Both the position numbers and the translations under genes were made by a program. From Escherichia coli (lineage in GTDB: Bacteria > Pseudomonadota > Gammaproteobacteria > Enterobacterales > Enterobacteriaceae): a DNA stretch of 64,000 nucleotides. Positions 1 to 64,000 of this stretch are shown here, one piece after another; position 1 is the stretch's first letter, and each line of letters starts with the position of its first letter. Location of the stretch: assembly GCF_044647545.1 (NCBI RefSeq), contig NZ_CP172818.1, one strand, 5' to 3'. The notes under the pieces are model-generated. The model was not told the origin of the DNA and did no database searches. It saw only the letters and a list, made by a program, of their open reading frames with translations.

Positions 1-69
1 GACAACTTCGATAAATACACCGACACCCCAGCGGGTGCCGCGCTGGTAGCGGCTGGTCCTAAGCTGTAA
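1..69 (+). CDS. pck: phosphoenolpyruvate carboxykinase (ATP), 3' end only
   Basis: In-frame translation of 1-66 gives DNFDKYTDTPAGAALVAAGPKL then TAA; matches the Pck C-terminus from memory; pck lies upstream of envZ in E. coli. Confidence 0.8.
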   Translation, partial: DNFDKYTDTPAGAALVAAGPKL

Positions 70-88
70 TCAGCTGATATCTCATTGA

Positions 89-119
89 CCCCTTATCCAA
101 ACGGATAAGGGGTTTTTTT
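89..119 (+). terminator. rho-independent terminator downstream of pck
   Basis: Perfect inverted repeat ccccttatcc/ggataagggg with 4-nt loop, followed by a T7 run. Confidence 0.7.
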
Positions 120-300
120 ATCTAATTAGCTACCAATATGTACACGTACACTTATAATTATCAATAGACCGCAGGATGCATTATTTCACCTTTATTGAAC
201 TACAAAGATTTAGCAAACGCCGCCATTATTGCTACCTGATGATATTCCCTTTTCAGGAACTACTCATTCAAAATCCCACCGCCGACATTACGCAGCACAG

Positions 301-720
301 GCAGTTTTAAAAAAATTCCCCGGAACCCCCCGAAAGGGGAAAGGCACGGAAAATTTTAAAAAAACAAAAACCCAACAATTTCCTTTATTTAACCAAAAAA
401 AAAAAAAAAAAAATAAAAAAAAAAAAAAAAAAAAGGAAAAACTCCCCGGGAGCGCTTTTGAACCCCACAAAACCCCCCAGGCCGAAAAAACAAAAGGGGA
501 GAAAAAAAAAAAAAAAAAAAATTTTCCTCCTCTCCCCCCCGCAGGAAAAAAAAAGGGAAAGAAAAAAAAAGGAAGAAAAACCGCCCACACCGAGCCCCCC
601 CATTCAAAAAAAAGAAAAAAAAACGGCGGGAAACAGGCCGCCGGCAGTCCCCCCGGGGGGGCCCGGAAAAAAAAAAGAAAAAACCCCCCCCCCCCCCCCC
701 AGAGCCCCACAAAAAATTTG
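301..720. other. anomalous homopolymer-rich low-complexity block (non-coding; probable artefact or foreign insert)
   Basis: Runs of about 20 A, 16 C and 7 G; only K-rich (+) and F-rich (-) pseudo-ORFs; composition unlike flanking E. coli sequence. Confidence 0.75.
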
Positions 721-760
721 CAAGCGAATCCTTTCATTATCAATCAATTGAAAACAATCT

Positions 761-793
761 AAAAACGGGAGGCACCTTCACCTCCCGTTTTAT
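761..793. terminator. bidirectional hairpin terminator at the 3' end of envZ
   Basis: Inverted repeat gggaggc/gcctccc (stem gggaggcaccttcacctccc) flanked by an A-run on one side and a T-run on the other, immediately downstream of the envZ stop. Confidence 0.6.
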
Positions 794-2862
<2,069 letters not shown>

Positions 2863-3089
2863 TGTTTGTACTCCCAAAGGTTCGCAACAATTTGTAAGCG
2901 TGTATTCTTAAAAAAGCTCACGTTCGTCACCAGCTAAATCTGGTATGAATTTCAGCCTAAATTGTTACAAAGCATATTAAACAGCAGCTTAAGTATACAA
3001 TTTATTCGGCGAAACATTATTGATTCTGTTGATATGATCACGTTATACCCAATGTGCGCATTATCAAACAGACAAAGGGAATCAACGAG

Positions 3090-3566
3090 ATGAAAACGCC
3101 CCTGGTTACCCGGGAAGGGTATGAAAAACTCAAACAAGAGCTTAATTATCTCTGGCGTGAAGAACGCCCGGAGGTCACAAAAAAGGTGACCTGGGCCGCA
3201 AGTCTGGGCGACCGCAGCGAAAATGCTGACTATCAGTATAATAAAAAGCGCCTGCGTGAAATCGACCGTCGCGTGCGCTATCTCACTAAATGCATGGAAA
3301 ATCTCAAAATCGTCGATTACTCCCCGCAGCAGGAAGGCAAAGTCTTTTTTGGCGCGTGGGTGGAGATTGAAAACGACGATGGCGTGACTCACCGTTTCCG
3401 TATTGTCGGCTACGATGAAATTTTTGGCCGTAAAGATTACATCTCTATCGATTCCCCGATGGCTCGCGCATTGCTGAAAAAAGAGGTGGGCGATTTGGCG
3501 GTGGTGAATACCCCTGCCGGGGAAGCGAGCTGGTATGTTAATGCTATCGAGTACGTGAAACCGTAA
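3090..3566 (+). CDS. greB: transcription elongation factor GreB
   Basis: MKTPLVTREGYEKLKQELNYLWREERPEVTKK...; track ORF starts 12 codons upstream, trimmed to MKTPLV; divergent from ompR as in E. coli. Confidence 0.93.
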   Translation: MKTPLVTREGYEKLKQELNYLWREERPEVTKKVTWAASLGDRSENADYQYNKKRLREIDRRVRYLTKCMENLKIVDYSPQQEGKVFFGAWVEIENDDGVTHRFRIVGYDEIFGRKDYISIDSPMARALLKKEVGDLAVVNTPAGEASWYVNAIEYVKP

Positions 3567-3662
3567 GGAAGAGTCTTAACCTCCTGCCGATGGCTGGCAT
3601 TTTTGCCAGCCAGTCCGTATAACTATCCCCTGATTTTTGATCCGAAAAGATGAACTCAAACC

Positions 3663-5984
3663 ATGATGAATGATTCGTTCTGCCGCATTATTGCGGGTGA
3701 AATTCAGGCGCGCCCGGAACAGGTTGACGCTGCCGTTCGCCTGCTTGACGAAGGGAATACCGTGCCGTTTATCGCACGTTATCGTAAGGAAATCACCGGC
3801 GGTCTGGATGACACGCAGCTGCGTAATCTGGAAACGCGTCTGAGCTATCTGCGCGAGCTGGAAGAGAGACGTCAGGCGATCCTCAAGTCCATTTCCGAGC
3901 AAGGCAAACTCACCGATGATCTGGCGAATGCCATCAACGCCACCCTAAGCAAAACCGAACTCGAAGACCTCTACCTGCCCTACAAACCTAAACGCCGCAC
4001 CCGTGGGCAAATCGCCATTGAAGCAGGGCTTGAGCCGTTGGCCGATCTGCTGTGGAGCGATCCGTCACACACGCCAGAAGTCGCCGCTGCACAATATATT
4101 GATGCCGATAAAGGCGTGGCAGATACCAAAGCCGCGCTGGACGGCGCGCGCTATATCCTGATGGAACGGTTTGCCGAAGATGCCGCGCTGCTGGCGAAAG
4201 TGCGTGATTATCTGTGGAAGAACGCGCATTTGGTCTCAACCGTGGTGAATGGTAAAGAAGAGGAAGGGGCGAAATTCCGCGACTATTTCAATCATCACGA
4301 ACCGCTGTCCACGGTGCCTTCTCACCGCGCGCTGGCGATGTTCCGTGGTCGTAACGAAGGCATACTTCAGCTTTCGCTGAATGCCGATCCGCAGTTCGAA
4401 GAGCCGCCAAAAGAGAGCTATTGCGAGCAAATCATCATGGATCACCTTGGCCTGCGCCTGAACAATGCCCCGGCGGATAGCTGGCGCAAAGGTGTGGTGA
4501 GCTGGACGTGGCGCATCAAGGTGTTGATGCATCTGGAAACTGAACTGATGGGCACCGTGCGCGAACGCGCGGAAGATGAAGCAATCAACGTCTTTGCCCG
4601 TAACCTGCACGATCTGCTGATGGCGGCCCCAGCCGGACTGCGTGCAACGATGGGCCTCGATCCGGGTCTGCGTACCGGGGTAAAAGTAGCGGTGGTCGAT
4701 GCAACTGGCAAACTGGTGGCGACCGATACCATTTATCCACATACCGGACAAGCCGCAAAAGCAGCGATGACCGTTGCTGCCCTGTGTGAAAAGCATAACG
4801 TTGAACTGGTGGCGATCGGCAACGGTACAGCTTCCCGCGAAACCGAGCGTTTCTATCTCGACGTGCAGAAGCAGTTCCCGAAAGTGACCGCGCAGAAAGT
4901 GATCGTCAGCGAAGCTGGCGCGTCGGTTTACTCGGCTTCCGAGCTGGCAGCACAGGAGTTCCCGGATCTCGACGTTTCGCTGCGTGGCGCGGTGTCTATC
5001 GCCCGCCGTTTGCAGGATCCGCTGGCGGAGCTGGTGAAAATCGATCCGAAATCTATCGGCGTAGGTCAGTATCAGCATGACGTCAGCCAGACGCAACTGG
5101 CCCGCAAACTGGACGCAGTAGTAGAAGACTGCGTAAACGCCGTTGGCGTCGATCTCAACACCGCTTCTGTTCCGCTGTTAACTCGCGTGGCGGGCCTGAC
5201 GCGCATGATGGCGCAAAACATCGTTGCCTGGCGCGATGAGAACGGTCAGTTCCAGAACCGTCAGCAACTGCTGAAAGTGAGCCGTCTGGGGCCGAAAGCC
5301 TTCGAGCAGTGCGCGGGCTTCTTGCGCATTAACCATGGTGATAACCCGCTGGACGCGTCTACCGTCCACCCGGAAGCCTATCCGGTGGTGGAACGCATTC
5401 TGGCAGCAACACAGCAGGCACTGAAAGATCTGATGGGTAACAGCAGCGAGTTGCGTAACCTGAAAGCGTCTGACTTTACTGATGAAAAATTCGGTGTACC
5501 GACGGTAACTGACATCATCAAAGAGCTGGAAAAACCGGGTCGCGATCCGCGTCCGGAATTTAAAACCGCTCAGTTTGCCGATGGCGTCGAAACGATGAAC
5601 GACCTGCAACCGGGTATGATCCTCGAAGGTGCGGTGACCAACGTCACCAACTTTGGCGCGTTTGTCGATATTGGCGTGCATCAGGACGGCCTGGTTCACA
5701 TCTCTTCATTGTCGAACAAGTTTGTGGAAGATCCGCATACCGTGGTGAAAGCGGGCGATATTGTGAAGGTGAAAGTGCTGGAAGTGGATCTTCAGCGCAA
5801 ACGTATCTCCCTGACTATGCGTCTGGACGAGCAGCCTGGCGAAACCAACGCTCGTCGCGGCGGCGGTAATGAACGTCCGCAGAACAACCGCCCGGCAGCC
5901 AAACCGCGTGGGCGTGAAGCGCAGCCTGCCGGTAATAGCGCGATGATGGATGCGCTGGCGGCGGCAATGGGCAAAAAACGTTAA
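3663..5984 (+). CDS. tex: Tex-like transcription accessory protein with C-terminal S1 domain
   Basis: 773-aa [46 protein letters not shown]...; YqgF/HhH region and C-terminal S1 domain; known as yhgF in E. coli. Confidence 0.93.
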
Positions 5985-6063
5985 ACGCCCGGACTGGCCC
6001 CTAAACCTGCGCGATTAGGCGTTCACGCCACATCTGGCAACGAACGCCTTGCCTGACATAAAA

Positions 6064-6092
6064 GTGCCGGAGAATATCTCCGGCCTTTTTAT
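6064..6092 (+). terminator. rho-independent terminator downstream of tex
   Basis: Hairpin gccggagaatatctccggc followed by ctttttatt. Confidence 0.6.
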
Positions 6093-6290
6093 TCCACAAG
6101 CAAACTCATAATATATCCCGTTAATATTTATCACTTCATTAACAACTGAAACCTTAATTAAACATTAACCAGCCCTAATAATTCGTCATGCGAATTATAT
6201 TTTCGCTGCGATATAACCTTGAGCCATATCAACATTGAGTCAGATTATTATTCAAACCAACATTCACACACATTTTAAGTATTGCTGATA

Positions 6291-6314
6291 GAAACCATTC
6301 TCATTATCATTGTA
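6291..6314 (+). promoter_or_regulatory. putative Fur box in the feoABC promoter region
   Basis: gaaaccattctcattatcattg resembles the Fur consensus GATAATGATAATCATTATC; lies about 110 bp upstream of feoA in an AT-rich leader. Confidence 0.45.
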
Positions 6315-6421
6315 CTGTTGATTATTTAATCTCTCCTTCGTTGGCAAATCATCTGGTCTCATGTCGCTGTCAAACGCCCCATGAGGTAGTTATCCAGTTA
6401 ATGAGAAACAAGTAGGCACCT

Positions 6422-6649
6422 ATGCAATACACTCCAGATACTGCGTGGAAAATTACTGGCTTTTCCCGTGAAATCAGCCCGGCATATCGCCAAAAACTGC
6501 TTTCTCTTGGCATGTTACCTGGCTCCTCTTTTAATGTGGTGCGCGTCGCTCCACTCGGCGACCCCATTCATATCGAAACCCGTCGTGTGAGCCTGGTATT
6601 ACGCAAAAAAGATCTGGCCTTATTAGAAGTGGAAGCGGTTTCCTGTTAA
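6422..6649 (+). CDS. feoA: ferrous iron transport protein A
   Basis: 75-aa [40 protein letters not shown]...; directly upstream of feoB. Confidence 0.93.
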
Positions 6650-6665
6650 TACGGTGATAACAACA

Positions 6666-8987
6666 ATGAAAAAATTAACCATTGGCTTAATTGGTAATCC
6701 AAATTCTGGCAAGACAACCTTATTTAACCAGCTCACTGGCGCACGTCAGCGTGTAGGTAACTGGGCTGGCGTTACCGTCGAACGTAAAGAAGGGCAATTC
6801 TCCACCACCGATCATCAGGTCACCCTGGTGGACCTGCCTGGCACCTATTCTCTGACCACCATCTCATCGCAGACCTCGCTCGATGAGCAAATCGCCTGTC
6901 ACTATATTCTGAGTGGCGACGCCGACCTGCTGATTAACGTGGTGGATGCGTCTAACCTTGAGCGTAACCTGTACCTGACGCTGCAACTGCTGGAACTCGG
7001 CATTCCCTGCATCGTGGCACTGAACATGCTCGACATTGCCGAGAAGCAAAATATTCGCATTGAAATTGATGCTCTGTCGGCGCGTCTTGGCTGCCCGGTG
7101 ATCCCGCTGGTTTCAACCCGTGGTCGCGGTATTGAAGCGCTCAAGCTGGCGATTGATCGCTATAAAGCTAACGAAAATGTGGAACTGGTGCATTACGCTC
7201 AGCCGCTGCTCAACGAAGCAGATTCACTGGCAAAAGTGATGCCTTCCGACATCCCGCTGAAACAACGTCGCTGGCTGGGCCTGCAAATGCTGGAAGGCGA
7301 TATCTACAGCCGCGCCTACGCCGGTGAAGCGTCGCAGCATCTGGATGCCGCCCTCGCCCGTCTGTGTAATGAGATGGACGATCCGGCGCTGCACATTGCC
7401 GATGCGCGTTACCAGTGCATTGCTGCCATCTGTGATGTGGTAAGCAACACCCTGACGGCAGAACCCAGCCGTTTCACCACTGCGGTAGATAAAATCGTGC
7501 TCAACCGTTTCCTCGGTCTGCCGATTTTCCTCTTTGTGATGTACCTGATGTTCTTGCTGGCTATCAACATCGGCGGGGCGTTACAGCCGCTGTTTGACGT
7601 CGGCTCCGTGGCGCTGTTTGTGCATGGTATTCAGTGGATTGGCTACACGCTCCACTTCCCGGACTGGCTGACTATCTTCCTCGCCCAGGGCCTGGGTGGC
7701 GGTATTAACACCGTGCTGCCACTGGTGCCGCAGATCGGCATGATGTACCTGTTCCTCTCCTTCCTCGAGGACTCCGGATATATGGCGCGTGCGGCGTTTG
7801 TGATGGACCGTCTGATGCAGGCGCTGGGCTTGCCGGGGAAATCCTTTGTACCGCTGATCGTTGGTTTCGGTTGTAACGTACCGTCGGTAATGGGCGCACG
7901 TACGCTTGATGCACCGCGTGAACGTCTGATGACCATCATGATGGCACCGTTTATGTCCTGCGGCGCGCGTCTGGCTATCTTCGCCGTATTCGCGGCTGCT
8001 TTCTTCGGGCAGAACGGTGCGCTGGCGGTCTTCTCGCTGTATATGCTGGGTATCGTGATGGCGGTGCTAACTGGCCTGATGCTCAAGTACACCATCATGC
8101 GCGGTGAAGCGACGCCGTTTGTCATGGAGCTGCCGGTCTACCATGTACCACACGTTAAAAGCCTGATTATCCAGACCTGGCAGCGTCTGAAAGGCTTCGT
8201 TCTGCGTGCTGGTAAAGTGATCATCATCGTCAGCATTTTCCTGAGCGCTTTCAACAGCTTCTCGCTGAGCGGGAAAATCGTCGATAACATCAACGACTCG
8301 GCGCTGGCGTCCGTCAGCCGGGTGATCACCCCGGTCTTCAAGCCAATTGGTGTGCATGAAGATAACTGGCAGGCAACGGTTGGCCTGTTTACAGGTGCCA
8401 TGGCGAAAGAAGTGGTAGTGGGTACGCTCAACACCCTCTACACCGCAGAAAATATTCAGGACGAAGAGTTCAATCCGGCAGAGTTTAACCTCGGTGAAGA
8501 GCTGTTCAGTGCGGTAGATGAAACCTGGCAGAGCCTGAAAGACACCTTCAGCCTTAGCGTACTGATGAACCCCATTGAAGCCAGCAAAGGCGACGGCGAA
8601 ATGGGTACCGGGGCGATGGGCGTGATGGATCAGAAATTCGGTAGCGCAGCAGCAGCTTACAGCTACCTGATTTTCGTCCTGCTGTATGTACCATGTATCT
8701 CGGTGATGGGAGCCATCGCCCGTGAATCAAGCCGTGGCTGGATGGGCTTCTCCATCCTGTGGGGGCTGAATATCGCTTACTCGCTGGCAACATTGTTCTA
8801 TCAGGTCGCCAGCTACAGTCAGCACCCAACTTACAGCCTGGTGTGCATTCTGGCGGTTATCCTGTTTAACATTGTGGTTATCGGTTTGCTGCGTCGCGCG
8901 CGTAGCCGGGTGGATATCGAACTGCTGGCAACCCGCAAGTCGGTAAGCAGTTGCTGCGCAGCCAGCACCACCGGTGATTGCCATTAA
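6666..8987 (+). CDS. feoB: ferrous iron transporter FeoB (GTPase plus permease)
   Basis: [25 protein letters not shown] (G1 motif GNPNSGKT), long polytopic C-terminal region; start trimmed to MKKLTIG (773 aa). Confidence 0.95.
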
Positions 8988-9223
8988 TGGCTTCACTTAT
9001 TCAGGTGCGTGATTTGCTGGCGTTACGGGGCCGTATGGAAGCGGCCCAGATAAGCCAGACATTGAACACTCCGCAGCCAATGATTAACGCCATGCTGCAA
9101 CAGCTGGAAAGCATGGGCAAAGCCGTGCGGATTCAGGAAGAACCTGACGGCTGCCTCTCTGGCAGTTGTAAAAGCTGCCCGGAAGGCAAAGCCTGTCTGC
9201 GCGAGTGGTGGGCGCTGCGTTAA
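8987..9223 (+). CDS. feoC: FeoC, small winged-helix protein of the feo operon
   Basis: [50 protein letters not shown]... with the cysteine-rich segment [15 protein letters not shown]; ATG overlaps the feoB stop (TAATG). Confidence 0.9.
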
Positions 9224-9248
9224 CCATACTCCATCGCCTGTTTTGAAA

Positions 9249-9280
9249 AGCCCGGTATGCGTTTGCATCCGGGCTTTTTT
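9249..9280 (+). terminator. rho-independent terminator of feoABC
   Basis: Hairpin gcccggtatgc/gcatccgggc followed by a T6 run. Confidence 0.65.
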
Positions 9281-9425
9281 GCGTGCGGCTTTCCATAAAA
9301 ATGCAATTCTTGCAGCGCGACGTAAGTTCCTCTGAAAGCGTCTCGCAGGGATGAAAACTGGCTAATGCACAGGTGTGGAGTGGCGCGTAGAGTCGCGGCA
9401 TTCAAACAACAGGTGAAGGAACGCC

Positions 9426-10304
9426 ATGAGCAAAAAGCAGAGTTCCACCCCACACGATGCGCTGTTCAAACTCTTTTTACGCCAACCGGAGACGGCACGC
9501 GATTTTCTTGCGTTTCATTTACCGGCACCCATTCACGCGCTCTGTGATATGAAAACCCTCAAGCTGGAGTCGAGCAGCTTTATTGATGACGATCTGCGTG
9601 AAAGCTATTCCGATGTGCTGTGGTCGGTGAAAACGGAACAAGGACCAGGATACATCTATTGTCTGATTGAACATCAAAGCACCTCAAACAAACTGATCGC
9701 ATTTCGCATGATGCGTTACGCTATTGCCGCAATGCAAAATCACCTGGATGCCGGATACAAAACCTTGCCGATGGTGGTGCCATTGTTGTTTTACCACGGT
9801 ATTGAAAGCCCCTATCCCTATTCGCTGTGTTGGCTGGATTGTTTCGCCGATCCCAACCTGGCAAGGCAGCTTTATGCCTCCGCATTTCCGCTGATTGATG
9901 TCACCGTCATGCCTGATGATGAAATCATGCAGCACCGACGTATGGCGCTGCTGGAGTTAATTCAAAAACATATTCGTCAACGCGATCTGATGGGACTGGT
10001 AGAGCAAATGGCCTGCTTATTAAGTAGTGGATACGCTAATGACAGACAAATCAAAGGGCTGTTTAATTACATACTGCAAACTGGCGATGCGGTACGTTTT
10101 AACGATTTTATCGACGGTGTGGCCGAACGTTCACCGAAACACAAGGAGAGCTTAATGACTATTGCGGAAAGATTGCGGCAAGAGGGGGAACAATCCAAAG
10201 CCTTGCATATAGCAAAAATAATGCTTGAATCCGGAGTCCCTCTTGCGGACATCATGCGTTTTACCGGGGTGTCAGAAGAAGAGTTGGCTGCGGCGAGTCA
10301 GTAA
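9426..10304 (+). CDS. rpnA: Rpn-family recombination-promoting nuclease (transposase-like)
   Basis: 292-aa [36 protein letters not shown]...; matches E. coli YhgA/RpnA from memory; no flanking inverted repeats seen. Confidence 0.88.
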
Positions 10305-10332
10305 AGTTCTGTCTCGCCATTTCAAAAGCCAC

Positions 10333-11106
<774 letters not shown>

Positions 11107-11107
11107 T

Positions 11108-11824
<717 letters not shown>

Positions 11825-11882
11825 AGCCTCGATGATGGGCGTATTATAACCAACTAAAATAGTCAACTATTAGGCCATTACT

Positions 11883-12458
11883 ATGATCCGTATTTCCGAT
11901 GCTGCACAAGCGCACTTTGCCAAACTGCTGGCAAATCAGGAAGAAGGGACACAAATCCGCGTATTTGTGATTAACCCTGGCACGCCTAACGCTGAATGTG
12001 GCGTTTCTTATTGTCCGCCGGATGCTGTGGAAGCCACCGACACTGCCCTGAAATTTGACCTGCTGACCGCGTATGTTGATGAGTTAAGCGCTCCTTACCT
12101 GGAAGATGCAGAGATCGATTTTGTTACCGACCAGTTGGGTTCTCAGCTAACACTGAAAGCACCTAACGCAAAAATGCGTAAAGTGGCAGACGATGCACCG
12201 CTGATGGAGCGCGTGGAGTATATGCTACAGTCGCAGATCAACCCACAGCTTGCTGGTCACGGTGGTCGCGTGTCGCTGATGGAAATCACCGAAGACGGTT
12301 ACGCCATTCTGCAATTTGGCGGCGGCTGTAACGGTTGTTCCATGGTCGATGTGACGCTGAAAGAAGGGATCGAGAAGCAGCTGCTAAACGAATTCCCGGA
12401 GCTGAAAGGCGTGCGCGATCTCACCGAACACCAGCGCGGCGAACACTCCTACTACTAA
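11883..12458 (+). CDS. nfuA: Fe-S cluster carrier NfuA
   Basis: 191-aa [50 protein letters not shown]..., C-terminal Nfu domain with CNGC motif. Confidence 0.93.
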
Positions 12459-12514
<56 letters not shown>

Positions 12515-12642
12515 ACGTTGAACATGTGCCAGACGTTGGCGCTGCATTGCTTTGGCAAATCCCTCCCTTCGTTTCCCCGCGATAATATGACCAACCTCTC
12601 ATAATTTAAATTTACCCCGCTCTGGTGATTCTCAAACGCCAG

Positions 12643-12658
12643 ATGTTACCCGTATCAT
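12643..12658 (+). promoter_or_regulatory. putative GntR operator (distal) upstream of gntT
   Basis: atgttacccgtatcat resembles the GntR operator half-sites ATGTTA...TAACAT. Confidence 0.4.
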
Positions 12659-12783
12659 TCACATGGGTACCAAACATACTCCTGACATCTGACTACAATA
12701 ATTAGTTTTAGTGGGTATCAGTCGTGGTGCCGCAATATCTCTGTTCCCGATTGGGATAATTAGAGTTTGTCGTCAGAAAATTG

Positions 12784-12798
12784 ACGTTACCCATAACA
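12784..12798 (+). promoter_or_regulatory. putative GntR operator (proximal) upstream of gntT
   Basis: acgttacccataaca, same core as the distal site, about 20 bp upstream of the gntT start. Confidence 0.35.
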
Positions 12799-12818
12799 AA
12801 TGAAAGGCCAGGTAAATC

Positions 12819-14135
12819 ATGCCATTAGTCATTGTTGCTATCGGTGTAATCTTGTTGTTGCTCCTGATGATCCGCTTCAAAATGAACGGCTTCATCGCTC
12901 TCGTCCTCGTGGCGCTTGCTGTTGGATTAATGCAAGGGATGCCGCTGGATAAAGTTATTGGCTCCATCAAAGCCGGTGTCGGCGGAACGCTCGGTAGCCT
13001 TGCCCTGATCATGGGTTTTGGCGCAATGCTGGGCAAAATGCTGGCAGACTGCGGTGGCGCACAACGTATCGCCACCACGCTGATTGCTAAATTTGGTAAA
13101 AAACACATCCAGTGGGCGGTGGTACTGACCGGTTTTACCGTTGGTTTTGCCCTGTTCTATGAAGTGGGTTTCGTGCTGATGCTGCCGCTGGTGTTTACCA
13201 TCGCGGCTTCCGCGAATATTCCACTGCTGTATGTTGGTGTACCAATGGCGGCTGCACTGTCTGTGACCCACGGCTTCCTGCCACCGCATCCGGGTCCGAC
13301 TGCGATTGCCACCATTTTCAATGCCGATATGGGTAAAACTCTGCTGTATGGGACTATTCTGGCAATTCCGACCGTGATTCTCGCCGGTCCGGTTTACGCT
13401 CGCGTGTTGAAAGGTATCGATAAGCCGATCCCGGAAGGTCTGTACAGCGCGAAAACCTTCAGCGAAGAAGAGATGCCGAGCTTTGGCGTCAGCGTCTGGA
13501 CCTCTCTGGTGCCGGTAGTGCTGATGGCGATGCGTGCGATTGCCGAAATGATCCTGCCGAAAGGTCACGCTTTCCTGCCGGTAGCGGAGTTCCTCGGTGA
13601 CCCGGTAATGGCTACGCTGATTGCCGTACTGATTGCGATGTTCACCTTTGGTCTGAACCGTGGTCGTTCAATGGATCAAATTAACGACACGCTGGTTTCT
13701 TCCATCAAAATCATTGCGATGATGCTGTTGATTATCGGTGGTGGCGGTGCGTTCAAGCAGGTGCTGGTAGACAGCGGCGTGGATAAATACATTGCTTCCA
13801 TGATGCACGAAACCAACATTTCTCCGCTGCTGATGGCCTGGTCGATTGCTGCCGTACTGCGTATCGCGCTGGGTTCCGCAACCGTTGCGGCAATCACTGC
13901 GGGTGGTATCGCGGCACCGCTGATTGCAACGACGGGTGTTAGCCCGGAGCTGATGGTTATTGCGGTTGGTTCCGGTAGTGTGATTTTCTCTCACGTGAAC
14001 GATCCGGGCTTCTGGTTGTTCAAAGAGTACTTTAACCTGACTATCGGCGAGACCATCAAATCCTGGTCGATGCTGGAAACCATTATCTCGGTGTGCGGTC
14101 TGGTAGGCTGTCTGCTGCTGAATATGGTGATTTGA
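12819..14135 (+). CDS. gntT: high-affinity gluconate:H+ symporter
   Basis: 438-aa polytopic ORF MPLVIVAIGVILLLLLMIRFKMNGFIALVLVALAVGLMQGMPLDKV...; GntP-family signature; paralogous to gntU in this window. Confidence 0.93.
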   Translation: MPLVIVAIGVILLLLLMIRFKMNGFIALVLVALAVGLMQGMPLDKVIGSIKAGVGGTLGSLALIMGFGAMLGKMLADCGGAQRIATTLIAKFGKKHIQWAVVLTGFTVGFALFYEVGFVLMLPLVFTIAASANIPLLYVGVPMAAALSVTHGFLPPHPGPTAIATIFNADMGKTLLYGTILAIPTVILAGPVYARVLKGIDKPIPEGLYSAKTFSEEEMPSFGVSVWTSLVPVVLMAMRAIAEMILPKGHAFLPVAEFLGDPVMATLIAVLIAMFTFGLNRGRSMDQINDTLVSSIKIIAMMLLIIGGGGAFKQVLVDSGVDKYIASMMHETNISPLLMAWSIAAVLRIALGSATVAAITAGGIAAPLIATTGVSPELMVIAVGSGSVIFSHVNDPGFWLFKEYFNLTIGETIKSWSMLETIISVCGLVGCLLLNMVI

Positions 14136-14146
14136 TAACACTGACT

Positions 14147-14167
14147 GCCGGATGCATCGCATCCGGC
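14147..14167. repeat. REP-like palindrome between the gntT and malQ 3' ends
   Basis: gccggatgc atcg gcatccggc perfect inverted repeat at a convergent junction. Confidence 0.5.
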
Positions 14168-14182
14168 ATCAACCGCACCCTA

Positions 14183-16264
14183 CTACTTCTTCGCTGCCGC
14201 TCTGCGCCGTCTGTCCAAATCCTTCAGCAACTTGTTCACGCCATCATCGGCAAACATCGCCTCAAGCGTTGCGGAGAGCTTGCGCCGCCAGTTTTTATAC
14301 TGGTAACTGGTGCCGGGAATATTTACCGGATCCGCCATATCCAGCCAGTCTTCTGGCTGTAGTCCTAACAGGGCGCTGTTGCTATCGGCGATGTAGCGCT
14401 GTAAGCCACGATTCAGCGTCGGCGTCATCGACATCAACGATGCCTTATGCCCGGCACGTTTTGGCAGACAACCATATTTATGCAGAGCATCCAGTAGTCC
14501 TTGCTTCGCCAGTTCGCGATCCTGATACAGACCGCGCAGTACCACTTCATCCGGATACAACCCCAGCGTTTTGCCCAGCGTTAGATCCCCGCTCTCCCAG
14601 TAGCCGCGTAGCGTAGGCAGGTCGTGTGTCGCCGCAACCGCCATCGACTGCTCTGGGTACGCTTTCGGCGCGCGGAATGTCTTCTCGTGGTCGTTTTCGA
14701 AATAGAGCACTTTGTAGGAGTACACACCGCTGCTGCGCAGCTTACCGACAATCTCTACCGGTACGGTACCGAGATCTTCACCAATCACCATACAGCGATG
14801 ACGCTTACTTTCGAGTGCCAGAATCGAGAGCAGATCATCCACCGGATAGTGAACATATGCCCCCTGATCTGCCGTCTCGCCATACGGTATCCACCACAAA
14901 CGCAGCATCGACATCACATGGTCAATTCGTAATGCGCCGCAGTTTTGCATATTGGCACGCAACAGCTCGATAAACGGTTCATAGGCACGCGCGGTGATGA
15001 TATGCGGGTCCATTGGCGGCAATCCCCAGTTCTGCCCCAACGGGCCGAGGATATCCGGCGGCGCGCCAACCGACGCTTTCAGGCAATACAGTTCACGGTC
15101 GCACCAGGTTTCTGCCCCACCTTCTGCTACACCAACGGCCAGATCACGATACAAGCCAATCGGCATTTCATAGTCCTGGCTTATCTCCCAGCAGGCGGCA
15201 AACTGGCTGTAAGCCAGCCACTGCAACCAGAGATAAAAATCGACGTCATCACGATGTTCTTCGCAGAACTGGCGCACTTCTGGTGAATCCACGTTCTGAT
15301 ACATCTCTGGCCATGCAGGCCAGCCCCAGCGCATTTCGTCCTCTTTCACTTGCTGGGCATGTAGTGCGTCAAACGCCGCCTGCCAGAACAGGCTGTCGCC
15401 TTGCTCTGCAACAAACTGGCGAAACGCGGCCATCTGTTCATCATCACGTTGCGCGAAACCTTTCCACGCCATTCGTAATGCTGTCATTTTTAGGGCGGTA
15501 ACCGTGGAGTAATCGACCCAGTCGGCATCCCGCGCCTGTTGCAGCGTCTGTTGCATGGTCGGCAACTTCCACCAGGCCTGAGCCTCTTCGCTAAGATGGA
15601 AATCTTCAACGGCGTTAACGTCGATATAAATCACATTCAGCCAACGGCGAGAAGACGGGCTATACGGGCTGGCACTTTCCGGATTTGCCGGATAGAGCGC
15701 ATGAATCGGGTTCAGACCGATGAACGACCCGCCACGTTTTGCCACATCCACCAGCATCGCTTTGAGATCGCCAAAATCCCCAATACCCCAGTTTTTTTCC
15801 GATCGCAGTGTATAAAGCTGAACGCAGGCACCCCACAGCTTTTGTTTGTTCAGCAACGCCTGCGGTTCGTAACAGCGTTTCGGGGCGACAATCACCCGGC
15901 AATGCGCGCGCTGGTCGTCCTGGGTGACTGTCAGCGTGTGATAACCTTCCGGCAGCTTCGTCGGTAGATTGAACGCTTTGCCCCCCGTTACATGGCCTTT
16001 GTACTGCGTTCCTTCTTCGGTGGTCAGCAGCCAGCTATATTCGCCGCTGCCCTCCACCGCCATCGGCATTTTTTTGCCGCTGGTATAGACCATGACATTC
16101 GGGACTGGCGTTACCGCCACTTTCGTGGCGGTACGTTGATGCATCGCGTCAAGCAAACGCCGTTTGGTTTCGGCGCTAATCGACTGCGGTTTACCGTGGG
16201 CATTGATGTAATTGGGGCTGATCCCCGCCGCCAGCGCGGCATTATCCAGACGTTTGCTTTCCAT
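14183..16264 (-). CDS. malQ: 4-alpha-glucanotransferase (amylomaltase)
   Basis: 693-aa ORF MESKRLDNAALAAGISPNYINAHGKPQSISAETKRRLLDAM...; downstream of malP as in the malPQ operon. Confidence 0.95.
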   Translation of the reverse strand: MESKRLDNAALAAGISPNYINAHGKPQSISAETKRRLLDAMHQRTATKVAVTPVPNVMVYTSGKKMPMAVEGSGEYSWLLTTEEGTQYKGHVTGGKAFNLPTKLPEGYHTLTVTQDDQRAHCRVIVAPKRCYEPQALLNKQKLWGACVQLYTLRSEKNWGIGDFGDLKAMLVDVAKRGGSFIGLNPIHALYPANPESASPYSPSSRRWLNVIYIDVNAVEDFHLSEEAQAWWKLPTMQQTLQQARDADWVDYSTVTALKMTALRMAWKGFAQRDDEQMAAFRQFVAEQGDSLFWQAAFDALHAQQVKEDEMRWGWPAWPEMYQNVDSPEVRQFCEEHRDDVDFYLWLQWLAYSQFAACWEISQDYEMPIGLYRDLAVGVAEGGAETWCDRELYCLKASVGAPPDILGPLGQNWGLPPMDPHIITARAYEPFIELLRANMQNCGALRIDHVMSMLRLWWIPYGETADQGAYVHYPVDDLLSILALESKRHRCMVIGEDLGTVPVEIVGKLRSSGVYSYKVLYFENDHEKTFRAPKAYPEQSMAVAATHDLPTLRGYWESGDLTLGKTLGLYPDEVVLRGLYQDRELAKQGLLDALHKYGCLPKRAGHKASLMSMTPTLNRGLQRYIADSNSALLGLQPEDWLDMADPVNIPGTSYQYKNWRRKLSATLEAMFADDGVNKLLKDLDRRRRAAAKK

Positions 16265-16273
16265 CGAGCTTCC

Positions 16274-18691
<2,418 letters not shown>

Positions 18692-18714
18692 TCAACACAA
18701 CGTTATCGCTAGTT

Positions 18715-18785
18715 TGCCAGGCTCGATGTTGACCTTCCTCATCCTGCGGGGGATTAGGCAGGGAGGAGTTGCGGGGATGAGCAAG
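18715..18785 (-). promoter_or_regulatory. malPQ promoter region with candidate MalT boxes
   Basis: GGATGA-type motifs (ggggatgagc on +, cctcatcc on -) 50-120 bp upstream of malP; MalT-dependent promoter is established for malPQ. Confidence 0.4.
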
Positions 18786-19283
18786 GAAATGTGATCTCGA
18801 CCACTTAAAGCTAGTGCAAACCACAGGATTAGCAGCAAATCAATGCCATACAGCGCAGAAAATCTGTATCTAAGTGCAAAAAATGGCCGTTGCGTATTTT
18901 CAAAAAGCGGAAGGTAACTCTATAAATTAAGTAAAGGAGTGAAACAGTTTCATAAGTAAAATATCAAGTGTGCTCCATCTCATTCTTAATAGATTTATTA
19001 AGATCATCTTTTTAGATGGCACTTTCATCAGGGATAAAGAAGAAACCCTTGCTTAAATGAAACTGATGAACATAAGGAAAATACCGTACAACCCAGTATT
19101 CACGCTGGATCAGCGTCGTTTTAGGTGAGTCATTAATAAAGATTTGGAATTGTGACAGAGTGCAAATTCAGACACATAAAAAAACGTCATCGCTTGCATT
19201 AGAAAGGTTTCTGGCCGACCTTATAACCATTAATTACGAAGCGCAAAAAAAATAATATTTCCTCATATTCCACAGTGAAGTGA

Positions 19284-21995
<2,712 letters not shown>

Positions 21996-22000
21996 GTTTA

Positions 22001-22024
22001 GCCGGATAATACGTCGGATCCGGC
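22001..22024. repeat. REP-like palindrome or terminator between malT and rtcA
   Basis: gccggat aatacgtcgg atccggc inverted repeat just after the malT stop. Confidence 0.35.
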
Positions 22025-22037
22025 TTACATCTTTATA

Positions 22038-23057
<1,020 letters not shown>

Positions 23058-24284
23058 TTATCCTTTTACACACACCACCTGACGCAGGGTGTAGATAACT
23101 TCCACCAGATCGCTTTGTGCCGCCATCACCGCGTCGATATCTTTATACGCCATCGGGATTTCGTCGATCACTTCGGCATCTTTACGGCATTCCACATGCG
23201 CGGTGGCACGAATTTGATCTTCCACGCTGAACAGTTTTTTCGCTTTAGTACGGCTCATTACCCGCCCGGCACCGTGGCTGCACGAACAGAACGACTCTAC
23301 ATTTCCCAGCCCACGGACGATAAAGCTTTTCGCTCCCATCGACCCTGGAATAATTCCATATTGACCAGCACGCGCAGACACCGCGCCTTTACGCGTCACG
23401 TAGATCTCTTCACCAAAGTGCTGTTCTTTTTGCACATAGTTGTGGTGACAGTTGATCTCTTCCATCGCCAGCGTTTGCGGCTGCCTTACCGTTTTCTGCG
23501 TAATGCTCTGCAACGCCGTTACCACGTTTTCCATCATCGCATCGCGGTTAAGGCTGGCAAAAAGCTGCGCCCAGGCCACCGCTTTCAGGTAATCGTCAAA
23601 GTATTCCGTACCTTCCATAAAGTACGCCAGATCACGCGACGGCAACGTTTCAAGTGTTTCCTGCATCTCTTTTTGCGCCAGATCGATAAAATAAGTTCCG
23701 ATGGCGTTACCAATTCCGCGTGAACCGGAGTGCAGCATAATCCACACCTGGTCCGACTCATCAAGGCAGATTTCAATAAAGTGGTTACCCGTTCCCAGCG
23801 TTCCCAGATGTTTATAGTTGTTAGTGTTAAGGAAACGTGGATATTTTTGCGTTAACCACTGATAACCGGCTTCCAGCTCAGCCCATTTCGCATCGACGTT
23901 AACAGGCGGATTTTCCCATGCGCCTTTATCACGTTTACAACGTCCGGTAGTACGCCCGTGCGGCACGGCAGCTTCAATCGCCTGACGCAGCTCCGCCAGG
24001 TTTTCCGGCAGGTCTGCCGCCGTTAACGCGGTACGCAGCGCGTTCATTCCACAACCGATATCTACCCCCACCGCCGCCGGAATAATCGCCCCTTTGGTTG
24101 GGATCACGCTACCAATGGTGGAACCTTTACCCAGATGTACATCAGGCATTACCGCAATATGTTTGAAAATAAACGGCATCTTCGCCGTATTTATCAGTTG
24201 CTGACGCGCATCGTCTTCTACCGGTACGCCTTTGGTCCACATTTTTACCGGGACATTTTCAGTGGTCAGTAATTCGTAATTCAT
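23058..24284 (-). CDS. rtcB: RNA ligase RtcB
   Basis: 408-aa ORF MNYELLTTENVPVKMWTKGVPVEDDARQQLINTAKMPFIFKHIAVMPDVHLGKG.... Confidence 0.95.
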   Translation of the reverse strand: MNYELLTTENVPVKMWTKGVPVEDDARQQLINTAKMPFIFKHIAVMPDVHLGKGSTIGSVIPTKGAIIPAAVGVDIGCGMNALRTALTAADLPENLAELRQAIEAAVPHGRTTGRCKRDKGAWENPPVNVDAKWAELEAGYQWLTQKYPRFLNTNNYKHLGTLGTGNHFIEICLDESDQVWIMLHSGSRGIGNAIGTYFIDLAQKEMQETLETLPSRDLAYFMEGTEYFDDYLKAVAWAQLFASLNRDAMMENVVTALQSITQKTVRQPQTLAMEEINCHHNYVQKEQHFGEEIYVTRKGAVSARAGQYGIIPGSMGAKSFIVRGLGNVESFCSCSHGAGRVMSRTKAKKLFSVEDQIRATAHVECRKDAEVIDEIPMAYKDIDAVMAAQSDLVEVIYTLRQVVCVKG

Positions 24285-24321
24285 TTTGTTTTTCTCTTTT
24301 CGTTGTTTGCTGTCCTGATAA

Positions 24322-24338
24322 TTGCAACCGTCGTGCCA
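24322..24338 (-). promoter_or_regulatory. sigma54 (-24/-12) promoter of rtcBA
   Basis: Minus strand reads TGGCACGacggTTGCA, an exact match to TGGCAC-N5-TTGC, about 40 bp upstream of rtcB; the divergent gene encodes the sigma54 activator RtcR. Confidence 0.65.
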
Positions 24339-24471
24339 GAAAATTAAATAAGCAGCTTAATTTTTTAATTCATTGTTTTTAATAGATTAAATCTTTACGT
24401 CCGTAAACGGAGATTTCCCGCAAAGCCAATTCGCCGATAATGAAATATCGTCTTTTATAAGGATATCTAAG

Positions 24472-26070
24472 ATGCGTAAAACAGTGGCTTTTGGCTTTGT
24501 CGGCACCGTACTGGATTATGCCGGGCGCGGCAGTCAGCGCTGGTCGAAATGGCGTCCGTCACTCTGTCTATGCCAGCAAGAATCGTTAGTCATCAATCGA
24601 CTGGAATTGTTGCACGACGCCCGCTCACGCTCGCTGTTTGAAACGCTTAAACGCGATATCGCCAATGTTTCGCCAGAAACAAAAGTGGTGGGCGTTGAGA
24701 TTGAACTGCATAACCCGTGGGATTTCGAAGAGGTTTACGCCTGCCTGCATGATTTCGCCCGTGGTTACGCGTTCCAGCCAGAAAAAGAAGACTATTTAAT
24801 TCACATCACCACCGGTACCCACGTCGCGCAGATTTGCTGGTTTCTGCTGGCAGAAGCGCGTTATCTACCCGCCCGGTTGATACAATCTTCACCACCGCGC
24901 AAAAAAGAACAACCGCGCGGCGCAGGTGAAGTGACGATTATCGATCTCGATTTAAGCCGTTATAACGCCATCGCCAGCCGCTTTGCCGAGGAACGCCAGC
25001 AAACCCTCGATTTCCTCAAATCCGGCATTGCCACGCGTAACGCCCACTTCAACCGCATGATTGAGCAGATCGAAAAAGTGGCGATCAAATCCCGCGCACC
25101 GATCCTGCTCAACGGCCCAACCGGTGCGGGAAAGTCGTTTCTGGCACGACGCATCTTCGAGTTAAAACAGGCGCGGCATCAGTTTAGCGGCGCGTTTGTG
25201 GAGGTGAACTGTGCCACTCTGCGCGGCGATACCGCCATGTCAGCGCTGTTTGGTCATGTGAAAGGCGCGTTTACCGGGGCGCGGGAGTCGCGGGAAGGAT
25301 TATTACGCAGCGCCAACGGCGGGATGTTATTTCTTGATGAGATTGGCGAACTGGGCGCAGACGAACAGGCAATGCTGCTGAAAGCCATTGAAGAGAAAAC
25401 CTTTTACCCGTTTGGCAGCGATCGCCAGGTGAGTAGCGATTTTCAGCTTATCGCCGGAACGGTGCGCGATTTGCGCCAACTGGTTGTCGAAGGCAAATTT
25501 CGCGAAGACCTGTACGCACGGATTAATCTCTGGACTTTCGCTCTGCCGGGGCTACGCCAGCGCCAGGAAGATATTGAACCTAACCTGGATTATGAAGTGG
25601 AGCGCCACGCCTCACTTACCGGCGACAGCGTGCGTTTTAACACCGAAGCGCGGCGCGCCTGGCTGGCCTTTGCAACATCATCTCAGGCGGCATGGCGCGG
25701 TAACTTTCGCGAGCTTTCTGCCAGCGTCACGCGAATGGCAACCTTTGCCACTAGCGGACGCATCACTCTGGAAGTGGTTGAAGATGAGATAAACCGTCTG
25801 CGCTATAACTGGCAGGAGAGCCGCCCTTCCGTGCTTACACAGCTACTGGGCGCTGAAGCGGAAAACATCGACCTCTTTGATCGACTGCAACTGGAACACG
25901 TTATCGCTATCTGCCGTCAGGCAAAGTCGCTTTCCGCTGCCGGACGCCAGCTTTTTGACGTTTCGCGCCAAGGGAAAGCCAGCGTCAACGACGCGGATCG
26001 GCTACGCAAATACCTGGCGCGTTTTAATCTGACGTGGGAAGCCGTGCAGGATCAGCACAGCTCCAGTTGA
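24472..26070 (+). CDS. rtcR: sigma54-dependent transcriptional activator RtcR
   Basis: 532-aa [33 protein letters not shown]...; AAA+ motifs GPTGAGKS and GAFTGA. Confidence 0.93.
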
Positions 26071-26810
26071 ATATGGTGGTCCGTCAGCACCTGCATCACG
26101 CTTACTGGCGGCGGGGCGTCGGTGTAGACGGCATCTACCATGCTGATACTGCCCATATTGACCATCGCGTTACGGCCAAATTTCGAGTGATCGACAACCA
26201 GCATAACGTGGCGCGAGTTCTCAATAATGGCGCGTTTGGTGCGAACTTCGTGGTAATCGAACTCCAGCAGCGAACCGTCGCTATCGATGCCACTAATCCC
26301 CAGAATGCCGAAATCAAGGCGGAACTGGGAGATAAAATCGAGCGTTGCTTCGCCAATGATCCCACCATCGCGGCTGCGTAATTCGCCACCGGCGAGAATG
26401 ATGCGAAAATCTTCTTTTACCATCAGCGTGTTAGCGACGTTGAGATTGTTGGTCACAATGCGCAAATTGCTGTGATTAAGCAGCGCGTGCGCCACCGCTT
26501 CCGGCGTGGTGCCGATATCGATAAACAGCGTCGAGCCATTGGGAATTTGCTCCGCCACTTTGCGGGCGATGCGCTCTTTTTCTTCGGTCTGGGTGGCCTT
26601 GCGATCGTGCCACGGCGTATTAACCGAACTGGAAGGCAGCGCCGCACCGCCATGATGGCGCAGGATCAGGTTTTGCTCTGCCAGCTCGTTGAGATCGCGG
26701 CGAATAGTCTGCGGGCTAACGGAGAAGTGCTCCACCAGCTCCTCGGTACTGACATAACCCTGCTGTTTAACCAGTTCGATAATACCGTTGTGACGTTGTG
26801 TTTGTTTCAT
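26052..26810 (-). CDS. glpR: glycerol-3-phosphate regulon repressor (DeoR family)
   Basis: MKQTQRHNGIIELVKQQGYVSTEELVEHFSVSPQTIRRDLNELAEQ...; start trimmed to MKQTQ; 3' end overlaps rtcR convergently by 19 bp. Confidence 0.93.
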   Translation of the reverse strand: MKQTQRHNGIIELVKQQGYVSTEELVEHFSVSPQTIRRDLNELAEQNLILRHHGGAALPSSSVNTPWHDRKATQTEEKERIARKVAEQIPNGSTLFIDIGTTPEAVAHALLNHSNLRIVTNNLNVANTLMVKEDFRIILAGGELRSRDGGIIGEATLDFISQFRLDFGILGISGIDSDGSLLEFDYHEVRTKRAIIENSRHVMLVVDHSKFGRNAMVNMGSISMVDAVYTDAPPPVSVMQVLTDHHIQLELC

Positions 26811-26826
26811 TTCTAAATCCCTGGAA

Positions 26827-27669
<843 letters not shown>

Positions 27670-27701
27670 TTATTCCACACAAAAGGGGACAGTATAAAGC
27701 G

Positions 27702-28106
<405 letters not shown>

Positions 28107-28165
28107 TTATACATATCACTCTAAAATGTTTTTTCAATGTTACCCAAAGCGCGATTCTTTGCTAA

Positions 28166-28183
28166 TATGTTCGATAACGAACA
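28166..28183 (+). promoter_or_regulatory. GlpR operator in the glpD promoter
   Basis: atgttcgataacgaacat is a perfect palindrome, 35 bp upstream of the glpD start; GlpR regulates glpD. Confidence 0.5.
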
Positions 28184-28217
28184 TTTATGAACTTTAACGA
28201 AAGTGAATGAGGGCAGC

Positions 28218-29723
28218 ATGGAAACCAAAGATCTGATTGTGATAGGTGGCGGCATCAATGGTGCTGGTATCGCGGCAGACGCCGCTGGACGCGGTTTATC
28301 CGTGCTGATGCTGGAGGCGCAGGATCTCGCTTGCGCGACCTCTTCCGCCAGTTCAAAACTCATTCACGGTGGCCTGCGCTACCTTGAGCACTATGAATTC
28401 CGCCTGGTCAGCGAGGCGCTGGCTGAACGTGAAGTGTTGCTGAAAATGGCTCCGCATATCGCCTTCCCGATGCGTTTTCGCCTGCCACATCGTCCGCATC
28501 TGCGCCCGGCGTGGATGATTCGCATTGGTCTGTTTATGTACGATCATCTGGGTAAACGCACCAGCCTGCCGGGATCAACCGGTTTGCGTTTTGGCGCAAA
28601 CTCAGTGTTAAAACCGGAAATTAAGCGCGGATTCGAATATTCTGACTGTTGGGTAGACGACGCCCGTCTGGTACTCGCCAACGCCCAGATGGTGGTACGT
28701 AAAGGCGGTGAAGTGCTTACTCGTACTCGTGCCACGTCTGCTCGCCGCGAAAACGGCCTGTGGATTGTGGAAGCAGAAGATATCGATACCGGCAAAAAAT
28801 ACACCTGGCAGGCGCGCGGCCTGGTGAACGCCACCGGCCCGTGGGTGAAACAGTTCTTCGACGAGGGGATGCATCTGCCTTCGCCTTATGGCATTCGCCT
28901 GATCAAAGGCAGCCATATTGTGGTGCCACGCGTGCATACCCAGAAGCAAGCCTACATTCTGCAAAACGAAGATAAACGTATTGTGTTCGTGATCCCGTGG
29001 ATGGACGAGTTTTCCATCATCGGCACCACCGATGTGGAATACAAAGGCGATCCGAAAGCGGTGAAGATTGAAGAGAGTGAAATCAATTACCTGCTGAAAG
29101 TGTATAACGCGCACTTTAAAAAACAGCTTAGCCGTGACGATATCGTCTGGACCTATTCCGGTGTGCGTCCGCTGTGTGATGATGAGTCCGACTCGCCGCA
29201 GGCTATTACCCGTGATTACACCCTTGATATCCATGATGAAAACGGCAAAGCCCCGCTGCTGTCGGTATTCGGCGGTAAGCTGACCACCTACCGCAAACTG
29301 GCGGAACATGCGCTGGAAAAACTGACGCCGTATTATCAGGGTATTGGCCCGGCGTGGACGAAAGAGAGCGTGCTGCCGGGAGGTGCCATTGAAGGCGACC
29401 GCGACGATTATGCCGCTCGCCTGCGCCGCCGTTACCCGTTCCTGACTGAATCGCTGGCACGTCACTACGCACGCACTTACGGCAGCAACAGCGAACTGCT
29501 GCTCGGCAATGCGGGAGCGATAAGCGACCTCGGGGAAGATTTCGGTCATGAGTTCTACGAAGCGGAACTGAAATACCTGGTGGATCACGAATGGGTCCGT
29601 CGCGCCGACGATGCCCTGTGGCGTCGCACAAAACAAGGCATGTGGCTAAATGCGGATCAACAATCTCGTGTGAGTCAGTGGCTGGTGGAGTATACGCAGC
29701 AGAAGTTGTCGCTGGCGTCGTAA
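28218..29723 (+). CDS. glpD: aerobic glycerol-3-phosphate dehydrogenase (FAD)
   Basis: METKDLIVIGGGINGAGIAADAAGRGLSVLMLEAQDLACATSSASSKLIHGG... (FAD-binding GGGING); start trimmed to METKD. Confidence 0.95.
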   Translation: METKDLIVIGGGINGAGIAADAAGRGLSVLMLEAQDLACATSSASSKLIHGGLRYLEHYEFRLVSEALAEREVLLKMAPHIAFPMRFRLPHRPHLRPAWMIRIGLFMYDHLGKRTSLPGSTGLRFGANSVLKPEIKRGFEYSDCWVDDARLVLANAQMVVRKGGEVLTRTRATSARRENGLWIVEAEDIDTGKKYTWQARGLVNATGPWVKQFFDEGMHLPSPYGIRLIKGSHIVVPRVHTQKQAYILQNEDKRIVFVIPWMDEFSIIGTTDVEYKGDPKAVKIEESEINYLLKVYNAHFKKQLSRDDIVWTYSGVRPLCDDESDSPQAITRDYTLDIHDENGKAPLLSVFGGKLTTYRKLAEHALEKLTPYYQGIGPAWTKESVLPGGAIEGDRDDYAARLRRRYPFLTESLARHYARTYGSNSELLLGNAGAISDLGEDFGHEFYEAELKYLVDHEWVRRADDALWRRTKQGMWLNADQQSRVSQWLVEYTQQKLSLAS

Positions 29724-29787
29724 ATTAACGTAAGGTGGCCAGGTCAGATTTCAATCTGACCTGAGACTGATGATAAACAAAAAAACT

Positions 29788-29886
29788 GCCTGATGCGCTA
29801 CGCTTATCAGGCCTACGTGGTTTATGCAATATATTGAATTTGCATGATTTTGTAGACAAAATAAGGCGTTCACGCAGCATCCGGCA
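29788..29886. repeat. REP/BIME element (two inverted REP units) downstream of glpD
   Basis: gcctgatgcgctacgcttatcaggcctac and, in opposite orientation, gtagacaaaataaggcgttcacgcagcatccggcat. Confidence 0.75.
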
Positions 29887-29929
29887 TAAACAAAGCGCAC
29901 TTCGTCAACAATCTGACCTACTTTTTGAT

Positions 29930-30223
29930 TCAAGGAATTACCGCAAAGCCCACGCAATCATACCCAACGTAACAAAACTCAGACACATTACCCACTCGCC
30001 CAGAGAAAAATAGCAGTAATGCGCCCAGCGTCAGCATAAAGACGTTGAGTAGAAGATAAATTGTTGGTGTAAAGAGTAAATTGCAAAACTCAAGAATAGC
30101 GGCAAGCCCGGCCCCCAGCATGGCAACAACCGCTGCCAAAAATTGCGCCAGTATGGGGATGCCAAAAAAAGTCATTACCAGCGAGGTCAAAATCCATTTT
30201 CCGTTTTGCATTATTCTTTCCAT
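29930..30223 (-). CDS. yzgL: small membrane ORF (yzgL-like), coding status uncertain
   Basis: 97-aa hydrophobic ORF between glpD and glgP, where yzgL lies in K-12; I cannot verify the protein sequence from memory. Confidence 0.4.
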   Translation of the reverse strand: MERIMQNGKWILTSLVMTFFGIPILAQFLAAVVAMLGAGLAAILEFCNLLFTPTIYLLLNVFMLTLGALLLFFSGRVGNVSEFCYVGYDCVGFAVIP

Positions 30224-30339
30224 TCTTGCTGAATGGCGAAATTATACTCCCCGATAACCCTCGCCCCCTCTGGACACTTTTCCTAAATAAAGGCGAAAAA
30301 AAACGGGACCTTTTGGCCCCGTTCTGTTTTTTAGCGAAC

Positions 30340-32805
<2,466 letters not shown>

Positions 32806-34239
32806 CTATTTCAAGCGATAGTAAAGCTCACGGTACGACTTCGCCGCGACCTGCCAGCTAAAATCCATTGCCATAGCCTGACGTTGCACAAACCGCCACA
32901 GTGAAGGACGGGACCACAGTACAAAAGCACGTCGAATAGCCCGTAATAGCGACCAGGCATTACTATCTTCAAAGACAAACCCACTGGCGACGCCATCTGC
33001 AAGGTTCTCAAGAGAACAGTCAGAAACCGTATCAGCAAGCCCACCGGTGCGCCGCACTAACGGCAGCGTACCGTACTTCAATCCATAAAGTTGCGTTAAG
33101 CCGCACGGTTCAAAACGGCTGGGCACCAGAATGACGTCCGCGCCGCCCATAATGCGATGCGAAAATGCTTCGTGATAGCCAATCTGAACGCCCACCTGGC
33201 CGGGGTATTCCGCTGCCGCCGCAAGGAAACCTTCCTGCAGCACCGGATCGCCCGCGCCGAGTAGCGCCAGTTGCCCGCCCTGCTCCAGAAGACCCGGTAA
33301 GGCCTCCAGCACCAGGTCGAGACCTTTCTGGCTGGTCAGACGGCTCACCACTGCAAAAAGCGGCACTTTATCGTCAACCTTAAGCCCCATTGCGATTTGT
33401 AACTGGCGCTTATTTTCCGCTTTATCTTCCAACGTATCGCGGGTGTAACGCGAGGCCAACAGTAAGTCCGTCTCTGGACTCCAGATTTTCTCGTCCACGC
33501 CGTTCAGTACGCCGGAAAGACGCCCTTCACGGTGACGCTGTTGCAACAGACCTTCCATACCGTAGGCAAACTGCGGTTCGGTGATCTCGCGAGCGTAGGT
33601 TGGACTGACTGCCGTAATGTGATCGGCATAGTACAGACCGGCCTTCAGAAAAGAGATTTGTCCGTTGAATTCCAGCCCATGAATATTAAAGAATGACCAT
33701 GGCAATTGGATGTCATTCATGTGATGTGCATAAAACATGCCTTGATAGGCCAGGTTGTGCACAGTAAACACCGACTTCGCCGGACGCCCGCGCGCCGCCA
33801 GATACGCAGGCGCAAGGCCTGCATGCCAGTCGTGCGCATGCACCACATCAGGACGCCAGAATGGGTCAAGCCCACTGGCCATTTCTGCCCCAACCCACCC
33901 CAGCAGCGCAAAACGCAATACGTTGTCGGTATAGGCAAATAAGTTGGTATCGTGATACGGGCTTCCCGGACGATCATAGAGATGCGGCGCGTCAATCAGG
34001 TATATGCCAACCCCGTTGTAATGACCGAACAACAGCGTGATATGTCCGGCGAAGGTATCACGACGGGATACTACCTGCGCATCGGTCACGCCACGGCGAA
34101 TATCGGGAAATGCAGGCAACAGTACGCGAGCGTCAACGCCGTCTGCGATTTGTGCTGCGGGTAATGCCCCAATAACATCAGCCAGACCGCCGGTTTTAAG
34201 CAGCGGGAACATCTCTGAACATACATGTAAAACCTGCAT
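32806..34239 (-). CDS. glgA: glycogen synthase (ADP-glucose dependent)
   Basis: 477-aa [45 protein letters not shown]... (KTGGL motif). Confidence 0.95.
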
Positions 34240-35534
34240 TATCGCTCCTGTTTATGCCCTAACTTCCGTAGCATTTCGCGCGTTACCAGCACGATGCCTT
34301 CTTCTGAACGATAGAAACGACGTGCATCTTCCTCTGCGTTTTCACCAATCACCATGCCTTCCGGAATAACACAAGCACGATCGATGACGCAGCGGCGCAG
34401 ACGGCACGAGCGACCTACCCATACTTCCGGTAACAATACGGCGGAATCAATGTTGCAGAATGAATTCACGCGAACGCGCGAGAACAGAACGGACTGCACC
34501 ACCACCGAACCGGAGATCACACAACCGCCGGAAACCAGTGAGTTAAGGGTCATCCCGTGGCTACCGGAGCGATCCTGCACGAATTTCGCTGGCGGTAATG
34601 ATTCATTGTAGGTGCGAATTGGCCAATTGCGATCGTACATATCCAGTTCCGGCACCACAGAGGCCAGATCGAGGTTCGCTTTCCAGTAAGCTTCCAGCGT
34701 ACCCACATCGCGCCAGTACGGCTCGGCATCCGGGTCGGATTGTACGCAAGAGAGCGGGAACGGATGCGCATAGGCCAGACCGGCTTCGGTGATCTTGGGA
34801 ATCAAATCTTTGCCAAAGTCGTGGCTGGAGTTCTCATCGCGATCGTCTTCTTCCAGCAGTTCATACAGATAGTCGGCGTCAAAGACGTAGATACCCATAC
34901 TCGCCAGAGATTTGCTCGGATCGTTCGGCATTGACGGTGGGTTAGCAGGTTTTTCAACGAATTCGATAATTTTATCGTTCTCATCAACCGCCATAACGCC
35001 AAATGCGGAGGCTTCTTCAATCGGTACTGGCATACAAGCAACGGTGCAACGTGCGCCTTTTTCGACGTGGTCGATAAGCATACGCGAGTAGTCTTGCTTG
35101 TAGATATGGTCGCCCGCCAGGATCACCACGTATTCCGCTTTATAACGGCGGATAATGTCGAGGTTTTGGGTAACTGCATCTGCGGTGCCGCGATACCAGT
35201 TTTCCCCTTTCATTCTCTGCTGTGCTGGCAGCAGATCGACAAACTCGTTCATTTCTTCATTGAAGAATGACCAGCCGCGCTGAATGTGCTGCACCAGAGT
35301 GTGGGACTGGTACTGGGTGATCACGCCCATACGACGGATCCCGGAGTTGATGCAGTTAGACAGCGCAAAGTCGATAATGCGGAACTTACCGCCGAAGTGT
35401 ACGGCCGGTTTTGCTCGCTTATTGGTTAAATCCTTCAGGCGGGTACCACGTCCTCCCGCCAGTATCAGGGCAACAGATTTCAATGGCAGCTGGCGCGCCA
35501 ACATTAAGTGATCGTTCTTCTCTAAACTAACCAT
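34239..35534 (-). CDS. glgC: glucose-1-phosphate adenylyltransferase
   Basis: [49 protein letters not shown]...; start trimmed to MVSLEK (431 aa). Confidence 0.95.
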
Positions 35535-35551
35535 GACTAACTCCTTTTTTA

Positions 35552-37525
35552 TCATCTCTGGAACACACACAATCCGTGTGCAGGTCCCTGCCAGACAGCC
35601 GTAATCACTGGGTTATCCTCTCCAGCGAATGGGGGAATGGCGTGCCACTCCCCAGCAGGTAAAACAATCTCTGTTACCTCAAGCGTGGCGTTAATTGCGA
35701 TCAAAAAGCGATCCGAGAGCAGAATTTGCAGCTGTTTCGGCCCGTTTTGCCACTCATCCGTGCTTAAAGGTTGAGCATATCGATTTAGCCAACGGACATT
35801 GCCGTCGCCTTCTTCCCACCAGCGATTCTCCATCAAAGCGGGAATGCGCTTGCGCAGATGGATTAACGCGGCGGTAAATGCGGTTAAACCACTGCTTGCC
35901 TGCGACCAGTCCAACCAGGTTAATTGGTTATCCTGACAGTAGGCATTGTTATTGCCATGCTGGCTGTGACCATGTTCGTCACCGGCCAGTAACATCGGCG
36001 TACCCTGGGAGAGCAACAACGTTGTTAACAGGGCGTGAATGCTGTCGCGCCGCCGTTCAACCAGATCAAGAGTACCGCCTAACCCTTCTTTACCATGATT
36101 GTTACTGTAATTGTTGTTGGTCCCGTCGCGATTTTCTTCTCCGTTTGCTTCATTGTGTTTATGGTTGAAGCAAACGCAGTCGCGAAGCGTAAAACCGTCA
36201 TGCGCGGTGACGAGATTAATCGCGGCACTCGGCAGACGACCATTACGTTTAAAAACATCGCTGGAGGCAGCAAAACGCCCGGCAAACGCCCCCAGAGGCA
36301 AATCATAATGCAGCCAGAAACGACGGGCAGCATCGCGGAAATGATCGTTCCACTCGGCAAACAGCGGCGGGAAATTTCCCACCTGATAACCACCAGGAGC
36401 AATATCCCACGGTTCAGCAATTAACTTCACCTGTGAGAGCACGGGGCAGTTCTGGATAGCGGTAAACAACGGCGCATCCTGACGGAACTCTGGCGTACGG
36501 CCCATGACTGCCGCCAGATCAAAGCGGAAACCATCGACGTGGCAGGTTTCTACCCAATAACGCAGGCAGGCGCAGGCATAATCCACCACCGCCGGATGAC
36601 TCAAATTGAGCGTATTGCCGCAACCGGTCCAGTTGTGATAATCGCCGTCTTCTCTTATCCAATAATAGCTACGGTTGTCGATCCCACGCAGAGAGAATAA
36701 CGGGCCGTCGAGGTCCAGTTCCGCGCTATGGTTGAGCACGATATCAAGAATGACTTCGATACCCGCTTTATGCAGTGCTTTGATTGCATCGCGAAACTCA
36801 TGCAGCGCCGTTTCTGGGGAGCAGGCATACGCCGGATGCAGCGCAAACATCGCCACCGGGTTGTAACCCCAGTAGTTACTTAGCCCCATGCGTTGCAGAC
36901 GTGGTTCACTGGCAAACTGCGCCACCGGCAGCAGTTCCAGCGCGGTAATGCCCAACTGTTTCAAATAGTTGATCATCACCGGATGCCCCAGGGCTTTATA
37001 AGTGCCACGGATCTCGACCGGGATCTCCGGGTGCAGGTACGTTAATCCTTTGACATGGGCTTCATAAATGATGGTACTGCCCCACGGCGTGCGCGGCGGA
37101 GCATCATCCTCCCAGTCATAGTGATCAACCACCACTACGCATTTCGGCGCAATGGCGGCGTTGTCGCGATAGTCAGGTTCATTATGACCGGCGTGCAGCA
37201 GCGGGTTATCTTTAAACTCCCCGTCAATTTGCCGCGCGCAAGGATCAATCAACAACTTCGCCGGGTTAAAGCGATGCCCCTCGGCGGGTTGCCAGGGGCC
37301 ATGAACGCGATAACCATAACGCAAACCCGGACGCGCATCCGGCAGATAACCGTGCCAAATGTCGCCACTGTGCCCTGGCAAGTCATAGCGATGTTCCTGG
37401 CCATTGGCGTCAAAGATACACAGTTCTACCCGCTCGGCATGAGCGGAGAAAAGTGTGAAGTTGACGCCCTGACCGTCGTAATGCGCGCCGAGGGGTGCGG
37501 GTTTGCCAATGGCGAGTTGTGTCAT
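35552..37525 (-). CDS. glgX: glycogen debranching enzyme
   Basis: 657-aa [47 protein letters not shown]...; 4-bp overlap with glgB. Confidence 0.95.
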
Positions 37526-39708
37526 TCTGCCTCCCGAACCAGCCAGATAGTGGCCAGCGGTGGTAGTGTCAGGCTTAGTGAATGCTGACGACCGTGGCTG
37601 GCAATCTCATCGCTGTGTACCGTGCCGCCATTGCCGGCATTACTGCCGTGATAGTGCATGGAATCGGTATTGAGGATTTCACGCCATTTGCCCGGCTGGT
37701 TAATGCCGAAGCGATAATCATGACGCGGCACCGGAGTAAAGTTACTGGCAACGATGATTTCGTTACCCTCTTTATCGCGACGCACAAAGATCAGCACCGA
37801 GCGTTCTTTGTCATCCACCACCAGCCATTCAAAGCCGTACGGGTCAAAATCCAGTTCATGCATTGCTTTATGGTGGCGGTAGGTGAGGTTCAGATCGCGC
37901 ACCAGACGCTGGACACCGTGGTGCCAGTTATCGCCGCCTTCCAACAGATGCCAGTCGAGGCTGGCGTCATGGTTCCACTCGCGGCCCTGGGCAAATTCGT
38001 TCCCCATGAACAGCAATTTCTTGCCCGGGAATGCCCACATCCAGCCGTAGTAGGCGCGCAGGTTAGCGAATTTCTGCCATGCGTCGCCCGGCATCCGATC
38101 GAGAATCGATTTTTTACCGTGGACCACTTCATCATGCGACAACGGCAGGACGAAGTTTTCAGTGTAGTTGTAGAGCATCCCGAAGGTCAGTTTATCGTGA
38201 TGATACTGACGATAAACCGGGTCGAGCTTCATGTAGTCCAGGGTGTCATGCATCCAGCCGAGGTTCCACTTGTACCAGAAGCCCAGACCGCCCATGTCCT
38301 GCGGACGAGAAACGCCAGGGAAATCGGTAGACTCCTCCGCCATTGTCACCGCACCGGAAACCTGCTCACCAAGAATACGGTTGGTATTACGCAAGAATTC
38401 AATCGCTTCAAGATTCTCGCGCCCGCCAAATTCGTTCGGGATCCACTCCCCCTCTTTACGGCTGTAGTCGCGGTAAATCATTGACGCCACCGCATCGACG
38501 CGCAGCGCATCAATACCAAAACGTTCGATCCAGTAAAGCGCGTTACCGACAAGGAAGTTACTGACTTCACGGCGACCATAGTTGTAGATCAGCGTATTCC
38601 AGTCCTGATGATAGCCTTCGCGCGGATCGCTGTGTTCATACAAGTTCGTGCCATCAAATTCGGCAAGCGCAAAGTCATCGGTCGGGAAGTGGCCTGGCAC
38701 CCAGTCGAGAATCACGTTCAGACCAGCTGCGTGTGCGGCATCAATGAAATAACGGAAGTCGTCGCGAGTACCAAAACGGCGGGTCGGTGCATACAGGCCG
38801 GTTGGCTGATAACCCCAACTGCCATCGAAGGGATGCTCGTTAATGGGCAGTAGCTCGAGATGGGTAAAGCCCATCCATTTAGCATAAGGCACCAGTTGAT
38901 CGGCCAGCTCGCGGTAGCTCAACCAGAAATTGTTGTCGGTGTGGCGACGCCAGGAGCCCAGGTGAACTTCATAAATAGAGATTGGCGCATCAAACTGATT
39001 CGCTTTTTTGCGCTCTTCAGTCTGTACAACCTTTTCCGGCAGCCCGCAAATAAGAGACGCGGTTTCCGGGCGCATTTGCGCTTCGAAGGCATAAGGGTCG
39101 GACTTCAGACGCAAGTTGCCATTGGCATCAATCATCTCGTATTTATAGAGCTGACCGTTATGCGCCCCAGGGATAAACAGTTCCCAGATGCCGCTCTCTT
39201 TACGCAGGCGCATCGGATGACGGCGACCGTCCCAGTAGTTGAATTGCCCAACCACCGAGACCCGACGGGCGTTTGGAGCCCAGACAGAAAAACGCGTACC
39301 TGTGACGCCATCCATAGTATCTGCATGCGCGCCTAAGGTTTCATACGGGCGCAGGTGAGTACCTTCAGATAATAGCCAGGCATCCATTTCCTGGATTAGC
39401 GGACCAAAACGGTAAGGATCATCAATCAGGTTTTGCTGACCATGCCAGACAACAGCCAACTGATAGCGGAAAAAATTCTTACGTCGCGGAATGACACCGC
39501 TAAAGAATCCCCGTGAGTCGAGACACTCCAGTTTTGCGAGTTTGCGCCCGGTTTTCGGTTCAATCACCCACACATCGGTAGCGTCGGGTAAAAGGGCACG
39601 GACTTCCAGTCCCGCGGTGGTTTTATGCATCCCCAGTACGGAAAAAGGATCCGCAAAATGGCCTGCAATTAGCGCGTTAATCACGTCTCTATCGATACGA
39701 TCGGACAT
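37522..39708 (-). CDS. glgB: 1,4-alpha-glucan branching enzyme
   Basis: 728-aa [51 protein letters not shown].... Confidence 0.95.
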
Positions 39709-39980
39709 GCTTGTCTTCCTGTTTTATTGTGTCACCCCATCCAACTGAATTTTTGACTTCTGGTTGTGACATTTTTTTGACCTGAACGGCGCAGCACTCT
39801 GTGCATCCTCTCTGCGTCGTCCTCACTTCAGGTAAGGCTGTGAATACTCGTGTATTCCGCCACCCTTAAAGAATAGCCAATGCTCTATTTAACTCCCGGT
39901 AAATCATGAAACATCTGCGCTTACTCCTGTATTACGCACTAGCAGGGGCGGCATCGCGCCCCAGATTTAATGAATAAAGA

Positions 39981-41084
39981 TTACGCCAGTTGACGAAGCA
40001 TCCGACGTAGCGGCTCCGCGGCCCCCCACAGCAGCTGGTCGCCCACGGTAAAGGCTGACAGGAACTCCGGTCCCATATTCAGCTTACGCAGACGGCCTAC
40101 CGGCGTGGTCAGCGTGCCGGTAACGGCAGCTGGGGTTAGCTCACGCATAGTGATTTCCCGATCGTTTGGAACAACTTTCGCCCACGGATTGTGCGCAGCC
40201 AGCAGTTCTTCCACGGTCGGAATAGACACATCTTTTTTCAATTTAATAGTGAATGCCTGGCTATGGCAGCGCAATGCCCCGACACGCACACATAAACCAT
40301 CTACCGGAATTACGGAAGATGTGTTGAGGATCTTGTTGGTTTCCGCCTGCCCTTTCCACTCTTCGCGGCTCTGACCGTTATCAAGCTGTTTGTCGATCCA
40401 CGGAATCAGGCTACCCGCCAGCGGCACGCCAAAGTTATCTACCGGCAGCTCACCGCTACGGGTTAAGGTTGTGACTTTGCGTTCGATATCGAGAATAGCA
40501 GAGGACGGGGTCGCGAGTTCATCTGCCACATGGCCATACAGATGGCCCATCTGGGTTAATAACTCACGCATATGTCGCGCACCACCGCCGGAAGCGGCCT
40601 GGTAGGTTGCAACGGACACCCAATCAACAAGATCATTGGCGAATAAACCACCCAACGACATCAACATCAGGCTTACGGTACAGTTACCGCCAACAAAAGT
40701 CCTGATGCCATTATTTAATCCGTCGGTAATGACGTCCTGATTGACGGGGTCAAGAATGATGATGGCGTCATCTTTCATGCGCAGAGATGATGCTGCGTCA
40801 ATCCAGTAACCTTGCCATCCGCTTTCACGAAGCTTTGGATAGATTTCGTTGGTATAATCGCCGCCCTGACAGGTCACAATGATATCGAGGGCCTTTAGCG
40901 CCTCCAGATCAAAGGCATCCTGAAGTGTGTCAGTGGTTCCGCCAAAAGACGGCGCAGCCTGACCAAGCTGAGAAGTAGAAAAGAAGACAGGGCGAATGGC
41001 GTCGAAGTCGCGCTCTTCAACCATGCGTTGCATGAGAACGGAGCCGACCATACCGCGCCAGCCGATAAAACCAACATTTTTCAT
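39981..41084 (-). CDS. asd: aspartate-semialdehyde dehydrogenase
   Basis: [45 protein letters not shown]...; start trimmed to MKNVGF (367 aa). Confidence 0.95.
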
Positions 41085-41275
41085 AAGCGTTTTTTCCTGC
41101 AAAGATGTGTGCTGTATAAATGTGCCGGTCTCCTCCTGGCACATCTTTCACCATACAAAAAGCAGCCAAAGTCGCAAGTGAAATTAATCAATGATAGCGA
41201 AGCCATCAGTAATGCGACTTATCCTGCTTTGTTAGCACGCAGAAAGTCCGCGGCAATTATCAGGGAATTTGAGTT

Positions 41276-41869
41276 ATGAATGAAATCATTTCTGCAGCAG
41301 TTTTATTGATCCTGATTATGGATCCGCTCGGAAACCTACCTATTTTCATGTCCGTACTGAAACATACTGAACCGAAAAGACGGCGGGCAATCATGGTGCG
41401 AGAGTTGCTTATTGCTCTCCTGGTGATGCTGGTGTTCCTGTTTGCGGGTGAGAAAATTCTGGCATTTCTCAGCCTGCGAGCAGAAACCGTCTCCATTTCT
41501 GGCGGCATCATTCTGTTTCTGATCGCCATTAAGATGATTTTCCCCAGCGCTTCAGGAAATAGCAGCGGGCTTCCGGCAGGTGAAGAGCCGTTTATCGTGC
41601 CGTTGGCAATTCCGTTAGTCGCCGGGCCGACTATTCTCGCCACGCTGATGTTGTTGTCTCATCAGTACCCGAATCAGATGGGACATCTGGTAATTGCTCT
41701 GCTGCTGGCCTGGGGTGGCACCTTTGTCATCCTGCTACAGTCTTCGCTATTTTTACGTCTGCTGGGCGAGAAAGGGGTGAATGCACTTGAACGCCTGATG
41801 GGATTGATTCTGGTGATGATGGCAACTCAGATGTTCCTCGACGGCATTCGAATGTGGATGAAGGGGTAA
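41276..41869 (+). CDS. yhgN: MarC-family inner membrane protein
   Basis: 197-aa ORF MNEIISAAVLLILIMDPLGNLPIFMSVLKHTEPKRRRAIMVRELLIALLVML.... Confidence 0.88.
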   Translation: MNEIISAAVLLILIMDPLGNLPIFMSVLKHTEPKRRRAIMVRELLIALLVMLVFLFAGEKILAFLSLRAETVSISGGIILFLIAIKMIFPSASGNSSGLPAGEEPFIVPLAIPLVAGPTILATLMLLSHQYPNQMGHLVIALLLAWGGTFVILLQSSLFLRLLGEKGVNALERLMGLILVMMATQMFLDGIRMWMKG

Positions 41870-41874
41870 CGTTC

Positions 41875-42000
<126 letters not shown>

Positions 42001-42062
42001 ACGGATAGTTTTTACGATAAAGTACCTGGTTTGCTTCACAACTACCGGCGCGAACAAAAAAA

Positions 42063-43403
42063 TTAACTCAACAGCTGGAACGCAATCATCCCAACGATGG
42101 CACCAACAGTGCCGAGTATGGTTTCCATCATGGTCCAGGTTTTCAGCGTTTCGGCTTCGGTCGCGCCGGTAAATTTACCGAACAACCAGAAACCGGCGTC
42201 GTTAACGTGGCTGACAACAATCGAACCACCGGCGATACAAATCGACAGCGCCGCCATTTGCGCACCGGAGTAGTTCAGTTGTTCAATAACCGGCATCACC
42301 AGTCCCACCGCCGTTAAACAGGCAACGGTGGCAGAACCCTGAATGATGCGCACTGCAGCTGCCAGCACGAAGCAGGTGATGGCAATCGGCAGGCCCATGC
42401 CGGTTAACGCTTCGCCCAGTGCCGGACCTACGCCTGAGTCAACCAGCACCTGTTTGAACACGCCGCCCGCACCAATCACCAGCAGAATGATCCCCGCCGG
42501 TTGCAGCGCGTGACCGCAAATCTCCATCACTTTGTCTTTTGGCATGCCCTGACGCATTGCCAGACCGTAAATCGCCACCAGACAAGCAACCAGAATCGCG
42601 GTAAACGGATGGCCGATAAACTCGAACCATTCGTAAGCGGTAGAGCCTTCTGGCACAAAACGCGCGGCAATGGTTTTCAGCCCCACCAGCACCAGTGGCA
42701 ACAGGATCAGCGACAGGCTGAATCCGAAGGACGGCATTTTGCCTTCGCCGAGATGTGGTTCGCTGATGTCGTCAGGAATATGCAGCTCCACGTAGCGGCT
42801 GATGAAATTACCCCACAGCGGCCCGGCAATAATCATTCCCGGAATTGCCGCACACAGGCCAATCAGGATCATCCAGCCAAAGTCGGCGTTCATCTGCGAT
42901 GCCAGCAGCATTGGCGCTGGTCCAGGCACCAGGAACGCAGCCGCTGCCGCCACGCCTGCGAATAATGGGATTACCAGCTTCACCAGGTTCGTACCGGTGT
43001 GGCGCGCCATTGAGAAAGCAACGCTAATCAGCAGAACAATCGCCACTTCAAAGAACAGCGGTAGCGCACAGACCAGCCCCGCAAGACCGATGGCATAATG
43101 CGCGCGACTGTGACCGAAGGATTTGAGCATTTTGACGGCAATCTGATCGACTGCGCCGGTTTCATGTAAGATCTTGCCAAACATGGCTCCCAGGGCGACA
43201 ACCACCGCCAGAAAGCCGAGGGTGCCTCCCATCCCTTTTTCCATCGTCGCTGCGATTTTATCGAGCGGCATACCGGAAAAAAGGCCAGCCCCCATGGACA
43301 CCACCATCAAAGCCAGGAAAGCGTGCATACGCGCCTTCATGACTAAAAACAGCAGCAGTAAAACAGACCCTACTGCTGTTAAAACAAGCGTTAATGTAGT
43401 CAC
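42063..43403 (-). CDS. gntU: low-affinity gluconate transporter (GntP family)
   Basis: 446-aa ORF MTTLTLVLTAVGSVLLLLFLVMKARMHAFLALMVVSMGAGLFSGMPLDKI...; paralogous to gntT. Confidence 0.93.
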   Translation of the reverse strand: MTTLTLVLTAVGSVLLLLFLVMKARMHAFLALMVVSMGAGLFSGMPLDKIAATMEKGMGGTLGFLAVVVALGAMFGKILHETGAVDQIAVKMLKSFGHSRAHYAIGLAGLVCALPLFFEVAIVLLISVAFSMARHTGTNLVKLVIPLFAGVAAAAAFLVPGPAPMLLASQMNADFGWMILIGLCAAIPGMIIAGPLWGNFISRYVELHIPDDISEPHLGEGKMPSFGFSLSLILLPLVLVGLKTIAARFVPEGSTAYEWFEFIGHPFTAILVACLVAIYGLAMRQGMPKDKVMEICGHALQPAGIILLVIGAGGVFKQVLVDSGVGPALGEALTGMGLPIAITCFVLAAAVRIIQGSATVACLTAVGLVMPVIEQLNYSGAQMAALSICIAGGSIVVSHVNDAGFWLFGKFTGATEAETLKTWTMMETILGTVGAIVGMIAFQLLS

Positions 43404-43406
43404 TAC

Positions 43407-43934
43407 TTATTTGCCTTTTTTAATAACCTCAATGGTGCTTGCCACAACACCTTCCAGCGGTTGATCGATATCCACCACCAGTACATCGGTTTCGTCCGCA
43501 CCCGGCTCCTGCAGCGTTTCAAACTGCGTCACCAACATTTGGGTTTTAAAGAAATGGCCTTTGCGCGCTTTCAGGCGGCTTTCAATCACATCAAAATCGC
43601 CTTTCAGGTAGATGAAAGAGAGATTCGGATTACCCGCGCGTAGCAAGTCGCGATAGTGTTTTTTCAGTGCAGAACAGACGATCAGCGACACTTTATTGGT
43701 GCGCTGCATAGCAAACGCGGCGTCGTTCAGCGCCTGCAACCACGGTTTGCGATCGTCGTCATTCAGCGGTTCACCAGACGCCATTTTTTCGATATTGCGC
43801 CGTGGATGGAGGAAATCGCCATCAAGAAACGCGGCATGAAGTTGATGCGCCACTTCACTGGCGACCGCAGATTTGCCGCTGCCCGATACGCCCATCAAGA
43901 CGTAAATGTGGTGATCATGGTTAGTCGTGCTCAA
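43407..43934 (-). CDS. gntK: thermoresistant gluconokinase
   Basis: MSTTNHDHHIYVLMGVSGSGKSAVASEVAHQL... (P-loop GVSGSGKS); native start appears to be TTG, so the track ORF over-extends by 7 codons. Confidence 0.92.
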   Translation of the reverse strand: MSTTNHDHHIYVLMGVSGSGKSAVASEVAHQLHAAFLDGDFLHPRRNIEKMASGEPLNDDDRKPWLQALNDAAFAMQRTNKVSLIVCSALKKHYRDLLRAGNPNLSFIYLKGDFDVIESRLKARKGHFFKTQMLVTQFETLQEPGADETDVLVVDIDQPLEGVVASTIEVIKKGK

Positions 43935-43964
43935 AGTGGTGCCCCCACAATACAAGAATTAAAA

Positions 43965-43992
43965 ATGTTACGGGTAACTGTTATCGGTAACA
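43965..43992 (-). promoter_or_regulatory. tandem GntR operators in the gntKU promoter
   Basis: atgttacgggtaac and tgttatcggtaaca, adjacent palindromic sites 30-60 bp upstream of gntK. Confidence 0.5.
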
Positions 43993-44072
43993 TTGTCCGG
44001 CCGGACAATATCAGAAGCAATATCCATCCGTGCCTTAAGTGTATAAGTGTGAGCTACTTCAAATTTGTGGGC

Positions 44073-45068
44073 TTAAATAGATCCGCCCGGTGACAAGGTG
44101 AAACCTAAATCTAACATTTTCGGTGTCACAGATTCGCCACGAATACGCGCCAGCAGGCGTTCAGCGCCAATACTGCCCATCCGCTCACGCGGCGTCAGTA
44201 CGCTCGCCAACCGTGGTTCCATCACCTGACCAATGTCATGACCATGGAAACCGGCAATCGCCATATCGTCAGGAACTTTTAACCCCAGACGCTGACATTC
44301 AAACGCCGCGCCGACCGCCAGATCATCATTAGTACAGAACACGCCATCCAGCTGCGGATATTCCCGCCGTGCCTGGCGAATCAGTTCAATACCGGAAGAG
44401 TAAGAAGAAGATTGCTCAACCATCACGCTATACGGCACCAGGCCTGCATCCAGCATCGCCTGTTCGTATCCCTTCTGTTTGATGATAGTACGTTCGTCGA
44501 GACGTGCGCCGAGATAGGCAATGTGGCGATGCCCGCGAGCAATAATGGCAGTGGTCATCTGGCGTGCCGCTTCAAAGTTATCAAAACCGACGGCAATATC
44601 GAGGCACGGCGACTTGCTGTCCATCAACTCCACCACCGGAATCCCCGCCACTTCAATCATCTTTAAGGTGCGTGGCGTGTGAGTACGTTCGGTGAGGATC
44701 AGGCCGTCGATATTCCATGAGAGCATGGATTCGAGGCGTTCTTGCTCCATTTCCGGTTTATAACCGTAGTGCGCCAGCATGGTTTGATAACCGTGCGCGT
44801 CGGTGACGCTTTCGATTCCGCGTAATACTTCCGCGAAAACCTGGTTGGTGAGAGAAGGTAACAGGACGCCAATCGCCCGGCTGGTGGCGTTAGAGAGGAT
44901 ATCGGGCGCGCGATTGGGAATATAACCCAGTTCATCAAGAGCGGCGGCAATCTTGCCGCGTAGAGCGACGGAAACCTGCTCCGGGTTGCGTAAAAAACGG
45001 CTGACCGTCATTTTGGTCACGCCTACACGGTCAGCCACATCCTGAAGTACGGGTCTTTTCTTTTTCAT
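44073..45068 (-). CDS. gntR: gluconate repressor GntR (LacI family)
   Basis: 331-aa ORF MKKKRPVLQDVADRVGVTKMTVSRFLRNPEQVSVALRGKIAAALDELGYIPNRAP... (N-terminal HTH). Confidence 0.95.
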   Translation of the reverse strand: MKKKRPVLQDVADRVGVTKMTVSRFLRNPEQVSVALRGKIAAALDELGYIPNRAPDILSNATSRAIGVLLPSLTNQVFAEVLRGIESVTDAHGYQTMLAHYGYKPEMEQERLESMLSWNIDGLILTERTHTPRTLKMIEVAGIPVVELMDSKSPCLDIAVGFDNFEAARQMTTAIIARGHRHIAYLGARLDERTIIKQKGYEQAMLDAGLVPYSVMVEQSSSYSSGIELIRQARREYPQLDGVFCTNDDLAVGAAFECQRLGLKVPDDMAIAGFHGHDIGQVMEPRLASVLTPRERMGSIGAERLLARIRGESVTPKMLDLGFTLSPGGSI

Positions 45069-45291
45069 CGTCCTGAAGGTACAAAAGAGATAGATTCTTT
45101 TAGTTTAACACGGACGCCTCAGAACCTTCCCGGGGAAAACAGTGCTTGTTTACAATTATTAGATATACACTAAATCAATTGCATCGCATTGTGCTAACGA
45201 CACGGCAAAACCCCGGTCGCGTACATCAGCACGCGACCGGAGCGAGCGAGGAAGCCTGCAAAAAGGCAGGCTTCAAAGATGCCGTTGAGTT

Positions 45292-45987
45292 TTAAACCGG
45301 CGGCAGATCGAACAGTAACACTTCGCTGTCGCTATCCGCATGAATGGAGATTGCCTGCTCATCCCAGATTGCCAGACCATCGCTGGTCGAGGCTTTCACG
45401 CCGTTAATGGTGACATTGCCTTTCACCACCTGGATCCAGACGCGGCGTTCAGCGGCAATCTGATGCACCGACTGCTCATCTTTCAGCAATGCCCAACGAT
45501 ACAGTTCCATATCCTGATGCACTTTCAGCGAACCATCTCGCGCATCCGGCGAGAGCACCAGCTGTTTGCCCTGTACGGCATCGAAGCGACGCTGTTCATA
45601 ACGCGGCGTAATGCCGTTTTCTTCAGGCATGATCCAGATCTGATACAGATGCAGACGCTCGGTGCTGCTTGGGTTGTACTCAGAGTGACGGATACCCGTA
45701 CCCGCACTCATAATCTGGAACTCACCCGCCGGAACCTGCTCTTTATTGCCCATGCTGTCCTGGTGCTCAACAGTACCTTCCAGCACGTAGGTCAAAATTT
45801 CCATATCTTTATGCGGGTGAGTACCGAAGCCCTGCCCTGCTTCAATCACGTCGTCGTTAATCACGCGCAGCGCGGAGAAACCCATAAAGTTCGGGTCGTA
45901 GTAGTTGGCAAAAGAGAAAGTATGCCAGGAGTCCAGCCAGCCATGATTTGCATGACCACGTTCATTTGCTTTGCGTAAGTAGATCAT
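45292..45987 (-). CDS. yhhW: pirin-like bicupin (quercetin 2,3-dioxygenase)
   Basis: 231-aa ORF MIYLRKANERGHANHGWLDSWHTFSFANYYDPNFMGFSALRVINDD.... Confidence 0.9.
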   Translation of the reverse strand: MIYLRKANERGHANHGWLDSWHTFSFANYYDPNFMGFSALRVINDDVIEAGQGFGTHPHKDMEILTYVLEGTVEHQDSMGNKEQVPAGEFQIMSAGTGIRHSEYNPSSTERLHLYQIWIMPEENGITPRYEQRRFDAVQGKQLVLSPDARDGSLKVHQDMELYRWALLKDEQSVHQIAAERRVWIQVVKGNVTINGVKASTSDGLAIWDEQAISIHADSDSEVLLFDLPPV

Positions 45988-46109
45988 TTGTATTCGCCCC
46001 CTGAATGTTTTCGATGGGCTTAGTGTGGACCCGATCTGCCTGGGATGATAGAGGGTGAAAATTGACCCCTATGTTCAAAAAAATTGAACTATTCGAGGGG
46101 CCATCAAAC

Positions 46110-47147
46110 TTACTTCGCGAGAGTCACTGTGGAGGGAGAGGCTTGCTCAAAACCGCGTTCAAGGATTTCCAAATTGGTAAGAACTTCAGATTCCTTGACG
46201 TAATTTGGCGCACCGTTGGTGATGGTTTGATACAACGCATCATAAACGCGCCCGTAATCGCCCATCTCCGGCTTCATCTCTTCTCTGACCGTCACCCCCT
46301 CGTCATTGACATACTCCAGCACACCGACCGAATCATCCGCTGCGAATCCCGGTTCGCCCGGCATAATATTAGCCTTGAGGCTGGTTTCCTGCTGGTCGAT
46401 ACCGTATTTAATAAACGAACCTTTCTTACCGTGAACGATAAATTTCGGATAATCGATTTTCACCAGATGGCTGGTTTTGACGATGGCTTTCAGGTCGCCA
46501 TAAAACAGCTGCGCTTCAAAGGTGTCGTCAGGATTGGCTTTATTACGCAGGCTGCGGATGTCATAAGCGACGTGATCCGGGCGACCGAACAGAGAAATAA
46601 TCTGGTCCATCGTATGCACACCAAGGCCATAGAACGCGCCATCCTGCGGCAGCCCAGGTTTGGTTTCTGCCACCGGGCGGTAATAGTCAAAATGGCTTTC
46701 CACTTCAACAATCTCTCCCAGCTTGCCGCTTTCAATCGCTTTTTTCGCCGTCAGAAAACAGGAATCAAAGCGACGATTCTGATACGGCGTGACGGTCAGC
46801 CCTTTACTTTTCGCCAGCGCAAAAAGTTCTTTCGCTTGCGCAAGCGTCGGAGTGAATGGTTTTTCGACCAGCACATTTTTCCCGGCTTCCAGCGCGCGCT
46901 TCGCGTACTCGAAGTGGCTGTCCGCATGGGTGCAGACAACAACCAGCTTAACATCGGGATCGTTTAGCACTTCGTCGAGATCGCTGGTGAAATGGATATG
47001 AGAGTAAATGGGAGCCTGTTCTTCCGGCTTCGCATGGCGACGAAAAATATGCGCGACATGCCAGCTATCCTTGCGGTTAAGTACATACGGCAGATGGTAA
47101 CGGGTGGTGCTTTTGCCGAAGCCAATAAAGGCGCAGTTGATGACCAT
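46110..47147 (-). CDS. yhhX: Gfo/Idh/MocA-family NAD(P)-dependent oxidoreductase
   Basis: 345-aa ORF MVINCAFIGFGKSTTRYHLPYVLNRKDSWHVAHIFRRH... (Rossmann GFGKS). Confidence 0.9.
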   Translation of the reverse strand: MVINCAFIGFGKSTTRYHLPYVLNRKDSWHVAHIFRRHAKPEEQAPIYSHIHFTSDLDEVLNDPDVKLVVVCTHADSHFEYAKRALEAGKNVLVEKPFTPTLAQAKELFALAKSKGLTVTPYQNRRFDSCFLTAKKAIESGKLGEIVEVESHFDYYRPVAETKPGLPQDGAFYGLGVHTMDQIISLFGRPDHVAYDIRSLRNKANPDDTFEAQLFYGDLKAIVKTSHLVKIDYPKFIVHGKKGSFIKYGIDQQETSLKANIMPGEPGFAADDSVGVLEYVNDEGVTVREEMKPEMGDYGRVYDALYQTITNGAPNYVKESEVLTNLEILERGFEQASPSTVTLAK

Positions 47148-47269
47148 GATTTCGTCCTTTTTAAGGGGGTTATTTACACCTTAGCGCAAAGCGGACGTGG
47201 TTCCTACTGGAGTGCGCATAACGAACACAAGCACTTCCCGTGGATAATTTGAAAACGAAAGATCAAAAA

Positions 47270-47359
47270 AAAAGCCAGCACCCGGCTGGCTAAGTAATAC
47301 TGGAAGCAATGTGAGCAATGTCGTGCTTTCAGGTTCTCCGCGAGGGTCTTCCTGATCGC
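47270..47359 (-). ncRNA. ryhB: RyhB small RNA (Fur-repressed, iron-sparing response)
   Basis: Minus strand reads GCGATCAGGAAGACCCTCGCGGAGAACCTGAAAGCACGACATTGCTCACATTGCTTCCAGTATTACTTAGCCAGCCGGGTGCTGGCTTTT, matching the 90-nt RyhB sequence from memory, with its terminator hairpin and U-run; located between yhhX and yhhY as in K-12. Confidence 0.88.
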
Positions 47360-47361
47360 AA

Positions 47362-47386
47362 GACAATAATAATCATTCTCATTCGC
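47362..47386 (-). promoter_or_regulatory. Fur box overlapping the ryhB promoter
   Basis: caataataatcattctcattcgc immediately upstream of the ryhB 5' end; shares the core cattctcatt with the candidate feoA Fur box. Confidence 0.55.
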
Positions 47387-47480
47387 ACTTGTCCAACACT
47401 TTTTGCAAAAAAATGCATTTGACTCGCATTTGAAAGTCAATGATGTTGAAAGGGACATTTACCCCAAAGAGGACAAAGGA

Positions 47481-48305
47481 ATGAGTGAGATAGTAATACG
47501 CCACGCAGAAACACGCGATTACGAGGCCATCAGGCAGATTCACGCCCAGCCGGAGGTGTATTACAACACGCTACAGGTGCCTCATCCTTCAGAACAAATG
47601 TGGCTGGAACGACTCACCGCTCGCCCTGGCATCAAGCAGTTAGTCGCCTGTATTGATGGAATCGTCGTAGGCCATCTCACCATTGACGTGCAACAACGCC
47701 CACGCCGCAGTCATGTTGCCGACTTTGGTATCTGTGTCGACTCCCGTTGGAAGAACCGCGGCGTCGCCAGCGCCCTGATGCGAGAGATGATTGAAATGTG
47801 CGACAACTGGTTGCGGGTAGATCGTATTGAGCTAACGGTGTTCGTCGATAACGCGCCAGCAATTAAGGTCTATAAAAAATTTGGCTTTGAGATTGAAGGG
47901 ACTGGCAAGAAGTACGCGCTGCGTAAGGTGAATCGGGAGATCATGGGGTGCGCAACTTACGATGTGTGGGTAGGTGCTGCGGCTCCTCCGGCCCCGCCCG
48001 CTACGGCGGGCTACGGCGCGCGGCCGCCGCCGCAAACGGCGCCGCACGAATCGGGCCGCGGGGCCGCCTGCCCGCTCCGCGCCCCGGCGGTCCCGCGCAC
48101 GGGCAGGGCACCGCGCGGGGCCAGCGCGGGCGCGCAGCGGTTACGCGACCCCGGGGGGTGCGCGTTCGGTGACGCACGGGCGACGCGGGGGCAGGCCGCG
48201 CACCCGACGGGGGGGACGGGGCGGCCGCGGCCCGCCGGGGCCCAGCGCGACGGGGGGCCCGACGGGCCGGCGGGGCGAGCCCTCACCTACCGGGAGAGGG
48301 CTTAA
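47481..48305 (+). CDS. yhhY: GNAT N-acetyltransferase YhhY with a disrupted 3' end (148 native residues fused to an anomalous Ala/Gly/Arg/Pro-rich tail)
   Basis: MSEIVIRHAETRDYEAIRQIHAQPEVYYNTLQVPHPSEQMW...GTGKKYALR is recognisable as YhhY (about 162 aa in K-12); from 47925 the frame runs into ~80% GC low-complexity sequence and stays open to 48305; the native C-terminus is absent. Confidence 0.6.
   Translation: MSEIVIRHAETRDYEAIRQIHAQPEVYYNTLQVPHPSEQMWLERLTARPGIKQLVACIDGIVVGHLTIDVQQRPRRSHVADFGICVDSRWKNRGVASALMREMIEMCDNWLRVDRIELTVFVDNAPAIKVYKKFGFEIEGTGKKYALRKVNREIMGCATYDVWVGAAAPPAPPATAGYGARPPPQTAPHESGRGAACPLRAPAVPRTGRAPRGASAGAQRLRDPGGCAFGDARATRGQAAHPTGGTGRPRPAGAQRDGGPDGPAGRALTYRERA
47925..48305. 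other. anomalous ~80% GC low-complexity block replacing the yhhY 3' end and the yhhY-ggt spacer
   Basis: About 380 bp dominated by gcg/ggc/ccg repeats; open in several frames on both strands as expected for stop-poor GC-rich sequence; flanking E. coli DNA is about 50% GC. Confidence 0.75.
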
Positions 48306-48309
48306 GATA

Positions 48310-50052
48310 TTAATACCCCGCCGTTAAATCATCCACCGAGCGCGAGTCGGATGCACCGTACAACTCACCATCCGACCCAACCATAATGCTTTGCGTACTG
48401 CCCATCGCCTCTTTCAGCGCCACTTTCTGACCTTTTGCTTCCAGCAGCTTGAGCGTATCCGGGCTAAACCCTTTTTCGACACGCAGCTCGTCCGGCAACC
48501 ACTGATGGTGGAAACGTGGCGCATTGGTCGCTTCGGCGACATTCATACCACAATCGATGCTATTCACCACCATTTGCAGCACGGTAGTGATGATCCAGCT
48601 CCCGCCAGGGCTACCGGTAACCAGCCAGGTTTTACCGTCTTTCACCACAATGGTGGGTGACATCGACGACAGCGGGCGTTTATTCGGCCCGACCGCGTTG
48701 GCGTCACCACCCACCAGCCCGTAAACGTTCGGTACGCCCGGTTTGGCGGAGAAATCATCCATCTGGTTATTGAGCAAAATACCGCTCTCGCCCGCGACAA
48801 TGCCCGTCCCGAAGGTGGTGTTCAGCGTATAGGTCACCGCCACCGCGTTACCGTCTTTATCCACCACTGAGTAATGGGTAGTTTGATTACTCTCATAAGG
48901 CGCAAGCTTGCCGGGGCGAATTTCGCTGGATGGCTTCGCTTTATTGATATCGATTTGATCGGCAATAGATTTGGCATAGGCTTTATTGGTCAGCGCCTGC
49001 CACGGTACTTTGACAAAATCCGGATCGCCAAGATATTCCGAGCGGTCGGCGTAGGCGTATTTCTCAGCTTCTGCCATGATTTGCATCGCGTCGGCACTGC
49101 CAAAGCCGTACTTCTTCATATCGAAGTTTTCCAGGATATTGAGGATCTGCACGATATGAATCCCACCGGAAGATGGCGGTGGCATCGAGTAAACCTGATA
49201 CCCGCGATATTCGCCGCTAATCGGTGTACGTTCGACCGCTTTATACGCCGCTAAATCTTCTTTAGTGATCAAGCCACCGTTTTTCTGCATCTCCTGGGCA
49301 ATCTGTTCCGCTATCGTGCCTTTGTAGAATTCGTCCGGGCCGTTTTCGGCAATCATCTCCAGGCTCTTTGCCAGGTTCGCCTGCACCAGCTTGTCACCCT
49401 TTTTCAGCGGCGCGCCCTCTTTCCAGAAGATAGCCTTGCTGTTTTCGTGATTCGGCAATACTTCGCTACCGTAGGTTTTGAGATCGTCAGCCAACGCGTC
49501 GTTAACGATAAAACCATCGCGTGCCAGTTTAAACGCCGGTTGCACCACTTTGTTCAACGGCATGGTGCCGTACTTCTCCAACGCCAGCGAGAAACCTGCT
49601 ACCGTACCGGGCGTACCAGAAGCCAGATGCGAAGTGAGTGATTTTTTGCTGTCCGGGTTACCCTGATCATCAAGGAACATATCGCGGGTCGCTTTGGCGG
49701 GTGCCATTTCGCGGAAATCGATAGCCGTGGTATTGCCATTTTTCGAGCGGATTAACATAAAACCACCGCCGCCCAGATTCCCCGCCTGCGGATGCGTTAC
49801 CGCCAGCGCGTAGCCCACTGCCACGGCAGCATCAACGGCATTCCCGCCCTCCTTGAGGATATCCACCCCCACCTGAGTGGCAGTAGCATCTACAGACGCC
49901 ACCATCCCCTGTTTCGCGCGTACCGGATGAAAGACATCTTCCTCCACGCCGTAAGAAACAGGAGACGGCGCAGGTGGCGCGGCTACCGTACTAAAACAAC
50001 TTCCTGTGAACAGAGCAGCAATGGCCACCCGGCGTAAAAACGTCGGTTTTAT
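48310..50052 (-). CDS. ggt: gamma-glutamyltranspeptidase (periplasmic)
   Basis: MIKPTFLRRVAIAALFTGSCFSTVAAPPAPSPVSYGVEEDVFHP... (signal peptide); start trimmed to MIKPTF (580 aa). Confidence 0.95.
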   Translation of the reverse strand: MKPTFLRRVAIAALFTGSCFSTVAAPPAPSPVSYGVEEDVFHPVRAKQGMVASVDATATQVGVDILKEGGNAVDAAVAVGYALAVTHPQAGNLGGGGFMLIRSKNGNTTAIDFREMAPAKATRDMFLDDQGNPDSKKSLTSHLASGTPGTVAGFSLALEKYGTMPLNKVVQPAFKLARDGFIVNDALADDLKTYGSEVLPNHENSKAIFWKEGAPLKKGDKLVQANLAKSLEMIAENGPDEFYKGTIAEQIAQEMQKNGGLITKEDLAAYKAVERTPISGEYRGYQVYSMPPPSSGGIHIVQILNILENFDMKKYGFGSADAMQIMAEAEKYAYADRSEYLGDPDFVKVPWQALTNKAYAKSIADQIDINKAKPSSEIRPGKLAPYESNQTTHYSVVDKDGNAVAVTYTLNTTFGTGIVAGESGILLNNQMDDFSAKPGVPNVYGLVGGDANAVGPNKRPLSSMSPTIVVKDGKTWLVTGSPGGSWIITTVLQMVVNSIDCGMNVAEATNAPRFHHQWLPDELRVEKGFSPDTLKLLEAKGQKVALKEAMGSTQSIMVGSDGELYGASDSRSVDDLTAGY

Positions 50053-50174
50053 CATCGTTATTCTCCAGAGATTAAGGGGCAACCCCAGCTAAGCCTGGTA
50101 TATAACTCTGAATTAATCCTGATGATTGCAGGAAAGGAGTAAACTTAAAGAATATCTTCAGAGGAGGATACGCG

Positions 50175-50615
50175 ATGAAACGACTTCTGATTCTTACGGC
50201 ACTCCTGCCGTTTGTCGGCTTTGCACAGCCCATTAATACTCTGAATAACCCTAACCAGCCGGGGTATCAGATCCCCAGTCAGCAGCGGATGCAAACCCAA
50301 ATGCAAACGCAGCAAATCCAGCAAAAAGGGATGCTGAATCAGCAACTGAAAACGCAAACTCAGTTGCAACAACAGCATTTAGAAAACCAGATAAACAATA
50401 ATTCTCAGCGGGTGTTGCAGTCACAGCCGGGGGAGCGAAATCCCGCCCGGCAGCAAATGCTGCCCAACACCAATGGCGGGATGTTAAACGGCAACCGTAA
50501 TCCGGATAGTTCGTTGAATCAGCAGCATATGTTGCCGGAGAGGAGAAACGGCGACATGCTGAATCAACCCGGCACGCCGCAGCCTGATATACCGTTGAAA
50601 ACTATTGGGCCGTAA
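50175..50615 (+). CDS. yhhA: secreted Gln-rich protein YhhA (DUF2756)
   Basis: 146-aa [53 protein letters not shown]... (signal peptide, Q-rich). Confidence 0.85.
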
Positions 50616-51345
50616 AGTTCGGACCAATCACATCAATCGCATCGGTACAGATGCAATCCACGCCCCAGCGCAGCAACTCTGCCGCGCGCTGGGGTTTATT
50701 GACGGTATAAACCAGAATTCGCAGTCCTGCATCTTTCAACTGCATCACTCGCGCTTTATCGAGCAACTTATGATTGAGATGAATAGAGACGCAGCCCAGT
50801 CGCGCGGTCAATTCTCGCCAGTCGTCGCGCCACTCATCAAGCAATAAACCGCGCGGCAGTTCTGGTACTGCTTGTTGCGCGGCGTCTAAAGCATCAATCT
50901 CAAACGATGACAGCAGCGGCGGCGTCATTCCGGCCCACAGTTCGCGTGCCGCCAGCGCCACCATTTTGCCCGTTAATGGCCCGGTGCCAGTGGTGGGTTT
51001 GATTTCGATATTCGCCATCATCCCGTGTTTGCGACAACGTTCCGCCACCTGCGAAAGCAACGGCAGTGGCTCACCTTTAAACGCTTTGCTGTACCAACTG
51101 CCTGCATCCACGCGCAGTAAATCCTGCCAGTTCAGATCGCCCGCGACGCCCCAGCCGTTGCTGGTGCGTTCAAGATTGTCGTCATGGAGCAGGAAGATTT
51201 CGCCATCTTTCGATAACTTCGCGTCAAATTCGATCATCTTATGACCGTATTTTGCCCCGACGTCGATTGCTGCCAGGGTGTTCTCCGGGGCCAGTTTACC
51301 GCCGCCACGATGGGCGACGATGCGGGGATAAGGCCAGTTACTCAT
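50602..51345 (-). CDS. ugpQ: glycerophosphodiester phosphodiesterase (cytoplasmic)
   Basis: 247-aa [51 protein letters not shown]...; last gene of the ugp operon. Confidence 0.93.
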
Positions 51346-52412
51346 ACTCGTTGTCCTGTTTCACCATCAAAAAGATGTAGCTGATTTTCCGGCAGATGCA
51401 GCCACAGCGTGCTGCCTGCCGTCGGGCGCTCCTGATGTGCCAGTCGCACCACCAGCTTCTGTTCGCCCCAGCGTCCGTGCGCCAGGTTATCTGCGCCGAG
51501 GATCTCCAGCGTGTCCATCACCAGCGGCACACCACCTTCTGCCTGCGAGCTTAGCGCTATATGTTCCGGGCGAATGCCGAGGGTCATTTTACGCCCGGCA
51601 TACTGACGGTAGCCACCGTTTAGCGGCAGCGTAATACAACCATCCAGTTCGAAATGCGTACCTTCGTTATTCACGCGACCTGCCAGCAGGTTCATCGCCG
51701 GGCTGCCGATAAAACTCGCTACAAACAGGCTGGCGGGCTTTTCGTAGACTTCCACTGGCGTGCCAATCTGTTCGGCAACGCCGCCGTTCATCACCATTAC
51801 TCGCTGGGCGAGCGTCATCGCCTCAACCTGATCGTGAGTAACGTAGAGTGAAGTCGTTTTCAGGCGACGGTGCAGTTGTTGCAGTTCAAGACGCATCTGC
51901 ACACGCAGCTTGGCATCGAGGTTAGAGAGCGGCTCATCAAACAGGAACACTGCCGGCTCACGCACAATCGCACGCCCCATCGCCACACGCTGACGCTGAC
52001 CGCCAGATAGCTCACGCGGGCGGCGCTTAAGCAGGCCGTCCAGCTCCAGAATGCGCGCCGCTTCTTTAACACGTTCGGCAATTTGTTGCTTGCCCATGCC
52101 GCGAATTTTCAGCCCCCACGCCATGTTCTCCTCTACGCTCATATGCGGATAGAGCGCGTAGTTCTGAAACACCATCGCAATCCCGCGATCTTTCGGCTCC
52201 ATTTCGGTGACACGCTTGCGGTCGATCCAGATATCGCCCGTCGTTACCCGCTCCAGTCCGGCCACCATTCGCAATAACGTCGATTTCCCGCAGCCAGACG
52301 GCCCGACCATCACGATAAATTCGCCATCCGCCACATCAAGGGTCAGCGGTTTAATGACCTGGGTTTTGCCATCCCAGCTTTTGGTTACTGCCTGTAATTT
52401 CAGTCCTGCCAT
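51342..52412 (-). CDS. ugpC: sn-glycerol-3-phosphate ABC transporter, ATP-binding subunit
   Basis: [49 protein letters not shown]... (Walker A, LSGGQRQR signature); start trimmed to MAGLK. Confidence 0.95.
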
Positions 52413-52413
52413 C

Positions 52414-53259
52414 TTATTTCTCACTATCGACCAGGCCGCGCACGAAGGCACGCTGCATCACTAAAACAATCACTACTGGTGGGATCAGCGTTAACAACAT
52501 CGCCGCCATCACCGAGTTCCATTCCGTGGTGCCTTCGCCAGTGGCGATCATCCCTTTAATCCCTGCCACGGTGGTGCCGAGATCAACGTCGGTAATAATC
52601 AACAACGGCCACAAATACTGGTTCCAGCCGTAAATAAAGGTGATCACAAACAGCGCCGCCAGATTAGTTTTGGACAGCGGAAAAACGATGTCGCAAAAGA
52701 AACGCATTGGTGACGCGCCGTCGATCCGCGCGGCTTCCACCAGCTCATCCGGCAGCGTCATAAAGAACTGGCGGAACAGGAAGGTGGCGGTCGCCGAGGC
52801 CATCAGCGGCAGCGTTAAGCCGGCGTAGCTGTCGAGCATCTTCAGATTGGCGATGACTTCCACCGTCGGGAAGATACGCACTTCAACCGGCAGCATCAGG
52901 GTGATAAAAATCATCCAGAAGAAGAGGTTACGTAGCGGAAAACGAAACCAGACAATGGCAAATGCCGAGAGCATCGAGACGGTAATTTTGCCGAGCGTAA
53001 TGCTGAACGCCATCACAAAGCTGTTAAGCAACATCCGCCAGAACGGCGCGCTATTCGTGCCTACCCCGTTCACCCAGATGTTGTGGATGTTTTCCAGCAG
53101 ATGTGTGCCGGGGATTAGCGTCATCGGTGCGGCATAGACTTCTTGTTTATCCAGCGTCGCCGCGACAAACGCCACGTACAGCGGGAAGAGGATCACCGCG
53201 ATCCCGAGGATCAGCATGGTATGGCTGAATATTGTCAGCCACGGACGGTTCTCAATCAT
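52414..53259 (-). CDS. ugpE: sn-glycerol-3-phosphate ABC transporter permease
   Basis: 281-aa [44 protein letters not shown].... Confidence 0.93.
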
Positions 53260-54143
53260 TGGTAACGTACCTTGCTTTCAACATAGCGGAACTGCACCAC
53301 CGTCAGCACGATGACGAGGAACATCAACACCACCGACTGCGCGGCAGACGAAGCCAAATCCAGTCCGGTAAAGCCTTCACGGTAGATCTTATAAATCAGC
53401 GTCGTGGTGGCCTGTACTGGCCCGCCGGACGTGGCGGCGTCGATCACCGGGAAGGTGTCGAAGAAGGCGTACACCAGGTTCACCACCAGCAGGAAGAAAC
53501 TCACCGGAGCGATAAGCGGCAGCGCAATCTTAAAGAAGCGGCGAATCGGGCCTGCACCGTCGATGGCTGCGGCTTCGATCAACGAACGGGGAATGGATTG
53601 CAGCGCGGCATAGAAGAACAGAAAGTTGTAGCTAATTTGCTTCCACACCGAGGCAAACACCACCAGGAACATCGCCTGACCGCTGTTTTGTGCGTGGTTC
53701 CAGTCGTAGCCGAACTCAGCGAGAAAATGGGTGATCAGCCCGCGACCGGGGTTAAACAGAAAGATCCACAATACGGCGGCAACGGCGGGAGCCACGGCAT
53801 ACGGCAGCAGCATTAAGGTTTGATAGAAACGGCTGCCGCGCACGATGTACTCCACCAACGCCGCGAAGAACAGTGACACCAGCAAACCGCTGACGGTGAC
53901 AAAGGTGCTGAATTTTATCGTCGTCCAGAAGGAGTCGAGATAGTAGCTGTCATGAAACAGCGTGACGAAGTTATCCAGGCCGACAAACTGGCTGGAGAAA
54001 CCAAACGGATCGACGCTTTGTAGCGAGTACCACAACGCTTCGCCCGCAGGCCAGATAAAAAAGATAACGGTGATGATGAGCTGCGGCGCGACCAGCAAAT
54101 AAGGCAGCCAGCGCGAGCGGAACACCGGACGGGATGATGACAT
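53256..54143 (-). CDS. ugpA: sn-glycerol-3-phosphate ABC transporter permease
   Basis: 295-aa [46 protein letters not shown]...; 4-bp overlap with ugpE. Confidence 0.93.
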
Positions 54144-54164
54144 TACAGTTAATTCCTGAACTGT

Positions 54165-54230
54165 GCCGGATGCGCTTCGCTTATCCGGCCTACACGCGAT
54201 GCCAGGTCAGATAAGCGAAACGCATCCGAC
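54165..54230. repeat. REP element(s) between ugpB and ugpA
   Basis: gccggatgcgcttcgcttatccggcctac plus a second palindromic unit gccaggtcagataagcgaaacgcatccgac in the intra-operon spacer. Confidence 0.7.
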
Positions 54231-54240
54231 ATTACACTGA

Positions 54241-55557
54241 TTAAGACTTCGTCGATTTCTCAAAGCGGCGCAGTAACTGATTCCCACGCTCAACGGCGGT
54301 ATCCAGCGCCTGCTGTGGCGTCTTCTTACCGGTCCACACGCTCTCCAGCTCTTCATCCACAATCACGCGGATCTGCGGCATGTTGCCCAGACGCAGCCCT
54401 TTGGTGAACGGCAACGGCGGCTTGTTCAGCATCTGACGCGTCGCGGTATCCGCCCCTGGGTTTTTCTCATAAAAGCCCTGCTCACGGGTCAGGTCATACG
54501 CCGCTTTGGTAATTGGCAGATAACCGGTTTTCTGATGCCACTCGGCAGCGTTTTCTGGCTTCGCGAGGAAGTCGAGAAACTTCGCCACGCCGGTATACGT
54601 TTCTTTATCTTTGCCCTGCATCACCCACAGGCTGGCTCCGCCGATAATGGCGTTTTGCGGCGCGTCTTTCGCATCGGCATCGTAAGGCATCATGCCTACG
54701 CCATAGTTAAATTTGGCGTACTCGCGAATGTTGGCAAGAGAACCGGAAGAGGCGGTCGTCATCGCGCAATCACCGTTATAGAACTTCTCGGTGGATTCAT
54801 CCTTACGCCCAACGTAGCTGAAATCGCCCTTCTTGTTCATCTCTTCGAGCATGGCGATGTGTTTCACCTGCTCCGGCTTGTTGAACTCAAGCACCGCGTC
54901 TGTGCCGTCAAAGCCGTTGTTTTTGCTGGCAAACGGCAAACCGTTCCAGGCGCTAAAGTTTTCCAGTTGGATCCATCCCTGCCAGCCGCTGGCGTAGCCG
55001 CACTTCATACCGGAGGCTTTCAGTTTTGCGGCATAGTCCGCCAGATCCTGCCAGGTTTTTGGCGGCTGTTCCGGGTCTAATCCTGCTTTCTTGAAGGCGT
55101 CTTTGTTGTAATAGAGAACGGGAGTCGAGCTGTTGAACGGCTGGGAGAGTAAGTGGCCGGTTTTGCTGTCGGAGTAATAGCCTGAAACCGTCGGCACAAA
55201 CTGCGACTCATCGAATTGAATCCCCGCCTCTTTAAACACGTCATACACCGGTTTAATGGCTTTCGACGCCATCATGGTGGCGGTGCCAACTTCATAAACC
55301 TGCAAAATAGCCGGAGCGTTGCCGGTACGAAATGCGGCAATCCCCGCGCTTAAATTCTGTTCGTAGTTGCCTTTATAGGTCGGTACAATTTTGTAATCCG
55401 GGTTTTCGGCGTTAAAACGTTGGGCCAGAGAATCCACCTCTTTGCCCAGTTCCCCTTCCATAGAATGCCAGAACGGAATGGTCGTCACTGCCTGCGCATT
55501 TGCCATTAAAGCCAGTCCGAGCGCCAGTGCTGAAGCTGTATAACGTAACGGTTTCAT
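54241..55557 (-). CDS. ugpB: sn-glycerol-3-phosphate ABC transporter periplasmic binding protein
   Basis: 438-aa [54 protein letters not shown]... (signal peptide). Confidence 0.95.
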
Positions 55558-55676
55558 TGATTATCTCTCTTGTTGTACCGAATGCGCGAATTCACGCGTT
55601 TTATGCTCGCGGGGTAACATGACATGCTCGAATTACAGAAAAATAACTATTTTGTTACATTTTTAAGATAGTAAGG

Positions 55677-55694
55677 TGTCAGAAAGATGACAAG
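55677..55694 (-). promoter_or_regulatory. candidate Pho box in the ugpB promoter
   Basis: Minus strand reads TTGTCATctttCTGACAC, two 7-bp repeats with a 4-bp spacer, resembling the PhoB consensus CTGTCAT-N4-CTGTCAT; about 120 bp upstream of ugpB. Confidence 0.45.
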
Positions 55695-55794
55695 GCGGTG
55701 ACGGCGCGGGCGAGGGAAAATGGGAGATGGGGCACGGATAAGCGGGAAAAATAGAAGGTCTGAATCAAACTCTACAGATTGCTCATCGTTTCAT

Positions 55795-55893
<99 letters not shown>

Positions 55894-55954
55894 AATTTTA
55901 CATTTGTAACCTGTCTCAAAGGAGTCTTTTGACTCCTTATCAATCAACGTGTTA

Positions 55955-56668
55955 TTACCCGCCTAAATACGCACTTCTCACCGCTTCGTTCGCCAGCAGC
56001 GCATCGCCGGTATCGGAGAGCACCACATGACCGTTTTCCAGAACGTAGCCGCGATCAGCGAGCTTCAGCGCCTGGTTGGCGTTCTGCTCGACGAGGAAGA
56101 TGGTCATCCCCTGCTCGCGCAGCTGCTCGATGGTGTCGAAAATTTGCTGGATGATAATCGGCGCAAGACCGAGCGATGGCTCATCAAGCAACAATAAACG
56201 CGGGTTGCTCATCAGCGCGCGCCCAATCGCCAGCATCTGCTGCTCACCGCCGGACATGGTGCCCGCCCGCTGAACACGGCGTTCATGGAGACGCGGAAAC
56301 AGTTCATACACCCACTTTATGCGTTCCTGGAACTGGTCGCGTTCGGCAAAAAAGCCGCCCATCGCCAGGTTCTCTTCCACCGTCATCCGCGAGAAAACAC
56401 GACGCCCTTCCGGAACAATCGCCACCGCTTCGCGCATGATTTTCGCTGTCTGCCAGTCGGTAATGTCTTTATCATCAAACACAATTCGCCCACTGGTGGC
56501 GCGTGGGTCGCCGCATAACGTGCCGAGCAAGGTGGTTTTCCCCGCCCCGTTCGCGCCAATCAGCGTGACAATTTCGCCCTGATTGATATGCAGGCTCACC
56601 TCATGCAGCGCCTGGATTTTGCCGTAGTGGGCGCTGACTTTGTCAAAGGACAACATGACTTTTTCCAT
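55955..56668 (-). CDS. livF: branched-chain amino acid ABC transporter ATP-binding protein LivF
   Basis: MEKVMLSFDKVSAHYGKIQALHEVSLHINQGEIVTLIGANGAGKTTLLGTL...; start trimmed to MEKVML. Confidence 0.93.
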   Translation of the reverse strand: MEKVMLSFDKVSAHYGKIQALHEVSLHINQGEIVTLIGANGAGKTTLLGTLCGDPRATSGRIVFDDKDITDWQTAKIMREAVAIVPEGRRVFSRMTVEENLAMGGFFAERDQFQERIKWVYELFPRLHERRVQRAGTMSGGEQQMLAIGRALMSNPRLLLLDEPSLGLAPIIIQQIFDTIEQLREQGMTIFLVEQNANQALKLADRGYVLENGHVVLSDTGDALLANEAVRSAYLGG

Positions 56669-56669
56669 C

Positions 56670-57437
56670 TTATGCCTCACCTAAATAGGCACGGATCACG
56701 TCCGGGTTATTACGGATCTGCTCCGGCGTACCGTTTGCCAGCGGCGTCCCCTGATTGACCACGTAAATTCTGTCTGAAATCCCCATCACCAGCTTCATAT
56801 CGTGTTCAATCAACAAGATAGTGGTGTTGTGATGGTTACGCAGTTCGGCAATCAGCTCATCCAGCTCTTTCGTCTCTTTCGGGTTAAGTCCTGCTGCCGG
56901 TTCGTCGAGCATTAAAATCTCCGGCTGCGTCACCATGCAGCGAGCGATCTCCAGACGGCGCTGGTCACCATAAGCCAGGTTGCTCGCCTGGCGGTTGGCG
57001 TGTTCCAGCAAACCAATGCGCTCAAGCCAGGTGGCGGCGCGGTCGAGCGCTTCACTCTGGGCGCGACGGAAAGAGGGTGTTTTCAACAGGCCGGAGAACA
57101 GCCCGGTTTTCAGTTGCTGATGCTGCGCCACCAGCAGGTTTTCAATCACCGTCATTTCACGGAACAGACGCACATGCTGGAAGGTGCGCACCACGCCCAT
57201 GCGGGCAATTTGCTGCCCCGGCAAACCTTCCAGATGCTGATCGCGCAGTAAAATAGTGCCGCCGGTGGGTTTATAGAATCCGGTCAGGCAGTTGAAGACC
57301 GTGGTTTTTCCGGCACCGTTAGGGCCGATTAACGAGACGATCTCCTGCGGGTACAGTTCAAGATTGACGTTGTTCACCGCCAGCAGGCCGCCGAAGCGCA
57401 TCATCAGGCCGTTAACAGATAATAATGGCTGACTCAT
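56670..57437 (-). CDS. livG: branched-chain amino acid ABC transporter ATP-binding protein LivG
   Basis: 255-aa [54 protein letters not shown].... Confidence 0.95.
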
Positions 57438-58711
57438 GCCTGCTCTCCTTTCGCTGCGCCGTTCTTCAGCTTGAGTTGCGGGCGCGTCATGGGCAGCAAA
57501 CCCTGCGGACGCCAGATCATCATCAGCACCATCAAACCACCGAGCATTAACATGCTGTATTCGTTGAAATCACGCATCAACTCGCGCGATACCACCAGCA
57601 GAACTGCCGCCAGAATCACTGCAAATTGCGAGCCCATACCGCCGAGCACCACTATCGCCAGCACAAACGCCGATTCGGCAAAGGTGAAGGATTCCGGACT
57701 GACAAAGCCCTGACGCGCCGCGAACAGCGTTCCGGCAAAACCGGCAAACGCGGCACTGATGGTAAAAGCAGTCAGCTTGATACGACGCGGGCTTAAGCCC
57801 AGCGAACGACAAGCGATTTCATCTTCACGCAACGCTTCCCACGCGCGGCCCAGCGGCATCCGCAGCAGGCGGTTAATGACAAACAGGCTTAACACCACCA
57901 GCAGCAACGCCACCAGGTAGAGGAAAATGACGCGATCGGAGGGATCGTATTTCAGGCCAAAGAAATTACTGAACGTGTCCCAGCCGCCTTCGCGGGCAGT
58001 ACGACTGAACTCGAGTCCGAAGAGTGTCGGTTTGGGGATCTGACTGATTCCGTTCGGACCGCCGGTGATTTCAGTGTTATTGAGCAGCAATATGCGCACA
58101 ATTTCGCCGAAACCGAGGGTAACGATCGCCAGATAGTCACCGCGCAGACGCAACACCGGGAAGCCGAGCAGGAAGCCCGCCGCCGCCGCCATCAACCCGG
58201 CAATCGGCAGACAGGTCCAGAAGCCCAGACCGTAATAGTGATTGAGCAGCGCAAAAGTGTAAGCGCCGATGGCGTAAAAGCCGCCGTATCCCAGCACCAG
58301 CAGACCAGAAAGCCCTACCACCACGTTCAGCCCGAGACCAAGAATAATGTAGATCATGGTCAGGGTGGCGATATCCACCGTCCCGCGTGACACCATAAAC
58401 GGCCACGCCACCGCAAGCACCAGCAGCGCCACGAGGAACAGTTTCTGCTTCACCGTGGAGCCATCAATCGCGGGCAGAATAAACTTCGGCCCGGAAACGC
58501 TTTTTAGCCCTTTCTGGAAAGCCGGTCGCAAAAGCTGGAAGAAAAAGACCACCGCCGTGCCGATAAACACCCACTGCCAACGGATCTCTGAAGCCGTGTC
58601 GACCACCAGTTTGGTGCCATCCAGCTCCAGTTGCACGCCCATAAAGACGCCCGCCAGCACAAAGAACATAGCGGCAGAGAGCAGCGCCATTGCAATATGC
58701 ATCGGTTTCAT
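57434..58711 (-). CDS. livM: branched-chain amino acid ABC transporter permease LivM
   Basis: 425-aa polytopic [45 protein letters not shown].... Confidence 0.93.
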
Positions 58712-59634
58712 ACTTTCTCTACCTCCGGGCGACCCAGAATACCGGTCGGCATCACCAGCAACACCAGAATCAGCAGGGCGAATGAGACCACATCTTTATA
58801 TTCCGTACTCAGATAGGCAGAAGAGAGCGCCTCCGCAATCCCCAGGATCAGCCCGCCAATCATCGCCCCCGGAATGCTGCCAATCCCACCGAGCACCGCA
58901 GCGGTAAAGGCTTTCATCCCGGCCATAAAGCCGATGTAGGGGTTAATTACGCCGTAGAACTGACCGAGCAGCACACCCGCCACCGCCGCCATCGCCGCGC
59001 CAATCACAAAGGTCAGCGCAATCACCCGATCGGTGTTGATGCCAAGCAGGCTCGCCATTTTCAGATCTTCCGCGCAGGCACGACAGGCGCGCCCCATGCG
59101 GGAATAGCGAATGAAAATCGTCAGCGCCAGCATGGCGAGGAAAGTAACAATCCAGATCACCGCCTGCATGGTGGTAATAGAGGCAGAGAAGTTTTCGCTA
59201 TGCCCCACCACCCACTGACCGTTAAACAGACTGGGCAGCGCCACGTCGCGCGAACCTTCGGTCAGGCTGACATAGTTTTGCAGGAAGATGGACATACCGA
59301 TTGCAGAAATGAGGGCAATCAGGCGCTTGGAGTTGCGCACCGGGCGATAGGCCACCCGTTCGATACTCCAACCGTAGGCGCTGGCAATGACGATTGCGCC
59401 AACGAATCCCGCCGCCACCAGCAGCCAGCCGGTATCAATTCCCAGCATCATCAGTGCAGCGATGATCATAAAGGAGACGTAGCTGCCGATCATATAAACC
59501 TCACCGTGGGCGAAGTTGATCATGCCGATAATGCCGTAAACCATGGTGTAGCCGATGGCTATCAGCGCGTAGGTACTGCCCAGCGTGACGCCGTTAAACA
59601 TCTGCTGCAAGAAATACAAAAACTGCTCAGACAT
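58708..59634 (-). CDS. livH: branched-chain amino acid ABC transporter permease LivH
   Basis: 308-aa [51 protein letters not shown].... Confidence 0.95.
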
Positions 59635-59681
59635 AAGGTAACCTTTCTAAACCCGCCCGTTTTTCACGGGCAGTGGGATGA

Positions 59682-60791
59682 TCACTTGGCTGCCGTGGAT
59701 GAACCGTCGGCGTGCCACTGGAAGACACCAAAATCAAATCCCTTAAGATCGCCTTTTTCATCCCAGTTCAGCGGCCCAATTACGGTGTTTGCACCGTTAG
59801 CTTTTAAATCTTTCACCAGCGCCAGCGGCTCATCGCTGCCGGTACGCTCAAGTGCAGTCGCCAGAGATTGCACCGCCGCGTAAGTGATCCAGACATATGG
59901 CCCGGACGGATCTTTCTTGTCTGCTTTCAGCGCATCAACGATGTCCTGATTTGCCGGATCCTGGTCATAGCGTTTTGGCATAGTGACCAACATGCCTTCG
60001 GCAGCATCGCCAGCAATATTCGACAACGACGCATTACCCACACCTTCCGGCCCCATAAACTGGGTTTTCAGGCCAACGGAACGGGCCTGGCGCAGCATCT
60101 GCCCCATTTCCGGGTAGTAACCGCCGTAGTAAACGAAGTCGATGTTTTCTTTTTTCAGGCGGGCGATCAGCGCGGAGAAATCTTTCTCTCCAGCGGTAAT
60201 GCCGTCGAAGAAGACGACGTTGGCGTTAGCCGCTTTCAGCCCGTCCTGCACCGAACGTGCCAGTCCTTCGCCATACTGTTGTTTGTCGTGAATGATGGCG
60301 ATGCGCTGGGGCTTCACCGTCTCAAGAATGTATTTTGCCGCCGTTGGCCCCTGGGAAGAGTCCAGCCCGGCAGTACGCATGATGTATTGATAACCGCGTT
60401 GGGTCAGCTCCGGATTGGTCGCTCCCGGCGAGATCATCAGAATACCTTCGTCTTCATAGATATCTGATGCAGGTTGGGTAGAGGAGGAACACAGATGACC
60501 AATAACATATTTAATGCCGTCGTTAACGATTTTGTTGGCGACCGCAACGGCTTGTTTCGGGTCGCAGGCGTCGTCATATTCCACGCCAACCAGTTTATCA
60601 CCCTTAATTCCCCCTTTGGCATTAATGTCTTTAATTGCCTGACGCGCGCCGTTAAATTCCATATCGCCCCACTGGGCAATCGGGCCGGACATCGCGCCGA
60701 CAACGGCGACTTTAATATCGTCAGCCATAGCGGTGTGTGAAATTGTCAGTGCAATCATCCCTGCGATGATAGTTTTCGCATTCCGTTTCAT
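59682..60791 (-). CDS. livK: leucine-specific periplasmic binding protein
   Basis: [43 protein letters not shown]...; start trimmed to MKRNAK; paralogous to livJ. Confidence 0.93.
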
Positions 60792-61214
60792 AGTCAAAAA
60801 TCCCCATTCGTGATGTTGTGTTGCTTTGTTTTTATGTGTTAACAAATCAGACTGTTCTTTTTTTATACTGCACTGTTTTTACCTGTCTGATTAAGGGTTT
60901 AGCGCAGTATTTTGTGATGATAGCGATTAAAATCCCTATTTTTCAGTCGATTAATAACAGATAATATTCTGAATTTATTGATAGATAAACAGAAAAAAGC
61001 GCCGTTGTCAGCATAAAATAACGGTACAAAGGGCAGAATAATTCACTACCATTTAGGGGATTATGCTGGATATTTTTCATTCTCTAATGTTTTAACTTTG
61101 TAATTATTGCTGAAAAAAAATTAATCACCTGCCAAAAGAAATAAAAAAGAGAAAGCCTCCGATTAAATTATTTCGCTACACTGGTTCCACTTTTGTGATT
61201 TACACGGGTTCCCC

Positions 61215-61598
61215 ATGAAGCTGACCATCATTCGATTAGAAAACTTTAGCGACCAGGACCGGATTGACCTGCAAAAGATCTGGCCGGAATATTCCCCTTC
61301 CTCTTTACAGGTTGACGATAACCACCGCATCTACGCCGCGCGTTTTAACGAGCGCCTGCTCGCGGCCGTGCGGGTAACCTTAAGCGGCACTGAGGGGGCA
61401 CTGGATTCCCTGCGCGTGCGGGAAGTCACCCGCCGTCGCGGTGTGGGGCAATATCTGCTGGAAGAGGTTTTGCGTACCAATCCTGGCGTTTCATGTTGGT
61501 GGATGGCGGATGCTGGCGTGGAAGATCGCGGCGTGATGACGGCGTTTATGCGAGCACTGGGATTTACGGCACAACAGGGTGGCTGGGAGAAGCGTTAA
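61215..61598 (+). CDS. panM: PanD maturation factor PanM/PanZ (GNAT fold)
   Basis: 127-aa ORF MKLTIIRLENFSDQDRIDLQKIWPEYSPSSLQVDDNHRIYAARFNERLLAAVRV...; yhhK position between livK and livJ. Confidence 0.9.
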   Translation: MKLTIIRLENFSDQDRIDLQKIWPEYSPSSLQVDDNHRIYAARFNERLLAAVRVTLSGTEGALDSLRVREVTRRRGVGQYLLEEVLRTNPGVSCWWMADAGVEDRGVMTAFMRALGFTAQQGGWEKR

Positions 61599-61627
61599 TC
61601 GTCAAGTTTGATTTCACAAGTGATATT

Positions 61628-61726
<99 letters not shown>

Positions 61727-61785
61727 ATGAAGCAACGTACTCGATATTAGCAATTTGGCGGCAACCCAAAGTTGCCGATTAATGA

Positions 61786-62889
61786 TTACTTCGCATCGGT
61801 CGCCGTGCCGTTGGCGTGCCAGTCAAATACGCCGAACTCAAAGCCTTTCAGATCGCCTTTCTCATCCCAGCTAAGCGGCCCCATCACCGTATCAACCGAG
61901 TTCGCTTTCAGGTATTTAGCGATCTCCGCCGGATCGTCAGACTGATTCAGCCCCGCTTGCAAAGATTGCAGCGCGGCGTAGGTGGTCCAGACGAACGCGC
62001 CGCTTGGGTCCTGTTTTTTCGCTTTGATCGCGTCAACAATCGGTTTGTTCGCCGGAACCTGATCGTAGTTCTTCGGCTTGGTCACCAGCAGCCCTTCCGC
62101 TGATTCGCCTGCAATGTTAGACAGCGAGACGTTAGCCACGCCTTCCGGCCCCATAAACTGAGTTTTCAACCCTGCCGCGCGTGCCTGACGCAGGATTTGC
62201 CCCATTTCCGGGTGATAACCACCGTAGTAAACGAAGTCGATATTCTCTTTCTTCAAACGCGCCACCAGGGTAGAGAAATCTTTTTCCCCAGCGGTGATAC
62301 CATCAAAGAACACCACGTTAGCATTGCCTTTCTTCAGGCCGTCCTGCACCGCACGCGCCAGACCTTCGCCGTACTGCTGTTTGTCGTGGACGATAGCAAT
62401 ACGCTGCGGTTTCACTTTCTCAAGAATATATTTCGCCGCCGTCGGCCCCTGGTCGGAGTCCAGGCCGGTAGTGCGCAGGATCAGCTGATAGCCACGGGCG
62501 GTCAGCTCTGGCGCGGTTGCCGCTGGGGTGATCATTAAAATGCCTTCATCTTCATAGATGTCTGACGCTGGCTGCGTTGATGAAGAACAGAGGTGACCAA
62601 TCACATATTTAATGCCGTCGTTAACGACTTTGTTCGCCACCGCAACCGCCTGTTTCGGGTCACAGGCATCGTCATATTTCACGATTTGCAGTTTGTTGCC
62701 TTTGATACCACCTTTAGCATTGATATCCGCAACCGCCTGCTCAGCACCAGTAAACTCCTGGTCACCGTACTGCGCCACCGGACCGGACATTGCGCCTACG
62801 ACGGCGACTTTAATATCTTCTGCCAGAGCCATATTGCTGAATGCCAGCGCGATACATCCTGCCAGTAACGCTTTACCCTTTATGTTCAT
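61786..62889 (-). CDS. livJ: Leu/Ile/Val periplasmic binding protein
   Basis: [46 protein letters not shown]...; start trimmed to MNIKGK. Confidence 0.93.
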
Positions 62890-63160
62890 CCTGAGAATCC
62901 CCACTCTTCTGGTTATTACGTGTGTTGTGATGTTGTTGTGCAGCACTTTATTTCGTTTTATACGTAGCTACCCGTGCTTTAGCAGCATACTCTGCTAAAA
63001 CATACCCCATTTTTATGATATTGGAATAGCTATTTTGACAGTTTATTAACAATCTGCGTGGGGATTGGCGTTTTGCCGGAGGGGGAAACTGATTATTGTA
63101 GAGGCCCAAAAAACAAAAACCCCGGACTCTCATCCAGGGTTCTCTGCTTAATAGCGGAAA

Positions 63161-64000
63161 TTACGCTTCAATGGCAGCGCGAAGTTTTTTCATCGCGTTC
63201 TTTTCCAGCTGACGCACACGCTCAGCGGAAACGCCGTAACGGTCAGCCAGCTCCTGCAACGTGGACTTGTTGTCTTCGTCCAGCCAGCGCGCGCGGATGA
63301 TATCCTGACTACGCTCGTCCAGACCTTGCATCGCGTCGGTCAGACGGTTTGCCGCCTGCTCTTCCCAGTTATCATCTTCGATGCCGTCGGCAAAGTTAGA
63401 TGATTTATCCTGCAGATAGAGCACCGGAGCCATCGGCTGGCTGTCGGAATCGTCGTCGGAAGACAGGTCAAAGGTCATGTCCTGTGCCGCCATACGCGAT
63501 TCCATCTCACGTACGTCTTTGCTGGTTACGCCCAGTTCACGGGCCACCATTTCGACTTCATCCTGGTTAAACCAGCCCAGACGCTGCTTAGTTTTACGCA
63601 GGTTGAAGAACAGTTTGCGTTGCGCTTTGGTGGTCGCAACTTTGACGATACGCCAGTTACGCAGGACGTATTCGTGGATCTCTGCTTTGATCCAGTGAAC
63701 GGCGAAGGAGACCAGGCGCACACCCACTTCCGGGTTAAAACGGCGCACTGCTTTCATCAGGCCGATGTTACCTTCCTGAATCAAATCCGCCTGTGGCAGG
63801 CCATAGCCCGCATAATTACGAGCAATATGAACAACAAACCGCAGGTGAGACAGGATCAGCGTTTTAGCTGCTTCCAGATCGCCATGGTAATGCAGCTTTT
63901 CAGCCAGCGCCCGCTCCTCGTCAGCCGACAACATCGGCCACGCGTTAGCTGCCCGGATGTAGGAATCCAGGTTGCCAACTGGGGCTAAAGCTAAACTTTG
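63161..64000 (-). CDS. rpoH: RNA polymerase heat-shock sigma factor sigma-32, 5' end beyond window
   Basis: C-terminal 257+ aa ...[69 protein letters not shown]...; frame remains open to the window edge. Confidence 0.93.

What the first reader, a model, noticed from the sequence alone, without database searches (positions are those of the whole stretch)
120..760. About 640 bp of unexpected sequence, with a homopolymer-rich core, inserted between the pck and envZ terminators
Seen in sequence: between the pck terminator (89-119) and the envZ hairpin (761-793) lie about 180 bp of unrecognised normal-complexity DNA (120-300) that degrade into about 420 bp of homopolymer runs (about 20 A, 16 C, 7 G). 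The only ORFs are K-rich on the plus strand and F-rich on the minus strand, which is what poly-A/poly-T gives. Established knowledge: in E. coli K-12 the convergent pck-envZ spacer is short (of order 100 bp from memory) and holds only terminators. Inference: this is an insertion or overwrite, most likely an assembly or base-calling artefact or synthetic sequence. A biological origin is not excluded but nothing gene-like is present.
Basis: partly seen in the sequence, partly recalled or inferred. Interest (0 to 1): 0.55.

Follow-up and report, generated by a model that had tools for sequence, protein, structure and literature searches.

The report
Garbled toxin-antitoxin cassette: assembly artefact
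The odd homopolymer-rich stretch between pckA and envZ is not a biological element but a smeared, mis-built copy of an ordinary two-gene toxin-antitoxin cassette carried at this spot by about a quarter of E. coli strains, so it is a sequence-quality problem and not a discovery.

Summary
Window 300-716 is extreme low-complexity DNA (A20, A20, A19, C17, G7 runs), whereas the longest run elsewhere in the window is 9.

It is not junk inserted into a K-12-like spacer. Window 70-762 aligns, in order, with a RelE/ParE-family toxin plus NadS-family antitoxin cassette. This cassette sits intact between pckA and envZ in 1325 of 5426 complete E. coli genomes.

Outside a few patches the window is 100.000% identical to strain FDAARGOS_497. 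Inside the patch the cassette is accurate at its left end, degrades progressively from about 146, is smeared by about 300, and becomes perfect again at 717.

An unrelated strain in RefSeq (BS-04) has a similar but non-identical smear at the same place. The two smears are 71-77% alike while the flanks are 97% alike. They are therefore independent products of one artefact, not inherited sequence.

The window also has the short, K-12-like structure at the other large FDAARGOS_497 insertions while keeping FDAARGOS_497 SNPs. No other genome shows this combination. Two further junk patches lie at 41.9 kb and 47.9 kb.

A simulation of left-anchored, unaligned stacking of noisy reads reproduces the smear better than the true sequence does.

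Verdict: consensus artefact, most likely reference-templated. Biological interest is very low.

The parts
1..69 (+). 3' end of pckA
   Evidence: Identical to FDAARGOS_497 pckA.
87..119 (+). pckA terminator hairpin plus T-run. It is the cassette-type allele and differs from the K-12 spacer.
   Evidence: Terminator scan. Identical to FDAARGOS_497. K-12 has an unrelated 45-nt sequence here.
120..299 (+). Promoter region and 5' part of the RelE/ParE-family toxin gene, carrying progressively more errors. The first error is at 146. The toxin ATG is destroyed by a G deletion at 185.
   Evidence: Alignment A1. Difference list: 19 errors in 146-321, including 11 G deletions and 3 G-to-A changes. Identity to truth per 100 nt is 0.97, then 0.87.
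300..716 (+). Smear core: a low-pass-filtered, shortened image of the rest of the toxin gene, the 58-nt spacer and most of the NadS antitoxin gene.
   Evidence: Colinear with truth at z = 17.6 against a run-shuffled null, and 60-72% identical. Runs up to A20 and C17. Reproduced by the left-anchored stacking simulation.
717..762 (+). Error-free last 46 nt of the NadS antitoxin gene, including its TAA stop at 760-762.
   Evidence: A 100.000% match to FDAARGOS_497 starts at 717 and runs for 22,420 nt. In that genome nadS ends 46 nt after this point.
762..791 (-). envZ terminator hairpin
   Evidence: Terminator scan. Shared with K-12.
794..2146 (-). envZ, intact
   Evidence: ORF list and annotation of homologous loci.
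41870..42060 (+). Second junk patch of the same kind at yhgN-gntU. About 130 nt are A-rich smear (A30 run, no G). They are followed by a noisy copy (46 of 56 matches) of the island-free spacer. The closest genome has a 3475-bp DprA/RecQ island here instead.
47927..48277 (+). Third junk patch: 344 nt that are about 80% G+C. It replaces the last ~50 nt of yhhY plus a 30-nt spacer (64 nt in the closest genome).
   Evidence: It is absent from all 5426 E. coli genomes and has no plasmid match.
29991..30001 (.). Junction where a 2840-bp block present in FDAARGOS_497 is missing. The window has the K-12-type short structure with FDAARGOS_497-type SNPs.
   Evidence: The best full-length match in 5426 genomes is only 93.2%.

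Best explanation
The sequenced strain is an ST648-like E. coli, essentially identical to FDAARGOS_497. It really carries the common RelE/ParE-toxin plus NadS-antitoxin cassette between pckA and envZ. The deposited sequence was not built de novo across this locus. It looks like a consensus laid onto a template that lacks the strain's larger insertions, i.e. a K-12-like short structure.

Reads spanning the site carry the ~0.7-kb cassette as one long insertion relative to the template. A pileup-type consensus stacks those inserted bases column by column from the left anchor, without re-aligning reads to each other. Small read indels make the reads drift out of register with distance. The first ~30-100 nt therefore come out right, and isolated bases are lost next (mostly G here). 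After that each column reports the locally commonest base, which gives long A, C and G runs that still follow the true sequence in blurred form. At the next template-anchored column (717) the sequence becomes perfect again.

Shown: the identity of the underlying cassette, its colinearity with the smear, the non-inheritance of the smear, the template-like structure of the window, and the fit of the stacking simulation.

Inferred: the actual software, template and read type.

My confidence that the region is an artefact of some kind is about 0.95. The confidence value of 0.68 is for this specific mechanism.
For: (1) The window is 100.000% identical to FDAARGOS_497 over 717-23136 and 23127-30001, and at least 99.92% identical over the rest. 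It breaks only at discrete sites.

(2) That genome and 1324 others have an intact 318-nt toxin gene and 297-nt nadS gene here. The toxin matches Pfam RelE PF06296. The antitoxin matches NCBIfam NadS NF041265 at 75 bits, above the cutoff of 60.

(3) The smear is colinear with the true cassette, z = 17.6 for the window and 9.7 for BS-04.

(4) BS-04, which differs by ~3% in the flanks, has a similar smear with the same recovery point. The two smears are only 71-77% identical.

(5) At every large insertion of FDAARGOS_497 relative to K-12, the window has the K-12-type short form or junk while keeping FDAARGOS_497 SNPs. These insertions are IS1 (768 bp), the 2840-bp block and the 3475-bp island. 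Small indels (up to 11 nt inserted, up to 65 nt deleted) are reproduced exactly.

(6) That combination is unique among 5426 genomes. The junction at ~29995 has a best full-length hit of 93.2%. The short yhgN-gntU form never occurs with these flanks.

(7) Template-type alleles persist next to patch 3. Of 12 substitutions in 48322-48597, 8 switch to the K-12/BS-04 allele. After that there are zero differences for 15.4 kb.

(8) BS-04 is likewise colinear with K-12 except for garbled inserts.

(9) In simulation, left-anchored stacking of 30 reads with ~1.5% error gives runs of 18-21 and mean run length 2.1-2.4 (observed 2.19), with a left-to-right decay in identity. It matches the window better (277 +/- 16) than the true sequence does (231), than right-anchored stacking (157 +/- 19) or than shuffled truth (-10 +/- 21). 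The same holds for BS-04: 232 +/- 13 against 151 and 142 +/- 14.
Against: No reads or assembly metadata were available, so the pipeline is inferred.

The simple simulation does not reproduce the T depletion (0.15 observed against 0.25 simulated) or the ~90-nt shortening.

Patch 3 is G+C junk longer than the true sequence, and patch 2 is garbled from its first bases. Stacking alone does not explain either.

A 768-bp IS1 and the 2840-bp block are absent cleanly, with no smear. This requires either that the strain lacks them or that the software drops longer insertions.

Two of the 8 retained 'template' alleles match BS-04 but not K-12 MG1655, so the template is not MG1655 itself.

The literature I read shows reference-as-draft consensus recovering 100-bp insertions, but it does not describe this smear.
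Confidence: 0.68

Rival explanations
1. The genome was assembled de novo from long reads, and polishing or basecalling failed locally. Possible causes are low or mixed coverage, a non-clonal culture containing a second E. coli strain that lacks these inserts, or repeated rounds of polishing that degraded a poorly aligned region.
For: All garbled patches lie at presence/absence-variable sites. Information from a second haplotype appears in patch 2 and to the right of patch 3. The rest of the sequence is very accurate.
Against: A de novo assembly of a majority ST648-like strain should keep that strain's structure. Here the 2.8-kb and 3.5-kb inserts are missing while SNPs stay 100% ST648-like, a combination seen in no other genome. 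The left-anchored polarity and the identical recovery point in two strains fit a coordinate-anchored pileup better than a random local failure.
Confidence: 0.2
2. The gap was closed with an unclipped, low-quality read tail (for example the end of a Sanger read). Loss of resolution in such a tail gives broad, homopolymer-like calls.
For: The decay is gradual from left to right with an abrupt return to perfect sequence, G drops out first, and the image is blurred but colinear.
Against: The same smear with the same end point occurs in an independent 2024 assembly. There are three patches with different compositions, including a G+C-only one. The template-like structural anomalies elsewhere in the window are not explained.
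Confidence: 0.04
3. The patches are synthetic, for example gaps filled by a generative or neural sequence model that recalls common E. coli sequence imperfectly and collapses into repeats.
For: The patches collapse into degenerate poly-A, homopolymer or G+C-rich sequence. There is a pull towards population-common alleles next to patch 3, and the majority (island-free) spacer is recalled in patch 2.
Against: No such step is known in standard bacterial pipelines (my own knowledge). The smear tracks the strain's true cassette over ~570 nt and is reproduced by a plain read-stacking model with no learned prior. A PGAP-annotated RefSeq isolate record shows the same thing.
Confidence: 0.04
4. The sequence is real: a decayed or hypermutated toxin-antitoxin locus that has accumulated long homopolymer tracts. 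Alternatively it is a locus whose DNA is chemically modified or heterogeneous, so that it cannot be read.
For: Two strains show it at the same locus. This data cannot formally exclude a locus-specific sequencing problem with a biological cause.
Against: The two smears are 71-77% alike against 97% for the flanks, so they are not inherited. The cassette is intact in 1325 genomes, including clones identical to this window. Runs of A20, A30 and C17 are unknown in the rest of the window and in 72 kb of the reference, where the maximum is 9. Similar junk occurs at two unrelated sites in the same window.
Confidence: 0.02

Closest known systems
RelE/ParE-family toxin + NadS-family (HTH, HigA/MqsA-like) antitoxin cassette at pckA-envZ, e.g. 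WP_000493756.1 / WP_000650976.1 in E. coli FDAARGOS_497
   Same: Same chromosomal position and the same cassette-type pckA terminator. The first ~75 nt and last 46 nt are identical, and nucleotide similarity is colinear throughout.
   Different: In the window neither gene is intact. The toxin start codon is lost, the region is 94 nt shorter (window 1-716 against 1-810 in FDAARGOS_497), and 28-40% of the core bases differ. No ORF matches a protein family.
The same smear in RefSeq record NZ_CP172819.1 (E. coli BS-04, Indonesia, broiler stool)
   Same: Same locus, the same left-to-right decay and the same recovery point at TTTGCAAGCG. Composition is similarly A-rich, and the rest of the region has a K-12-like structure.
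   Different: It is a different strain, with ~3% divergent flanks. Smear details differ (71-77% identity, longest run 32, more T). PGAP annotated a 'hypothetical protein' (WP_400165612.1) on its degraded part.
Pileup or reference-as-draft consensus of long reads (medaka-type or per-column counting pipelines; OnRamp, bioRxiv 10.1101/2022.03.15.484480; PMC10039527)
   Same: [quoted passage not shown] My simulation of that behaviour reproduces the smear.
   Different: The papers report correct recovery of insertions up to 100 bp and do not describe smears for ~700-bp insertions. Whether such a tool was used here is unknown.
Natural homopolymer or simple-sequence contingency loci (phase-variable tracts)
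   Same: Only the presence of long mononucleotide runs.
   Different: Natural tracts are single, sit in a promoter or ORF, and are conserved in position among relatives. Here there are more than 10 runs of three different bases within 420 nt, none is present in any close relative, and they overwrite two genes.

Membership tests
Type II toxin-antitoxin cassette (RelE/ParE toxin + NadS antitoxin) at pckA-envZ | Located between the pckA stop and the envZ terminator, with cassette-type flanks | tested here: met
   Window 70-145 and 717-762 are identical to the cassette allele of FDAARGOS_497. K-12 has an unrelated 45-nt spacer.
Type II toxin-antitoxin cassette (RelE/ParE toxin + NadS antitoxin) at pckA-envZ | Intact ~105-aa toxin ORF with a RelE fold | tested here: not met
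   The true protein hits PF06296. In the window the ATG is destroyed by a G deletion at 185. The remaining 44-aa ORF and the 177-aa K-rich ORF hit no family.
Type II toxin-antitoxin cassette (RelE/ParE toxin + NadS antitoxin) at pckA-envZ | Intact ~98-aa NadS-family HTH antitoxin ORF downstream | tested here: not met
   The true protein hits NF041265 at 75 bits, above the cutoff of 60. Only its last 46 nt are intact in the window.
Type II toxin-antitoxin cassette (RelE/ParE toxin + NadS antitoxin) at pckA-envZ | Nucleotide homology along the whole cassette | tested here: met
   The degraded copy is colinear with the cassette: z = 17.6 against a run-shuffled null, with 324 matches over a 451-nt core.
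Consensus/assembly artefact (unaligned long-insertion smear on a template) | The sequence is absent from near-identical genomes, which carry an ordinary sequence there | tested here: met
   FDAARGOS_497 is 100.000% identical on both sides and has the intact cassette. Only 1 of 5426 genomes (BS-04) covers the patch, at 82.6%.
Consensus/assembly artefact (unaligned long-insertion smear on a template) | Independent assemblies give similar but non-identical garbling, far more divergent than their flanks | tested here: met
   Window and BS-04 cores are 71-77% identical while the envZ flank is 96.9% identical (1356 of 1400).
Consensus/assembly artefact (unaligned long-insertion smear on a template) | Register loss grows from one anchor, with abrupt recovery at the other | tested here: met
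   Identity to truth per 100 nt is 0.97, 0.87, 0.63, 0.63, 0.62, 0.53, 0.48, then 100% from 717. The left-anchored simulation beats the right-anchored one, 277 against 157.
Consensus/assembly artefact (unaligned long-insertion smear on a template) | Other template-type anomalies in the same record: large inserts missing, template alleles retained near breakpoints | tested here: met
Consensus/assembly artefact (unaligned long-insertion smear on a template) | Raw reads contradict the deposited bases, and the assembly method is template-based | not testable with these tools
   No reads or record metadata are available. Exact-protein look-ups did not find the source record.
Natural phase-variable homopolymer tract | The tract is conserved in position among related strains and embedded in a functional promoter or ORF | tested here: not met
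   No related genome has any of the tracts, and they replace two intact genes.

The most novel reading that the evidence does not exclude
The cassette DNA in these strains has a real, locus-specific property that systematically defeats long-read sequencing, so the smear marks genuine biology and not a pipeline fault. Candidates are dense non-canonical modification or damage, or cell-to-cell structural heterogeneity such as excision or turnover of the toxin-antitoxin cassette.
Probability: 0.03. Interest if true: 0.6.

Novelty: not a real feature. Interest (0 to 1): 0.05.

Why it matters
There is nothing new here biologically. The locus is an ordinary accessory toxin-antitoxin cassette.

It matters for data quality. 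At least one RefSeq 'complete genome' (BS-04) and the source of this window contain smeared or missing accessory DNA at insertion sites. In this window that affects a TA cassette, a 3.5-kb DprA/RecQ island, a 2.8-kb PstS-family block and the 3' end of yhhY. The automatic annotation of BS-04 includes a spurious 'hypothetical protein' on the smear.

Such records would bias pangenome, defence-island and TA-system surveys. They would also inject nonsense ORFs into protein databases.

A simple signature could be used to flag them. It consists of low-complexity patches at variable sites with a one-sided decay in accuracy, together with the structure of one lineage and the SNPs of another.

Tried and rejected
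(1) Chemical or enzymatic deamination (G-to-A and T-to-C on one strand). Rejected: converting the truth that way does not give the observed sequence, and patch 3 is G+C-rich.

(2) Two-colour or phasing-type short-read blur. Rejected because the decay zone (~570 nt) exceeds short-read lengths.

(3) Patch 2's left part being the start of the DprA/RecQ island with G's dropped. The alignment score (4.5) equals the null mean (4.5, sd 1.8), so I dropped the claim.

(4) A remnant cassette allele explaining the shared recovery point at 717. No partial-cassette allele exists; hits either cover at least 80% of the cassette or only the envZ end.

(5) Patch 3 as a real high-G+C insertion or a REP cluster. 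It is in none of 5426 E. coli genomes, has no plasmid match, and has no meaningful tandem structure.

(6) The 12 substitutions right of patch 3 as a natural recombinant allele. No genome exceeds 97.3% identity there. The 4 unique changes are all non-synonymous at conserved Ggt residues: R-to-W, Y-to-C and P-to-S twice.

(7) Finding the source record or its method. A literature search for the BS-04 project found nothing relevant. Exact-protein look-ups with the yhhY-fusion and the variant Ggt were not on record.

(8) Literature describing this smear. I found only general descriptions of reference-as-draft and pileup consensus.

Full report
**What is in the sequence**

Window 1-69 is the end of pckA. 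A terminator hairpin with a T-run follows at 87-119. envZ lies on the minus strand at 794-2146 behind its own hairpin at 762-791.

Between them, 120-299 has normal complexity. From about 300 to 716 the sequence collapses into mononucleotide runs: A19, A20, A20, C17, G7 and several A8-A10. In this stretch 40-75% of bases lie in runs of 4 or more, against 10% or less in the flanks. Trinucleotide entropy drops to 3.61 bits against a window mean of 5.43, sd 0.20. Outside this and two other patches the longest run in the window is 9, the same as in 72 kb of a reference genome.

**What it corresponds to**

A megablast of window 1-1000 against 5426 complete E. coli genomes shows that K-12 is the wrong comparator. 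K-12 has a 75-nt intergenic spacer whose sequence is unrelated. Many genomes instead carry, between pckA and envZ, a RelE/ParE-family toxin gene (318 nt) followed by a nadS antitoxin gene (297 nt). Using that cassette as the query, 1325 of 5426 genomes have it essentially complete, at 97.7-100% identity.

The toxin (105 aa) matches Pfam RelE PF06296 at E = 1e-5. The antitoxin (98 aa) matches NCBIfam NadS NF041265 at 75 bits, above the cutoff of 60, and has an HTH domain.

A three-way alignment shows the following:
- Window 70-145 is identical to the cassette allele of strain FDAARGOS_497.
- Single-base losses start at 146 and become denser. There are 19 errors up to 321, of which 11 are G deletions and 3 are G-to-A changes. 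The toxin ATG is destroyed at 185.
- The rest is a blurred image of the two genes.
- At 717 the sequence becomes perfect again.

Examples of the blur: truth GCTCCACAAATTCCACCATGGCCGAAATGTCAACGGAGG reads AACCCCACAAAACCCCCCAGGCCGAAAAAACAAAAGGGGAG, and truth TTATTTGCTGATCTTCTTGCCAGCGCAGAAGAAATGG reads ATTTTCCTCCTCTCCCCCCCGCAGGAAAAAAAAAGGG.

The colinearity is highly significant. The alignment score is 100, against -58 +/- 9 for run-shuffled versions of the smear, which gives z = 17.6.

**Why it is not inherited sequence**

Outside a handful of sites the window is the same clone as FDAARGOS_497. There are 0 differences in 717-23136 (22,420 nt) and 0 in 23127-30001, and identity is at least 99.92% over the rest. 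That genome has the intact cassette.

One other genome, BS-04 (RefSeq NZ_CP172819.1), covers the patch, at 82.6% identity. It is a different strain: its flanks are 97% identical to the window and it is much closer to K-12 (98.1-99.3%). It shows the same kind of smear, with the same left-to-right decay and the same recovery point.

The two smear cores are only 71-77% identical to each other. Real cassettes differ by at most 2.3% between strains. Two strains cannot have inherited a sequence that is about ten times more divergent than everything around it yet tracks the same template in the same blurred way. They are two independent outputs of one process acting on the same true sequence.

**The rest of the window points to a template-based consensus**

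The window breaks from FDAARGOS_497 at five sites:

| Site | Window position | FDAARGOS_497 | Window |
|---|---|---|---|
| a | 120-716 | intact TA cassette | garbled cassette |
| b | ~23130 | IS1 insertion | absent |
| c | ~29995 | 2840-bp block with PstS-family genes | absent |
| d | 41870-42060 | 3475-bp DprA/RecQ-helicase island | ~130 nt of A-rich smear (A30, no G) plus 58 nt |
| e | 47927-48277 | 64 nt | 344 nt of G+C junk |

Compared with K-12, the window is colinear through sites b, c and d. One alignment block runs from 14154 to 41871. Small differences from K-12 are reproduced exactly as in FDAARGOS_497: insertions up to 11 nt and deletions up to 65 nt. The window therefore has the SNPs and small indels of one lineage and the large-scale structure of another.

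That combination is not natural in the available data:
- The short-form junction at 29995 has a best full-length match of 93.2% among 5426 genomes, although each half is 100% FDAARGOS_497.
- The 58 nt at 42003-42060 are a noisy copy (46 of 56 matches) of the island-free spacer. Its 12-mer CACAACTACCGG does not occur in 72 kb of FDAARGOS_497. Genomes with that spacer never have the window's flanks.
- To the right of patch 3 there are 12 substitutions within 276 nt, then none for 15.4 kb. Eight of them switch to the K-12/BS-04 allele. The four unique ones are non-synonymous at conserved Ggt residues. No genome matches this stretch better than 97.3%.

BS-04 behaves the same way. It is colinear with K-12 except for the garbled cassette and a garbled, truncated insert at the PstS site.

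The simplest reading is that both records are consensus sequences built on a K-12-like template that lacks these inserts.

**Mechanism of the smear**

Suppose reads carry the cassette as a ~0.7-kb insertion relative to the template. Suppose also that the consensus is taken column by column over inserted bases stacked from the left anchor, with no re-alignment between reads. Read indels then desynchronise the stack in proportion to distance.

I simulated this with 30 reads of the true 691-nt insert, with errors added, left-aligned, and majority vote per column. At ~1.5% read error the output shows:
- an accurate start;
- progressive decay (identity per 100 nt 1.0, 0.91, 0.91, 0.72, 0.63, ...; observed 0.97, 0.87, 0.63, 0.63, 0.62, 0.53, 0.48);
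- A-runs of 18-21 at the same places as in the window;
- mean run length 2.1-2.4 (observed 2.19);
- 75-87% identity between independent realisations (observed 71-77% between window and BS-04).

Alignment scores of the observed smears against each model:

| Compared with | Window | BS-04 |
|---|---|---|
| Left-anchored simulation | 277 +/- 16 | 232 +/- 13 |
| True sequence | 231 | 151 |
| Right-anchored simulation | 157 +/- 19 | 142 +/- 14 |
| Stack of block-shuffled truth | -10 +/- 21 | not run |

The model explains the polarity, the blur, the shared recovery point and the partial similarity of the two smears.

It does not explain the depletion of T (0.15 observed, 0.25 simulated) or the ~90-nt shortening. 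It also does not explain why patch 2 is wrong from its first bases, or the G+C junk of patch 3. These may be tool-specific (for example a neural polisher, or handling of clipped reads), but I could not test that.

Papers on reference-as-draft nanopore consensus confirm that such pipelines exist and track insertions between template bases. They report correct recovery only up to 100 bp and do not describe this failure.

**Alternatives**

- A local failure within a de novo assembly, from low or mixed coverage, remains possible (about 0.2). It does not explain the template-like structure.
- An unclipped capillary-read tail would give a similar blur. It does not fit an independent 2024 record, three patches of different composition, or the structural anomalies.
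- A generative fill-in would explain the repeat collapse and the pull to common alleles. It is unnecessary given the stacking simulation, and I know of no such step in standard pipelines.
- A real decayed locus, or a locus-specific DNA property that defeats sequencing, is not formally excluded without reads. I put it at about 2-3%.

**Verdict**

The finding is a real anomaly in the data but not a real feature of the organism. Underneath lies an ordinary, common RelE/ParE-NadS toxin-antitoxin cassette.

It was wrong that it is an insertion into a K-12-type spacer with nothing gene-like behind it.

Biological interest is very low. The practical value is as a quality flag for this record and for RefSeq BS-04.

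Noticed in passing
window 41870-42060: Second junk patch at yhgN-gntU. About 130 nt are A-rich smear (A12, A30, no G). They are followed by a ~82% copy of the island-free spacer allele, although the near-identical genome FDAARGOS_497 has a 3475-bp island here.
   Followed up: yes
window 47927-48277: Third junk patch: 344 nt that are about 80% G+C. It overwrites the last ~50 nt of yhhY and creates a 274-aa fusion ORF. It is absent from all 5426 E. coli genomes and from plasmids. Its origin is unexplained by the stacking model.
   Followed up: partly
window 48322-48597: Twelve substitutions relative to FDAARGOS_497 within 276 nt of ggt, then none for 15.4 kb. Eight match the K-12/BS-04 allele. 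Four are unique and change conserved Ggt residues (R-to-W, Y-to-C, P-to-S twice). They are likely residual template alleles plus low-support errors next to patch 3.
   Followed up: yes
window 29991-30001: A 2840-bp block (a hypothetical gene plus two PstS-family genes in FDAARGOS_497) is missing at a K-12-type junction, but with FDAARGOS_497 SNPs. The best full-length match in 5426 genomes is only 93.2%.
   Followed up: yes
window 23127-23136: The IS1 copy that interrupts rtcB in FDAARGOS_497 is absent and the target site is undisturbed. This could be a genuine strain difference or another dropped insertion; the two cannot be distinguished without reads.
   Followed up: partly
L004 (BS-04, NZ_CP172819.1) 185-346 and 30040-30300: The RefSeq record BS-04 carries a PGAP 'hypothetical protein' (WP_400165612.1) called on the degraded toxin region. 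It also has a second smear (A20-like and T14-like runs) in the PstS-family variable region, annotated there as a frameshifted partial gene.
   Followed up: partly
L005 565-3863 (strain E1) = L007 45638-48936 (FDAARGOS_497): A two-gene island sits between yhgN and gntU: a DprA-like DNA-processing protein and a RecQ-family helicase with overlapping ORFs. About 1650 of 5426 E. coli genomes appear to have a large insert at this site. It may be a defence or DNA-processing module; I did not investigate it.
   Followed up: no
window 120-175 (L002 1620-1683): The intact cassette has the toxin gene first and the antitoxin second (HigBA-like order). Upstream lie a TATAAT-containing leader and a GTACAC-GG-TACAC repeat that could be the operator. 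I did not analyse it further.
   Followed up: no

Follow-up and report, generated by a model that had tools for sequence, protein, structure and literature searches.

The Rtc system of E. coli has been linked to the ability of cells to survive ribosome-targeting antibiotics and tRNA-cleaving toxins. In another E. coli system, pspF/pspABCDE, the activator gene and the sigma-54 promoter that it controls point in opposite directions, and the region between them contains both the activator sites and an IHF site; these activator sites overlap the activator's own promoter, which leads to negative autoregulation, and PspF, which is without a sensory domain, is controlled by PspA. RtcR, unlike PspF, carries a CARF domain. 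For rtcBA itself, Genschik et al. in 1998 reportedly determined where transcription starts and identified the TGGCA and TTGCA elements.

Later work found that rtcBA needs a sigma-54 promoter and the divergently encoded RtcR, and that an upstream activating sequence (UAS) and an IHF site exist for it (PMC9650030; PMC5175333), although the IHF site and the UAS are named without sequence, supplements included (PMC9650030). The promoter has also been detected in a ChIP-seq study of K-12 as site OS35, which lies on the minus strand, is assigned to the gene rtcB, has a fold-above-threshold value of 17 and is listed as 'experimentally Confirmed in EcoCyc' (PMC4591121). The rsr-yrlBA-rtcBA promoter of Salmonella Typhimurium (rsrp, STM3521) is likewise an RtcR-dependent sigma-54 promoter that is divergent from rtcR; its core, TGGCACGCTGGTTGCAAT, is found upstream of rsr, is bound by sigma-54 and gives sigma-54-dependent expression.

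We analysed a 64-kb stretch of E. coli DNA (the window) in which the gene order malT-rtcA-rtcB / rtcR-glpR-glpG-glpE-glpD is that of the E. coli chromosome; rpoN lies outside it. In this locus, rtcA, rtcB and rtcR are all full length, and rtcR is divergent from rtcBA with a gap of 187 bp (Table 1). RtcA scores 772.9 bits against the NF003247 equivalog (cut-off 333), and its catalytic His is residue 309 of the ORF, or residue 308 when counted from the annotated start. That start is probably the second ATG, giving a protein of 338 aa, and the literature mutant H308A, in which the catalytic His of RtcA is replaced, is numbered from the second ATG as well. RtcB covers the whole of the Pfam profile PF01139 (444.6 bits) and has its catalytic His337. 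RtcR matches the NF038308 equivalog over residues 1-527 with 842.6 bits (cut-off 650); the N-terminal CARF-type RtcR domain (PF06956) spans residues 2-185 and the AAA+ sigma-54 interaction domain (PF00158, 170.9 bits) spans residues 187-354, with Walker A at 215, GAFTGA at 265 and Walker B at 285. The initial annotation had described the divergent arrangement of rtcR and rtcBA as intact, and these full-length genes, with their catalytic and motif residues in place, bear that out.

Table 1. Features of the rtc locus in the window and, in the last six rows, of loci in other genomes (coordinates of their own sequences).
Feature	Position	Strand	Basis
rtcA, RNA 3'-phosphate cyclase, ORF of 339 aa	22038-23057	-	ORF list, NF003247, residue check
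rtcB, RNA ligase, 408 aa	23058-24284	-	ORF list, Pfam, residue check
rtcB/rtcR intergenic region, 187 bp	24285-24471		
Putative transcription start C, 28-nt 5' UTR	24312	-	Motif-centre distance and fit to ApC primer
Sigma-54 -24/-12 core TGGCACGACGGTTGCA, 16-mer	24323-24338	-	Both strands read; pattern and matrix match
IHF-consensus-like site AAACAATGAATTA, -66 to -54	24366-24378	-	One mismatch to WATCAANNNNTTR
Candidate RtcR enhancer (UAS), TTAGATATCCTTATAA, TTATAAAAGACGATAT, GATATTTCATTATC, -158 to -124	24436-24470	-	Conserved dyads
rtcR, sigma-54 activator, 532 aa	24472-26070	+	ORF list, NF038308, Pfam, motifs
IS1 case, FDAARGOS_497 (L001)	4215-4912		
IS1 case, LB858871 (L009)			
Riflebacteria tRNA-like element (L074)	1563-1629		
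Riflebacteria tRNA-like element (L098)	7289-7361		
Riflebacteria tRNA-like element (L110)	2325-2391		
Riflebacteria tRNA-like element (L122)	7820-7892		

Read on the minus strand, the end of the intergenic region next to rtcB is ...TTAATTTTC TGGCACGACGGTTGCA ATTATCAGGACAGCAAACAACGAAAAGAGAAAAACAAA ATG, where ATG is the rtcB start and TGGCACGACGGTTGCA is the sigma-54 core. A sigma-54 motif had been placed on this strand between 24300 and 24345, 'about 40 bp' upstream of rtcB, and we found that the core has the same orientation as rtcB and that 38 nt separate its 3' end, and 40 nt its -12 GC, from the rtcB ATG; this spacing makes the earlier distance right. The coordinates of the flanking ORFs put the core in the intergenic region and therefore outside coding sequence. 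When the dinucleotides were re-inspected, GG and GC were both present, exactly 10 bp apart within TGGCAC-N5-TTGC, and relative to C24312 they occupy -25/-24 and -13/-12, respectively. TGGCACGACGGTTGCA is an exact match to TGGCACG-N4-TTGCW and the sole match to it in the window. The sequence TGGCACGNNNNTTGCW occurs once in the 64 kb when both strands are counted, where 0.07 occurrences are expected and 7 of 100 shuffles yield one.

We also scanned the window for RpoN sites with a position weight matrix made from 28 Salmonella intergenic sites (PMC3844500), from which the rtc/rsr site was excluded. The core is the best match in the window, with a score of 19.8 bits (training sites, 16.5-23.6) as compared to 12.7 bits for the runner-up. 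The number of sites with a score of at least 19.8 bits that is expected by chance per window is 0.015 under an independent-base model and 0.04 under a first-order Markov model.

The window 17-mer at 24323-24339 is identical to CTGGCACGACGGTTGCA, the sequence of OS35, and the predicted K-12 start lies 28 bp from rtcB (PMC4591121), a geometry that is equal in the window (24312 to 24284). The K-12 rtcBA promoter (rtcBp) has the divergent rtcR and the malT/glpR flanks that we see here. Across the intergenic region, the window is ~96% identical to K-12 (TG1); there are a few substitutions and one 1-bp indel, in the interval between the promoter and rtcR, and none of the differences falls within the -24/-12 core. 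The Salmonella core is equal to the window 18-mer at 16 of 18 positions; however, the Salmonella operon starts with rsr and two Y RNAs, whereas in E. coli rtcB comes directly after the promoter.

This analysis shows the motif and where it lies, its identity to the K-12 site, the intact genes and protein motifs and the conserved arrangement; that sigma-54 occupies the promoter, that RtcR is required and that a UAS and an IHF site exist is taken from the K-12 literature. Taken together, these data make it all but certain that the core is the rtcBA sigma-54 (RpoN) promoter, intact and under the control of RtcR. The initial annotation had called rtcBA sigma-54-dependent and activated by RtcR, which agrees with the identity to OS35 and with published work (PMC9650030; PMC5175333). 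It had also called this known biology, and rightly so: the core is the confirmed K-12 rtcB promoter, and nothing is changed in what is known about that promoter. The word 'exact', which had been applied to the promoter as a whole, holds for the 16-nt core only, and an exact core is not the same as a strong promoter, because native PrtcBA has been described as 'very weak in vitro' (PMC9650030).

Placing the start 19 bp downstream of the motif centre at 24331, as was done for K-12 (PMC4591121), gives C24312, 28 bp from the ATG at 24284. Transcription from native PrtcBA is primed with the dinucleotide ApC at -1/+1 (PMC9650030), and the window bases A24313 and C24312 fit this primer. We therefore infer a start at C24312 in the window strain, a placement that rests on secondary sources.

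The weakness of the native promoter in vitro would also fit a reading in which rtcBA is transcribed mainly from another promoter, of the sigma-70 type, and the sigma-54 site plays a minor part, and RtcR-independent induction of rtcBA, for which alternative promoters were suggested, has been reported in Salmonella (PMC9650030). We regard this reading as highly improbable in view of a consensus scan in which a sigma-70-like -35/-10 pair was absent from both strands of 24200-24560, of the RtcR dependence of the 175-nt PrtcBA reporter (PMC5175333) and of the Salmonella rtc promoter region, which its authors picked because it has no predicted sigma-70 promoters. That scan, which covered terminators too, found nothing in the rtcB/rtcR intergenic region.

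The sigma-54 core is conserved within the species and, with its divergent arrangement, beyond it. We sampled 8 E. coli genomes at 93-100% intergenic identity, and 7 of them carry the 16-mer unchanged; in strain CE2050, TGGTACG is present in place of TGGCACG, a C to T change at -23 (aligned to window position 24335). Elsewhere, rtcR loci were gathered by protein alone (the RtcR CARF domain; plasmids and chromids), so that the promoter was not presupposed, which gave 14 loci from about 14 genera of alpha-, beta- and gammaproteobacteria, with 6.5 kb scanned per locus. In 12 of the 14 (Ralstonia, Burkholderia, two Rhizobium, Methylosinus, Shinella, Tistrella, Xanthomonas, a Citrobacter plasmid, Novosphingobium, Photobacterium and Pseudomonas amygdali), the best matrix match in the 6.5 kb is on the strand opposite rtcR and lies 129-160 bp upstream of the rtcR start, as compared to 134 bp in the window. 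At the remaining two rtcR loci, those of Bosea and Variovorax, a divergent promoter at the usual distance was not found. We also scanned species genomes for the exact pattern TGGCACGNNGGTTGCAAT, a scan that is biased because the promoter itself is required. Among the 120 matches listed, most are unrelated sigma-54 promoters or chance and 6 adjoin rtcR; TGGCACG-NN-GGTTGCAAT adjoins rtcR in E. albertii, Chitinimonas and four Riflebacteria among those listed.

Inert sigma-54 sites are numerous in E. coli and lie inside many genes (PMC4591121), and an equally good site arises by chance in 1.5-4% of 64-kb windows; however, that the core is such a chance or transcriptionally inert site and does not drive rtcBA is the least credible reading, very unlikely indeed because the core sits in a 187-bp intergenic region, has the right orientation, adjoins the gene of a dedicated sigma-54 activator, recurs in the same arrangement at 12 of 14 independently found rtcR loci across genera and is identical to an experimentally confirmed K-12 promoter (PMC4591121).

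In the four Riflebacteria, this sigma-54 promoter is again divergent from rtcR (54% identical). About 90 nt downstream of the promoter, their conserved non-coding sequence contains a tRNA-like element (Rfam tRNA, 54-58 bits), probably a YrlA-type Y RNA like those of the Salmonella operon. In Ralstonia (L130), the divergent promoter precedes two hypothetical proteins and then a nucleotidyltransferase, and on the Citrobacter plasmid (L139) a slipin-family protein is followed by a nucleotidyltransferase-domain protein; at both loci the annotated genes are not rtcB. RtcR may control other cargo in some genomes.

Control of rtcBA is that of a standard enhancer-dependent promoter, and the steps specific to the window strain are set out here on the strength of its sequence identity with K-12. 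Sigma-54 polymerase would sit on the GG (-24) and GC (-12) elements of the core as a closed complex that does not initiate unaided. RtcR, encoded 134 bp away, would most likely bind an enhancer beside its own start codon, and an IHF-type bend in the AT-rich spacer would bring it to the polymerase. An RNA-damage signal would then relieve the RtcR CARF domain; in Salmonella, the signal for RtcR is tRNA fragments with cyclic phosphate ends (PMC7790460), and in E. coli, RtcA and RtcB bind the CARF domain (PMC9650030). The AAA+ domain, driven by ATP and acting via its GAFTGA loop, would open the complex, and transcription would proceed from about C24312 through rtcB and then rtcA.

Regions aligned on the -24 element share two more conserved features. 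Of 17 rtcR loci, 12 have an IHF-like site (at most one mismatch to WATCAANNNNTTR) whose start is 30-75 nt upstream of the -24 T, as compared to 1.4 in shuffles, and 10 of these 12 sites start at 40-44 nt from the -24 T and share one orientation. The spacer between the candidate enhancer and the promoter has a G+C content of 31% as compared to 53% for the whole window. The candidate enhancer abuts the rtcR start codon. At 14 of 16 loci, the dyad TTATC-N6-KATAA is found no more than 15 nt from the rtcR start, as compared to 0.8 in shuffles, a circular statistic that overstates the case because these same sequences had supplied the pattern. The dyad is exact in Burkholderia, two Rhizobium, Shinella, Tistrella and Citrobacter, and extra half-sites follow it ~10 nt apart; the dyads are weakest in E. 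coli itself (two mismatches each) and poor in the Riflebacteria loci. The published RtcR-dependent PrtcBA reporter spans 175 nt upstream of rtcB (PMC5175333), which means that it extends to 24459 and contains most of the candidate enhancer.

Based on these patterns, we tentatively propose, as something that could well turn out otherwise, that RtcR binds a conserved TTATC-N6-KATAA array at its own start codon (overlapping a possible rtcR -10 in E. coli), that this one enhancer both activates rtcBA, via an IHF bend at a fixed distance of ~40 nt from the -24 element, and autoregulates rtcR, and that alpha-, beta- and gammaproteobacteria have this three-part layout in common. For the window strain, the positions given for the enhancer and the IHF site are predictions from the sequence. 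The literature searched gave no sequence-level account of the RtcR enhancer, which is not to claim that none exists, and the enhancer proposal is the only item here that is possibly new; the added value of the analysis is limited to this testable, sequence-level proposal for the places where RtcR and IHF bind.

Within the candidate enhancer, GATAAT at 24436-24441 (+) is a possible rtcR -10, and AAGGA is found 7 nt before the rtcR ATG. A -35 element that would go with GATAAT was not found, and the consensus scan gave no sigma-70 promoter for rtcR. The position of the possible -10 inside the candidate enhancer suggests that rtcR may be autoregulated, and we take this as a suggestion only. Another candidate for the enhancer, the palindrome TTTACGgaCGTAAA (24392-24405), was rejected, as E. 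albertii does not conserve its right arm and nothing similar recurs in other genera. A search of the intergenic region for repeats found only AT-rich inverted repeats that have no clear meaning.

The window strain appears, judging from its genes and promoter, to keep an intact and inducible Rtc RNA-repair module, which is not trivial for E. coli given the deletions found in other strains. About 587 of 5426 complete E. coli genomes (about one in nine) match just ~20% of rtcA-rtcB-rtcR (window 22038-26070) and carry a deletion that takes out the promoter, rtcB and the larger part of rtcA and rtcR. In strain 1444 (L144), what this deletion leaves between malT and glpR is the 3' end of rtcA joined to that of rtcR. 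Strains whose intergenic region is 100% identical to that of the window have IS1 in rtcB, and in another strain an IS1-mediated rearrangement parts the promoter from rtcA. IS1 is absent from the window copy of rtcB.

Two further sigma-54 sites and two small RNAs were seen elsewhere in the window. AGGCATGTTTTATGCACA at 33725-33742 (-) lies inside glgA (32806-34239), scores 11.6 bits on the matrix and points, like glgA, towards glgP; its K-12 counterpart is the strong intragenic ChIP-seq site IS43 in glgA (fold-above-threshold 49), and Salmonella STM3535 is bound too. TGGCACTGAACATGCTCG at 7015-7032 (+), inside feoB (6654-8987), scores 10.3 bits and corresponds to the weak intragenic K-12 ChIP-seq site IS42. 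The small RNAs are Rfam matches at the gathering score: RyhB at 47266-47330 (-), with 83.1 bits, and ES036/CssrF at 29809-29851 (-), with 43.6 bits.

Follow-up and report, generated by a model that had tools for sequence, protein, structure and literature searches.

We identified a ryhB gene on the minus strand of an Escherichia coli chromosome, within a stretch of 64,000 nucleotides (64 kb, referred to here as the window). Judged from its sequence, this locus is almost certainly a functional copy. It is an ordinary E. coli ryhB, already known, and brings no new biology. As far as can be read from the DNA, the locus has the attributes of RyhB in model score, identity, synteny, Fur box, terminator and seed complementarity, and we saw no sequence features arguing against ryhB function.

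Position and identity of the ryhB gene

The whole 64-kb window was scanned with Rfam 15 at gathering thresholds, which gave two matches in all. One was to the RyhB family (RF00057) at 47330..47266 on the minus strand, with 83.1 bits against a curated gathering score of 55 and an E value of 3.6e-14 (8.4e-16 when only a 1.5-kb sub-region was searched). The match spanned positions 1-67 of the 67 positions in the covariance model and had no non-canonical pairs. It was the only RyhB match in the window, where the gene is thus present in a single copy, and a permissive Rfam scan of 47000-48500 found nothing apart from RyhB. A sequence-only reading of this DNA had assigned RyhB to the minus strand of the yhhX-yhhY gap, and had proposed a covariance-model search and an alignment to MG1655 as checks. 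Both bore the assignment out, the first through this full-length match above threshold and the second through identity at 95 of 95 transcribed nucleotides when the window was aligned with both MG1655 and FDAARGOS_497, with no substitutions in the terminator stem or the seed region.

In MG1655, ryhB (b4451) is located at NC_000913.3 3580922..3581016 on the minus strand and is flanked by yhhX and yhhY. The same arrangement was found here: yhhX occupies 46110..47147 (minus), ryhB 47359..47265 (minus), with the start codon of yhhY at 47481 (plus). The order yhhW-yhhX-ryhB-yhhY agrees with MG1655, and ryhB lies on the same strand as yhhX. The minus-strand reading of 46900-47900 includes GCGATCAGGAAGACC...GCCAGCCGGGTGCTGGC followed by nine T's, with ...TGGACAAGTGCGAATGAGAATGATTATTATTGTCTT upstream. 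The features of the locus are as follows.

47265..47359, minus strand: ryhB transcript, 95 nt long in the MG1655 annotation (b4451); its classical form of 90 nt stops at 47270
47390..47395, minus strand: -35 hexamer TGGACA, from the promoter consensus scan
47366..47371, minus strand: -10 hexamer TATTAT at positions -12 to -7, from the same scan
47362..47380, read on the plus strand: predicted Fur box GACAATAATAATCATTCTC, 16/19 to GATAATGATAATCATTATC, the same in MG1655
47360, minus strand: promoter position -1, T versus C in MG1655, from the alignment
47314..47322, minus strand: core pairing segment GACAUUGCU, RyhB nucleotides 38-46, in the loop of the central hairpin
47273..47291, minus strand: intrinsic terminator hairpin AGCCAGC-CGGGT-GCTGGCT, with a 7-bp stem (5 G-C pairs) and a 5-nt loop
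47265..47272, minus strand: 3' U-run, 9 T with the stem-closing T at 47273, from the sequence and the terminator scan

The 95 nucleotides of the transcript, the -35 and -10 hexamers, the Fur box, the terminator, both flanking genes and the orientation are those of K-12 MG1655. Differences from MG1655 near the gene were limited to the T instead of C at position -1 and, past the terminator toward yhhX, two substitutions and one 1-nt indel. FDAARGOS_497 (NZ_CP033850.1) was 100% identical over the 281 bp of 47200-47480, including the T at -1.

Control region, terminator and pairing segment

The two hexamers matched the promoter consensus at 10 of 12 positions with an 18-nt spacer and formed the only sigma-70-like site that the consensus scan detected in 47100-47560. 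The -10 hexamer precedes the K-12 5' end by 7 nt. For the Fur box, every 19-mer of the window was scored on both strands against the consensus GATAATGATAATCATTATC, the Fur motif as applied to MG1655 and CFT073 (PMC7157518). The predicted box had the top score on either strand, and the consensus at no more than 3 mismatches occurred once in the 64 kb versus not at all in 100 dinucleotide shuffles. The second-best scores were 14/19, with the overlapping register 47368-47386 among them. The box spans positions -3 to -21 and therefore covers the -10 hexamer, a geometry that would be expected for repression by occlusion. The sequence-only reading had pointed to a Fur-box-like motif, aataataatcattctcatt, over the promoter. 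This string is indeed present there, at 47365-47383 on the plus strand, but its register is 3 bp off and it scores only 12/19.

The 121 nt from the ryhB 5' end to the yhhY start codon were identical to K-12 except for one base, the T at -1, which falls outside the 19-bp Fur core and outside both hexamers. The exact 66-bp promoter/5' allele carrying this T was found in 394 of 5,405 complete E. coli genomes (~7%), FDAARGOS_497 included, and we therefore regard it as a natural minority allele and not as damage. The earlier description of the sRNA and its Fur box as intact holds, both being identical to K-12; the promoter is not strictly so, as this one position differs.

Another Fur box had been mentioned in the same window, about 41 kb away at feoABC, and its position was confirmed. 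The genes feoA, feoB and feoC occupy 6422-9223, with the feoA start at 6422, and the sites in front of them are approximately 41.06 kb from the ryhB box.

6290-6314, minus strand: two overlapping 13/19 Fur-like sites, GATAATGAGAATGGTTTCT and TACAATGATAATGAGAATG, ~110-130 bp upstream of feoA

By sequence alone these sites are not above chance, as 14 sites of this score were found in the window, 12 of them elsewhere.

At the other end of the gene, the terminator hairpin was recovered by the terminator scan, by the minimum free energy and centroid folds, and in the Rfam consensus structure. The terminator string given in the sequence-only reading, gccagccgggtgctggc, was located at 47290..47274, inside this hairpin, and the accompanying U-run was present as a T-run reaching to 47265. 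A U-tailed terminator serves class I sRNAs as their Hfq-binding module, and the 3' U-run here would be such a tail, for Hfq binding as well as for termination. Stability of the whole-RNA fold was not above that of shuffled sequence (z = -0.67), as is usual among sRNAs whose seed is long and single-stranded; the value speaks neither for nor against function.

The pairing segment GACAUUGCU falls inside the invariant portion of the Rfam alignment and is a perfect 9-nt complement of AGCAAUGUC, positions -4..+5 of MG1655 sodB, which span the start codon. The MG1655 gene was used because the sodB of this genome falls outside the window. The energy of the full-length RyhB/MG1655 sodB duplex was not better than that of shuffles, 24 of 300 of which reached the observed value, and only the exact 9-nt complement is therefore informative.

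In K-12, Fe2+-Fur directly represses ryhB and the RNA accumulates on iron limitation, and RyhB together with Hfq pairs with mRNAs of sodB, sdhCDAB and other iron proteins, leading to their degradation and to an iron-sparing response (PMC3788343, a review that cites Massé and Gottesman 2002 and Vassinova and Kozyrev 2000). By analogy, we infer that in this strain, too, Fur binds, the RNA is expressed and depends on Hfq, and its targets are regulated. With enough iron, Fe2+-Fur would occupy the predicted operator at 47362-47380, overlapping the -10 hexamer, and transcription would be blocked; under iron scarcity, Fur would leave the operator. An RNA of ~90 nt would then start at 47359 and end at the intrinsic terminator near 47270-47265. 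Its central single-stranded region, with Hfq, would pair with the translation-initiation regions of non-essential iron-protein mRNAs, the proposed targets being sodB, sdhCDAB, acnB and others, and this pairing would block translation and cause RNase E-dependent decay, so that iron may be spared.

The damaged 3' end of yhhY

The sequence-only reading had set the integrity of ryhB against a damaged yhhY 3' end about 500 bp away. The damage is real, with divergence starting from ~47926, approximately 540 bp from position 47386. Identity to K-12 YhhY stops at residue 148 of 162 and the last 14 codons are replaced; at the nucleotide level, the window departs from both MG1655 and FDAARGOS_497 at about 47926-47934. 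A GC-rich segment of ~350 bp (47926-48281, plus strand; 83% GC, with 100-bp windows up to 0.91) takes the place of the last yhhY codons and of the yhhY-ggt spacer, and it is the sole such stretch in the 64 kb. The reference sequence resumes near 48281, precisely with the terminator hairpin of ggt, and the yhhY ORF reads on to 48305, giving a product of 274 aa. In a comparison of 47926-48310 with positions 2128-5581 of the MG1655 extract, the window is also without the K-12 stretch yhhZ-yrhA::IS1E-yrhD-yrhB, which lies between yhhY and ggt, and has the GC-rich sequence in its place. FDAARGOS_497 has an intact 489-bp yhhY directly adjoining ggt, whereas the 3' end of this gene is replaced in the window.

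The GC content per codon position revealed no coding periodicity in the GC-rich segment, the permissive Rfam scan of 47000-48500 gave no match within it, and a repeat search found no organised repeats. Searched with blastn against the 5,426 complete genomes of E. coli, the plasmids of PLSDB and the phages of INPHARED, the segment gave no match, although weak matches may be hidden by the low-complexity filter. An exact 28-mer of the segment did not occur in the collections of genome, metagenome and viral contigs, an exact 26-mer did not occur in genome or metagenome contigs, and the fused YhhY product of 274 aa, looked up by exact sequence, had no record. The segment may be foreign DNA inserted at a variable junction, a chimera of the assembly, or an artificial sequence or artefact. 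Only 1,238 of the 5,426 complete E. coli genomes gave a single match over 80% or more of 47000-49000. We read such coverage as yhhY adjoining ggt, and the yhhY-ggt junction is therefore variable, or prone to insertion, in E. coli.

Could the ryhB copy itself be decayed or silenced, and hence unexpressed or no longer regulated by Fur, for instance through the C→T change at -1 or through the GC-rich insertion? The one promoter difference from K-12 is at this position, and a possibly foreign segment of 83% GC does start ~540 bp upstream, past the divergent yhhY. However, the transcribed region, both hexamers and the Fur box are all identical to K-12, the T at -1 is common to 394 complete genomes, among them that of the clinical isolate FDAARGOS_497, and the ryhB-yhhY intergenic region (47360-47480) is untouched by the insertion. 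We consider decay or silencing very improbable and retain the reading of a functional ryhB gene. What happened at the yhhY 3' end is a matter separate from ryhB, whose gene and control region are untouched.

Distribution, annotation and meaning

The 95-nt RNA sequence was present in 5,424 of 5,426 RefSeq complete E. coli genomes. In 5,358 of these 5,424 genomes the match fell in the band of at least 99% identity and, the query being 95 nt, is therefore identical. The median was one place per genome; the sequence was almost always single copy and never on a plasmid. Fur-repressed iron-sparing sRNAs are also known from other bacteria, including RyhB/IsrE of Salmonella, RyhB of Vibrio, PrrF of Pseudomonas and NrrF of Neisseria (PMC3788343). 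They follow the same logic: their promoters carry a Fur box and, with Hfq, they repress mRNAs of iron proteins (PMC3788343). These sRNAs are divergent orthologues, paralogues or analogues, whereas the element in the window has the E. coli type sequence and is single copy.

Among the matches listed, the ryhB-matching region was an annotated feature in none of 63 non-K-12 RefSeq E. coli records. The PGAP feature table of FDAARGOS_497 passes from yhhY straight to yhhX, and among the records compared an ncRNA feature for ryhB was found only in the curated MG1655 record. It had been claimed that the gene is invisible to an ORF track and would be missed by ORF-only annotation. In substance this is correct for these 63 records, but two chance ORFs of the mechanical ORF list, of 61 aa (47181..47366) and 84 aa (47204..47458), cross the locus on the minus strand, and the sRNA is therefore unrecognised rather than literally invisible.

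That one of these two listed ORFs encodes a small protein, instead of or besides the sRNA, is hardly conceivable: the 84-aa ORF begins upstream of the promoter and runs through the terminator, the 61-aa ORF has a TTG start that precedes the transcription start site, neither MG1655 nor FDAARGOS_497 nor the RefSeq records listed carry an annotated CDS there, and conservation of the region is accounted for by the covariance model.

The second Rfam match in the window was to the ES036 (CssrF) sRNA (RF02751) at 29809-29851 on the minus strand, with 43.6 bits against a gathering score of 37.6 and four non-canonical pairs flagged. It lies in a gap between a 506-aa plus-strand ORF ending at 29723 and minus-strand ORFs of 97 aa (29930..30223) and 815 aa (30340..32787); being non-coding, it too would escape an ORF track.

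It is improbable that the T at -1 shifts the start site, the basal level of RyhB or the tightness of Fur control, or, alternatively, that the GC-rich insertion alters local transcription or supercoiling. If the allele had a measurable effect, some lineages would have a slightly different iron-sparing set point; an effect of the insertion would act on the divergent yhhY/ryhB promoters from ~540 bp away. The intact ryhB shows that the damage to the yhhY 3' end stopped short of the ryhB-yhhY control region. As ryhB is unannotated in the 63 listed records, protein-only tracks under-describe this region, and flagging the gene is a matter of annotation hygiene only: a key regulator of iron homeostasis resides inside a 333-bp intergenic gap that otherwise appears "empty".

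Follow-up and report, generated by a model that had tools for sequence, protein, structure and literature searches.

The 64,000-nt stretch of DNA analysed here (the window), which covers the pckA-rpoH part of an E. coli chromosome, raises the question of what the extremely GC-rich block between yhhY and ggt represents: a foreign fragment fused to a native gene, an artificial sequence, or a faulty record of something ordinary. The comparisons described below indicate that the block is very probably a corrupted record of an ordinary IS1 located in the convergent yhhY-ggt spacer of an ST648-like chromosome, arising from a faulty consensus and not from a biological process.

Genomic context and extent of the GC-rich block

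Genome comparison revealed that the closest relatives of the window are FDAARGOS_497 (NZ_CP033850.1), strain ST648, MS6198, ECONIH1 and others, all of which are alike in this part of the chromosome. The window is 100% identical to these relatives over positions 717-23136, 23127-30001, 30002-41869, 42061-47926 and 48598-64000. The gene yhhY, encoding a GNAT N-acetyltransferase, begins with an ATG at 47481 and is intact over codons 1-148 (47481..47926, + strand), this part being 100% identical to yhhY of FDAARGOS_497, which is annotated as a gene of 489 nt / 162 aa. Perfect identity to FDAARGOS_497 ends at 47926; a single T is absent at 47927, and seven more identical bases (GGTGAAT) are retained up to 47933. 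This corruption onset of 19 nt (47927..47945, + strand), which occupies the place of the last 14 yhhY codons and part of the spacer, is followed by 332 nt of 84% GC (47946..48277, + strand), referred to below as the IS1 "ghost". The exact native sequence is back at 48278, 32 nt ahead of the ggt stop codon (48310-48312), in the form of a lineage-specific spacer (48278..48309) that contains a shared terminator hairpin (AGCCCTC...GAGGGCT) and is identical to that of FDAARGOS_497. Overall, the block has been swapped in for the last 14 yhhY codons and the pre-ggt spacer, a native segment of 71 nt being displaced by approximately 351 nt of written sequence.

The mean GC content of the window, calculated in 100-nt windows over the whole 64 kb, is 0.529 (sd 0.070). 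Starting at the onset, GC climbs gradually from 0.55 to 0.9 over 47927-47980; it stands at 0.75-0.91 across 47951-48300, the only part of the 64 kb where values above 0.72 are sustained, and reaches 82-91% over 47934-48277, with no second such region within the 64-kb window. These values bear out the GC-rich block as it had been described in the first-pass annotation. The claim made there, that about 20 bases beyond the breakpoint still resemble yhhY, is correct for the seven bases that follow the 1-nt deletion, whereas past 47933 the sequence resembles the native tail no more than chance predicts (z = 0.3). The possibility that the block is a degraded copy of the 71 native nucleotides was examined as well and was rejected, the similarity not rising above chance (z = 1.2 and 0.3).

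Coding potential and searches for a source

An open reading frame of 300 aa (47403..48305, + strand) extends through the block from a TTG codon at 47403, or for 274 aa if counted from the true ATG, and joins residues 1-148 of YhhY to a low-complexity tail of 126 aa rich in Ala, Gly, Arg and Pro, in agreement with the chimera reported at first. Five further ORFs (58-117 aa) overlap the block on both strands. GC content is flat over the three codon phases of the block (0.86/0.84/0.82), unlike any high-GC coding sequence known to us, and the block does not display the codon periodicity, with GC3 far above GC2, by which foreign coding DNA would be recognised. The tail yielded zero homologs at E <= 1e-3 among 5.8 billion proteins, the exact 274-aa chimeric YhhY had no record in public assemblies by exact look-up, and neither a YhhY fusion nor a homologous tail was found recurring in other genomes. 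A coding role of the block was thus rejected for want of periodicity and of any homolog of the tail, and the same two results support the initial view of the overlapping ORFs as a by-product of stop-poor GC-rich DNA, the spurious 300-aa frame being one of them.

Among the matches listed, both lineage contigs (2/2) carry yhhY directly beside ggt with no insertion, yhhY being an intact 162-aa gene in one of them and split in the other. No place in 5,426 complete E. coli genomes covers at least 80% of the locus, and the block is absent from all of them with the exception of its last 28 native bases; these 28 nt of the hairpin spacer are the only portion of the range under study that other E. coli genomes share. 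When the block was compared by BLAST, with the low-complexity filter on, to E. coli genomes, plasmids and phages, only this native 28-nt hairpin and one chance match of 49 nt were returned. In scans of larger collections, which covered exact words only, 25-41-mers of the block were absent from 100,044 GTDB species genomes, JGI metagenomes and IMG/VR. The Rfam search found only the native RyhB upstream and no match in the block. Finally, no tandem array was detected in the block, only two trivial 10-nt tandem duplications, and its inverted repeats are weak, imperfect and GC-rich, as chance predicts for such a composition. An origin of the block from repeats or secondary structure was therefore rejected, all such features being trivial or at chance level.

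Relation of the block to IS1

IS1 is a mobile element native to E. coli, 768 bp in length, with insA and insB' joined by a -1 frameshift, left and right inverted repeats (IRL and IRR) of about 23 bp, and a target-site duplication of about 9 bp. When 47946-48277 was aligned to IS1 (IS1A) in the full four-letter alphabet, with a low penalty on omitted bases, each of its 332 bases (332/332) took its place in order on positions 1-671 in + orientation, the first of them on base 1 of the left inverted repeat; 325 bases match and 7 do not, no base is inserted, and the alignment contains 118 gap runs. The block as written derives from IS1 by deletions alone, with a bias by base type, and omissions of this kind (0 insertions, 7 mismatches) are what a consensus artefact would leave behind. 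The bases of IS1 missing from the block comprise 115 of 147 A, 129 of 156 T, 50 of 174 C and 45 of 194 G, corresponding to losses of 78, 83, 29 and 23%, respectively, or about 80% of A+T and about 26% of G+C. IS1 has 53% GC, and the observed loss rates yield the observed 84%. The IRL remains visible in a thinned form at 47946-47975 (GG-G-TGC-G-CAACTTAC-GAT).

Gap-cheap alignment can fit many sequences, and the identification of IS1 rests on the controls, which are strong (z = 5 to 14). The control with shuffled blocks gave z = 14.5 for the IS1 alignment; 400 real E. coli segments of 768 nt scored 278 on average (sd 32, maximum 353) against 445 for IS1, and the reverse complement of IS1 scored 306 against the same 445 for the + orientation. 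The block was also reduced to its G and C letters and compared in this projection with approximately 200 kb of sequence on both strands. The G/C-only skeleton matches only loci with the IS1-bearing yhhY-ggt island of K-12, on the + strand, at a score of 122 against a shuffle maximum of 78-90, and the match falls inside IS1 (positions 4021-4577 of locus L016), with 249 of 254 letters identical (z = 10). The K-12-type IS1A fits the block better than the IS1 variant found at rtcA/rtcB of FDAARGOS_497 (445 vs 375); the IS1 reads may stem from the main strain or from a second one.

A model of the locus composed of the native sequence, IS1 and a 9-bp duplication scored 537, compared to -409 for the same locus without IS1, and set the insertion 21-31 nt past the yhhY stop, just ahead of the hairpin; the scores for insertion at points 87-97 of the native segment differ by at most 1 unit, which resolves the site only to about 10 nt. 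Because this model puts IS1 beyond the yhhY stop, the apparent frameshift at 47927 would mark where base dropout begins, and yhhY itself is probably intact in the organism. In the record, the omission of bases deletes the yhhY stop codon and opens stop-free frames on both strands.

Thus, the block shares with IS1A of E. coli K-12 the base order over positions 1-671 (325/332) and its position, between two genes and beside a terminator, is typical of a harmless insertion. It differs from IS1 in its length as written (332 nt vs 768 bp) and in GC content (84% vs 53%), as well as in having neither intact insA/insB frames nor a recognisable target duplication. Its right inverted repeat is not recognisable either, positions 672-768 of IS1 being without a clear counterpart in the block. 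The ORFs found within the 332 nt are low-complexity ones without homologs and do not correspond to insA or insB'. Since the differences consist of deletions only, and since the written sequence has neither the length nor the insA/insB frames of IS1 and its right inverted repeat is not recognisable, we class the block as a corrupted IS1 record, neither a member nor a variant. A complete IS1 would be expected at this locus.

Other corrupted stretches in the window

An entropy scan revealed three long blocks in the window and, apart from these, only isolated single-window dips (60-80 nt) in reference-identical stretches. The first block, at 146-716, is collinear with the relE/parE-nadS toxin-antitoxin (TA) island of the reference. 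Here, the first 145 nt are perfect, single-base losses follow and give way to homopolymer blur with runs of up to 20 A and up to 17 C, and the identity snaps back at 717; global alignment of 146-716 with the relE/parE-nadS island gave z = 10.7, with base-count correlations of 0.6-0.9 in 20-column bins. The second block, at 41870-42060, stands where relatives carry a 3.5-kb DprA/RecQ island. It consists of about 130 nt of A-rich sequence with 10-15% GC, ending in A30, after which there is a copy, approximately 70% identical, of the K-12-type yhgN-gntU spacer; tested as the ghost source of this A-rich block at 41.9 kb, the DprA/RecQ island reached z = 1.2. In all three junk blocks, that at yhhY-ggt included, the sequence deteriorates gradually from the left and, at the right-hand edge, returns abruptly and exactly to the native one. 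A further anomaly is the junction of a 2,840-bp deletion inside a PstS-like island (29999-30001), which was found in no genome, the best match being 92.3%. All four anomalies are placed where E. coli lineages differ structurally: in particular, genomes of the K-12 type are devoid of the TA island, and their yhhY and ggt genes are separated by a 3.4-kb yhhZ-yrhA-IS1-yrhD-yrhB island.

Similar corruption in the public assembly of strain BS-04

A distant search with positions 100-760 identified one record that aligns across the whole blurred block, namely E. coli BS-04 (NZ_CP172819.1; GCF_044648255.1). In BS-04, the relE/parE-nadS island is blurred from the same zone as in the window and recovers at the identical point (TTTGCAAGCGAATCC), and the PstS-like remnant contains A20 and T14 junk. 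Downstream of nikR, more than 1 kb of BS-04 is C-rich and then G/A-rich, with T at 3-10%. Compared to rhsB of K-12, this region has 72 mismatches and 574 gap openings over 5.2 kb, and by this alignment it is the real rhsB from which one base has been almost wholly dropped. BS-04 differs from the window in being K-12-type at yhhY-ggt, with no block there, and in losing mainly T in rhsB, whereas the window's block loses both A and T. Corruption of the same kind recurs, as befits an artefact, at 146-716 and 41870-42060 of the window and at the TA island, the PstS-like remnant and rhsB of BS-04. Nothing relevant was found in the literature on how BS-04 was sequenced.

A substitution tract in ggt

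The gene ggt (48310..50055, - strand in the reference annotation), encoding gamma-glutamyltransferase (GGT), carries at its 3' end a tract of 12 substitutions without indels relative to the closest genome (48322..48597). The 15.7 kb that follow the block hold no substitutions outside these 276 nt, the remaining 15.4 kb being perfectly identical. The predicted GGT changes are R486W, Y501C, P560S and P570S (K-12 numbering, own count); all four fall on residues conserved between E. coli and Helicobacter pylori GGT, the R-to-W change lying in GSPGGSRII. The exact mutated GGT has no record in public assemblies, while the unmutated GGT of the lineage, used as the positive control for exact look-ups, is listed in 4036 blocks of public assemblies.

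The tract is a patchwork of own-lineage alleles, BS-04-type alleles and four changes seen nowhere else. Six of its substitutions turn a lineage-private allele into the common E. coli allele, for which P is about 1e-8 under random error. BS-04 agrees with the window at 8 of the 12 variant sites, and its ggt also carries P570S. Of the sites that distinguish the two lineages, the window has the BS-04 allele at 8 of 10 in 48322-48520 and at 0 of about 100 beyond 48520. Two of the variants common to the window and BS-04, 48345A and 48394C, are private to BS-04 among the 5,426 genomes. As judged from these allele comparisons, the substitutions adjacent to the block are shown to copy the alleles of a second strain.

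The haplotype of the tract occurs in 0 of 5,426 E. coli genomes, and a di-SNP word from it is absent from all GTDB species representatives and metagenomes. Natural recombination from other E. coli or from other Escherichia species was rejected, the best genome match being only 96.2%; the pattern in ggt would, moreover, need crossovers 8 bp apart. A cluster left by break repair or by damage to single-stranded DNA was also considered. Its hallmark would be the strand bias, which is suggestive (of the 11 transitions in the tract, 10 read as C>T or A>G along the coding strand of ggt), yet 8 of the 12 changes copy BS-04 alleles, and this origin was rejected too.

Origin of the corrupted block

Taken together, the deletion-only relation to IS1 supports the suspicion voiced in the first-pass annotation that the sequence is artefactual. 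In the scheme that we favour, an ordinary, IS1A-like IS1 in + orientation would have inserted about 21-31 nt past the yhhY stop, and the bases would have been lost while the consensus was being called or polished and not within the cell. Most likely, the reads piled up at the locus would have been mixed, many of them being free of the insertion or derived from a second E. coli strain; such heterogeneity could be due to an IS1 carried by only some of the cells, to reads from multi-copy IS1 and/or to reads from a BS-04-like E. coli. At each column a "gap" call would compete with a "base" call, and bases would be dropped with a bias by type. Next to the block, the consensus would flip to BS-04-like alleles for about 200 bp, pick up a few errors and then return to its own lineage, so that the same event would explain the adjacent ggt tract too. 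This specific mechanism, mixed or heterogeneous reads combined with a biased consensus step, is a conjecture, and that the sequence as written is absent from the actual DNA is an inference.

The alternative that survives best, though itself unlikely, is that a generative or in-painting sequence model wrote the block, or that it was planted in silico, with drift into low complexity followed by a re-lock onto the genome. Gradual onset and abrupt recovery in all three junk blocks, their collapse toward poly-A or GC-rich sequence, the drift toward species-majority alleles beside the block and the unique deletion junction at 29999-30001 all resemble such behaviour. A free-running model, however, would not produce the order of IS1 with deletions only, and a like syndrome, including the T-specific dropout in rhsB, is present in a public RefSeq record. 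Furthermore, the "majority" alleles include two variants private to BS-04, which points to second-strain reads and not to a learned prior. Given the BS-04 syndrome and the IS1 skeleton, language-model hallucination was rejected as the main explanation, and a synthetic sequence, one of the origins proposed initially, is not supported for a block that is a deletion-only derivative of IS1.

It is highly unlikely that the block consists of the low-quality tails of single reads, Sanger-like or from a stalled long read, in the draft assembly of a strain without IS1. Progressive decay and homopolymer blur at 146-716 do resemble the end of a read; the block, however, carries IS1 from its first base, so that IS1 reads were present at the locus, and random error does not explain the substitutions to BS-04 alleles (P = 1e-8).

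A physically real block, in which IS1 decayed in vivo by more than 100 small A/T-biased deletions and a ggt mutation cluster was left beside it by what would be error-prone repair, is to be regarded as extremely unlikely. The deletion-only relation to IS1 and the adjoining strand-biased transitions (10/11) would be compatible with it. Such decay would, however, need 118 deletion runs in 671 bp with 60 kb of flanks left without change, and we know of no process that makes such a deletion pattern. In addition, two more blocks of the window and several in BS-04 are corrupted at unrelated loci, and eight of the ggt changes copy the alleles of another strain instead of being new mutations.

Lastly, the acquisition of foreign high-GC DNA (from an actinobacterium, a pseudomonad or a GC-rich virus) by illegitimate recombination, with truncation of yhhY and a real fusion protein, is scarcely credible despite the extreme GC, the open frame and a junction at a known variable spot between yhhY and ggt, since the bases of the block track IS1 in order (325/332), codon periodicity and protein homologs of the tail are missing, and plasmids, phages, GTDB genomes, metagenomes and viral contigs returned zero DNA matches. 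To our knowledge, 84-91% GC also lies above the average of any bacterial genome. The likeness to horizontally acquired high-GC islands and gene fusions is superficial, being confined to the compositional jump and the extended ORF; unlike them, the block is without a source, homologs or codon structure, and its left junction is not a sharp one. The foreign fragment envisaged at first is not supported, as the block derives from IS1.

Implications for the yhhY-ggt locus

The identity of IS1, the 12-substitution tract in ggt and the two other corrupted stretches had escaped the first-pass annotation. Its statement that yhhY lacks the native C-terminus is true of the record as written and probably not of the organism, in which IS1 would lie past the stop codon. 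The chimeric YhhY, the Ala/Gly/Arg/Pro-rich ORFs and the GGT changes R486W, Y501C, P560S and P570S are unfit for annotation, for counts of novel genes and for pangenome or variant analyses. The chief value of the finding is that of a data quality flag, marking the record of the window and NZ_CP172819.1 as locally corrupted. The signature of this corruption, deletion-only and base-biased, with gradual onset and abrupt recovery, at mobile elements, accessory islands and repeats, is found in at least one RefSeq "complete genome" (NZ_CP172819.1), and no reads are needed to recognise it, since blocks of odd composition can be converted to reduced-alphabet skeletons (e.g., G/C only) and compared with known repeats.

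As for the biology, the block is not a functional element. Beneath it lies an ordinary IS1 inserted between two convergent genes, and it is most likely that in the organism the 162-aa YhhY is intact and both GGT and IS1 are normal.

Corrupted and intact loci in the window

The relE/parE-nadS toxin-antitoxin island (window positions 146-716) is progressively corrupted: the first single-base deletions appear at position 146, beyond which the sequence turns into a blur rich in homopolymers (A20, C17) that is still collinear with the reference genome FDAARGOS_497 (NZ_CP033850.1; z = 10.7), and the sequence recovers exactly from position 717. The RefSeq record NZ_CP172819.1 of E. coli BS-04 is blurred at the same relE/parE-nadS locus. 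A second stretch, at positions 41870-42060, opens with approximately 130 nt of A-rich sequence (10-15% GC) ending in A30, after which comes a copy of the K-12-type yhgN-gntU spacer, roughly 70% identical. In the closest relatives this site is occupied by a 3.5-kb DprA/RecQ-helicase island; scoring of the A-rich block as a deletion-only ghost of that island gave z = 1.2.

Within hypothetical/PstS-family genes between glpD and glgP, 2,840 bp are deleted at positions 29999-30001 relative to the closest genomes, with a 2-bp microhomology (CC) at the junction. A comparison with 5,426 E. coli genomes found this junction in none; the best match reached 92.3%. At this locus BS-04 carries poly-A and poly-T junk. 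That the window's deletion junction falls at a round coordinate (30000) may be coincidence. The native RyhB sRNA, located on the minus strand between yhhX and yhhY (positions 47264-47330), is left untouched by the corruption; its Rfam match is partial because the searched range began at position 47300.

The ggt substitution tract and the origin of the IS1 reads

The 3' end of ggt contains a tract of 12 substitutions and 0 indels (positions 48322-48597), with BS-04-type alleles copied at 8 of these positions; 2 of these 8 alleles occur in BS-04 alone, and the other four substitutions are found nowhere else. On the ggt coding strand, 10 of the 11 transitions of the tract are C>T or A>G. The encoded changes R486W, Y501C, P560S and P570S alter residues of GGT (gamma-glutamyltransferase) that are conserved as far as Helicobacter pylori.

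In FDAARGOS_497 an IS1 separates rtcA from rtcB, and the window is without it. At the corresponding site (positions 23127-23136) the two alignments to that genome overlap by 10 bp, in keeping with an unoccupied site where the target sequence occurs once; the absence of the element looks like ordinary natural variation. The IS1 ghost following yhhY (positions 47946-48277) matches K-12-type IS1A at 325/332 positions and the rtcA/rtcB variant of the closest relative at 312/331, and K-12 carries an IS1A inside its yhhY-ggt island in the same orientation as the ghost. Given this better fit and the K-12 element, the main strain and a contaminating strain are both possible sources of the IS1 reads behind the ghost.

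Corruption in the public record of E. coli BS-04

Several loci of the complete genome NZ_CP172819.1 (pieces L017, L021:29211-29500 and L022:28100-30900) show the same corruption as the window. The PstS-like remnant contains A20/T14 junk, and rhsB has T at 3-10% and differs from that of K-12 by 574 gap openings and 72 mismatches. At these corrupted loci, PGAP calls pseudogene fragments and novel "hypothetical" proteins (WP_400165611-613).

Follow-up and report, generated by a model that had tools for sequence, protein, structure and literature searches.

In the window, by which we mean the whole stretch of Escherichia coli DNA that was analysed (64,000 nucleotides, contig NZ_CP172818.1), the open reading frame of interest is yhhA. 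It is a native core gene of E. coli that is already catalogued, and it is not anomalous. Its product matches the Pfam family PF10956 (DUF2756) along the whole profile (positions 1-105 of 105), with 202.9 bits against a cut-off of 21 and an E value of 1.1e-60. The match to the NCBIfam equivalog NF007675 (PRK10350) is similarly complete, covering positions 1-145 of 145 with 264.1 bits (cut-off 136). At the DNA level, the copy in the window is 100% identical to RefSeq loci annotated as “yhhA: DUF2756 family protein”. An earlier note, made from the letters of this DNA, had named the frame as YhhA (DUF2756), placed it next to ggt and described its start and stop as clean. The family matches and the identical annotated loci bear out the name, ggt is indeed the divergent neighbour, and the frame runs exactly from its ATG to its TAA (Table 1). 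Both peptide strings quoted in that note are present in the translation.

We found yhhA in 5424 of the 5426 complete E. coli genomes, on the chromosome every time, in agreement with the earlier description of the frame as real and native. Nearly all genomes carry a single copy, with a median of 1 and at most 2 places per genome. Three matches on plasmids were set aside, as they turned out to be mis-filed chromosomes. The allele of the window shows no difference from the known YhhA/DUF2756 proteins, being the common form of 146 amino acids in the same ggt-yhhA-ugpQ neighbourhood. A search of a phage collection for YhhA homologues returned 0 matches, even at an E value of 10.

Table 1. Genes, signals and protein segments at the yhhA locus, in window coordinates
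Feature	Position	Strand	Description and basis
ggt	48310..50055	-	divergent from yhhA, 119-bp spacer
Block TAAGCCTGGT in the ggt-yhhA spacer	50090..50099		invariant across four genera, surrounding spacer varies
Candidate -10 element, TAAACT then TAA	50140..50148	+	sigma-S-like, about 35 nt upstream of the ATG; from conservation
Shine-Dalgarno, GAGGAGG	50161..50167	+	7 nt before the ATG; strong, read from sequence
yhhA coding sequence, DUF2756 family	50175..50615	+	146 codons plus TAA, ATG start
Predicted Sec-type signal peptide, residues 1-17	50175..50225	+	cut before Q18 (VGFA/QP); from rule-based anatomy
Pro/Asn-rich N-terminal segment of the mature protein, residues 18-33	50226..50273	+	conserved; coil of low pLDDT in the AlphaFold2 (AF2) model
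Gln-rich predicted single alpha-helix, residues 34-82	50274..50420	+	DUF2756 core (NPSQQRMQxQMxxQQxQQ ... QRVLQ); from AF2 and conservation
Disordered C-terminal tail, residues 83-146	50421..50612	+	pLDDT below 50; motif conservation
3'-end convergent overlap of yhhA (+) and ugpQ (-)	50602..50615		14 nt; from the ORF map of the window
ugpQ	50602..51345	-	convergent with yhhA

Genomic neighbourhood of yhhA

On its 3' side, yhhA overlaps ugpQ tail to tail, and no terminator-like site was found 3' of yhhA. With a convergent overlap and no such structure, transcription of yhhA must run antisense into ugpQ. PMC12288877 names yhhA-ugpQ among its candidate excludons. Inside ugpQ itself, a FliA SELEX peak has been reported (PMC5493296).

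An Rfam scan of positions 47300-51400 gave nothing in or near yhhA, and only RyhB (RF00057) far upstream. This is a partial match at 47300..47330 on the minus strand (E value of 4.5e-6), partial because the scan began at 47300. We take its position to be that of ryhB upstream of yhhY.

The most unusual thing near yhhA is a segment of 344 bp at 47934..48277, with 83% GC and up to 85% in 200-bp windows. It replaces 63 bp of native sequence, made up of 35 nt from the 3' end of yhhY and 28 nt from the yhhY-ggt spacer, and fuses the yhhY acetyltransferase frame to a long tail rich in Ala, Pro, Arg and Gly. The segment is present in 0 of the 5426 complete E. coli genomes, with flanks matching at 99.7%. 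It had no match among the PLSDB plasmids, and one 31-nt probe from it had no exact match in IMG/VR. The segment may be a foreign insertion, an assembly chimera or an engineered insert.

As for other genomes, the order of divergent ggt and yhhA followed by convergent ugpQ is kept in Buttiauxella, in the Enterobacteriaceae isolate G50 and in a metagenomic enterobacterium. Several loci depart from it. In Erwinia psidii (RHHM01000009.1), ggt and a short yhhA homologue are separated by an inserted pair of genes for a type III effector and a chaperone (AvrPphF-ORF-2 and CesT families); the insert occupies 3680..4750 of our locus extract L004. Genes gained by horizontal transfer can evidently integrate in the ggt-yhhA spacer. 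In one further contig (L006) ggt is absent from its slot and the linkage to ugpQ persists, and one yhhA homologue (L007) lies in a different neighbourhood. Since the linkage to ggt is broken in several lineages, we regard it as positional and not obligatory.

Finally, a prophage-like region encodes a DUF2756 homologue of 87 amino acids, located between the large terminase and the capsid/portal genes and in the opposite orientation. This copy looks like a moron. It had no match in the INPHARED phage collection. On locus extract L005 (JGI 3300012995 Ga0157361_1000017) it spans 5001..5264, with a TAAACT -10-like element of its own.

Composition, predicted structure and conservation

The N-terminus of YhhA is built like a Sec/SPase-I signal peptide, as the earlier note had proposed. 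By rule-based prediction there is an n-region with K2 and R3, and a hydrophobic core of 13 residues from L4 to F16 (GRAVY of +1.63), within the 10-15 residues expected of an h-region. Around the predicted cut we found P12 at -6, the small residues G15 at -3 and A17 at -1, and Q18 at +1, with no Pro at +1 and no lipobox Cys. The triplet A17-Q18-P19 is invariant in 21 YhhA homologues. More broadly, position -1 of the homologues remains Ala (or Gly), as judged with a rough regular expression that puts some of the cut sites in the wrong place.

The predicted mature chain has 129 amino acids and is extremely polar (GRAVY of -1.40), with 22.5% Q, 14.0% N and 10.9% P, and is devoid of C, F and W. Its Q+N content of 36% makes it, by a wide margin, the most Q/N-rich among the 71 ORFs of at least 120 amino acids in the window. 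Given the composition of the ORFs of the window, the probability of at least 29 Q in 129 residues is 7e-13, so the impression of an unusual composition was correct. The earlier description as Q/N-rich and repetitive is right in its first part and has to be qualified in its second: a tandem-repeat search with TRF found no array within yhhA, and its direct repeats are short (9-24 nt), imperfect and built of CAA/CAG-rich codons.

In terms of structure, the AlphaFold2 model, built on the family alignment, contains one helix of roughly 49 residues (34-82, pLDDT 72-86) and is otherwise coil with pLDDT below 50-60, for a pTM of 0.24. A matching helix is modelled at residues 34-83 of the short Erwinia form. 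A pLDDT of 72-86 for a lone helix is only suggestive. The charge-hydropathy plot, examined for 41 family members, places every one of them on its disordered side, and mature YhhA lies in the “natively unfolded” zone. The picture is one of a highly polar, largely disordered chain, predicted to contain one conditionally stable helix. The helix is not amphipathic, as its hydrophobic moment at 100 degrees (0.112) is close to that of shuffled sequences (mean of 0.116). A coiled coil was also rejected, with at best 5 of 11 hydrophobic residues in a+d positions and no heptad register. Neither feature therefore marks an obvious interface on the helix. A sequence-profile search of the PDB found no related solved structure, only a chance match to RIB43A (E value of 2.1). 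In Pfam, at an E value of 1 or below, neither LTXXQ nor any other further family was found for YhhA.

The search of the protein database clustered at 90% identity returned 467 clusters for YhhA, and PF10956 is carried by all of the 120 matches listed. Among these, the named clusters come from Escherichia (including E. albertii), Salmonella, Citrobacter, Enterobacter, Yokenella, Phytobacter, Buttiauxella and Dryocola; with the short form in Erwinia, conservation in related Enterobacteriaceae, on which the earlier claim depended, was found. A profile search of 1.84 billion representatives at 50% identity gave only 79 DUF2756 proteins, and the family is therefore narrow. Its remotest members have 80-110 amino acids, and the one that is named comes from Erwinia psidii.

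The alignment of 21 YhhA sequences, spanning several genera, contains 33 invariant columns. In the segment 18-33 the invariant residues are N21, N24, N25, P26, N27, P29 and Y31. Homologues at about 35% identity keep the signal peptide, the N-P-S helix cap, the motif QQRMQxQMxxQQxQQ and a terminal QRVxxSQPG, and are devoid of the C-terminal tail. In these distant homologues conservation is complete at M43 and at least 90% at P34, R38, Q47 and Q50. The mature chain of YhhA contains 7 Met. Three of them (M43, M53 and M119) do not vary, and three more (M39, M103 and M128) reach a conservation of at least 90%; H118, adjoining M119, is nearly invariant. The tail is specific to Enterobacteriaceae and missing from the short Erwinia-type homologues. 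It carries the conserved sequences QQMLP, GGMLN, QHMLP and GDMLN, with five conserved xMLN/xMLP motifs in total outside the helix, and a conserved C-terminus. Buttiauxella, whose yhhA and ugpQ genes are free of overlap, shares the conserved C-terminus, and the overlap therefore does not explain this conservation.

Between genera the synonymous sites are saturated (pS of 0.73-0.90). At residues 18-85 we obtained pN of 0.09-0.21 between genera, and dN/dS of about 0.06-0.08 where computable. The signal peptide has a dN/dS of 0.15-0.5, above that of the mature part; signal peptides typically evolve fast. Judged from these substitution rates, YhhA is under strong purifying selection and is not drifting low-complexity sequence.

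Rare alleles of 96-165 amino acids exist in E. coli and E. albertii, resulting from in-frame duplications or deletions in the Q-rich region, at 50291..50536. In E. coli, lengths of 96, 108, 121, 125, 129, 136, 155, 156, 157 and 163 amino acids were found, nearly all of them in clusters of one sequence. Imperfect direct repeats flank the deletions, one of which (63 nt) lies between the repeats D3; the E. albertii allele of 122 amino acids derives from a deletion of 72 nt between the repeats D1. From its codon-level repetitiveness, yhhA is a minor hotspot for slippage-type indels, with the 146-residue form predominating. Singleton indel alleles beside one dominant form fit selection for the full-length protein. 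Natural alleles without much of the helix exist, and the helix is therefore not indispensable for viability.

Upstream region and expression

The Shine-Dalgarno sequence of yhhA retains its GGAGG core in homologous loci. Upstream of it, the block GTAAACTTA, which covers the -10 region, is invariant in 4 genera. The hexamer TAAACT or TACACT occurs at -29 to -36 from the start codon in 7 of 8 sequences (the window and 6 of 7 homologous loci), and these 7 include the Erwinia and prophage copies. A scan for sigma-70 consensus promoters between 49950 and 50800 found none. The -10 region used by sigma-S is TATACT-like, with a downstream TAA and a weak or absent -35. TAAACT followed by TAA resembles such a sigma-S-preferred -10, and we infer from this a promoter role for the element. 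Further upstream, a regulator may bind the invariant block TAAGCCTGGT, or the block may belong to the promoter of either ggt or yhhA.

Published data point in the same direction as this element. A SELEX peak of the sigma-S holoenzyme has been reported in the ggt/yhhA spacer, which is divergent, so that the peak could be that of ggt (PMC5493296). Expression of yhhA rises, along with that of rpoS, as cells pass into stationary phase (PMC2241611), and the gene belongs to a multi-stress hub cluster that also includes rpoS (PMC9501238). An inhibitor of LolCDE raises yhhA 5.6-fold (PMC5105897), mild acid induces it (PMC7824302; PMC2270276), and beta-lactams below the MIC raise the amount of YhhA protein (PMC9927464). 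The protein has been detected in Salmonella (PMC4265081), and a figure of the proteins with the highest abundance in envelope extracts of STEC strains names it in its legend, together with proteins known to be periplasmic (PMC9731836). No yhhA entry was found in the supplements of a Salmonella sigma-S proteome (PMC5437024).

Three other reports were set aside. Capture of YhhA with ppApp (bioRxiv 2021.12.15.472736) is likely non-physiological, since the protein is exported. The P97L mutation of yhhA in C41(DE3) was deemed irrelevant by its own authors (PMC4632034). Lastly, the “yhhZ/yhhA operon” of PMC12428005 does not refer to the ggt-yhhA-ugpQ arrangement. The literature we found consists of mentions in omics studies and one preprint naming YhhA as a type III effector, and the earlier wording of “functionally uncharacterised” is still accurate.

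Possible functions of YhhA

Taken jointly, the identity of YhhA, its export and its stress regulation are very probably as described above. As for what the protein does, our preferred reading is a tentative one: YhhA is possibly an abundant, sigma-S-dependent, non-enzymatic stress protein of the periplasm that acts by binding. Sigma-S would drive yhhA in stationary phase and under stress, and the precursor would be exported by means of its Sec signal peptide. The mature protein would then act stoichiometrically and without catalysis, through physical association in the periplasm. The helix beginning NPSQQRMQxQM and the xMLN/xMLP motifs would serve as binding modules, either folding on contact or acting as short linear motifs, for at least one partner in the envelope, and YhhA would thereby be a small ATP-independent protein of the stationary-phase periplasm, of the holdase, shield or inhibitor type. 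This binding-module mechanism, considered by itself, is somewhat doubtful.

Some known systems share features with YhhA. Spy, CpxP and ZraP (LTXXQ proteins), Ivy and MliC are likewise small, Sec-exported, helical or partly disordered and induced by envelope stress, and occur in the same proteomic lists. They differ from YhhA in sequence, as we found no relationship to them, no LTXXQ and no relative in the PDB. The Rz-like i-spanins (PHROG 4297 / 312) resemble DUF2756 proteins in having an N-terminal hydrophobic segment followed by a long polar periplasmic helix. The PHROG search gave weak “Rz-like spanin” matches for 3 of 24 DUF2756 members (best E value of 3e-4), with the prophage homologue at 3.8e-4, and no match for the YhhA of the window. 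In contrast to these spanins, YhhA has a predicted cleavable signal peptide instead of a membrane anchor, and neither an o-spanin partner nor a lysis cassette. We rejected a spanin relationship, given a probability of 0.1% in hhalign against lambda Rz and a chromosomal context without lysis genes.

The main rival to action through binding modules is a non-specific “molecular shield” of the hydrophilin kind, in which YhhA would contribute bulk hydration, crowding and anti-aggregation in the periplasm with no specific partner. Hydrophilins are reportedly defined (Garay-Arroyo and colleagues, 2000) by Gly above 6% and a hydrophilicity index above 1, and the mature E. coli YhhA exceeds both, with 7.0% Gly and an index of 1.40. 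Its sigma-S/stress type of expression, the predicted disorder of all family members and the tolerance of natural alleles to length variation also speak for a shield. Like the hydrophilins and small sigma-S stress proteins YciG, YmdF and YjbJ, it is small and of high hydrophilicity, is predicted to be disordered, and responds to stationary phase or stress with induction. It is unlike them in being periplasmic, in being rich in Q/N rather than in Gly, charged residues or KGG repeats, and in combining strongly conserved positions with a long predicted helix. Moreover, Gly makes up only 0-5% in the majority of distant homologues, and this threshold is therefore not exceeded across the family. The low dN/dS and a conservation by position that goes beyond what composition needs (the 33 invariant columns, and M43 invariant at about 35% identity) argue against the shield, which we consider rather unlikely. 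Because conservation is position-specific, binding modules are favoured over a purely compositional shield. The conserved Met residues could also suggest a sacrificial antioxidant against HOCl or H2O2, repaired by MsrPQ, or a periplasmic buffer of Cu(I) or other metals: a disordered periplasmic chain would leave Met and His exposed, the invariant and highly conserved Met together with H118 would suit this role, and yhhA is induced by oxidative and multi-stress conditions. Met is however not significantly enriched (5.4% vs 2.9%, P = 0.08), known Cu motifs are absent, with MxxM occurring once and no MxM or HxxM arrays, and the short homologues keep only 2-4 Met. We hold such a role to be improbable.

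The remaining explanations concern particular partners or settings. A Q/N-rich protein might assemble in a prion-like manner, or tune curli (CsgA/CsgB) as an amyloid modulator in the periplasm. The curli subunits CsgA and CsgB are Q/N-rich and sigma-S-dependent, and YhhA shares with them Sec export and the stationary-phase programme. The best stretch of 80 residues in YhhA (21-100) contains 36 Q+N, in excess of the 30 or more per 80 residues that Michelitsch and Weissman (2000) are said to have used. Nevertheless, the chain has 11% Pro and interspersed charges, its Q-rich part is predicted as helix and not beta, neither Pfam nor the PDB shows similarity to curlin repeats, and yhhA is not linked to the csg genes, which makes amyloid modulation very unlikely. 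The position of the gene brings to mind the periplasmic gamma-glutamyltranspeptidase (GGT), of which YhhA could be a partner or substrate, for instance as a Gln-rich nitrogen reserve or a regulator. Both products are periplasmic, and the two genes stay divergent, about 120 bp apart, in Escherichia, Buttiauxella, isolate G50 and the metagenomic enterobacterium. Against this, the linkage is broken in L006, Erwinia psidii, L007 and the prophage, and GGT acts on gamma-glutamyl compounds and free glutamine, its substrates excluding the Gln side chains bound in peptides; a dependence on GGT is highly improbable. Finally, a preprint calls YhhA a validated type III effector of EPEC that mimics substrates of the ATM kinase (bioRxiv 10.1101/364117). 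Such an effector would imitate S/TQ sites in host cells, and YhhA does contain many TQ and QT dipeptides; these are nonetheless expected at 22% Q and 6% T. Its N-terminus is a canonical and conserved Sec signal peptide, predicted to be cleaved, and the promoter features and expression are of the sigma-S/stress type. With presence in 5424 of 5426 genomes the gene shows no restriction to a pathotype, and it occupies a conserved locus of housekeeping character and is found in many environmental genera that are not pathogenic. The claim of the preprint is not supported, the assumption behind it is weakened by this analysis, and we regard a role as type III effector as extremely improbable.

Returning to binding as the preferred mode of action, a broader version can be proposed for the family, and we consider it unlikely as a whole. 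DUF2756 would be a distinct Enterobacterales class of exported, conditionally folding single-helix proteins, whose invariant NPSQQRMQxQM helix start and xMLN/xMLP motifs would dock, in stationary phase, on one particular machine or enzyme of the envelope, which would make them sigma-S-controlled periplasmic regulators or inhibitors. For prophages, acquiring a copy as a moron would have been a way of manipulating that target too.

For the genome at hand, yhhA is a correctly recognised member of the “y-ome”, and it confirms that the window is an ordinary E. coli chromosome at yhhA, and nothing more. Followed up, YhhA would be a tractable case of a rare class, that of strongly conserved, abundant and disordered periplasmic proteins of the general stress response. 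Its partner, if found, would inform how the envelope is protected without ATP.
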